From Phoronis australis (Eukaryota; Animalia; Phoronida), in the NCBI GenBank assembly GCA_002633005.1, contig NMRA01000327.1:19037-68917 (forward strand): a DNA stretch of 49,881 nucleotides. The letters are read 5' to 3'. Made by a program: the position numbers and the translations under genes. Shown piece by piece: positions 1-49,881 of the stretch. Each line of letters begins with the position of its first letter. Positions within the stretch are counted from its first letter, which is position 1. The notes under the pieces were generated by a model. The model ran no database searches, was not told the origin of the DNA, and saw only the letters and a list, made by a program, of their open reading frames with translations.

Positions 1-914
1 AAACAATAGTTAGCAGAAACTTGTAGTTACAACAATTTCTATTACAACACTTTCTATGAGTTAATCAAATAATCAAAGAACTGAGAATAGTTGTTTCTAA
101 AGTCAAAGTTTATAGTAAAACATCAAGAAACAAAGTTGTCTCTTACCAACGCTGGGTATCTGTGATATTTTTGAAGCAAGCAGCAGCCTCTCTCCAAGCA
201 ATATGAATTCTAGAGTAGCTAACAGAATATTTATACTGAACACAAGAAAGGTGGGCGAGATAATTCAAAACATGAAAACCCACAAACTTCCTCTAAATGC
301 TACATCTAGTTCCAAAACAATTCTCTGAACAAGGTCGCTGGTTCCAAACCAATTCTGTGAATCAATCTGCTGGACTCCAGCAATGAACCCAAGTCATTAC
401 CAATTGTGGCACAGGACAATCAAGAGTTGAGTAATTCCGATGGACAAATAACAGATTATTGTTGTTGTCGGAAATGCCTCATCCCAAAGCTGACAGGTTT
501 TCAAAGACTTTAAGTTTTTTACACAACTTGCAAAACAAGGCACAATTGTTATTATAAACATCCCACAACTGGTAACAGACATGTGGTGAATCACTTCCCA
601 TGAACTCCTAGGAGGTTACAAATTTTGGTAAACAACCAATATGTTTAATTAATTATACACTAGTCACTAAAATTGCATAACGTTGCTTTTAATTAGACTA
701 ATTATCTACAGCATCAAAAAAATGTCACCAACAAGAAACTTTCCGTGATGAATTTAGGAGTGATCGTGAACACTTTTCGCTCTCTCTTACTGATAACAAA
801 ACAATTTAAGAGGTAATCCTAAGAATTTTTATGTCCATGGAAACAATGATTAATTTCTGTTAGTGGTGTGTCAGTCATAGGTCACTGTAACTGATGATCC
901 ACAAGGCAAACAGT

Positions 915-1228
915 CAAAATTTTTATTACTAATATATTACAAGTAATTTCATCAAAATGTTTTATTACTAATATATTACAAGTAATTTCATCAAAATGTT
1001 TTATTACTAATATATTACAAGTAATTTCATCAAAATGTTTTATTACCAATATATTACAAGTAATTTCATCAAAATGTTTTATTAGCAATATATTACAAGT
1101 AATTTCATCAAAATGTTTTATTACCAATATATTACAAGTAATTTCATCAAAATGTTTTATTACTAATATATTACAAGTAATTTCATCAAAATGTTTTATT
1201 ACTAATATATTACAAGTAATTTCATCAA
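915..1228. repeat. 39-bp AT-rich minisatellite, ~8 copies
   Basis: Unit aaaatgttttattactaatatattacaagtaatttcatc, near-identical copies. Confidence 0.95.
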
Positions 1229-1408
1229 CACAGAACAATTTAGAAGTGTAACAATATAGTACTTACTACTGTCTGATGCCCATCATCAAATAACTAACTG
1301 GTAAGGATAATTTTTCACAATTAAAACTTTTTATTAGAACTTTGTGACCTCCATCGAAGTTCATGCAATTGAGACTCTGTGTCTTGTTTGTAGTTGCAGA
1401 ATCTAGAC

Positions 1409-1559
1409 ATGGCAGATGTTGTGAAGTCTAGTGGGGGGGAAATTGGCAAGGGTTGTGGTGATGATGACGATGACGATGATGTCATGGATGAAGAAGAAGA
1501 ATGTTGTGTAGCAGTGGTGGAGGAGGCCATGGTGTCAGCAGGGGCAAAGACGGAGAATG
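1409..1559 (+). CDS. NEK8/9-like exon 1 (acidic N-terminus [10 protein letters not shown]...[14 protein letters not shown])
   Basis: ATG 1409, donor GTAAGT at 1560, phase 1 matches next exon; start codon not certain. Confidence 0.6.
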
Positions 1560-4500
1560 GTAAGTTGTTGGTAAATTTAGTCCTCTTTCTTTGATGCTGG
1601 TTGTAGTGGTCTGTGATTGGGCCAAAAGGATTGAAACTATGGATATATCTCATTTTATCAGTTGCTTTATATGGTATTTTTTTGTAATATTTATTGTTAT
1701 ATTTTACAGAATAGATCGATCCTTTGGGAATGAGTTGACGTAAAAGTATAGGTCAGTGTATATACATGCATTCCGTAATACCAACTGTTTCAACTTAGAA
1801 CAAATCCTGAAAGCATTCTAAAGGTTTGCCAATATCTTCTTGCACAAGGTTATGATGAGTGTCTCTTGCCTCCCTCCATAGGGTCTTGACTGGAGGCTGT
1901 TGGCGGGAGTGAGTGCTGGGATAGAAAAACAGGTCTCTGCACTGATGGTTGGGACAATAAGCCTTTTAAATATGTCTTACTTCATGCTTTTGGTTTTGAC
2001 TACATGTACACTTTCCTATATAAAGTGCTTTGTCTTTTGCAGACATTGATGATAGTCCGTCTAGTGGCCCTCCCCGACTGGTCATCCTTTCTAATAAAGT
2101 AAAGAATTCATCTTCCATCCACAGTGCCTTATATGACAATGTTATGTCTGTTACATTTAAGTATGAGACTACATCACTGGATGGCCTTCTAGGTGTGTTA
2201 TCTATGTTGCAACATGTTTTACATGCATACTAGTCTTAGTGGTTGCTGAGCTTAAAATAAGGGGTAGTGAACTCAAAAATAGGTTCAGACTGTGCAGTCT
2301 TGGATGTAGAAATTCGAGGACTATGTTGCAGTGTGCAAATTTTGGCAAATTGTGAAATGAGAAGCACCTAAAGGTTAGTGTGTTGATCTGTATTACTTTT
2401 GTACAATTCCTGCTAGTATATGTAGTAAGGTTTGAACATTGCTTTCAGAAAGAGGCGATCTGTTAATTTTCAGACACATTTTTAAGAGTGCAATTGATTT
2501 CATAGGTGGTTATTTTTGACTGTAAACAAATCACACCCAGTGATATGTTTTGTTACGTATTTTGATTTGTTTCTGATTTTTCTGAAGGTGCATCCAGACC
2601 TAAGAGACAATGTTTTTTAAGTTCTCATTTTGTTGCATACTTTCTGAAATTTCAAGTGGCACGATGAATTCAGTAGACAACCAGTAGACTTTGACTAAGT
2701 ATTACAAGTACTTTACAGGTCTGGTTGCCCAACAGTTAGGGTCTACTAAGGTGCAGAGCATCGCCCTGCTACTTCATTCATCAGTTACCTGTGTTTACCT
2801 GTGTGGCAAGGATGAGAAGACAATCACCAAGGAAACAATCCTGGAGCAGCAGTCAGTGCGCGAGTTCTTCATCACACTGGTCGAAAACCATATAGACCGT
2901 ACGTGGGTCAACGCTCGTCTGGACTTCCTACAGTGTAATGTAGGTCAGGTGGTCGATGGGGGACTGATAGCGCGTGAGATAGAAGAGTTCCTACATATGC
3001 CTGTGGGCCTGTCAAAGGAATTGAGCGGTGCAGACATCCCCATGACCTGGATAGGGGATGAGGGTCATAGCTACCAGTGAGTGGAGAGCTTGACATGTAG
3101 ATGACTGCCTGAATTTTAAGCTTTGAGGTTATATGTTAAATTAAACTTTTCAGTATCTGGAGTGTGTAATGGACATTCTGCAGTAACCAATATAGTAGGA
3201 AAGTGAAAGATTGCTTTAAGCATATTTTGTTTTCTGATTTTTCATGTTACCATCATACATGTAGGTGTTGTGACTGAATATGACAGTAATGCTTCAACTG
3301 TCCTAGTGGCTCACACTCAAATGAAATAAAATGTTAATATAAGGCTGCAAAACTGCATATTGATGGTCTTCATTCACTGGAGCCACATGCTGAATCGGTG
3401 TCAATGTTCATTACTCTCTGTGCTAGACGTTTGGACAGTTGTGTACAGTGATACCACATCAAGATGCTAGTTTAACAAAAGATGGAAATAAAATCAGCAA
3501 AAGTGAGCAGTCGTGCTTTCAGTGGGCTATGTCATAAATATTGAAATCACAACCTGGGCACAGGGGAGATTAAAGGGTAGTAATGTCCTTTGAATATTTC
3601 TATTTGAAAAAAACCGATAACCCACGGATTCCATAATTCTGCAGCCAAACTAGAATTTTGAAAAGAAACATAGAGTAATATCACAAATGCCTGATTTTAA
3701 GGATCATGTACTGTCTCATGTTTTTAAAAGCTATTAACCTTTCATTATAAGCATGTGTTTCATTTCCAGAAATGTGGGCTCATTGTACTTTGCCATTGAC
3801 AAAGTAAAGAGCAATGGTAGTAGCCAACAGAGTCTCGCTGGCTTTGAGAAGATCCGCACAGTCGGAAAAGGTACTACAGTGTGTCTCACTGTAATCATGT
3901 TCTGCAACAATGCTAGTTTGCAATGAATACTTACAGAGGAACACATGTCTTAACTGAATGTGTGGTAATCCCTTTTAAATGCTGTTATATTCTTCTTAAT
4001 CGTTACGGACCCGTGGGATTAGTATCCCGACTTCGCTGAATTCGCTAGTTGGGATAGAGCTGTGTCGTTATCAGCTTGACACTGATAGCAAGGAGAGAAA
4101 GTTGGCAAACTAATATTTACGTAATCCAGCTCTCTCATTGTCTGCGTTCATCTGATAAGCTCACGTAATCCAGCAATTATGTTGAGGCAGTGACATGGAG
4201 CTGTGTCATTTGTGTTCAGTTTCTGTTTCATCTTATGTCAAAAAATTTTGGTTTTGGCTCTACTGCTGTTGATAATTTTCAGTATAGTTGACTCGTTTTG
4301 TTGAAGTTATGCTAAAAAACGTGCAAGGAAACTGGACAAATTGACACTAAATTGTTTGAAAATTCACTGAAATTTTTTTGCTCTGGAATTTGGCAATTTT
4401 CAACAAGTTGAGATGATGTCATCTTTTTGAAACTTACTGAAGCAGGTGTCATGGTGGACATTCATTGTTAAATGTACTCCTGTTTCTTTTTAAACTTCAG

Positions 4501-7500
4501 GTGCTTATGGTGCTGCTGTATTGTACAGGAAGAAAGATGATGACTCACTAGTCATACTCAAGGAAATCAACATGCATGATTTGAATGCTGGTGAACGCAC
4601 ATTAGCTTTAAATGAGGTAAGAGCTGTTTAGGAAAAGGTACACTGTGATCATGCAAGCGTCAAATGATCAAGTGTCTATTAGATTTATTGTATTTGGGAA
4701 GAAACCTGTCACTGAACATTCTGTGGTTCTATTTGATATTCAGAACTTTGTATGTACCGACAAAATATTTTGTGGTCACATTTAGTCAGCATCTCATCCT
4801 TGTTTTTTGTTGATTACTTCAAAAGCCACTTGACAGGTCATGATTACATTTAGTGCAGAGTCATACAGCTGGGATGGGCCAACGTTCAGCAATTTTTAAA
4901 CGGATTTGACTAATATGACACCCCTGTTGGCCATTTTAGTTTTCAATAAAAAATTCCTTGTCCGTCAATTTTTGGCAAAAGGACTAGATGAATTTTGTTG
5001 AAACTAGACATGAAAGTATGTGGTGAAATGTGACATCGCCAGCTTTTCAGGTGAACTCCACTCCTTAGCATCCGCTATAGGCAAATTTTGAACTCTCTAC
5101 TAGATTTTCCTTGTCTGTGGATAATTGTCGTAATGGCTATACATAATTTGATAAAATTTAACTCAATTGTTTGTGACTGGAATGCACTGGCAACTGTCAC
5201 TTTTTGGAGAGGTTCGACTGTCGTGGCACCCCTTGATGACCAAACTAGTTTTTTTACAATATATTGCTTACCGGTTAATTATTTGTCATAACAGGTTGAC
5301 AGATTTTGAAGGAACCTGACACAAGTTAAATGACAGAGATGGGCTGGCACATGTCTAATTTTTGCCCAAAGATTTAGTTGCTGTAGCAACGGTCCCTGTT
5401 GGCTAATCAGTTTTCGACAGGATTTTCTTTGTCCATTGATTGTTGTTAGTGGCTTACCAGATTTTGATTGAAGATATATGATTCATAGGTGGGGGCATCA
5501 GTTGATTTTCAGATGGATACGAGTGCACCACCTGTTGGCCTTTTCAATTTTGGCAAGAAATTCATTGTGTGTTGATTATTTTCAAAATGTTGAGACAGAT
5601 ATGGCCAAATTAGTCTAATGACAGTGTACTAAGAAACACCCCTAGAACGATAGCATTTGCGGTGCAGTTGTGGCCTTATTGCAATGCTTTGCTCTTATTA
5701 AAAATGTTTTATGTTACTAGCTGTGTTTAGTTGTTTCCATTTGAAGTTTTCTACCATGCTAGCTACAGATGTTTTGTTTCATTAACATTTTGACATTTTT
5801 TTTCTGATGAATCAAAGATTTCTGTTAACTTTATTAAACATTTAACACAACTAGAAACAATGTGGAATGTTTTCTTTTTTAAATATCCTCACCTCAGTTT
5901 TTTGTTTTATCGAATTTTCTCTTGTCACCATCGTACATTTCCGAAATGTCTTGACAGCGAGTATCAGAGTGCTGTTTACTGCTAGTCATTATTAGTATTT
6001 ATGATGGGTTGTGCTATTTCATTTTCAGATCAAAGTGTTAGCGATGCTGGATCATCCAAATATTATCAGTTATTACGACAGTTTTGAAGAAGACGGAACA
6101 CTCATGATTGAAATGGAATATGCTGATGGAGGGTAATCATTTTTATAAAAGGGAGATTAATCATTTTTATAAAAGAAAATAAAATCATTTCGTGTGTTAT
6201 GGTAGAATACATGTAGGAAGCTCTGATGTCACATTCTTATACGAGTTGTCTTGTAGCCAAATGTGTTACTGGACTTGCATTCTTTGATTGCACATGGTGG
6301 TTGAACCCTTATCTGAGGCTCTTGAATCACTGGATATTACAACTTTTTAAAAAAAAGATGGAAATCCCTTGAAAGATTCACCCAGTCACACTTCCTGTAA
6401 AGCAAATCTTTAACAGATACACATTGTCAAATAGGCTGACTTTTATAGCTGTGTGTTGTCAAAAAGGTCTACTGTACTCTGATAACATTGCTTCATTCAA
6501 ACATGCTTTTCTGAAAATTTGACAAGCTTTGTTACCAATAATTTTCATTTCATTCTGATTGACAAAATAGAGGATGGTGATCGAGTTTCATTTGTAGAAC
6601 AATTATGTGATCATAGACAAACACCTGGTAAAGCTCACAGAGTCAACAGCTGTGTGTTTTACTCTTGTCTCTGTCTTCAATTAAACACATTATTTGTATT
6701 TGCCTGTCAGTTATTCATAGAACCACAAGGTTTATTCGTGAAGATTGTATGTAACACATCTTGTCAATTTTTCAACAAAACCTAACAAATTTTCTATACA
6801 CCACATCATTGTGGGCCATTCCTGCTTTGAGATTATATAAAACTGAATACTGTCCCATCTATTCACTTGTTAAAGTGATGGTGTGACTATACCAGCTGTT
6901 CATCTTCTGACCTGAGTCCACCATACCCTTTTAGGGTGAACACGTCCACCCACATCTCTTATGGCAGTGATCTGTATGTGATTTCAGGAATCTGGCTCAG
7001 TTTCTCGCTGGTCGAGACAAGCCGCTGGAAGAGAAAGAAATACTAACCATCATGCAACAGTTGGTGGCTGCAATAAGACATATCCATGAGCATAATATAT
7101 TACACAGGTAAAGTTACCACTTAGTTTGGATTTGATTATTCAGCTTTAATTCTGCTACGTGGTCATTGAGATGATTGAATGAATGTGAACCATAGTTTAA
7201 CTGGTTGATGTGAAGTATATTGAATGAATGTGAACCATAGTTTAAGTGAATAAGGTGAAGAACATTCATTTGAATGTGAACCATAGTTTAGCTGGATAAT
7301 GTGAAGTATATTGAATGAATGTGAACAATAGTTTAGCTGAATAATGTGAAGTACATTGAATGAATGTGAACCATAGCTTAACTGAATAATGTAAAGTGGA
7401 TTGAGTAAATGTGAACCATAGTTGAGCTGAATAATGTAAAGTGCATTGAATGATTGTTATACATAGTTTAGCTGGATAATGTGAAGTACATTGAACGAAT

Positions 7501-10500
7501 GTGAACCATAGTTTAGCTGAATAATGTGAAGTTGATTGAATGAATGTGAAGCATAATTTACCTGAATAATGTGAAGTGCATCGAATGAATGTGAACCATA
7601 GTGTAGCTGAATAATGTGAAGTGCATTGAATGTGAACCATAGTTTAGATGAATAATATGAAGTACATTGAATGAATGTGAACCATAGTTTAGCTGAATAA
7701 TGGGCCAGAAGGTGTACTTTGATTTCCTTGATGATTTGATCAGAAGCTCATTTCTGTGCTCTCTTTTCAGAGATCTGAAGACAGCAAACATATTTTTAAC
7801 TAAAGATGGCATTGTTAAAGTGGGAGACTTTGGTATTGCCAAAATGCTGACCACTGCCAACAAGGGTGCCAACACTGTCCTTGGGACACCATATTACATC
7901 AGTCCTGAGATGGTATGTCTTGATGTTTTGTGTTAAATACAGTCACAAGAAACATGCTTTTATTGAGAGAGGCAGAAAGCCTTCATGCCTGGCCAGTATT
8001 TTATGTATGTCTGCACATATTTTAGTGAATACTTTGTCTTTTGGTGGCTGTTGAGCATTCAAATAAAATCTAGATCTATGTTTAGTAAGTTGAGTCATTT
8101 GATAAGTAAACATGTTGCTTACATTCTAGTCTTATTTCAAATTCCATTTGATTGCAGTGTGAGGGAAAAGCTTATAATGACAAGTCGGATGTTTGGGCTC
8201 TGGGGTGTATAATGTATGAAATGGCATGCCTTCAGAAGACGTTTGAAGGCTCTAACCTGCCAGCACTTGTCAACAAAATCATGAAGGTAAGGCAGTGTCT
8301 CATATTTACAGGATGATTTTCCAGCCTTCCATCTCGTTGGTTAAACTTTCAATTTCTGCTTGTCGTTAGTGTTTTGAAGGCAATTAAAAGTGTCTTCTGT
8401 GATTAATGTTTCTGGGATTCCGTCAAAATTTCTGTCATAATTTAACCCGGATCTTGCATAGTTATCGTTCTTTGTATGCAGGGCCAGTTTGCTCCAGTGA
8501 AGGGGAACTATAGGTCAGAATTCAAGAACTTAATCAAAGACATGTTGGAGCGAGAACCTCAGTACAGGCCAACGGCTCATGAGCTGTGGAATAGGAGGTT
8601 ACCTGAGGTGAGCATGTCTCCTGTGAGATTAGCATGCTCAATGTGAGGTGAGCTTGTCCTGTGTGAGGCGAGCGTGTCCTGTGTGAGTTGAGTGTGTTTG
8701 GGATGAGGCAAGCGTGTCCTGTGGGAGATTAGCGTTTCAGTGTGAGATGAGTATGTCATGTGTGACGTTAGCGTGTCCAGTATGAGGTGAATGTGTCCAT
8801 TCCGCACAATGTTCAATTTGGTACTTTTTTGTCTGTATCGTTTAAGTATTCTCTTGATGTACAGTGATAACGTGTTGACATCCCAAAGAAAGTATAAAAG
8901 TGCTGTGAAATACTACTGTCTTAATCCTCGTCCAAAATCGCAAAAATGAATTGTTAACTTTGAATATTGTTGATTGAGTTGTCTTATCATCATCTAGCAA
9001 TTGTGCATATTTCCTTATGTCACCACTGCCTTACATAATTTTGCTTTAATCCCTAAGTTAATTTCAGAATCTAGTCTCAGCTGATTTCGATTTTTCTTTA
9101 CATCTAATGCAAATGATCCACAGAGAGCAATGTGGAATATGCACTTCGATTACATTAGGTTACACAACAAGGTACCATGTTGTCATTAAAGTGCTTAAAA
9201 CCACGATTAACCTCGACTACATTGTCATCATCATTAAACCTCCTTTATAGCACTGCATATTACAATCCTGAATTCAATATTCCAAAATGAGAGAATAGAA
9301 GAAAAGCACTTCAGCAGAAAATTTCTAAGCTCCACAAACATGAGTGTGTTATATGACTACCCAGCACCAGTGTGTCCTGTCTATCAACACGCAAATTTAT
9401 TGTACAAACGTGTGCCTTATCCGTGCTTCTCTGATGTCCCGCAGGAAAATGAAAAGAGCCACAACATGGTCAAATACCAAGTTGTCATGACAACCACAAA
9501 TGCAACACCTTGGCTTTTCTTGTTGTACCATGAATTATGAGAAAATGAGCAACAATATCTGTCGACTTTTCACACTTAACGAAATGGAGTATGGCTAGTG
9601 CTGTGTTTGGTTGTCCTGCTTTCATGTAGTATGCTTTGACCAATAAGTACTTGGTAACTCAAGATTACTGTCAGATAATGTTAGCAGCAGATCGACTTCT
9701 GGGTTTGACATGAAATTGGTGATTTTAAACACTTTTAAGGCTTTTGAAATACTTGAAATTAATCTTTTCAGTTGTGAAATGCGTAAGTTAGTTAGTTAAT
9801 AAAGTCCCCATAACTTACATTGTAAAACTGCGTGGAATATTTGTGTTTCAGCTGCTGCTTAAGTATAATGATCCGCACACAGACAATGAAGATGACCTGG
9901 CCAGCTCTACTGATGGTAATCAAGTCAGGAAGAAAATAAGGTAGATATGGATTAACTTGAAGACGTGTCGGACAGAATAGAGGCTTGCTTGCTTATTAAC
10001 TTGTAAAACACTGTCGGGATGTGTTATTGATCCCAAAACTGCTGGTGGAGTAAGGCCTTCCCGGGTTATACAGTGACATTATTTTAAATTTTGCTGTATT
10101 TACCCACAATGCTGCAACATCCGTCAGGCACTTTGTAGCCCCGTTTTTGTGCCATTGAAGGTCATTTCTTTGTTATTGTCATATTCTTTACATTGCCAAG
10201 TTTTTCTTGGCTGGATTAATCTATTTGCCCTTCCAGTGCCATTGAAATATTACCGCTGTGTGTTGCATTGCAATTTCTGGTGGCAGACAGTTGGATAAAC
10301 TCGACAAATCCATGGATGCGTGATGTTAACATTGCCTTCCTGACATCAATCAAAAAGTAGAAACTGCAGGGCGAGTGCATAAAGCAAGTTCATCGAGTTA
10401 ATTTTGAACTTAACAGATTCTTCTTTCTTGGAGATACCTTTTTAATTCCTGAACTTTTGATGGGTTGAAATCGGAAATTTTCCATGGCCATATACCTTGA

Positions 10501-13500
10501 CGGTTTGTGACACGACCTATGGAAATGTTCCTGACATTCCAAAATGAGTTCAACGAAAGCAATACGCTTCTTTACCTACAGGACAAAGAAGAGTTTTATT
10601 GCTGTGTAATCCGGGTTGGCCTTGTTCTTCCCCAATACCTCGTGAAGAAACAACTTCTTCATTGCGACTGGATTTTGTTTTAACGTGGTAGAAAAATGGA
10701 AAAGTTAACTGATTAATGTAGTTGGTTAAAATATTAATACTTCGTCAAAACTGTAGTTAGAACTCTGTTACAATAAACTTCGCCAGACCTGTCTAAATCA
10801 TTAGTTGTAACAGAGGTTCGCTGTAATCAAATCAACCTTTTAGAGAAAATAGTATTCATGGTTGACTGTAAAGTTGGTGAAGTTACACATTGGCACATAG
10901 AAACAGTTTAAAGCTGTTGTGCAGTACAAAAAATTGGAATTTATTGTGGAATGGAACATTACAAGCCAGCAAATGGTAGCTTGCTACTGCTTTGTTTTTC
11001 AAGGAACTACATGAGGCAGATCTGAGTGTGATAAAGTCATTGGTCTAAAATAATGAACAGGTATTCTCTTTGGTGTTTAAAGTATTTATTGGCTTATGTA
11101 CTGTGTTACAGCCAACATAAACTTCACTTCTATTTTCATTTCTGCATGATCGTATGATTTATCTTTCAATTTCAGAATATGTGCTGTGTTACTTGGATTG
11201 TCTTGAATTATTTTGCACTTCCAGATCTGTTCTTTATTACCTGGAGACAGATGATGTCAATCTCATGCCTATTGAGCTTCCACCAAAGATCAAAATTAGA
11301 CAGGTACAAGTCTATGTAATGTGATATCTTTTAAGTAAGTTCTGTTAGGTTGCTGATGACTTAGTTTATTCATAGAGTTTGTTTGGTTCAGAGTTTTAGT
11401 GTCATTGTCACTTTTCTTACACACAGTGTATAATTTAAAAAGTAATTGTATCTTTTAATTAGGATTCCTTATAAAATTAACACTCTCTGAAGTTGAATAT
11501 TTTTCAGATGTTCTAAACTTAGAAAATTAGACTTACCGTATTCGCCCTAATAAGCACCCAGGTTGTTTAGAAAAATTCGCTTCAGGAAGGGGGCACTTAT
11601 TATAGCCCAAAAGTGGTTGAAACCCGGTCTCCGAAACAGGAAAAATTGTAAGTTATAATTCATCAAATTTGCGCTCTGTGACGCATCTGTAACCTATGAC
11701 AGAGTTTCTACAAAATTGCAGTGCAATGCTATCAAACTTTTTTATTAAATTACGAGAATTTTTCAGAAAATCCCAGTGCAAAAACTCACCGACTGATGTG
11801 TGGCTGCCTCATGATCGCCGATAGATCAACTTGAATTTTTGAGTAAAAGTTTTGACTCCTCCTTAAGTTTTCAAAATAGTGTCCCTAAGACTTTTAAGTT
11901 CCTGTGGAGTCGGGATTAACTGCACATTAAGTCCAAATCTGCTCTAGATCATACTCCGCAACATGAGAAAAATCTCTGGATGAACACACATGTTGTTGTC
12001 ACGTGATGTTTGTTTTGAGGGTTGTCTGCGTATTGTGTGAGTGAGTGAGCACGTGCGTGTCATCAGAGTTCATTTACCAGAGTAAACACGATATAACGAT
12101 CTAGGTGTGCATTGTAGCTCAGGAAATGAACTCAAGTAATAAAGCAGAATGTTTTAATTATCACTTGTTGGTCTCATCTGCTAAAAAACGTCAGAGAATT
12201 TTACTCGGTAAGATCGATGTCTTTGAGTCGCCTGATGACTGGATGCATGACAGTCTAACAGTTATTTTCGGGAGATTCAGTGGGTGTTAGGGTGTGGAAG
12301 TGTTCACTATCAGTGGGTCATTTTGACTTCGTTTTTTACGGTATTAGAAACTTTTGGGAATAATTGCCAGTATTTATTTCTTGCTGATGCTATGCTACCC
12401 GTTTCATGAATAGATAGTTCCCGAAGACTAATCTTCGATGACAAAAACTTGAATGTAGCATGCGCTTCCTGGCCACGTGCTTTTAACTGAACAAAAATCA
12501 AGTTTTTATTAGTCTTTGATTTTTGGTTTTCACGTGTAGAAAGAAACTTGGATTCCTGTTGAGGGAGAAGATCCGGTATGGGAAAGATACAATACAATCC
12601 CTTTGACATGTACGTTGCATCTGTTCTGAAAGGCCAGACCAGACTATAATAGGTCACGTCCCTCGCAAGATCAGCAAAACTTCCGTTCATTTTGAAGCAC
12701 GGTGGAAGTTTGAAGTGTATAGTCATGGCTAAATACCAACATAGCGGCGAGGCTCGTGGTCTACAAATTCTGCACACAATGATTTTTTCAGGACTGTCGA
12801 ATCTTATTGATAAATGTTACTGTAGATAGGCATTTTTCACATGTACATGGTGTTCATTGACTGGGGGCTTATTTTAGCAAAGTCTGAAAATGTGTGGGGA
12901 GCACTTATAGGGGCATGGGCGCTTATTAGGGCGAATACAGTAAGTGATTCTTTAAAAGGCAAATTTACTTTGAATTTGGATATTATGCAGCGTTGTTTTT
13001 TGCAGGTTGCTATAAGCAATGACCACACAATTGTCGTGACCAATGAGCGATCAGTATATAGCTGGGGTGAAGGGTCAAAAGGTCAACTAGGACATGGAGA
13101 TCTTGAACCTCGTTACAATCCTCAGCTTGTGGAGGCATTGAATGGCAAATCCATTACAAAGTGAGCATCTCATGGTGTATGATCATTTTAGAGCTGCCGT
13201 GTTGCCTACCCAACCCTTATAATTCATTGATTAGAAAACTGGGAACATTCTTAAGATTGCTGAGACCAGCCTGGTATATTTCCTAAGTGTCACACGGCCT
13301 ACAGTACATGTTAAATATTATTGACAGAGTTGCTGTCATGGTGACTGAGTAAAAAAGAAATGTAAGAGGAATTGGCATGACCTTCTGTGATAGACAAATG
13401 GAATTTTGTTTGACCATTTCTGGTGTATTCTGTACAGACTGTTCACTAAAAAATCTCTTCATCTCGGTAGGTATAGTGTCTTACAGACTACTGTTTGACC

Positions 13501-16500
13501 ATAGTATAAGCTAATCACATGTGTGTGGTAATGAAAATGACCCAGAATTCCCTTTCTCTTGTGCAGTGATAATTTCCTGTTCTTCCAGAGCCTGTTGTGG
13601 AGATGGGTTCAGTTTGTTCTCCAGTGACAATGGCATAGTGATGACCTGTGGTGATGGCACAAAGGGGTGCTTGGGTCATGGTGACTGGTGTTCTACTGCC
13701 AGACCTAGACTGATTGAGGCATTATTGAGGTATGTGTAGGTACAAAGAGCTGCTTGGGTCATGTGACTGGTGTTCAACTGTCAGTGTTCAACTACCTGAC
13801 GTGTTCAACTGTCAGTGTTCAACTGTCAGTGTTCAACTGTCAGTGTTCAACTGTCAGTGTTCAACTGTCAGTGTTCAACTGTCAGTGTTCAACTACCAGT
13901 GTTCAACTGCTAGACCTAGACTGGTTGAGGCATTGAAGACATGTGTTGGTCTAATGAGTCACCTGTTCCTTGAAAGTGATCATATTCACAATACTGTTAC
14001 CTGAGTTCTGAACGAAGTATAAAAGTTTGGACAAAATGACAGAATGATATTTTACAATTGGCTTTTGTTGAAGATGGGACTTGATCAATTGTAAAAAATT
14101 GTATTTTAAGTTGAATTTTGAGCAAAATATGGTTTATTTTATTGATTGTCTAGAGTGTTAAGAAAAACCATTAACTGAAAACATATACATGTTTAGTCTT
14201 TGTTCATTTCTTGTTGTGTAATGGTTTATTTTTAGCCTATATTTTGCTTCATTTGGCAATTTGGTATTTTCCACAAAAAGTCAACAGTTTTACTTTTGCG
14301 TTCTGCACACTTGGCTATGTCAAGGTGGCTGAATTCATTAGTACCCGTTAATCATTGCAGTGTTGATGTCTCAGCTGTGGACTGTGGAAAGGAACATGTT
14401 GTCATCGTGGGTAGTCAGGGACAGGTGTATTCTTGGGGACAAGGTGCTGCCGGGCGACTGGGGCATGGAAATGAGGAAGACTGGTGAGTGGGGGAGAAGT
14501 TGGTTCAAATTCCACTAGGTGGTACTGCTGTAGTCTGGAGTAAAGTGTCTGTTCTCTGTTTGTATGATAAGTGTGACTCCTGCCTCAGAACACATGAAAG
14601 TTATAGCTTGGGAAGCCCTCTTTAAAAATCTCTTCAGCAATAGGAAGGCAATTTTGGAATTTAATACAGAAAGTTGTTGTTCCTAATTTTACCAGGTAAC
14701 GTTATTGCCTGGTTGTAATTCTTTGATTGCTTCTGTGGCATATATTTATCGTCACAACTAATTCTAGGTTACTGTTCACACTTCTTGTGTTTATTGTTAT
14801 CCCTGTGTGGCTTTAAATTATTTGTATCAAATTTAGATTTGTGAAGACCATCATGTTTCAAAAATCTTACAATAGGTAGAAACTTTGCCATCTGATTTTT
14901 AGCCAAGAGCTCTTTTTCAGTGTATTTTTGTTCTAAGGCACTGCTCGTTTTTTGTCCTGCTTGATGTGTTGAGAATTATGGATAGTGGCATTTGTGGTTA
15001 AATTTGATATTGTATTGCCTTGTCATCAGCTGTGAACCCAAGGAGGTGGTAATATCAGAACCAGTGAAGATCCGTGATGTGTGTTGTGGTGATGATGGTA
15101 CTATGGTACTAACTGATGTGGGCAGCTTGCTGGCCTTTGGCAGTAACCAAGACAACAAGCTGGGACTAAACCACAGGCAAGGGTTCCTTATGGCCATGAA
15201 GAATATCTTCAACAAGGTAACACTTGCTGACTTTCATTTACCTTTTTACAGTATTTCAACATGTAACTATGCTTAGTGAGTTGTGAAATACTCAATTATG
15301 TAATTGCANATATTTTAAAACAAAATAGTCAAAGATGACTGTCTAATTTATTAAATTTTTCATCTTGACAGTTTAGGAAATATGGACATTTTTCACCTCC
15401 ACAGTTTCTGAAATAAAGATGTTTTTCATCTTTACTACCTCTGAAATAAGGACACTTTTCATTTTTGACAGCCTCTGAAATAGACATTTTTCATCTTAGC
15501 CACTTTTGAAATAAAGCATTTTCCAACTAGAACAACCGTAACATCTCCTTGACCTAAAAAGTTCAATTGAATGTCACATTTCTTGCAAACATTTTAAGTC
15601 TTGTCAGCACGTCATCTGTTGGCCACATCACATGACCTAATGAATATAAGTCTGAAAAGATTTCTGCCCCGCATCAGGACGTGATGTGGCCAACAGATGG
15701 CGTGCAACATAGATCTTCAATGCCATATTGAGATTGACATATTCATGTCACATTTCTTAGTTTTGTAAGTGTGATGTTTTCTTAAACAAATGAGTAAAAT
15801 AAATTATCCATTGACTAATAGAAGACCAGAATATTGTCATCACAATACAATCACAGTACAGATGGGTTTATTTTCTGGCTCTGATTTACAATAAGTTCTG
15901 ACTGTTAGATACCAATTTTGACTAGACTTTCATTTGTGTGGTAATTTATGAAACAATCCGTGAAACCTCTTAATCTCATATCATTAGTAAAATATTTTAA
16001 TGTTTGCAATATATGTCAATACTTTGAGGAAGCTTGAAACAATGACAGTAAATTTCTTATTATTTCTGGAATCTGTGCAAATGAAAAAGTGTACTCATAA
16101 GTATATAAAAAGAGTAAAGGGGAGAGAGAAACTATACTGGATACATCACTTTGCATTTTGGTCCAGGAACCCTGAGATGATCCTATTGCCACATAATCTG
16201 GTGGTTTTTGCCTTTGACTGTTGAGAAGTTAGAATAAGAGTGCAATAACACTCACTATTTGCTAACTAAAGATAATTTGATGTTTCTTGATGCACGCAAT
16301 ACATGTTTACATTTTAGAATGAGGTGGAGGGAGCCAAGTCTCCTTGTGTTGTGCGTGCTATGGCCCGCCACTGTGTCACTTCCATCTCCATGGCATCCAC
16401 GCACAGTGCCGTGCTCGTGGAGTCTGGTCACGTGTACACATTTGGACGGAACACGGAGGGACAGCTGGGCACAGGCAATAACAAAGCTCAGAATGCACCG

Positions 16501-19500
16501 ATAGAGGTGAAGACTCTCAGTGATAAAATAGTGTTGGTAAGTGTGCAAGCAATCTCATCAAACTGTTTATAGAAACCGAGTAAGTTGTTATGATTTAATG
16601 TAATTGAAAGCTAGTCATAATACTTCTGTAATCAATTCTTCATGTTTAATGCTGCTTTGTTTTGAAAATTAATGAACTTGACTTTTAAAGTTATCATGTT
16701 AACACTGAAATTTTAATCCAAATCCATCTAACTATGTGTGACATGTGTCTTTCAAGAGAGTTCAGTGTACTGACACATTCACTGTAGTCAGCACTAAAGA
16801 GGGTGAGCTCATGTTCTGGGGCACCTTGTACAAATCTCACACGACCAACAGTGCCACTGACGATTCTCACAAGACCTCGGACACCTCTGCACAGAGTGCC
16901 CCTGTTCAGCATGTCCAACAACGCTCCAGCACGTCCAGTATTAGTAGTCTCAATAACAGTGGCGGTCACAAGGAAAAGCCGGGTTCAGCCAGCAGCACAT
17001 CAAGACAGTCCAGTAAGTGTCAAGTCCTTCCAATCAGTCCTTGTTTGGCCAGTGGTTTTGCTTGAACCATCTTTGTTGCTGTCAGCCAGAATGTAGTTTT
17101 TGCGAACATCAAATATGACAAGGGAGATCATCGGTAATGTGTGGAAACTGTGTACCTTTTGTTGCAGGTACAATTGAGTGGGATTAATGGAATGTTTGGA
17201 GGTCTGAGAAATCTCATCCATAGCCTACCATTCAACAAGCTTCACGTTCTGACAGTCTGTTGTATTCTTTAGGTCAGGCTTTGAACAAATTGTTGGTAAA
17301 CATGGATCATAAAAGTCACGATGATTTTTAACACACATATGCATCACCACTTTATAGTTTTAATGCTTACCAAAATCTTTTTAATGAGATGTATCCATAT
17401 TTTACTAGATTCTGTGTCAGTATGTTATCTTCCTTTTCTTGTGTCTGGCTACATCATATTTGTGCGGTGTGCACTGTCTTGTGTGACACTTGCTCATTAT
17501 TACATTATTGTATTATCATGTCTCCACAGACTTTATGCCCGAGATGCAGAATGAGACAGTGACTGGTGAGCACAGAGTGCATGACCGACAGGCCAGTGTG
17601 GACAGTAATGTAAGCTCAGCATCTGGTGGTGCCTTGGACACCAGTCAGTCATCCAAGTATCATGGCTTCAGGCCTTCAAGTAAGTGAACTTCACATTGGT
17701 CTGTAGCATGTGTCTCCTAATCACATGACAGGGTAAATTTGATTTTTTGTTGTTAGTAGTTCTGCTGTGTTTGATTAGTGCAATGTTAATTCATAGGGAT
17801 TCTGTGAATAGACCTATGGCCAGGATTTTGAGTGACAGCTTAACTGACCAATCAGAAAGCAGAATTCTTGACACACCTTCATTTCCAAGCTGCCATTTTA
17901 CTTGACAAACATCTTGTTGTCGGATAAAATTTTTTCTTGTTTGTCGACTTTTGGAAGGGGTCGGAGCTTGCGATAGGTCAGTTGCTCCATTATGATAAAA
18001 ACTTGCTCCACCAGTGATATCAAACACAGTCTTCATGTCTTTGTTATCGAAGGAGGGGGGCATTTTCCAAGTCAAATTGACCTGTCAGACAGTCTGTTCC
18101 ATTTAATTTGATTAAAATGAACCTGCTGCTTTCTCATGAGTTCGCTTCATTTCCAAAAAAGGGCCTAATAGTATTTGAATCTTTATCTGGCAGGTTGTTT
18201 TGTCATTAAATACGTTTTGTTGTTAGTTAGCTTTCAATTTGTTACATCATTCCGAGCACAGTCTGAGTAAAAATAACAATACTAGATATTATGAAATTAA
18301 GCATAGGTTCCAGATTCAATGATAAAGACTACATGGTAAGTCCAAAAGCAGTTAATAGTAGCAGGCTGGTGTACATTATTACACACTAAATGCAGTGTTC
18401 AGACACCATACAGAACTGGAGTACACACTCAGACTCTATACAGAACTAGAGTACACGAAGACCATATAGAATTGCAGTACATAGACACCATGCAGAACTG
18501 GAGTACACACTCAGACTCTATACAGAACTAGAGTACACAAAGACCATATAGAATTGCAGTACATAGACACCACATAGAAGTGGAGTACACAGACGCCATG
18601 TAGAACTGGAATATAGACAGATTCCATTACGGAAACAGCCGAATTCCTGGGAAGCGCCATATTGAGGTCACGTCATTACAGGCATGTCATACTAAACGCT
18701 GTAGTCAGGCAAATGTCAGTAGTCTGTCTATAAAACAAGCCTTCTGAGTTGGTGTGCCTGCTTGTGTTTTGTATTTGGTAGCAGATCAGCTGATTTGAAA
18801 TCATTGATAGGGAATGAAACCTAAAGTCAGTACAAATCACACAATACTGCAAAGTATATGGTTGCAATTGCACCAAAAATGGGTACACCATGTACGTATC
18901 TAAAGCATTTGGGGGGCAGGTGTAGTGACAAATACATTGTTCAAAAATCTGGATTTCTGGAATACCTTTTACCCAAAGACACAGTTAAGACAGATAGAGG
19001 TTTTACTATTGGTGAACTCCTGTTTCCAAGACGAGTTAAGTTAAACATACCAGCTTTCACCAAAGGCAAGTCACACCTTAGTCAAAAAGATCCGACAAAA
19101 AACACAGCGCATTTCCACAGTAAGAATCCATATGGAGCGAGCAATATGGAGACTTAAAAGTTTTCAAAATTTTGAGTACCAGTATTCCAGTGTAAAGCAC
19201 AGAATCAGTGGATAACTACTTGATTTTCTGTGCTGGGCTTGTGAACCTACGTGCTGATCTGATCAGAGATCAAAATTTGTAAGACATGGACTAACTTCCA
19301 GAATTTTTATGTTGCCCATTCCAAGTGGTAACATGTACCGTTTCAATAAATATCTGAAAGTAAAATGTAAGCAATCGTGCAACAGTTTGCTCAACAAAGC
19401 TTTCACTGTGTAGCACATCTACGTCATAATAAAGTCATTGTCACGAACTTTAAAATTAGCGCGCACGTAAATAATTAAAGTTGGTGCTTCTGTTTTGGCC

Positions 19501-22500
19501 TATAACAAATGTGATCAAAGTCATTGTCAGTTGTGTACAGAACTAGTTTTTCCAGTACAAAACATGGTCGTTGATACTATTTTTTAAATGGACTGTTTGA
19601 TATGGGTATCACCAGGACAGTAATGCGGTGCAACTGAACTAAGTGACTCACGAAAACAATCTTAAGACCAGTTCCTAAGATTGTTTTCGTGAGTCACTAA
19701 GTTCAACTAATGGAAATCATAAGAAATTCATCACAATGTTGCAATATTAGGAAATGGTTATTTGGCCCTGGGATGTTTCTGTGAACACTGTGTCATCCTG
19801 TCTAGAACATGTGTGGATAGATTCCAGGGGACAGTTCAGTCTCAAGAAAGTAAACAAATCATAACAGTACATGACCAACGCTGGAGGAGATCCATTTGAA
19901 ATAATTAAAACCCAAGTTAGAATAATAAACAAACAACAAATTCATGTCAGATCACATATTTAATAAAACAGACCTTATACAACCCAGGAATACGACTTTG
20001 AATAGCTCACTACCATGCTGAACAGCTGTGCTGTTTTTGTTTTTAGCATTCCTGTAGTGGCTGACTTCGGTATGCGAAGCCTGTGGCTGTTTTGTAAAGT
20101 ATAGTATGAAGTTACACAATCTCTGTCTTTATAGACACTACATAGAACTGGAGTACACAGACACCGCATAGAACTGTTAGTATCCAGACATCTTATAGAA
20201 CTGTTTAATTGCAGGCAGCACTCCTAGACGTCCAAAGAGTTCTGAGGGTGGTAAAGATGATGGCGAGATACAGTTCTTCAAACCAAACACTTTGTTGATG
20301 TAAGTTTCTTTTAGTTCCAAAACCAAAAGTTATTTGTCAAAGGCAGATGTGTAACCGACACATCTTTGTATTAGGCTAGTGTTCAGAATGCACTAAGTTG
20401 ATTGTAATGTGTTATAAGCTATTAATCATTTCCAGATTGGTGTTTTTTGATGGATGTCAGCTGAGTATGTTTTGTTTGTATTCTTATCCATCTATGTGGA
20501 CATAGTCCAGCTGTGCAAAAACTAGAAGCCTGAACTATGCATATTTCTGAAGTCTACTTGTTTTGTTCTAATATTATTCAAATTCAAAACCCAAGTTCCA
20601 TAATGATTGCAGATGTATGTATGTTACAACATAAAAAGTTATGCAAGACATGCACTCAGGCTGTGAACGTGTCATATCTGTGAGATCTCTGTGGTCTAGT
20701 GTACTCAGGCTGTGAACATGTCACATTTGAGGTCTCTGTAGTCTAGGGTCTGTACAATATCACCAGACGCGTTCTTGTTGTTGACAGGATGGAGAAGGTT
20801 CAGGGAGAGGAGTCAATATCTCTGTCCAGTTTCTACTGCCACGGGACACATATCTTTGTACAGGTGGAGACGACCGCGCCCTTTGCCCCACCGCGCAGAC
20901 GAAGGAGTAGGAGAAAAGCATTCAGCAAGTAAGCAGGGGAGTGCGTGGTGACTGACTTCATTGTAAGTAGGGGGGTGACTGACTTGGCTGTGGGTGAGGG
21001 GTGACTGACATCATTGTAAGTAGGGGATGACTGACTTAGGTGTAAACAGACACTGGGTTTGTGTATTTTATGTGGTATGCTCCTTCCCCTTCCTGGAATG
21101 TTTGATTGTATTTTTATGAAAATATAGCCAAACCCCCCTTCATTTTCTGTACATCTTATCTAATGGGATTGTGTTTCATTACGAAGACTGCGCTCTAGGT
21201 TGAGCATGAATCAGATAGTTTTGATTTCTTACAGAAGTCAAAATGGGAGCCAGTTGGAAATACCCACTGCACCAACCAAGCTGAACTCGGCATCCAGTCG
21301 TGACGCTGGCAGTGAATACTCGTCAGATACGTCAGAGCTGGATACGTATGGAACTGTGAGTTGTTAGCAATAGTCTTACACTCTGATCTGTTAGCTGCAG
21401 TCTCCATGTTGGATTGGAATAATGTCAGTATGCTGTCAAAGGCAGTTCTTGTGGTTGCTGTGACATCTCAGAGTCATGTTTAGATTCTTTGTTTGAATAA
21501 TGTGCTTTGCTTGAAAATTGCTCAACAATTTTCAGTTGTGGAAGAACTACTTTTAATTTAAGATGATCATATGAAGTGTCTGTACCAGAAGTCTCTAATT
21601 CATGAATTCAGTTTTTGTTAAGAATGAAATTAAATATCAAATACCGTATAGTTTATGTCACATTTTAGGCTGACTCTTAAGTATTGCTTTCATTTTTGAA
21701 ACCATTGGCAGGAATACTAGAATCTAGGATCAATTGTTCATGCTTGGTTTTCTTTTCTGAAGATTCCAGCTTGGATCCAGCAGGAATTGTCTGCGGCGAA
21801 GGGGAGTCATGAACAGCCAATTGATGACGTCGATGGTCAGTCATCTGAGGAGGCAGAAGATGGTGCCACTAGACTGAATGAGTCATTCTCCAGTATTCAA
21901 CTCAACAGGGACCTCAAGAGGGTGGGACAAAAAGCAAAGCCAAAAATTAAAAAGGTAAATAATTTTAGTTGGCATACCTCTGTATGTAATTTTTATAATA
22001 AACTGAACAAAGATGAAAGAGACGATGTGAAAGTGATTGTTTTAGCATTTCTAGTCTGCTGTCGTCATTATTTTGTCCAAATGTTGACATTTGCTGATCC
22101 TCTTTTTCTTTACATGTTTCAAAAGTTGACAATGAATTACAAGATATCTCTCAATTCCACTCTCATTTGTTTGTTACTAGGCTTTACCACTCACATCAGA
22201 GAGTGGTGTTGAGTGCACTCCAGTTGAGGACCTGTCCAGTAGTAGCTTGGACAGTGAGATTGAGGAAATGTAAGTAGTCTGCTGTTAATGGCTTCATTTG
22301 TTGTTCACATTTATTGTCAGTTAAAATCTATTGTTTTGTAGATATTTAGCTAAGTACATAGACTTGTCGGTGATGTTCTACATAAAGTTAATAAAGTCAG
22401 AGTCCTAGTGTTGACTCAAAACCTAGATCTTTGGTGTAAATTAGCAGAGTCTCTTACCATACAATGTCGCTAACAATACATCAGTTCTGTTAAGTATTGC

Positions 22501-25500
22501 TAACAATACCTCAACACTGTTTCATACAAACATTGTTTTTATTAATATGCCAGAATTGTCCCAAAGAAGAGTGAAGAAGCACCAAATAAAAAACTGACCA
22601 CGATCCCAGCGGGCAGGAAGTTGACTGGCGCGTCACCATATAAGTCAAAGGTCATGCTTGGGGGAGGACAAACTCAAAAACCTCTGAACAGACTGCGGGC
22701 TCAGAACAAGGGGAGAGGCAGAGGGTGTGTAGTTTGTATCATAAATAGTATAGCTCATTCTTTGTGAAGAACTGTACTGTACTGTTCACAAATATTTTGT
22801 CGAATGAATAGTAATGAGGCATCATTGGCCAACTCGATGATGGTATGGAGTGACCAACAGCCCGGAAAAGAACTGATTGCACTTCAGATGTCCGGAGGTG
22901 TTCCCCAGCCAGCATGAAGATATATTCTGAAGCAGTCCGTCTGGCATGAGTTTTTTCTGTGCATGAATATTTGACAATGTGGATTATTTCTAATTTCCTG
23001 TTGAAGAGTCAATGTTTTCATTCACTAAGTTAACAGTTTTGTAAGAATCAGTGAATCTTATTTAGTGTAATATATTCATGTGAAATACCACGTTGACGTA
23101 AAAGAGCCAAATGAAGAAAGAAACTCCTGTGATAAAATGTCAATTTTGAAATTGATTGCCATGAAACGTTTCTGTTGAAACTTATTCTTTCAATGTTAGG
23201 TGTTGTTTTATTATACCCTTACTACAGTAAAATCTCATAAATTTAGGATTTAAAGCAGACAAGTGAAATATTATTGTATTTTCCAATTTTGTTCATAAGA
23301 TGTAGCATCAAATTAATGGTTTTCTGTATTCACTTTGTGTACCATAGCTACCACAATGTCAAGTTAAGCTATTCATTCTTTTTGTCCAAAGTTGGTGAGA
23401 TTGTATCACATTTGTCACGGCCGATTAGTGGGAATTGTTTTTCTAATGTTGCACATTTTGTGTTCACTGCTTGCTTCCTGTTGCAGCACTGAGCAGGTCC
23501 AATCAAACTCTAGAGAGTCTGACTCACCCGTCCCTCGAGGGTTACTTTCAGAGGTGACCCACAGGAGGAGAGAAGATGCCATTCAGGTAGACGGCGATGT
23601 TGCTTGTAATATGGAAGCTAATCTCGCTCTAAATCTTGCAATGTCTTCACCAGATGAAAAACTGAGAAGGGAATTCAAAGAAGACAAGATAGGGAGAAAG
23701 ATTTTTAAAAAAAATGAATTCTTAATGCAGTGACCTTTTTCATTATGTTCAGTCATTCTCATACAAGTTGCATTACTGTTTGTTTTTTTGTCTCGTTTGC
23801 TTGTGGTTCTGAGTACACAGTTATGTTAAATGAACTCCCAATGTCTCTGTTGTCATGCACTTTTTGTTGAAATTGGTTGAAAAATTAGTGCATTTAGTTC
23901 TTTAAGTAAATTCTAATGTTATAATTCCCTTGACAAGTCACACACTTCGTAAATATTTTCTAGTGTTGTAGCATTTTCACAATTTTGTTGTTAATCTCTC
24001 AGTCCTTTTCCTCAGCTGTTCGCCATAACATTACAGTAACTATAATTGTACATTTTTGTTCGCATGTTCATTAGGTGTTTATTTTTTAGTTCAGAGCTCT
24101 AGTTGCAGAAGCTGATGCATTACTGATTTACTCACTTTGTTGTTTGTCTGGCATTTCAGCAAGAGCTGGAGAGGTTAAAAGCTGAGAAGGCAGAAGCTGA
24201 TCAGAAAATCAAAGACATGCAGCGCCAGCAACAACAGCAGGCTGAAATCATTAGGAGGGATGCAGAGATTAAAGCCAAGGTTAGGTGGTCATGGTGATCT
24301 CCTTGATAATCTTCATTTTGTTTGTTCAGCCTGAATGTCTACTTAAAGGAATGAGCCAAAAGTAATGGGACAGAATGTCCCAGAATTCCCTATTGTGAAA
24401 GCTTCCTGCCATTGTGTCCGTGCATCATGACCAACAATAAAAGGGGGGATTTAACGGAATGTTTACAAGTTGGAGATGTTTGTTATGTAGCAAGTCTCTG
24501 CTAATCGTTTTTGCTGTTTTATGTTTGGTGTGTGTTTCAGGTTATTGTATTTCAGTGGCATAATACACTTGATAACTCATATGACCAATTGTTGTATTTG
24601 TTTTAGGAAAGAGAACAACAGTTGGAGAAGGAAGTACTACAATTGAGAACTGAGCTGTTACAGCAAAGTAACAAGATGCAGGATAACTACAATGTTGTCA
24701 TTGACCTGCAGGTAAATACTAGTAAGGTCGAACATGTCATTGACCTGCAGGTAAATACCAGTCAGGTGGAACATGTCATTGACCTGCAAGTTCATACTGG
24801 TCAAATAGGCCAAGTGGAACCTTGGGTTGGTATTCGCCTTAAGTCAAGTTGGTGAAATGAATATATATATATATATATATATTAGTAGTTTCTGATTTAC
24901 TTCATATGTAAGATTTACTGTAAGGATTGAATGTTTTATAAAGTACTTGACAGTCAAAAATTTTTTTTGTTAATTGAGCTCACCATATGCATTGTTTCCT
25001 TTCTAATTTTTACTTTTGTCTAATAAATGAAATTGCGTAAAGAGATGTTATCGATTTCATGTCCAGAAATGCATTTTTGGGATTGTTGGATGAAGCAGAC
25101 TTCTTGGTTATTAGCATTGACCAGAGCATTGACCATAACCTTAAAACAACAACAAAATCCGTACGGTTGTGTTTTCGTGATTTTATTACAAATTGCCAAT
25201 TCTCATCGTTGTCTGCCAGACATTCATTGAAATCAAGGCAGGTGAGTGTAATAGTTACTGTTAACTATTGAGTCAGGTTTAAATCGACTCGTGGACTGTG
25301 GCCACAGAATTTGCAGTTTCGATTTCACGCTAAGGCTGATCTCTGTTGATAAGGTCCTTTTTATGAGTAGAAAATTACTGTATTGAATTTAACTGGACTT
25401 TTGATAAATTGTTTTTAGCTACTGCAGACATGATAATGTTTAAAGTATTGAGATTTGAACTGTTGAGCATGAGCAAAATCTGCTGAGGAGAATGAACAGT

Positions 25501-25700
25501 ATCTGGTCTTCAAGAAATTCTGTTGTCTTTAGTTGCCAATTCCAAGCACATTTAACAGTTAAAAGCATGGTTTCTTGCAGGAACAGTTGCTTGAATTAAA
25601 ACAAGAGCAACTGCGAATCAACGCCAGGGAGCAACGAGCTAAAAGTGCCAAGTCTCAGCAGTCGGTTCAGAAGGACAGTAAAATATGCGTACTCTCATGA
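1409..25700 (+). CDS. NEK8/NEK9-family Ser/Thr kinase gene (29 coding exons, 4140 nt CDS, ~1379 aa): DUF4347-like domain + kinase + RCC1 repeats + coiled coil + CaaX
   Basis: All introns GT-AG with consistent phases, and summed exon length is divisible by 3. Kinase motifs [43 protein letters not shown]1 motifs VYSWGxGxxGQLGHG. The N-lobe resembles NEK9 ([14 protein letters not shown]) and the C-lobe resembles NEK8 ([21 protein letters not shown]), so the exact orthologue is not assigned. An upstream exon is possible (acceptor at ~1399). Confidence 0.92.
2043..2192 (+). CDS. NEK8/9-like exon 2 (DUF4347-like, [11 protein letters not shown]...)
   Basis: ttttgcAG acceptor, GTGTGT donor, phase 1-1. 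Confidence 0.8.
2719..3076 (+). CDS. NEK8/9-like exon 3 (DUF4347-like)
   Basis: ctttacAG acceptor, GTGAGT donor, open 119-codon frame. Confidence 0.85.
3770..3870 (+). CDS. NEK8/9-like exon 4 (start of kinase, FEKIRTVGK)
   Basis: tttccAG / GTACTA, phase 2-1. Confidence 0.9.
4501..4616 (+). CDS. NEK8/9-like exon 5 ([24 protein letters not shown])
   Basis: Gly-rich loop and catalytic Lys; cttcAG / GTAAGA. Confidence 0.95.
4780..5700 (-). mobile_element. Degenerate Helentron/HINE-like element with ~150-bp internal repeats
   Basis: Reverse complement of 5640-5700 resembles 40995-41060 (ataagagcaa...tgcaccgca.atg); recurring ccctgttggc motif; boundaries approximate. Confidence 0.45.
6029..6132 (+). 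CDS. NEK8/9-like exon 6 ([19 protein letters not shown]...MEYADG)
   Basis: Kinase subdomains IV-V; ttttcAG / GTAATC. Confidence 0.95.
6988..7107 (+). CDS. NEK8/9-like exon 7 (NLAQFL...IHEHNILH)
   Basis: Kinase subdomain VIa; tttcAG / GTAAAG. Confidence 0.95.
7175..7701. repeat. 45-bp minisatellite, ~12 copies (NEK intron 7)
   Basis: Unit ttgaatgaatgtgaaccatagtttagctgaataatgtgaagtaca. Confidence 0.95.
7771..7912 (+). CDS. NEK8/9-like exon 8 (RDLKTANIF...DFG...[10 protein letters not shown])
   Basis: Catalytic and activation loops; ttttcAG / GTATGT. Confidence 0.97.
8158..8286 (+). CDS. NEK8/9-like exon 9 ([17 protein letters not shown])
   Basis: Kinase subdomain IX; ttgcAG / GTAAGG. Confidence 0.96.
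8482..8607 (+). CDS. NEK8/9-like exon 10 (GQFAPVKG...[11 protein letters not shown])
   Basis: Kinase subdomain XI; atgcAG / GTGAGC. Confidence 0.93.
8605..8798. repeat. ~20-bp degenerate minisatellite starting at the exon-10 donor
   Basis: Unit gaggtgagcgtgtcctgtgt, ~9-10 copies. Confidence 0.85.
9852..9940 (+). CDS. NEK8/9-like exon 11 (linker)
   Basis: tttcAG / GTAGAT, phase 0-2 bridges neighbours. Confidence 0.8.
10051..10623. mobile_element. Degenerate foldback/MITE-like element
   Basis: Imperfect inverted repeat aaggccttcccgggttatacag vs ctgtgtaatccgggttggcctt; true ends unclear. Confidence 0.4.
11225..11303 (+). CDS. NEK8/9-like exon 12 (RSVLYY...LPPKIKIRQ)
   Basis: cttccAG / GTACAA, phase 2-0; start of RCC1 region. 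Confidence 0.85.
11536..12940. mobile_element. Non-autonomous Tc1/mariner-pogo-type DNA transposon (TA TSD, ~25-bp TIRs) carrying a decayed HIRAN-like ORF
   Basis: ta|CCGTATTCGCCCTAATAAGCACCCA ... TGGGCGCTTATTAGGGCGAATACAG|ta. Confidence 0.85.
12525..12793 (+). pseudogene. Decayed HIRAN-like domain ORF inside transposon
   Basis: Across a stop and frameshifts: [62 protein letters not shown]. Confidence 0.65.
13006..13160 (+). CDS. NEK8/9-like exon 13 (RCC1 repeat)
   Basis: [16 protein letters not shown]; tttgcAG / GTGAGC. Confidence 0.95.
13589..13729 (+). CDS. NEK8/9-like exon 14 (RCC1 repeat)
   Basis: ACCGDGFS...GCLGHGD; ttccAG / GTATGT. Confidence 0.95.
13740..13944 (+). repeat. Degenerate duplicate of the 3' part of NEK exon 14 with internal 14-bp expansion (gtgttcaactgtca x ~10)
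   Basis: acaaagagctgcttgggtcat..gactggtgttc and actgctagacctagactggttgaggcatt mirror 13660-13725. Confidence 0.9.
14361..14483 (+). CDS. NEK8/9-like exon 15 (RCC1 repeat)
   Basis: VDCGKEH...[15 protein letters not shown]; ttgcAG / GTGAGT. Confidence 0.95.
15030..15216 (+). CDS. NEK8/9-like exon 16 (RCC1 repeat)
   Basis: VCCGDDGT...[12 protein letters not shown]; catcAG / GTAACA. Confidence 0.93.
15355..15520. repeat. Degenerate ~33-bp minisatellite, ~5 copies
   Basis: Recurring atttttcatct...ctgaaataa. Confidence 0.6.
15607..15705. repeat. Inverted repeat (25-bp arms, ~49-bp spacer), MITE remnant
   Basis: gcacgtcatctgttggccacatcac / gtgatgtggccaacagatggcgtgc. Confidence 0.75.
16318..16536 (+). 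CDS. NEK8/9-like exon 17 (RCC1 repeat)
   Basis: [25 protein letters not shown]; ttttAG / GTAAGT. Confidence 0.95.
16757..17012 (+). CDS. NEK8/9-like exon 18 (RCC1 end + Ser-rich linker)
   Basis: [10 protein letters not shown]...ELMFWG; ttcaAG / GTAAGT. Confidence 0.88.
17530..17679 (+). CDS. NEK8/9-like exon 19
   Basis: ccacAG / GTAAGT, phase 1-1 (skippable in frame). Confidence 0.75.
18398..18614. repeat. ~26-30-bp minisatellite with a higher-order duplication; continues at 20131-20203
   Basis: Unit agacaccatacagaactggagtacac; split by a transposon insertion. Confidence 0.88.
18825..19282 (+). pseudogene. Frameshifted DDE_Tnp_4 (ISL2EU/Harbinger-type) transposase C-terminal fragment
   Basis: [59 protein letters not shown]../[12 protein letters not shown]. 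Confidence 0.88.
19636..19704. repeat. Near-perfect hairpin (31-bp arms, 7-nt loop)
   Basis: gaactaagtgactcacgaaaacaatcttaag / cctaagattgttttcgtgagtcactaagttc. Confidence 0.9.
20215..20299 (+). CDS. NEK8/9-like exon 20
   Basis: ttgcAG / GTAAGT, phase 1-2. Confidence 0.78.
20788..20928 (+). CDS. NEK8/9-like exon 21 ([10 protein letters not shown]...RRRRSRRK)
   Basis: tgacAG / GTAAGC, phase 2-2; basic cluster. Confidence 0.82.
20929..21045. repeat. Degenerate ~27-34-bp repeat starting at the exon-21 donor
   Basis: gtaagYagggg..gtgactgacttcatt repeated; extra GTAAGT at 20963 and 21016. Confidence 0.8.
21235..21355 (+). CDS. NEK8/9-like exon 22
   Basis: cttacAG / GTGAGT, phase 2-0. Confidence 0.82.
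21763..21954 (+). CDS. NEK8/9-like exon 23 (IPAWIQQEL motif)
   Basis: ttctgaAG / GTAAAT, phase 0-0. Confidence 0.8.
22181..22269 (+). CDS. NEK8/9-like exon 24
   Basis: ttactAG / GTAAGT, phase 0-2. Confidence 0.75.
22554..22724 (+). CDS. NEK8/9-like exon 25
   Basis: tgccAG / GTGTGT, phase 2-2; donor less certain. Confidence 0.68.
23487..23586 (+). CDS. NEK8/9-like exon 26 ([18 protein letters not shown])
   Basis: gttgcAG / GTAGAC, phase 2-0. Confidence 0.78.
24160..24279 (+). CDS. NEK8/9-like exon 27 (coiled coil)
   Basis: [21 protein letters not shown]; tttcAG / GTTAGG. Confidence 0.85.
24607..24711 (+). CDS. NEK8/9-like exon 28 (coiled coil)
   Basis: [17 protein letters not shown]; ttttAG / GTAAAT; duplicate in-frame donor at 24751. 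Confidence 0.85.
24696..24791. repeat. 39-bp tandem repeat spanning the exon-28 donor (~2.5 copies)
   Basis: tgtcattgacctgcaggtaaatac repeated at 39-bp spacing. Confidence 0.9.
24861..24882. repeat. (AT)n microsatellite
   Basis: atatatat run. Confidence 0.9.
25581..25700 (+). CDS. NEK8/9-like terminal exon 29 (coiled coil, ...[10 protein letters not shown])
   Basis: cttgcAG acceptor, phase 0, TGA at 25698-25700; ends in CaaX. Confidence 0.85.
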   Translation, partial: EQLLELKQEQLRINAREQRAKSAKSQQSVQKDSKICVLS

Positions 25701-27861
25701 CATATTGCAGCACTGCATTGCTTGGTGCTGAGAAGAACAATAATATCATTGCAGTCTTTATGCAATGGAACAACAGATAATCAAAACTGTGGATCTAATC
25801 AAATTAACATTTTTGCAACTACAATAAAGAGAATTACTGGTTAAAAAGTTAATGAATCTCATTTTGACTTAAACTACATTGTGGTATACAATGGATGAGT
25901 AATTATATTACTTTGCACTATTTTTTTAACCCTAGCATTTTAGCTATATGTTTGAGTCTGAACTCAAAATCTCAAGTTTTGCTCAAATTTGAAACTCGAA
26001 TGAAGAGTTAGCAAGTGCCACCTTGGACTAGAAACGCATATGCTTAAATAATACACGGAATAATGGATACTTATCTTGATTCCATACGTTTGTAGAACGG
26101 GAAATGTCGAAGATCATTTCAAATTCGATTTCAAGCTCAAACATTGGACACAAGCCCTGGTGTTTTACATTAGTCTCTGTCAGGTTGCTTATTAAACAAT
26201 GTGTAGTTTTGCCAGCACATAGGTGAAACAAGACTTCTGATGAGACTCATTTGTTACAATTTCAGTTATTGCATGTTTTTGTTATGATTGATTGATTGAC
26301 TGGTTTCATTGGTCAACATGTACAATGCAGGAGGTTAAAAAATGTCATTGTGACATAACACAAAAGTCCAAAACCATTTAAACAGATTGAAATGATTAAG
26401 ACATCATACTGTGAAAGATTCACACAGAAAAAAATAAATATCTGCAGTGAGCCTGGGAAAAACTGTATGAGAAATAATTGACGTGGGCTTGATTGGTTGG
26501 CTTAATATTACATTTTAGTAAATGATTGGTTCTTTAATCAAGAGAAATGTGTGTGGTGCTTTAGACTTAATCATTTTACACCATGGGTGCATGGCTGCCA
26601 AAAACAGTTTGTAAAGTTTTGAAATGTAATAGTGAGTACAAATTAAATTTTGTGGTCATGCAAGTTTCAGACTTTCCTTCCACTTTCTTGTTTCAGGGTA
26701 GGTGCACTAGTGTGTTGTTTAACAGCTAGCCACTAAGTGTGCACAAGTTTTGTGATATGTTTACAAACTGATGTTTAATGATTCAGTTTATATGAGATTC
26801 ATAATTGGGTGATTTGATGTTGTCATGGTGATGACAAAAGAATTGTGATTTTTCTACTTTATGGCAAGTGCTTGGACTTGAAATTTGCGTTGTAGCTATT
26901 GTTACGTTTTAAAAAACGAGTTAGTTGAAATACTATCAGTTGAAACTAGAAGATAAAGAGAGAAGAATTCATCTCAAATTTTATTTGTAGTGTCAGATTT
27001 TCTCAAGAGTTAGCTGTGGAGCTGCAGCCTGTAGTGATCGTTTTACAGTTTATGATTATTGGAATACCTGTTATCTGTTCTCCAGAACAGTGCAAATGCA
27101 AGTGAGTGCTTGTTTTTATTGGGTCAGTTTCACTCTGTTCTGAATGACCAGCAGCCCACAATGTGATATGGCCAGTTGTCTGTAAAAAGGTCAATGTGTA
27201 GTAAGCTGCAATGTCTGTCCACATATTTGCCATATGTCGCAAAATAGCATTTTCCTTCGATGGTAACCTAATAATTGTTTACTGCATTGGTGTTATACAA
27301 GTTCATTGCAATGTTACATGATTTATTCTTGTGCATGTTTTTAAAGTTTGTCACTGTTGATTACACTGAATAAGTTACAAGTTTCTACTAATAAGTTTTT
27401 TTTTTATTGTAAACCAGTAACCAGCATAATGAAAAATGACACTTCAACAAATTATATCTCAGTAAACTTGTAAATAATCCAAGCTCATAAATATGAAGCC
27501 TATAATTAAGAAATTATATTACTTTCCAAATTCAATTGAGAAAGCATTACACATTTGAAATGTGAAATATAATAAACAAGCCGTGGCAATATAGTCTATA
27601 GTGATTGCATAGCCAATATCTATGCATACAACTTGTTTGAAGATAACACACACAAAAACATTTTTTAATTATAATCTGAAATTCACTGTTCTGCCATCTT
27701 GTGTTCTAAATTGAAGACACTTAACTCAGGCTTGGAATTTCACTCCAACCGGTAATTTAATTGCTTACTTAAGTGTAATTAAATTGGCTATAATCCCATC
27801 TGTCAACAGTTAACTTCTTCAGGAACGTGTTTACCGGTATATCTGCTTTAACAATCTTATG

Positions 27862-28045
27862 CCATCTCCAGATATACCAAAGTGTGAGGGAGTAGTACTT
27901 GTACTTTGCATCATATAAATCCATCTCCAGATATACCAAAGTGTGAGGGAGTAGTACTTGTACTTCGCATCATATAAATCCATCTCCAGATATACCAAAG
28001 TGTGAGGGAGTAGTACTTGTACTTCGCATCATATAAATCCATCTC
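27862..28045. repeat. 59-bp tandem repeat, 3 copies, between the two stop codons
   Basis: ccatctccagatataccaaagtgtgagggagtagtacttgtactt.gcatcatataaat at 27862, 27921, 27980. Confidence 0.95.
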
Positions 28046-29407
28046 AGTGTTTGGGGTTGACTTTTGTTCATTCAGAATACACTCTCACAGAACTATGTTT
28101 ATAACAACTAAAAGGAACACGGCCACTAGTAAATGCATCACTGCACTTCATGTAATACCTTTCAAACGTTGATGTTTGAGTGAAATTAGTATCACATTAC
28201 AGTAAATCTGATACAAGTTTTGATTCATCCGGCTGTAAATACTGGTATTTAAAAAATCAACTATTTGATTTTTTGTTTTCACTAAAAATAGGCAGGTGGC
28301 CTAGTGCCTTCTGCGTAAGACAGTTGGACCCACTGACCAGGTGACACTGAGTCTCCTTCCCACTAAATATAACTTGTGTATCACGCGACTGCTAACACCA
28401 TGACAAGCACCAATTATGAACTAGATACACATGATATACCAGTCCACAGGAAGACAGAAGATCATAATGCAATGTTTCTCTTTCAAGCACACACCTCAAA
28501 ATCACTTCCATGTTACATCTCAACTCTTAATCATGCTAGACATCCAGTTGCCAATAAAATAGAGTTTCAAGGAAATAAAAACGCATTGAATGTCATTCTC
28601 AGTTGTCTACTAGTATAATCACAATGTTTGAATTAGGATTTCTCACAAGAGCAGAGATCAAAACACTAACAACATTGTCTAATAACCCACAACTTGATTG
28701 TTCCTCCAAAAGTAAAAACAACTCCACCACAAATTTAACAAGTTTGCTGACGAGTACCCTTATCTCACCAACTAATAGTCATTCTTCACTTTATTCATGC
28801 TGCAAATTCTAAGTCATTGCACACAACTGACATAACACTCTGAGTTCCACATGTGGTCAGTCGCCATGAAGGGGAGTTATGAGTACTTTTGTGATTGCTG
28901 TTGGTGTGTAATGTAAGATGTCCACTAGTTTGATATGAGGAACAGTTATCATTGAGCACTTAAGCAATAAAAATAGGATAGACTAATACAATAAAAAATG
29001 TTAAATATTTCAAGAAATAATTAAGCACAAGCTCCAAGATATGAGCACAGCAGTAACCAATAATTGCAAAAAGAATAATTCTATGAAATGAAAACGAAGT
29101 ACAAGTTTGAGAATTAAAGCACTCATTTAAATTTGACCTAGTATGCAATTGTCTTAAACAGGTAGTTCCTTTACCATTAATATCTCTCACACAAGTAAGA
29201 TCCAAATGCCATGCCCGATTCTTAAGCTTTGTTATTCGCCACAGGTGTCAGTCAGCAGTCTTTCATACCTTAGATCACGGAAGAGCACTGCTTAGTCAAT
29301 ATAAACTGATATCGCAAAATCTGCTGCTTGCATGGCATGTGACACACGCTGTTTTTAACAGCAAATATGTAGCTTATGATGCTTTAAACAGCATATTACT
29401 TCCCTCC

Positions 29408-29566
29408 TCAAATGTTGGAGATGGGGAGATCTTGATTGATACAGTAAGCTGGGAAAGTGCCTTGTCTCAGGGTGTCCCTGTCCAGGTGTCCCACCAAATA
29501 GCCTGGGGCAGAACTCCTGCCTGTTACCTTGACAATGTCGCCCCTGTGTAGAGTCAGGTTCTCAGA
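29408..29566 (-). CDS. PSTPIP1: PSTPIP-like terminal exon 13 (SH3)
   Basis: SENLTLHRGDIVKV...GTFPAYCI; ttttcAG, TGA at 29410-29408. Confidence 0.87.
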   Translation of the reverse strand, partial: SENLTLHRGDIVKVTGRSSAPGYLVGHLDRDTLRQGTFPAYCINQDLPISNI

Positions 29567-32500
29567 CTGAAAATAAAGACATGTCTTAAAACACAACATC
29601 ATGAAAAAACAATAAGTATCAAAATTGTAATGAAACAAACAAGTTCACTTGAAGAACAGCATTCTTCTCCTCCAAAACCAAATTGAATTAAATAATGAGC
29701 TCACTGTAAAACTTATTACCTTAAATCACAACAGCAGACATCTGACATACAACTGTCTAGGAACAGACATCTGACAAACAGCCCTACAACAGCGGACATC
29801 TGACATGCAGTTCTACAGCAAAAGACACATGGCATACAACCCTACAGCAGCAGGCATCTGACATTCAGCCCAACAGCAAGAGACATCTGACATGCAACCC
29901 TACAGCAACAGACATCTGACATTCAGCCCAACAGCAAGAGACATCTGACATGCAACCCTACAGCAAGAGACATCTGACATACAACCCTACAGCAGCCCAT
30001 ATCAGACATACAGCCTTGCAGCAGCAATTTGACATTCAGCCCTACAGCAACAGACACCTAGCATACAACCCTACATCAGTGGACATCTGACATACAACCC
30101 TACAGTAGCAGACATCTGGCACACAATTGTACAGCAGCGGACATTATTTTAATTGTATATTGTGCCACAAGAATATGCCCACTCAAAGTTTTTGAGTTAA
30201 CGCCCATTTCATGCATTTCAGTGTGCATTTTAATCTTTAAATATGAAACAGCAGTGACACCTGTTGACAAAATATAAACCAAGAATCATCTGTGCATTTT
30301 TCTTGTGCTGGTAACAGCAGCTCTGATGACTCATTGTATAGAATTTTAAGCTAGACATTAAGATGATATGATAAACTTCATAGCAGGAATTTGACTTGAG
30401 ATCACCAAAAGCACAGTGCACTCATTGTTCAACCAATGTCTGTATAATTGTTTGCTAAGCTACTTGGCTGTTTTCGTAAATTTAGACGGAAAAGTCTTGG
30501 TCCACGTAGTTTTTTAATAAAAAAGCTCACTACTGGGGGTTTCTTTTGTAAACTTAGATGTAAAAGCCTTCAAGCTGGTCTATGCATTTTTGTAAAGAAG
30601 CTCACTGTGTGTGGGGGGATTGCTGGTGAACAGTGGTGGGGGGTGGGGGTAACGCGTTGCCAGAATCATACTTGCCCTGGAATATTGGAAAACCCATTTT
30701 GGACACCCTATTTTTGAAATCCTGGATGAAGCCCTACATACAGCCCTACAGCAGCAGATATTGACATACAACCCTACAGCAGCAGACACCTGACATACAA
30801 CCCTACAGCAGCAGACATCTGGCATAAAACCCTAGAGCAGCAGACATCTGACACAAGGCCATACACTAACTGACATCTGACAACCAACCCAACAGCAGCA
30901 GACATCTGGCAGACGGCCATACACTAACTGACATCTGACAACCAACCCTAGAGCAGCAGACATATGGTACATGGCCATACACGTCTAGCTGACGTCTGAC
31001 AACCAACCCTACAAAGTACAAAAAGCATGAAAAACACCTTGACAAGACTTGAAAAGATGTCGAAGGCAGAACAAAGTTTTCTTTACTGACACATATTTTT
31101 GCACCATAGGCATCTGAATATGCCACTGTGTAACAGTGATAAATTATCAAGAGCCAGCAAATGACTACAACCACTAGCATGCAAACTTGTAACTCAAATG
31201 TAAAATCCCACTACTTAAAATCTACATCCATGTCAAATGTTAACTGTTTAGCACACAAAATTTACCATTTCCCAGCGCTTTCTGGGCTTAACTCTTACTA
31301 ATTATTGTACAATGTATTTTTCATATTAACAAACAATAAAAAATTCAAGCTACTGTGATGGTGAATTATGCTCGCCTTCAGCTGCCATGACAGTAGATTA
31401 CAAGTCATTTTGACTGTTTATTTTCGGCACGTAGTGCAGGTCGTGTTTGTCTGATATAAAAACAGGTTTTACTCACTGAACTTCCCCGAAAGTCTTCAAT
31501 GACCTTATGTAGGTCACCGTCATTTGTGTCATCTTGTACACTGGCGTATATACCGTCAACATCATCATCAACTCTTAGATCTGCAAAATTTATTAACAAA
31601 AATGCTGTATTACTGCCTTTATCAAATGGTTATTAACTGATTCACACGAAATTTCATGTTAGGTCTCAGTTTTAGAAGAATTTTCAATCTCATTCATCCT
31701 TTCTTTCTAAGATTATCTAGGACCTTAATAAATGATTTCAAGTCTAAGTCAAATATTTAAAAAAACTATGCTTTGTCAACCATTAAAAGTAATTTTCTGA
31801 AAGGAGAAAGATCGAGGAAGCATATTTTAGAATCCTCAATCTTTCTTTTTTCAGAAAATATATGCATTTAATGGTTGACCAAGCATCATGATAGTTTTTT
31901 GATGTTTGACTTAGAGATGAGGTCGTTAATTAAGGTAATAGAAAATGTAAGTTAATTAAATGCTTTATGACTAGTTGAAAACTGTCCAATGATCTGATAC
32001 TTCACATAATAATTTGGAAATAAATAAAAGTTAATCAAGCACTACCTTGAACTGTTACGAGTGAATGTAGCTTATCTTCAATTCTTTTGAAACAAGATCT
32101 TCTGGCTTTCATTGTCTGACAAAAGACACTTTAATGGGGGAAAGCTGATACTTTTGTGATTTGTTTTCTATTAAAAATACATTTCCTCAATTAGCTTAGT
32201 TGCACTGATGTGTTACTGAGTTTGCTCATGCAATCAAAGTGAATGCAACAAGGAGGATTAATGGTTGGGCCAAGTACATCACCATCACTTTATCATTGTG
32301 GGGCTAAGTACATCACTTCATCACATCAATGTTGGGCCAAGTACACCGTCCACTTCATCACTTTATCATTGTTGGGCCACGTACATCACTTTATCACATT
32401 ATCAATGTTTATTTTATTTTTGGACTTTTGCAAGGCGTATGATACAATAAAATGGGACTTTATTTTTCAAGCTTTGAAGGCTTTTAATTTTGGACTAGGT

Positions 32501-34610
32501 TTTACACGATGGGTAGAAATAATCTATAACAAACCAACAGTTTGTGTTGTCAATAATGGTTTTACAACAGATTATTTTCATTTAGAAAGGGGTGTAAGAC
32601 AGGGTGATTCATTGTCGGGTCCATTATTTTGCCTAGCTGTTGAAGTTATGGCCAATTGTATACAAGAGTGTAATTCAATTACAGGCATAAGTGCTGAGAA
32701 AACTGAAGTTAAAATTCTCCAATATGCAGATGACACTACCTTATTTCTTTATGACAAAAATTCTGGCATGAATTGTCTCAAATTTTTAGAACATTTTGGT
32801 TTACTCTCTGGTCTCCAGCTAAATATTAAGAAATGTGAAGGGTTATATTTAGGTCGAGAAAAAGAGTGTTCTGAACCACTTTATGGTTTCAAGAGTCTGG
32901 GAATATTTTTTAGTCATAACAAAAAAGAAAATGATTTTTTAAATCTTAAATTCAAAATTAAGTCCTTTAAAAAGTCTCTTGACATCTTGAAAAGTCGCAA
33001 TATTTCATTGTTAGGAATGATCAATGTAATTAAAACTTTTGCCCTGTCTAAAATAATTTATGTGATGAGCAATTTAGGAATTGACAACGAACATAGAACT
33101 AAGATAAATACTATGATAAAAAATTTTTGTTTGGCAAAATAAACCACCTAGAATTAAAAAAAATGTGGCATACCCATGAAAATGGTGGTTTGTTAGTTCC
33201 TGATATAAAAAATTATGTACAAGTCATTATTAGTTAAGTGGGTTATGCATTGCTTAGATGGAAACAATTGAAATTTTCAAAGTGTTTCCAGGGTATGTTT
33301 TTAAAACATATGGAGGTATTTTGATATTTAAATCGAATTATGATCATTGTAAATTGCTGTCTCTTGCAAATATTGAGACCTTCTATCTTGACATCTTGAT
33401 TGCTTGGGAAGAAATTAGTGCTCATTTACATAAGGACATAACAATTGTAAACCAAGTAGTGTGGAATAACAAAAACATATTGATTAATAGGAGGACTGTA
33501 TTCTTTAATAGTTTCTTTGAGGCTGGTATTACTTTTGTGAAGGTTCCTTTGAATTTTGAAAATAAATTTCTGACATGGGAGGTTTTGAAAAATAGATAAT
33601 AAGCTTTCAAATTGGATTCATTATGCTGCTTTGAGACATGCGATTAAGTTGAAAGCTGATCCTTCGATTTCAAAATGCATACATCCCCAGTCAAGCCAAA
33701 TTACTAATGTGTTTTCAAGAAATATATTGCTTTCCAAAATTGTTTTGCCTCCTCACATTTACTCTAGAAAACGAAGTAAACAAATTTATGTTCTTCCACA
33801 CAAACTCTTGTTACCTCCTTATGCTAAAACCTTTAAGTACTTCTATATTCATAGAAAAGTGTTTACAAAACTTATTTTGAAAAAGATGAACTTAAGTCAG
33901 TGATGACATGTGTGCATCTTGTGGAACTGTTGAGACTTTTAACCATATGTTTGTGGAACTGTTGAGACTTTTAACCATATGTTTGTGGAACTGTTGAGAC
34001 TTTTAACCATATGTTTGTGGAACTGTTGAGACTTTTAACCATATGTTTGTGGAACTGTTGAGACTTTTAACCATATGTTTGTGGAACTGTTGAGACTTTT
34101 AACCATATGTTTGTGGAACTGTTGAGACTTTTAACCATGTGTTTGTGGAATGTGGTTCTGTGAAAACTTTGTGGTGTGAAATTCAGAAACTTTTAATTTA
34201 CGTAACTGCACAACACGATTTAGATAGAAATGTTATTTTGACAGCATATTTTGGATGTAATTTTGAAGATATCAATACCATATTAACTATTCGCCAGTAT
34301 TTCATCCATAAATGATCTAGAAACCAGATTATTCCTAGATATTCACAATTTCAATGTTTCTTGTACAATTATTGTAAAGTAAGGAATATACAACCCCACA
34401 AAACTGCCTTTTGGGAAACCATCAATGCCTATTTATTTTAGACCAACCGTGAATTTCTACTATTTAGATATGTGTGTGCGTGTGTTTGTGCCTGTGTTTC
34501 ATTTGCAAAGATCTTATTGTTTGTAAATATTAGTGTATTTAGAAATAAAATGTATTAAAAAAATCAATGCTGGTGTGGATCAGGGCATAATATATTATCC
34601 ACTAATATAT

Positions 34611-34646
<36 letters not shown>

Positions 34647-37600
34647 GTGCGTGTGTGTGTGTGTGCGTGTGTATGTATAAAAATCCTTTAGGCCATGGCA
34701 AAAAATACATTTTTGGGAAACATAACCCAACCTGTTTTGTATTCAATAATAAGGCCATACTTGACTACAAGATCATGTCTTTATTTTTAGAATTATGCGA
34801 TTTTAGTGAAATTACACTACATGTTACTCACTATTTATCACACGGCCCTCAGGGGTAAATGTCTTCAAATTGCTAGGGAGGGGAAGCGGTGGTCTACGAC
34901 TTAGGGTACTCAACTGTCCAGTCAGTGGTGGGCTGGGCTTCTCTTTGGCCAAGTTTGTTCTATAGTTCACATACAGTTGAGGAGCTGCAAAACAGAAACT
35001 TTGAAAGTGCACACTAGTGGAGCTGTAACACAGAAACTTTAAAAGTGAACACTAGGGGAGCTGTAACACAAAACCTTTAAAGCGGACACTAGGGGCTCTG
35101 TAACACAGAAACTTTTAAACAAAAGCGAACACTAGCAAAGCTGTAACACAGAAACTTTCAAAGTGAATACAGGGGAGCTATAAAATTGAAGCTTTCAAAC
35201 ACAAAAGCCACACCAAACAGTGATATGTGCCCTCAGTACACTGCACGTGGTACCTTTTTAAAGCTGCTTATTAGTTTAACATAAGGAATAAGGGCACAAC
35301 AATTTGACCATAAGGGGTAGCTGCAATAGTCAGAATCGACCAAATAGAGTTCATACCTCATCATTAAAACTAACATCAAATCAGACAAAAAGTTTGAGAA
35401 ATAAACAGTTTTCAAGGTTCGCAACAAATAAATGAAACATGCCACAAGAGTTGGTATGCAACATTTCAAGGTCAAGTCACTTCTTTTCATGAAGAATAAT
35501 GATCCTGATGTTTGGCAGATGCAAACTCAAGATAGACACATAATGAAATAGCAACACAGCACCTGTTGGAATCTGTTAAAAACTGATAGTTGTTATAATC
35601 TGACTGGTCCCAACACATTGCTCTAGTTTCAAGTTTCATTGAAATCCTTTTCCAGTTCTCTAGACAACATCCGGAAACTGTCTTGTCTCAAACAATAGTG
35701 AAAAGTGTTTAGACCAAAATGACCACCAGGGGAGGCTACAGCAGTCGAAAATGCCCAAAAATCAACTGAAAATTGACAAATTGTCCCAGAGTCAAGTTTC
35801 ATTGTGACTTGTCAGTTCTCCAGAAATCCCCAACAAAAGTACAGACAAAACCGTCCACTAGAGGGTGCTGCAGCAGTTGAATCTTCCCCAAAATTGACTG
35901 GTGCCAGCACATTGTCATCACACACCTCTCTGTAAAGCTTCATTGAAATCTGTTAACTGATTCTCTAGATATCATCCAGAAATGCCCTTCCCCAAAGAAA
36001 ACAGGAAAGCCCAGCCCCTCGATCTGCCCCTGTGGTGGGAAAGATTGAAAAGTGGCATCCACCGTCGTTCTAGTGATACCTTCCCTACACCCTTGTGCCA
36101 AATTTCATCAAGACCCAACCAGGATTTTTGAGATATCAAGTGGACATCTGGACAGGATGATGACAATATATGATCTTGTGTGTATTTGCGTGTATGCGTG
36201 CATGCTTGTACTATGTGTGCGGACATATAAAAACACTAGATGACTGGGAAATTAGAACAAAAAATAAGGTAATTCCCTCCATTAGATTACTGAAACTTGG
36301 AAACAAAAATTCATGAAAATGCTCTTACAATGAAGACATAGGAATTGCTATGCACTGCTTTTTGTTGAACAGACATCAGCACTGGCGGATTTAGAGGGGG
36401 GCCAAGGGGGCCATGGCCCCCCTAAAATTCTCCCAGATTTCATTTGGCAGTTCGGGGGTGTGAATGTCTGACGTGCAAAATCCTGGCTGATACTCTGCCC
36501 TGCCCCCCCCCCCCAACTCGAAATCCTGGATCCGCCCCTGATCAGTGGTGCATTGTGGCATATCGTATATGGCTGAACTTGATTCACTTTCTCGCGTCAG
36601 CCACATCAACCCTCTAGAACATTGCATTAGAACTTGATGACTTCTGGATTGCAAACCAATCGGAAATCTTAGCCTGTTGACGTGTCTGAACCAGCACAAT
36701 GCAGCCTGTGTCACCCCATAAAATACAAAATATTTCCTGAACATTTGGTCACAGGAATAACACGAAAACCTCAGACAACAGGATGGCTAGTGAATGGCTA
36801 AAAACAGTTGGATACTGCCACCCTCCAGATGCCCTGGTGTCCACTTGCTCACACCCTTCAACAAAATAGACTGTATCTTGACTGTAAAATTAACTGAATC
36901 ATGCTGTCACTAAGGAGACATAGTCAGAGGACGTTTATGCGAAATACATATTTTATGCTTTTAGGAGTGAGTTCATAAGCCTTTTAAATGGCAAGCTACC
37001 TGGTCTCTCTGCTCCAGTCTTCTTCTCGTCTATAAAACTTTTTAAGTCACCTTCAATATCACAGTGTTCTAACACCTGTCGCATCTGTTCATAATGCTGA
37101 AAGACAAAATTGAACAACTTTACTTTAATTCCAAGCAACACAAACTCAATTCTTTTGTAACACAACATTTGTTAGAACAAAAAGTTATTCATGAGATTTG
37201 CTTTTAATGAACAGAACTGTCCTCAAATTGAAATCATAGACAAAGTTTTAAAAATAGCACATTTTATACTTCTGCTAATAAAATTTGAATTCATTTTGAG
37301 CAACCAGATCAAATTACAGGAACAAATGTGAGCATAATTACTGGTGATAATAAACAAACACCTCCAAATTTCAAAATTTTCCCTTTGAAACAAAATCCTC
37401 AATTCTACAACAACTCTTTTAATTCATATGTGTACAATCAAGGCCCTTAGTTCCTTGAAGAACTATACCCGGCTTGTGAATGTTCACTTCAGATCCCAAA
37501 ATACAAGGCGGCAGATTCCTTTGCCTTAAATTCATAAACAGCACACTGTTTGTATTCTGTAGTATATTGAAATCCACCCGGTTAAAACAATTTTTATTCT

Positions 37601-40600
37601 TGATATTTTAGTCCATTCCAATAAACCTAGCAACGACTTAGCTTCACATGAAAAACCCACTTATTCATTCAAATATTCACCAGTCAAGCAGTACAAGAAC
37701 TTGACTGTTCATGTCATCTTGCATTACCGGAATAACATGGAAGAGAATTTCTTACAAAATGGCCGATAGTTGATTTACAGAAAAGGACCAAGATATTGAG
37801 AGTAGATGCTGGTTTGTTATTCAGAACTTAATTGGGATTTTTGGGACTCAACGATCATGAAGAATATTCTTGATTTGCAAGAATGTCTGCTTAGCAGCTG
37901 CTTAACCTGAACTGTCCAGACAACCTTGGATAATTAGGTGTGGCAGACGAAGCCAGCAAACAAAGTGATCAGAAATACAAGCCATTTTTATGTGAAAACC
38001 AAATGCTAAGTATAAATCTGAAAAAGGACACAGAACCAATCACCACACACGCAATAAACTATGTTCAACTCAGCCATCCGACTTCTTGCGATGACATTGC
38101 ACATGCTAGTTATAAGTGCAGGTGGTATACAACCTGCCCATTGTTAGTTCATTGCCTTGAGGTGATGATGCTGCAAAAATGTTTTACCGTAATCGTTCGG
38201 GTTAACGCCCATGTTCAGTTAACCGCCCATCCCCGACTTTAAGTGGATTTCCGATTTAACCGCCCACTGCTCGGTTAACCGCCCTCCCCCGATTTTTTAA
38301 GAGTTCCAGTTAAGCGCCCACCTCTCGGTTAAGCGCCCACCCCGACTTTTAAAGAATGAAGATTTAGCGCCTAGTGCTAAGGAAACGNNNNNNNNNNNNN
38401 NNNNNNNNNNNNNNNNNNNNNNNNNNNNNNNNNNNNNNNNNNNNNNNNNNNNNNNNNNNNNNNNNNNNNNNNNNNNNNNNNNNNNNNNNNNNNNNNNNNN
38501 NNNNNNNNNNNNNNNNNNNNNNNNNNNNNNNNNNNNNNNNNNNNNNNNNNNNNNNNNNNNNNNNNNNNNNNNNNNNNNNNNNNNNNNNNNNNNNNNNNNN
38601 NNNNNNNNNNNNNNNNNNNNNNNNNNNNNNNNNNNNNNNNNNNNNNNNNNNNNNNNNNNNNNNNNNNNNNNNNNNNNNNNNNNNNNNNNNNNNNNNNNNN
38701 NNNNNNNNNNNNNNNNNNNNNNNNNNNNNNNNNNNNNNNNNNNNNNNNNNNNNNNNNNNNNNNNNNNNNNNNNNNNNNNNNNNNNNNNNNNNNNNNNNNN
38801 NNNNNNNNNNNNNNNNNNNNNNNNNNNNNNNNNNNNNNNNNNNNNNNNNNNNNNNNNNNNNNNNNNNNNNNNNNNNNNNNNNNNNNNNNNNNNNNNNNNN
38901 NNNNNNNNNNNNNNNNNNNNNNNNNNNNNNNNNNNNNNNNNNNNNNNNNNNNNNNNNNNNNNNNNNNNNNNNNNNNNNNNNNNNNNNNNNNNNNNNNNNN
39001 NNNNNNNNNNNNNNNNNNNNNNNNNNNNNNNNNNNNNNNNNNNNNNNNNNNNNNNNNNNNNNNNNNNNNNNNNNNNNNNNNNNNNNNNNNNNNNNNNNNN
39101 NNNNNNNNNNNNNNNNNNNNNNNNNNNNNNNNNNNNNNNNNNNNNNAGTTTTTCAAACTTTTATTACAACCAATTTTAAAACTGCTCTCTGACTCAGAAC
39201 TTGACAGCTACATATAGTACGAGACCATAAATTTGATGTCTGACCTCTGCAACACGTGAAGCTTGCACGCGCGCACTTAAGCAGGGTCACATCTTGAAAC
39301 AGTTTTAATTCAAGTGGAGGCTTCGTGGTCACTGGTCGTCTGCGCACCGCAGGACGGCACGGGGCTATTACTCAGCAATTTTGTAAATTTAATAGTGAAT
39401 GACTAATCTGAGGGCAAGAGAACCTTTGTTGGTATCATCCGCTGTTATGACGTTTTCACAGTCATTTGGCAACGTGACGATGAAGCTCTTTGAAAAGGGC
39501 TACGCGTTCCGAGTATGAGTGTCGTGTCGGGATTTAGATCGCCAGGTAAGATTAACCGCCCAGGGCGGTTGACTGTCGTAATAAGCGCCCATTTTCGGTT
39601 AACCGCCCATCCCCTACTTTTGGTGGATTTTCGATTTAACCGCCCACTGCTCGGTTAACCGCCCTCCCCCGATTTTTTGGGTTCGCCAATTTAACCGCCC
39701 AGGGCGTTAACCCGAACGATTACGGTAAGAACAAAATCTACAGGAGTTGCCATTCAAGGCAGACTTAAATTGTCAAGAGGCTCATTTCAGTTAAACTACT
39801 AGGTTGTTATCTCAAGATTGACAGCTCGGGTAAATTTCCATCTTGACTCTCCAAAAAATTATCACATTTAAACAGAAACACTGACTATTTATGTCCAAGG
39901 CAATAAGCACATTCAATTAATACAGTACTCACGTCATCATCCTGGACACAAGTCTGTGACCCAAGGTTGGTATGGATCCACATCTCATTGCGAAGAAACT
40001 GAATTCTACTTTCTTCCAGTTCTTGAAATCTCTGAAATCAAATACGAAATAACATGTTATCTATTTGTAAATATTAATTAAAGGAAAATTTTACCTTAAA
40101 GAATTTCAGGCCAATTTGGCAAATTTTGCTTACTGCAATAGGTAATTTGAGTCTTTTTGTTAAATTTGTATGTAAAAAGGCTCCGACTGAAAATCTGTGA
40201 GCAACTTGGCCATTATGAGCAAGGGATCATAATTTATTCAGACTGGTTGATATAATTACCGAGCTTGTTCACAGCATCACACTTCGAGTGTGAAGAAATG
40301 CTATTTTCATAAATTTCGGCTATACAGAAATCACCTTAGGATTCAAAATACTTTTTTGTAGCAAGCAAAATACGCCAAATTGACTGAAAAAGGTAATGCA
40401 TAGTGCTGAAAGCACCCGCGACAGCACCGTCAATGGCGATATGCAGAAATCTATTAACCTATTTGCCAAATTTCATGAAAATCTATCAACTTCAGTAGGT
40501 AGAACAGTATGGCAAATGCAAAGAAAAGCTAAATGGACACAATAGGTACGTTTTCCGTGAAATTTCACAATGATCCTTTGAGCGGTTTGGCAGAGAGTTT

Positions 40601-43600
40601 GAGTTAGACTGTATTATGACAGTAAGCGGATAGCAATACCATGTTTTTACAGCCAGTTTAGCTCACCAGAAGGGCTACTGACAAATTATTCTCATGATAA
40701 TACATAACAGGAGATGGTACTTCAAAAGCGTCAATCCTGAGCAGTATTGCAAATCACAATCAAAATATATATGCCCAGTCTGCCTACACGACAAGCATTC
40801 TCCATGGAGATTTCCCACTCCTTCCTAGCATCTTCTAAGCTGACTGAACAGTTGTTATAGTGTGAATCTGTAACAAAGAGCACAAAAGTATTTTACTCTT
40901 ATGGGTACTTCCAGTATGGCATAGCACAGACCTCAAAACATCCTGGTCAGTTTTCACTCAAACCAGCCACAGTTCACTAGAGTTGCATGTTTATATAAGA
41001 GCAACGTGGAGTGTTAAAATGCACCCACGAATGCACCGCAGATGGTGCACTTCAAGGGTTGCTCATTTGTATCATAAAAATGGCCACTAGAATGCGCAAA
41101 AACAATGAATCCATCCGAAAACGGGAGCATGCCATCGCGTCTTTTATAGAAAGCTATACACCAAATTTCATAAAAATCTGACAAGGAACTTCAGAGGAAC
41201 AAAGGAAAATAAAAAAATGGAATTGCCACTAGGGGGCACAGTCTTCGTGGCATCCGCCTGAAAGTCGTCATCGTCTGTTGTTACCTTCATATAAATACAC
41301 TTACTGAAGTGCGTTTAGAAGATACAGCTATGGGCGCAAAACAAAACAAAACTACCACTAGAAGGCGCCAAAGTAGTCGAAGTCATCATTGTCAACCGTC
41401 CTTTTCACACTGAGAACATATACGCCAATTTTCAAAATCATCCTGAGAATGGTTTAATAGAGGGGTGGACGCAAAAAACAGACTGAAAAACAGCAATAAG
41501 GGCCACTAGGTGGCACAAAATACCTCAATTCCATCAGAAAATGGGAGGATAGCATCATCTCACCAATAGATGCTTATATTCCAAATTTTATGAAAATCCG
41601 TCGAAGACCTTTAAAGATACAGGTAAACGTAAAAAACTAAAATTGCCACTAGGGGGCACACCAGTAGTCCGGTCCATCCGAAATTCGTCGTCATCCGTTG
41701 TCAGGAACAGATCTGCCAAATCTCATCAAGATCTTGAGAGGGATTTAAGAGATACAGCTGCAGACGTCAGATGACGGACACCCAGACAGACAGAGATGAC
41801 GGCAATATGCACCCACATAATATTATAAATATGTGGGGGCATAAAATTGAACTCACAAGTCTGTTACTTAAACACACCACCCAATACATGTGACCCTCTC
41901 TCTAACTCTGAAGAGTTTTGCTTGCCAGGAAATGAAGTAAATGCTTAACTTTCAACACAGAAATTGCCTGAAGAAGGAGTGCTGTTGAATTAAGTGCTAA
42001 ACACAACCAAAAGAGTTTGACATTTTAGAAAAGAAAGCCAGCAGTGGTCCGTCACTTAGGTACAGATTCATGTTAATGACAAGAATATCTGATCAGTAAC
42101 AGCACATGCAAGAGTCAAATAAAACAATGACTTGGACTTAACTGCTTGCTAATCACAGATAAGTGAATTGCACTAATTGTTTTGGAATTGGGAATTCTTT
42201 GTAGTTTTGTAGTTGTCGCTTTTACAGTAAGTGAAAGAAGCCATGGAACACATTCAGCATTTTTAAAACTGAATTAAATAATAACTGAATTGATTTGACT
42301 TACTTTTCTCTCTGAGAAAACAAAGTTAACATGACAGCAAAATGTCAAACAATCAAATTTACAGTTCTGAGCAAACAGGACTGAAACTTTACCGGCTTTT
42401 TCAGCATCTGACGAGCATTTGTCTTTCCTTGACTGTATCTGTAAGAACAGAATTTCCTCAATGCATACTAATAAGTAAAATAACAAATAAAATAACACTA
42501 TGAAAATGATTTCATTGATTTCTTTCACGGAAAAATTAAGTTCAACAACAATTTAAGTTGCAGTTGAAATTAAAGACCTTGATTCTTCACAAAGCAATAG
42601 TACAGTCGTAGTGATGGACTACGTACATGACAACCTGATTACAGTCTATTCAAGTCTACATGGTTGGCAATTTTGAAAAGGCATATTTTGAAACAGTGCA
42701 CATAGTTGTTTTCTCAAAATAAATGAGGTTTTCAACAACCAGAGGGTATAGAGGGCCATGTAAATCACATGCAAGTGCCTTGACGTAGCAGTGAAGCCAC
42801 AACACCTTTCTTACTCCCGTACAGTGTAACAATAAGAAGTTCTGGCAAAACCACTGCAGTGCCAGGGGAGGTCCTGCAAACTGAAATGAGACATTAAAAC
42901 TGATGCAACGAGGCAGCGGTCAGAACTTGGAGGACAACCGATAGTAAAATGATTACCTTTTCAAGCTCCTTGGTGGAAGCACTGGCTGAGAACTTGGTTT
43001 GGTTACATTGAAGAGATGCCTCTTCTTCAGCCTTACACTTGGATTCGCACAGTTTTTTGGCCTGAGAGTAAAACAAGAAATATTAATAGACAGCAAAATC
43101 TCCAGTTGTATCATGTGCGTGAGTTAAGAGAATTATCATGAGGAAGCAAAATACAATAGAGAAAACCAGTAAATAGTATTTTCAACACTCCTCAATCCTG
43201 CAAAAGTGTAGTAAGCATACACGTTATTAATATTGGACATAGCATAGATGAACTCAGCAAGCAACAAAGAAAATTGGCTTTTGATGAGTCACCAAATTGC
43301 AACGTTTTCCTGTTGCTCCCAACTTGTTCGATTCTATAGCCCAACAACAAGTTTACCCCTGTAGCCAATATCTTACATGACTGATTAACTCCATTCTGGC
43401 ATTTACAGTTGGAGAGCCAGCTCTCTTTTGTTCGATAATTGCTATAATCTCCAATAAGATCGTATCTAGCCTGACTGGGCTGTGCTGTTAAAAATGGAAG
43501 TTAAGTTATAACATATATGAACATAAACCAATACCATTTCTGAATTTCTTGTCAAATGCTGATCATGTTTAGTTTTTGAATCACCAAAATCGCCCAACTA

Positions 43601-46600
43601 CAACAGAAGTTAAGACAATCCATTCTGCCAGGTTTCAACAACTCTTTGAAGCCTGGGAGATAATTGGCCTGCTTGTTGTCATACGGGAGGTAAGACTGTG
43701 CTGGGCAGTTAACAAAGGAGCCAGATGTTATCGCATGTTCAGAACCCCTCACATCTGGAAAACTTGGAAGTCTAGAGGATAACAAGGTATAGCCAGCTGT
43801 ACAGTGACACTGGGTTGTGTAGAGGATGATGACACGGGACAGCCAGCCGTACAGGAACAATTGGATGTATAGAGGATGGCCAGAGATAGCCAGCCAAACA
43901 GCCAGAAATTGGATGCGTAGAGGATGGCAAAGGATATCCAGTTGTACAGTGACACTTGAATGTATCAGTGCTCAACACAGGCGAAACTGCCCACTTAAAA
44001 ATACGAGTGAGGACATATTTGCTGCTCGATTCCCGGATTTGCGCTGTAAAAAAATTGGCGACCAAAAAAGCGTTAGATGTCGACTCATATTTATTTTTTC
44101 CACTTACTAGTATTTTCGATCATTTCACTTGCAATCCAAACCGCTGGTCATCTTGATAGTGTCTTCTCTCGGGGGTCACTCACATCTACAAGGTGCCCGC
44201 AGGCCGTGTACCAAAAACTGCGGATAGGAGGTACTTTTTCAGCAAGTTTTGCGGGACACGCGCAGGGTCATATAGGCCCTAAATTTCCATTTCGTCACCA
44301 CTAAAAGCCAACTGCATTGGCCTCATACCCGCAAAAGACACACTGGCCATCTTCCTACAGAAAAGTCTACCGCGTAAAAGGGGGTGGGAATTATCAGACC
44401 TAGCACCCGTAATAGGGGGTCTCTCAGCAATTTTTGATACACGCCTGCCGGCACCATGTCAGTATGAGTGACCTGCCCGGGCGTCTTCTGCAGCGTAATA
44501 AAGAATGGCCGGAGTTTTTAAAATTGATACTTACCAGGTCTAAAGTCTACGTCAGCCTCTCATACTACATAACAAATTATTTCTTAAAAAGAACCATGAT
44601 TCTTTTCTTGCAGTTTTAAGACCCATATCCCAGCCTTGCTCACATCTAAAGCCAAAGTAACAGGTACTCTACATGACATTTTGTGACCAACTTTTTCCAT
44701 ACCTAGGGCACATAATCATTGCCAAATGAGAAAATTCGAATCACCCAATAATGGAATTCTGCACAAAGTCGAGGTATTTCGAGGCTTTCATTTCATGCAA
44801 AATTAGATATTGAATAAGTGACCAACATTATTAGAAACAAATTTTTTGATGTAAAATTTACACTGCATCATTCCTCGCGCATCAATGCATCATTTGGCCT
44901 GAGCATACAATGCCCCATGGAAGTTTTTGACAGGAAGTTTTAAAAATTCTCAAATTGTTTGAGTTGCAAAAGTTTGAAGACCACAAACAAATGGAGGGAG
45001 TTTGAACTTAAGATTTATTTTGTTTGCATTTTTAACGACTGACGATATTCGTTTGGCAGGTCAGCCACAGAATTTTGGCAAGTATTTTCTAACATGTATT
45101 TCTGCTATTTCAAACTCCGTAATAGTACTTGAGCAAACGTGTCAGATAGAGAGCACCACTTTAACTTACACGTCTGCAACTATCCTTACGGTCATGAGAA
45201 ATCTATTGAACATCCAATAGGGATCATAATAGTTCAACTTCAAATTAAGGTAATGGGTGAGCAGGGAGAGTCTCTGACTCAGGGGATGAGTGCGCACATC
45301 TAGATTACCAAGCTTGCCAGAACTTTATCACCGTTAATTTGAATGTTCAAATGGCAATTATTAAGAGGACGTGGGACATTTCACAACAACTTGAGGAAAA
45401 CATTGGAAGTGATAGCTGGGCGCAGTCGGACATGTGGCTGTCAGTTGTTGCGACGACCAAAACAAGCCACAAAACTCCTTTCCATGCCTTTCAAACAACA
45501 GGAATGAGATAATTTTTCAACTCTTATTTTACTGTTTTTCACTCGTATTTTTGGACATTTTCTTGCTTATTTCAAGCCCTGTGTGTAGAGGATGTCAAGG
45601 GATAGCCAGCAGTACTCTGACGTGGCTCATATACTTTCCGCTATCTAAAGCAATCCCCCAGGCATCCATTAAATGTCCAGGCACCCTCCATTCCATAAAA
45701 TTTATTCATTAACTGCACTGTACATATTAGTACAGGACAATTGAATGGATAACCATTTAAGTTTGCTCCTTATTAAGATCAAATTTAACTCGTAAAGCAA
45801 CCACTGAAACCACTAGACAATGTAAACTTGCCAGTCATGTATACAACACTTCCTGTCAGGCAATCCTCCATTGTATTAACTTACGTCCATTGTCTTCTTG
45901 TACAATTGTTGTTTAGCAGTCTGGTACTTCCGAACATCGTCTTCAACCTTAAAATTAGATTTGTACACAGTTTGCTATGCCAGAACTTACGATAGTGTAA
46001 AAAATATGAATATAAAGCCAATCATTCATACGCCTTGACTCTTATGAAAACAGCTCATGTATACATATCAGCTTCTTAATCTCTCAAGTTACCATGACTA
46101 CACTCATGAGCAACTGAAAACAATGGGTCAGGTGTGCTTGAAACAACACAGCTTTCATGAACCTAAGACAATATAATTACGTAGGTATGAATGACGTTGT
46201 TGGTGATCTTTAAATACGACCTAAGACCTACATCTGAGTAACTGAATGATTTTGCATTGCGCAATTAGTACTTACCTGTTTTCGTACATTCTTCTGATGG
46301 TCAGAAAACTGCAGTGTTTTCGTCACCTGGTCATTCAGATTGTCAGAAAATTCACCGTGCGATTTACTAATAGCTTCAGTTTGATGCTTGATTTCGTCCC
46401 AAGACTTACGCAGAGACCTGCCAAACATACAAGTGTTGCGTTTTACACCAATAATATCCATCTTAAAAAATAAATTCTCATAAGAAAATAACAATTAAAA
46501 TAATAATAAGTCCACAGTCAGGATATCTGGCAACAAGATTAGGTACACAAATTCTGGACACAGAACTGATATGACTACTATGAGAAGACATTTTTGTTTT

Positions 46601-49070
46601 CAACAGCATGTCTTGCTTGATTATTATGCAAAACGTCAGAAGAAATAATTCAAGTTCTAAAATAGAAAGTGTTAACACGCCAGGATTTAGTTTTCTTCAA
46701 GTGCACTGTGCCCTGGGTGAAGCTCAAAGCAGGAGACAGAGGTAGTATGTTTGGCGTGTTACACCATTTGAGACTTTCATTTAAAACAGATGTTGAAAGC
46801 CATTGTCATTACCTATAAAACGTAAGATGCCTGTCAATATGAAGTTGCATTAAAAATGCAAGGTTTCATTGCAATACAATTTTTATTGACTTTTGTCTCA
46901 TTAACTGTTAAACAGTTTTCATCTCGGACTCTTTTTATCTTTCTTTTACAAGACGAAGATTTTCAGTGATGGATAATGTCATAAATATGTAATGTTCTAA
47001 AAGCAGGTGAAGTGGCATAGTTGATAACTTACCCTGATTCAGTGCTGCCACCTATGGACCTGGCTAACTTCCCTAAAGCTTTGGAGTAATCATCCTCTAT
47101 CTTGGACCTATAAGAAGAAAGAGCTTAGCATGATACAGGAACTCAGGGGAAAATTCTAGAAATGCAATCAATACTATCATCACTACTTTATGGTATTGAA
47201 TATTATAACTTACAAAACATACATGAATTTAATGCATTTCTTAAAGATAAAACTGGAGATGCAAAAAGGACAAACATTGACAAGGCTTTGGTCCATTTTT
47301 TCTTTGCAAAAGAAAGTATCAACCAAGTGTTACCACTACATGATTGAGAAAAGATCTATTCACCTTTGTTTCAGAAAGTCTTCAAAACTTTTACACATTC
47401 CTCGACCATCTTTGAGCCTTTTACACAAAATGTCAAACCCAAGAGTACTGTTGAAATCATGTTCCTGAAATATAACAACACTGTACAATGCAATAAAATG
47501 AAATTCAATACAACACAAAAATGACATGTTTCCCCAAGAAATTGATTGAAAAGTACTGCACAAAAGAAGAATTATAATACATCTCAAAAACTGGCTTGAC
47601 TGGTGTTGAAAGACGAGAAGTCAAATCAACAACCATTAATATTTAAGCCAACACTTAAGACAGGAGAATGACTGTAAATGTAGGTCTTTCATTTCATTTA
47701 ACATTCTATAAAGACTTCTGGGGTATCTATCCAAGAAGTCTTCATCCTACCCCATGTGATTTGGTTGAAAAATGGCTGCATCTGCGATTTTGTTGATATG
47801 AAAGTACGCATCAGAAAGAAATCTTGATTATGTTAACTACAACCGTCCATCGAGGTTCAACTTGGTACCTATTTAAGGCGTGGCTCCATCTGTTCATTGG
47901 TCGTTCATGTGATTGCCATAACTATCCCTAAAAAATCTGGGTCCTTAGCTTTTTGTCTGAGCTTCTAAAATTTGAAAGCTAATGGTCCATTAGATGACTA
48001 GCTAGTTTTAATTAAAGTATATTCCTGAGCAATTGTAAAAAAGTTTGCGCTGCTATGTTGGGTTGTATGAAACAGTTCCAAATAGAGACTAAACTAAGTT
48101 CCCTAAACCTACTGTGTATTTGTGGACTTGCAAAAACACTCATTGTCCTTCGTTCTGCTGTTTTAGTTTCATTACTTGGTCAACTTTTGGCTTTGATACA
48201 AATCGAGAGTGAGCTCAACATTGAATTTGCAATATTATCAAAACTATTTAGGGATCTTTTCATGCAACACTCCTAACTTATGGACTAAGTCTCTAATTAT
48301 TTTCATTGAATTCAGGGCTCAGTTTTTATTAGAAATTGTCATAAGTCGATGAGGAAGTCATAATAAAGATAAAATGAAAGAGTAAACAAAGATACGGACA
48401 GGCAAAAGATTTATACCCGGCACTGGAGCTCACAACAAATTATATAGTGCAAAAATCCATTAACTATACAAACTGTTATTGGCCAGAGAACCAAAACTGA
48501 AACAGAAACTCAGACTTTGCCAACTTCAGATACCTGGAAATCCAGAATTTTTTTAACAAAAAACAAGAATGCAAACCAAATGAATGGTTTGGCTTATTCT
48601 AAAACAACATTAAACCAAACAGGCATGCTTTCTGTCAACAAAAAAGTGTTGTTTTGGGTTACTCACATTATGAAATTGGCCTCACTGAACTAGTTAATTA
48701 AGTTAAACCCTCAAAATAGGTGTGACATCTGGGCTTGAAAGGAATTGGCAGTTTGTAATTGATTGATTGATTTTTTAGACCAAGCTCATCAAAACTTCAG
48801 ATCAAGAACTGTTAGTTGTTCTCAAGACCAGAGATCACTTAGAAACTGAGTTTAAGATACCAAGTCACTGACTGATATTGAAAAAGCAAAACTTGATCGA
48901 GACAATTTGCACAAGCAGTCTAAATCAAAAGTTGTTTTGTGACAGAAAGCACTGGTTAATATTAGTTGGTCAACTAATAAACGATGTTTTATTGACTTTC
49001 CTCAACCACCAGAACATCAGAATGAAAAACTTACCCAAAAAGAGTCCACGAACCCCGGTTTTACAGTCAT
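29408..49070 (-). CDS. PSTPIP1: PSTPIP1-like F-BAR + SH3 protein gene (13 coding exons, 1260 nt, ~419 aa)
   Basis: MTVKPGFVDSFW/EHDFNSTLGFDILCKRLKDGRGMCK matches the PSTPIP N-terminus (F..AFW..DF....G...L..RL.DGR.MCK). FLRNEMWIHTN matches LRNALWVHSN. C-terminal SH3 present. All introns GT-AG and phases consistent. Probably co-orthologous to vertebrate PSTPIP1/2. Confidence 0.92.
29729..31012. repeat. 29-bp minisatellite in two blocks (29729-30143, 30730-31012) split by a ~590-bp insertion
   Basis: Unit cagcagcagacatctgacatacaacccta; the insertion ends in aaatcctggatgaagccct, a MITE-like terminus. Confidence 0.88.
31477..31580 (-). CDS. PSTPIP1: PSTPIP-like exon 12 (GIYASV, SH3 start)
   Basis: ttttgcAG / GTGAGT, phase 1-0. 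Confidence 0.85.
31722..31936. mobile_element. Palindromic MITE (~215 bp)
   Basis: accttaat..tctaagtcaaa..gtcaaccattaaa..ttttctgaaa mirrored on the right arm. Confidence 0.7.
32284..32407. repeat. ~30-bp minisatellite adjoining the LINE 5' end
   Basis: gttgggccaagtacatcacttcatcactttatcatt-like units, ~4 copies. Confidence 0.8.
32408..34563 (+). mobile_element. 5'-truncated L1/Tx1-clade non-LTR retrotransposon (RT pseudogene), antisense to PSTPIP in intron 11
   Basis: FLDFCKAYDTIKWDF, GVRQGDSLSGPLF, QYADDTT; frameshifted ORF2 tail, C-x2-C..H..C knuckle, AATAAA + A-tail at ~34544-34563; candidate TSD atcaatg. Confidence 0.92.
33920..34150. repeat. 32-bp tandem repeat, 7 copies, inside the LINE zinc-knuckle codons
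   Basis: tgtggaactgttgagacttttaaccatatgtt. Confidence 0.95.
34613..34672. repeat. (GT)n microsatellite
   Basis: gtgtgt run with gc interruptions. Confidence 0.95.
34832..34984 (-). CDS. PSTPIP1: PSTPIP-like exon 11 (Pro-rich linker)
   Basis: APQLYVNY...RRPPLPLP; ttttgcAG / GTGAGT, phase 1-1. Confidence 0.85.
34981..35185. repeat. 38-bp minisatellite duplicating the PSTPIP exon-11 acceptor, ~5 copies
   Basis: ggagctgYaaYacagaaacttt..aagtg..cactag at 34981, 35019, 35057... Confidence 0.88.
35520..36232 (+). mobile_element. Degenerate Helentron/HINE-like element with ~140-bp internal repeats
   Basis: Repeated aagtttcattgaaatc and ccacYagRgg motifs; ends ggacatctggacag..gacaatatatg like 41770-41810; boundaries approximate. 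Confidence 0.5.
36380..36540. mobile_element. 161-bp MITE with CAS.GGCGGAT termini and 5-bp TSD (ATCAG)
   Basis: atcag|CACTGGCGGATTTAG ... CTGGATCCGCCCCTG|atcag. Confidence 0.85.
37000..37096 (-). CDS. PSTPIP1: PSTPIP-like exon 10
   Basis: HYEQMRQVLEHCDIEGDLKSFIDEKKTGAERP; ctttcAG / GTAGCT. Confidence 0.93.
38187..39725. mobile_element. Tc1/mariner-pogo-type DNA transposon, perfect 24-bp TIRs, TA TSD, subterminal ttaaccgccc repeats; spans the gap
   Basis: ta|CCGTAATCGTTCGGGTTAACGCCC ... GGGCGTTAACCCGAACGATTACGG|ta. Confidence 0.9.
38388..39146. other. Assembly gap (759 N)
   Basis: Run of n. Confidence 1.
39933..40031 (-). CDS. PSTPIP1: PSTPIP-like exon 9
   Basis: RFQELEESRIQFLRNEMWIHTNLGSQTCVQDDD; tttcAG / GTGAGT. 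Confidence 0.95.
40788..40867 (-). CDS. PSTPIP1: PSTPIP-like exon 8
   Basis: DSHYNNCSVSLEDARKEWEISMENACR; gttacAG / GTAGGC. Confidence 0.9.
40976..41845 (+). mobile_element. Helentron/HINE-like non-autonomous element: ~140-bp tandem units, GACA-type microsatellite, 3' stem-loop
   Basis: ccactag motifs at 41084, 41226, 41355, 41503, 41646 (420-bp higher-order match); gacggacacccagacagacag; hairpin tatgcacccacata..tatgtgggggcata followed by A run. Confidence 0.65.
42393..42438 (-). CDS. PSTPIP1: PSTPIP-like exon 7
   Basis: IQSRKDKCSSDAEKA; cttacAG / GTAAAG. Confidence 0.87.
42957..43061 (-). CDS. PSTPIP1: PSTPIP-like exon 6
   Basis: AKKLCESKCKAEEEA...KELEK; tctcAG / GTAATC. Confidence 0.9.
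43771..43960. repeat. ~49-bp degenerate minisatellite, resumes at 45582-45625
   Basis: tagaggat..caa.ggatagccagctgtacag units either side of an insertion. Confidence 0.75.
43966..45581. mobile_element. Non-autonomous hAT-like DNA transposon (~1.6 kb)
   Basis: CAGTGCTCAA..aaaaatacgagtga at left mirrored by tcactcgtattttt..TTCAAGCCCTG at right; interrupts the minisatellite. Confidence 0.65.
45885..45947 (-). CDS. PSTPIP1: PSTPIP-like exon 5
   Basis: VEDDVRKYQTAKQQLYKKTMD; ttttaAG / GTAAGT. Confidence 0.9.
46276..46417 (-). CDS. PSTPIP1: PSTPIP-like exon 4
   Basis: SLRKSWDEIKHQTEAISKSH; tggcAG / GTAAGT. Confidence 0.93.
47033..47107 (-). CDS. PSTPIP1: PSTPIP-like exon 3
   Basis: RSKIEDDYSKALGKLA; ttatAG / GTAAGT. 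Confidence 0.93.
47364..47464 (-). CDS. PSTPIP1: PSTPIP-like exon 2 (FCH)
   Basis: EHDFNSTLGFDILCKRLKDGRGMCKSFEDFLKQ; tttcAG / GTGAAT. Confidence 0.95.
49035..49070 (-). CDS. PSTPIP1: PSTPIP-like exon 1 (MTVKPGFVDSFW)
   Basis: ATG at 49070, GTAAGT donor, 36 nt. Confidence 0.88.
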
Positions 49071-49294
49071 ATTGAATGTAGTTGTAGAAACTTGGCTGGT
49101 TATAAACCAGGAAACTTCTGATTAGTTCCGGGTTTCTCTGCTGGTTCCCAATAAACACTGAAACGAAAAATCAGAAATAAAACCAGTGTGACCTACTTCA
49201 GAAACCTCGTTTTGTGCGAGACTAGGAGCACACTGGCGAGCGTGAGTGAGAAGTTTGTGTGTCGGCTAATCGTCTCCAGTTTGAACTCTACAAA
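49071..49294. promoter_or_regulatory. Putative bidirectional promoter / 5' UTRs shared by PSTPIP-like and FAH
   Basis: Divergent ATGs 224 bp apart; inferred from geometry, no TSS data. Confidence 0.65.
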
Positions 49295-49375
49295 ATGTCT
49301 TTCGTGGATGTAAACCCGGACAGTCATTTCCCTATCAACAATCTACCATATGGCGTGTTTTCAAGTGCTGACAAT
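49295..49375 (+). CDS. FAH: Fumarylacetoacetase, first coding exon (MSFVDVNPDSHFPINNLPYGVFSSADN); gene continues beyond window
   Basis: caaaATG context; S.FP..NLPYGVFS signature of the FAH N-terminus; GTAAGT donor at 49376. Confidence 0.93.
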
Positions 49376-49719
49376 GTAAGTATGGTAGTTATTCGACCTT
49401 GTCTCCCTGTAGCCAGAGCCAGCTAGCTGTAGACTGTCGTCAAAATACAGGTAGGACCACAGGCGTCCTCAGCTTCTGATCGTCCCAATACACTACATAT
49501 AATACTACAAGGTAGGACACTCCTGACTAGAAATTCCACGGGTGCTTCATTTCAGCCGTCCATAGCAAACATAAAACTCAATAAATTTACACAAAACAGA
49601 GGTTTAACAAACCATGAAGAATTGTTCTTTTTCCCAATACCATTCACGGTGTCCTGTTCCGGCGACTTCGTAAGAAATTCGCAGTCAAAGAACAAAAATG
49701 TTCACAAAAAACCCCCGCG

Positions 49720-49881
49720 CACGTCCATCGGTTGCCGCTCGAGGTCAAGGACGGTACGGAAATTGCCGGTGAGTTACGGAAGTACCGACATCGGTCGCGT
49801 AAAGTCACGATGTCGGTACTTCCGTAACTCACCGGCAATTTCCGTACCGTCCTTGACCTCGAGCGGCAACCGATGGACGTG
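49720..49881. repeat. Perfect palindrome (74-bp arms, 14-nt spacer) in FAH intron 1; probably the centre of a foldback MITE running off the window
   Basis: 49720-49793 is the exact reverse complement of 49808-49881. Confidence 0.95.

What the first reader, a model, noticed from the sequence alone, without database searches (positions are those of the whole stretch)
25581..25700. NEK8/9-family kinase ending in a CaaX box with a PDE6D ciliary-cargo signature (S-K-I-C-V-L-S*)
Seen: the terminal exon ends ...[14 protein letters not shown]. Established: CVLS is the H-Ras CaaX and is farnesylated. High-affinity PDE6D cargos sorted into cilia have Ser at -3 and a hydrophobic residue at -1 from the Cys (INPP5E STIC, GRK1 SGMC). 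The RCC1-domain protein RPGR ends SKSCTIL. As far as I know human NEK8 and NEK9 have no CaaX. Inference: this is a lipid-anchored NIMA kinase combining NEK8/9 kinase-RCC1 architecture with an RPGR/INPP5E-like ciliary address, a possibly undescribed ciliary signalling module.
Basis: partly seen in the sequence, partly recalled or inferred. Interest (0 to 1): 0.85.

Follow-up and report, generated by a model that had tools for sequence, protein, structure and literature searches.

The report
Overlooked lipid-tailed third NEK8/9 kinase
This spliced, transcribed gene is neither NEK8 nor NEK9 but a third, ancient sister kinase (the group of worm NEKL-1), found from single-celled relatives of animals to sharks, whose conserved tail is predicted to be lipid-modified and likely sends it to cilia.

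Summary
Exon 25581-25700 ends SKICVLS-stop, and the 24711-25581 junction is seen in 7 RNA reads. The gene models as a 1379-aa protein: DUF4347, NEK kinase with intact catalytic motifs, RCC1 repeats, a NEK9-like docking motif, a likely coiled coil and the CaaX tail. Of 120 homologues found without using the tail, 96 end in Cys at -4. Of 83 distinct tails, 78 have Ser at -3 and 76 a hydrophobic residue at -1, while upstream positions vary. Trees place the protein in a third clade, apart from NEK8 and NEK9 (AU p about 1e-5). That clade includes Pristionchus nekl-1, sharks and cnidarians. Filasterean, choanoflagellate and Chromosphaera relatives carry the same kind of tail. No bony vertebrate appeared among the best 120 hits of a shark query, and insect members lack the tail. 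Prenylation is very likely. PDE6D binding and ciliary localisation are inferred only: the Ser(-3) rule has a published exception, and worm expression data are equivocal. I found no paper describing this subfamily or its tail. Verdict: new variant of a known kind.

The parts
25581..25700 (+). Last coding exon, ending S(-3)-K-I(-1)-C-V-L-S-stop (CaaX; Cys codon 25686-25688)
   Evidence: RNA joint into it
24712..25580 (+). Last intron, GT..AG
   Evidence: 7 junction reads (1 X1, 6 X2)
24160..24711 (+). Two exons (24160-24279, 24607-24711) of a likely coiled coil, continuing into the last exon
   Evidence: RNA joints; coiled coil inferred from the E/Q/K/L-rich sequence and a weak Pfam coiled-coil hit (E 0.0025); no coiled-coil predictor was run
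21763..21954 (+). Exon with the P-x-W-I-x-x-E-L motif (model aa 1083-1090), matching the core of NEK9's NEK6/7-docking site
   Evidence: PMC4632185
16757..23586 (+). Exons of the Ser-rich linker, including a conserved block at 20788-20928
   Evidence: RNA joints; model
11225..16800 (+). Exons of the RCC1-like repeat domain (model aa about 530-855)
   Evidence: Pfam RCC1 hits on 5 of 5 exons scanned
3770..8607 (+). Exons of the NEK kinase domain (model aa about 245-495), with G-loop, catalytic Lys, alphaC Glu, HRD, DFG and the activation-segment end intact
   Evidence: these junctions were not tested by RNA
2043..3076 (+). Two exons (2043-2192, 2719-3076) encoding a DUF4347-type domain
   Evidence: The window exons alone give no Pfam hit. 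Exon 2719-3076 is 48% identical to DUF4347-annotated homologues. PF14252 is above its cut-off in 4 of 5 orthologues scanned
1409..1559 (+). First modelled coding exon (acidic). The ATG is assumed; an acceptor at 1400 suggests a further upstream exon
   Evidence: not tested by RNA
25701..27400 (+). 3' UTR (approximate end)
   Evidence: stranded read depth

Best explanation
The exon is the spliced, transcribed end of a 1379-aa NEK kinase of a third NEK8/9-like subfamily (the nematode NEKL-1 group), whose conserved CaaX tail is predicted to be farnesylated and likely makes it a high-affinity PDE6D cargo delivered to cilia. Shown here: the exon, the junction, the domain order (DUF4347, kinase, RCC1 repeats, docking motif, tail), the conservation of the tail and the separate clade. 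Inferred steps follow. (1) Farnesyltransferase modifies Cys1376 (X = Ser), the last three residues are clipped and the Cys is methylated; this is standard CaaX processing, about 0.9-0.95. (2) With only a weak basic patch (net +3 in the 15 preceding residues), the lipidated tail is carried by PDE6D, and Ser(-3) and Ile(-1) give tight binding, about 0.7. (3) Tight cargo is released only by ARL3-GTP, so the kinase is enriched at the ciliary membrane, about 0.55-0.6. (4) There the coiled coil dimerises it and the P-x-W-I-x-x-E-L motif docks a NEK6/7-type kinase, as in NEK9, about 0.35-0.4.
For: Junction in 7 reads; 15 of 28 modelled junctions are seen in RNA. 96 of 120 homologues, selected on residues 1-900 of a crustacean orthologue, have Cys at -4, and 91 of these have Ser(-3). 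Among 83 distinct tails: Ser(-3) 78, hydrophobic(-1) 76, both 74, aliphatic a2 83, X = Q 47, M 22, S 12, N 1, L 1. Entropy is 0.44 bit at -3 against about 3-3.6 bit at -4 to -8. The constrained positions are those that set PDE6D affinity and ciliary sorting in PMC5512577. Pigoraptor, Chromosphaera and Barroeca relatives end SSVCTLM, SSTCTIL and SSFCTIS. Kinase+RCC1 tree: animal clade 91/99, NEK8 100/100, NEK9 100/100. AU tests reject window+NEK8 (p 5e-5) and window+NEK9 (p 3e-5). Heterodontus has both NEK9 and this protein; Apostichopus has both NEK8 and this protein. The docking-core motif is in 110 of 120 homologues and in none of 7 NEK8-clade rows.
Against: No direct data on prenylation, PDE6D binding or localisation. 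Ser(-3) is neither sufficient nor necessary: FAM219A has it and was not detected in cilia, NIM1K and UBL3 S>K mutants still entered cilia, and 12 of 25 prenylated PDE6D binders have it (PMC9857354). Position -2 is also constrained (K/R in 66 of 83 tails), so the pattern may serve prenyltransferase or membrane binding instead. Nematode members mostly have X = Leu (Cys in some) and often Thr or Ala at -1. C. elegans Y39G10AR.3 (= nekl-1, recalled) correlates with ciliary genes at p 4.5e-5, which passes the 1e-4 cut but is not in the top 276 or in cluster 1. Insect members lack the tail although insects have sensory cilia. The two distal hydrophobic residues essential for NEK7 binding in NEK9 (F821, I822) are absent from the window protein, and only 6 of 110 homologues with the core motif have both.
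Confidence: 0.58

Rival explanations
1. Same subfamily and same prenylated tail, but the lipid anchors the kinase to non-ciliary membranes (cell cortex, endosomes or periciliary membrane), where it acts upstream of NEK6/7 in trafficking or cytoskeletal control; PDE6D is only a general shuttle.
For: FAM219A counter-example and the S>K results. NEKL-2 and NEKL-3 act in endocytosis in worm epidermis (abstract starts of PMC5897031 and PMC10166553). nekl-1 is only moderately co-expressed with ciliary genes. Nematode tails are mostly X = Leu.
Against: Ser(-3) is kept in 78 of 83 tails and in three unicellular holozoan lineages, which generic prenylation does not require. NEK8 is ciliary (PMC2031824 passages).
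Confidence: 0.33
2. The protein is simply the invertebrate orthologue of NEK8 or NEK9, as databases and reviews label it, and the tail is a lineage-specific add-on.
For: Source names read 'Nek8-like' or 'Nek9-like'. Reviews pair NEKL-1 with Nek9 (PMC5716973) or with NEK8 (PMC4577287). The NEK9 docking core is shared.
Against: AU tests reject window+NEK8, window+NEK9 and nematode NEKL-1+NEK9. The same species hold both genes. The tail occurs from unicellular holozoans to sharks.
Confidence: 0.05
3. The CaaX is a chance ending, or belongs to a minor or mis-predicted exon.
For: Junction support is shallow (7 reads). Intron retention would give a different end. 24 of 120 database homologues lack the tail.
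Against: 1 of 3680 frame ends has the full pattern; 96 of 120 homologues keep the Cys. Of the 24 without it, one is a record marked partial that stops one residue short, one is a short isoform of a gene whose other isoforms have it, and seven are insects.
Confidence: 0.02

Closest known systems
Nematode NEKL-1 (and by inference Drosophila Niki)
   Same: Same clade: Pristionchus nekl-1 (P0196, ends ESRACCIL), C. bovis and Plectus group inside the animal clade. A Bactrocera RCC1-NEK groups with other insects inside it, on a long branch. Kinase, RCC1 and docking motif are shared.
   Different: Nematode tails mostly end in Leu (geranylgeranyl type by the standard rule); insect members lack the coiled coil and the tail. 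NEKL-1 is called uncharacterised in PMC4263411 (2014), and no CaaX or distinct subfamily is mentioned in the passages read. The C. elegans and Drosophila sequences themselves were not retrieved.
NEK9 (Nercc1)
   Same: Kinase, RCC1 domain, unstructured linker with the P-x-W-L-x-x-E-L core, coiled coil (PMC4632185).
   Different: Separate clade (AU p 3e-5). No DUF4347 match and no canonical CaaX in the 6 NEK9-clade rows. The window protein lacks the F821/I822 equivalents.
NEK8 (NPHP9)
   Same: Kinase plus RCC1; ciliary (inversin compartment, PMC4263411 passages).
   Different: Separate clade (AU p 5e-5). About 700 aa, with no docking motif, DUF4347 or CaaX; recruited to cilia through inversin rather than a lipid.
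PDE6D ciliary cargos INPP5E, GRK1, NIM1K, RPGR
   Same: Ser(-3) and hydrophobic(-1) before the prenylated Cys (INPP5E, GRK1). NIM1K is a prenylated ciliary kinase with Ser(-3). RPGR is targeted to cilia by prenylation and PDE6D (title and abstract start only).
   Different: None is a NEK. Binding and localisation are shown for them, not for this protein. RPGR's RCC1 domain is not among the best 60 PDB hits of the Lingula orthologue, so no special RPGR kinship was seen.
DUF4347 (PF14252) proteins
   Same: Orthologue N-terminal domains pass the Pfam cut-off in 4 of 5 scanned. A confident alpha/beta model (pLDDT 94) matches best the Hcp3-Tce1 entry 9qpe_G (Z 11.1, rmsd 3.6, 150 aligned).
   Different: Function unknown. 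Placed N-terminal to a NEK kinase, which none of the 4 papers holding 'DUF4347' and 'kinase' appears to describe (search listing only).

Membership tests
NEK (NIMA-related) kinase | Ser/Thr kinase domain closest to NEKs, catalytic motifs intact | tested here: met
   Pfam Pkinase; motifs present; best PDB hit of the Lingula orthologue is NEK1, E 3e-73
NEK8 orthologue | Falls in the NEK8 clade | tested here: not met
   NEK8 clade 100/100 excludes it; AU p 5.1e-5
NEK8 orthologue | Kinase followed by an RCC1 domain | tested here: met
NEK9 orthologue | Falls in the NEK9 clade | tested here: not met
   NEK9 clade 100/100 excludes it; AU p 2.7e-5
NEK9 orthologue | NEK6/7-binding site (P809, W811, L812, L816, F821, I822 essential) | tested here: inconclusive
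   4 of 6 essential positions matched, F821/I822 not; binding not tested
NEK9 orthologue | LC8-binding site | not tested
   not examined
NEKL-1 group (third NEK8/9-like subfamily) | One clade with nematode nekl-1 and the DUF4347/CaaX animal proteins | tested here: met
   animal clade 91/99 in a careful LG+G4 tree of 34 rows; P0196 named nekl-1 by its source
CaaX prenylated proteins | Cys at -4, aliphatic a2, farnesyl-type X at the true C-terminus | tested here: met
   CVLS-stop, spliced, conserved
CaaX prenylated proteins | Prenyl group actually attached | not testable with these tools
   needs mass spectrometry or labelling; no prenylation predictor is available here
High-affinity PDE6D ciliary cargo | Ser at -3 and hydrophobic residue at -1 | tested here: met
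   S-K-I-C; both in 74 of 83 distinct tails; rule from PMC5512577
High-affinity PDE6D ciliary cargo | Nanomolar PDE6D binding, ARL3-only release, ciliary enrichment | not testable with these tools
   experiment needed; indirect expression data are equivocal

The most novel reading that the evidence does not exclude
This lipid-tailed DUF4347-kinase-RCC1-coiled-coil protein preserves the ancestral holozoan form of the NEK8/9 kinases: one PDE6D-delivered ciliary membrane kinase that also docks and activates NEK6/7. NEK8 (ciliary, recruited by inversin) and NEK9 (NEK6/7 activator, cytosolic) split those jobs after duplication and dropped the lipid. Bony vertebrates then lost the original gene, which is why it is missing from the 11-member mammalian NEK catalogue, and worm NEKL-1 is its living, testable representative.
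Probability: 0.28. Interest if true: 0.82.

Novelty: new variant of a known kind. Interest (0 to 1): 0.62.

Why it matters
It adds an apparently unrecognised NEK subfamily with a lipid anchor, which no NEK paper found in my searches describes. It would also correct standing orthology calls: worm NEKL-1, and probably fly Niki, are used as NEK8 or NEK9 stand-ins in cilia and mitosis reviews but group with this third paralogue. It gives a precise test for a little-studied gene in a model animal (nekl-1 Cys mutant, pdl-1 and arl-3 backgrounds). It also offers a natural series of about 80 tails for the PDE6D sorting code and a handle on how NEK8 and NEK9 divided ciliary and mitotic roles.

Tried and rejected
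No genome assembly is held for this window, so in-genome NEK8, NEK9, NEK6/7, PDE6D and ARL3 could not be checked. No RNA holder was listed by word index; same-species raw-read runs were laid instead. Junctions upstream of 9600 (10 of 28) were not tested, and 3 more were not among the joints shown. The window's DUF4347 exons alone give no Pfam hit. The Nematostella apical-organ 'NEK8/9-like' gene ao18 (JGI 89190; PMC4300403) could be this subfamily or true NEK9; its supplement is unreadable and identifiers did not link it, so it is not used as evidence. A cilia-proteome paper that I recalled is not held; it may bear on localisation. nekl-1 was not found by name in 12 of 14 supplements of PMC10393296; identifiers there may differ. 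Literature searches without a description of the subfamily or tail: NEK8+CaaX+RCC1 (3 papers), nek12+kinase (3, trypanosomes), DUF4347+kinase (4), NIMA-related kinases+phylogenetic+Nek8+Nek9+Nematostella (1), locus identifiers (1), nekl-1+elegans (13), niki/nekl-1 identifiers (2), NEK+prenylated+nekl-1+ciliated neurons (0), NIMA-related+CaaX (15, none relevant by title); subscription journals are mostly not covered. Foldseek on the DUF4347 model gave only generic alpha/beta hits. The kinase-only tree finished in quick mode only and is used as a pointer. The root is not inferred, so 'ancestral' is unproven. Earlier findings of this scan: nothing returned.
Full report
Observation. window:25581-25700 reads as 39 codons ending [10 protein letters not shown] followed by TGA. 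Three same-species RNA runs and one contig set were laid on the locus. The joint 24711->25581 (GT..AG) is in 1 read of X1 and 6 of X2, none in X3 or X4, and no competing joint from that donor is among the 9 listed. Reads on the expected strand continue to about 27400. Of 3680 stop-terminated frames in the window, 31 end in a loose CaaX and only this one has the full S-x-hydrophobic-C-x-aliphatic-X pattern. Depth is low, so a minor intron-retaining form ending otherwise is not excluded.

Gene model. 29 exons from 1409 to 25700 join, all GT..AG, into one open frame of 1379 aa. 15 of 28 junctions are seen in RNA; 3 were not among the rows shown and 10 lie upstream of the stretch laid. The start is assumed. 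The order is: acidic N-terminus; DUF4347-type domain; NEK kinase with G-loop, Lys, alphaC Glu, HRD, DFG and activation-segment end intact; RCC1 repeats; Ser-rich linker; a P-x-W-I-x-x-E-L motif; a likely coiled coil; CaaX. The DUF4347 call rests on orthologues: PF14252 passes its cut-off in Lingula, Owenia, Nematostella and Macrobrachium but is not listed for Heterodontus. An AlphaFold model of the Lingula domain is confident (pLDDT 94.3), and its only match with Z of 8 or more is 9qpe_G (Z 11.1). The closest homologues are Lingula and Owenia (54% identity), so the host is probably a lophotrochozoan (89/98).

Conservation of the tail. A search with residues 1-900 of a crustacean orthologue gave 205 hits, of which the best 120 were listed; the tail played no part in selection. 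96 of 120 have Cys at -4 and 91 of these have Ser(-3). After collapsing to 83 distinct 12-residue tails: Ser(-3) 78; K/R at -2 66; V/I/M/L at -1 76; Ser(-3) plus hydrophobic(-1) 74; aliphatic a2 83; X = Q 47, M 22, S 12, N 1, L 1. Positions -4 to -8 are near-random, with Ser at 19%. These rows are related, so they are not independent draws, but they span cnidarians, an acoel, protostomes, ambulacrarians, amphioxus, tunicates and sharks. The 24 exceptions include seven insects, two amphipods sharing another end, a record marked partial, a short isoform, and four that keep the coiled-coil region but end otherwise, which I take to be gene-model errors without having shown it.

Which NEK. A search of 50%-identity representatives supplied NEK8-type, NEK9-type and distant rows, 20 of which were looked up for names. 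A careful LG+G4 tree of kinase plus RCC1 (34 chosen rows, 613 columns) gives NEK8 100/100, NEK9 100/100, NEK8+NEK9 100/98, and an animal clade holding the window protein at 91/99. That clade includes a sponge, cnidarians, sharks, arthropods and nematodes, among them Pristionchus nekl-1. AU tests reject window+NEK8 (p 5.1e-5), window+NEK9 (p 2.7e-5) and nematode NEKL-1+NEK9 (p 8.7e-5); the groups were named after the tree was seen. Heterodontus holds NEK9 and this protein; Apostichopus holds NEK8 and this protein. Pigoraptor (70% kinase identity, with a DUF4347-like match), Chromosphaera and Barroeca proteins lie between the animal clade and NEK8+NEK9 and end SSVCTLM, SSTCTIL and SSFCTIS. The tail is therefore probably as old as Holozoa; with no root I cannot say whether NEK8/9 lost it. 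A shark query returned 283 hits; the best 120 hold 17 cartilaginous-fish rows and then invertebrates, with no named bony vertebrate or lamprey. Loss in bony vertebrates is likely but not proven. A Bactrocera protein falls among the insects of this clade on a long branch. Since Drosophila has only Nek2 and Niki (PMC5716973 passage), Niki is probably a tail-less member.

Mechanism. X = Ser/Gln/Met with aliphatic a2 is the standard farnesyltransferase pattern (established knowledge; that H-Ras ends CVLS is recalled). PMC5512577 (results section read) shows that Ser(-3) hydrogen-bonds PDE6D Glu88 and Ile(-1) fills a hydrophobic pocket. Swapping these residues reverses affinity (697 nM for INPP5E(KS) against 12 nM for Rheb(SI)), tight cargo is released only by ARL3, and the weak mutant loses ciliary enrichment. 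The window tail has Ser and Ile at these positions and only a mild basic patch. Against over-reading: PMC9857354 (passages) found Ser(-3) in 12 of 25 prenylated PDE6D binders, FAM219A not inside cilia, and S>K mutants of NIM1K and UBL3 still ciliary. Indirect expression evidence is equivocal: the C. elegans gene I recall as nekl-1 is at p 4.5e-5, R 0.986 in a ciliary co-expression table, outside the top set (supplement row and passages). A Nematostella 'NEK8/9-like' gene is expressed in the ciliated apical organ (passages) but could not be tied to this subfamily. Separately, the core of NEK9's NEK6/7-docking site (PMC4632185 passages) is present in the window protein and in 110 of 120 homologues, in 5 of 6 NEK9 rows and in 0 of 7 NEK8 rows. 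The distal pair F821/I822 is missing here; both are hydrophobic in only 6 of 110, and several nematode rows keep a similar pair. NEK6/7 docking is therefore plausible, not established.

What is known. Reviews list NEKL-1 as a Nek9 or NEK8 homologue, and a 2014 paper calls it uncharacterised. The NEK phylogeny of PMC2031824 defines one Nek8/9 subfamily and has no occurrence of 'prenyl', 'RCC1' or 'niki'. Ten searches of the open library turned up no account of a CaaX-bearing NEK or of this third clade (listings and abstract starts only, except where passages are cited). Subscription papers and unread supplements may hold one. The ESM Atlas shows only automatically named kinase-RCC1 clusters. 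A prenylated ciliary kinase is not new in itself (NIM1K, GRK1).

Verdict. The feature is real, expressed and deeply conserved. It works like a PDE6D-sorted prenylated ciliary cargo by sequence, and possibly like NEK9 towards NEK6/7, but it is a member of neither NEK8 nor NEK9. New variant of a known kind; prenylation about 0.9, ciliary PDE6D cargo about 0.58; interest 0.62.

Noticed in passing
P0202 (Heterodontus NEK9), C-terminus: Shark NEK9 ends GSFCQIE, with Cys at -4, Phe at -1 and Ile at a2 but X = Glu; possibly a decayed CaaX, which would fit loss of an ancestral tail in NEK9. The other five NEK9 rows do not show it.
   Followed up: no
window about 27500-47750, minus strand: Convergent, expressed gene with an F-BAR/FCH piece (46231-46494, E 0.0025) and an SH3 piece (29411-29644, E 2e-6); looks PSTPIP-like from recall.
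   Followed up: partly
window 32243-33900, plus strand: Broken LINE-type reverse transcriptase (Pfam RVT_1, E 6e-21) in an intron of the minus-strand gene.
   Followed up: partly
window 18700-19300, plus strand: DDE_Tnp_4 (Harbinger-like) transposase remnant in the long intron 17680-20214 (E 4e-14).
   Followed up: partly
window 24702-24790, 13750-13935, 8610-8800, 7160-7700: Several introns begin with tandem copies of the end of the preceding exon or of the splice donor (for example two repeats of the 24711 donor region); no RNA joint from the copied donors was listed.
   Followed up: no
P0209, P0222, P0226, P0242 and similar (1450-1830 aa, unnamed): A separate kinase+RCC1 family ending in ...LFC (terminal Cys), a well-supported clade; organism not identified.
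   Followed up: no
P0014, P0015 (amphipods); P0021, P0023, P0038, P0049 (insects): Apparent independent losses of the coiled coil and CaaX tail; the insect proteins stop just after the docking motif.
   Followed up: partly
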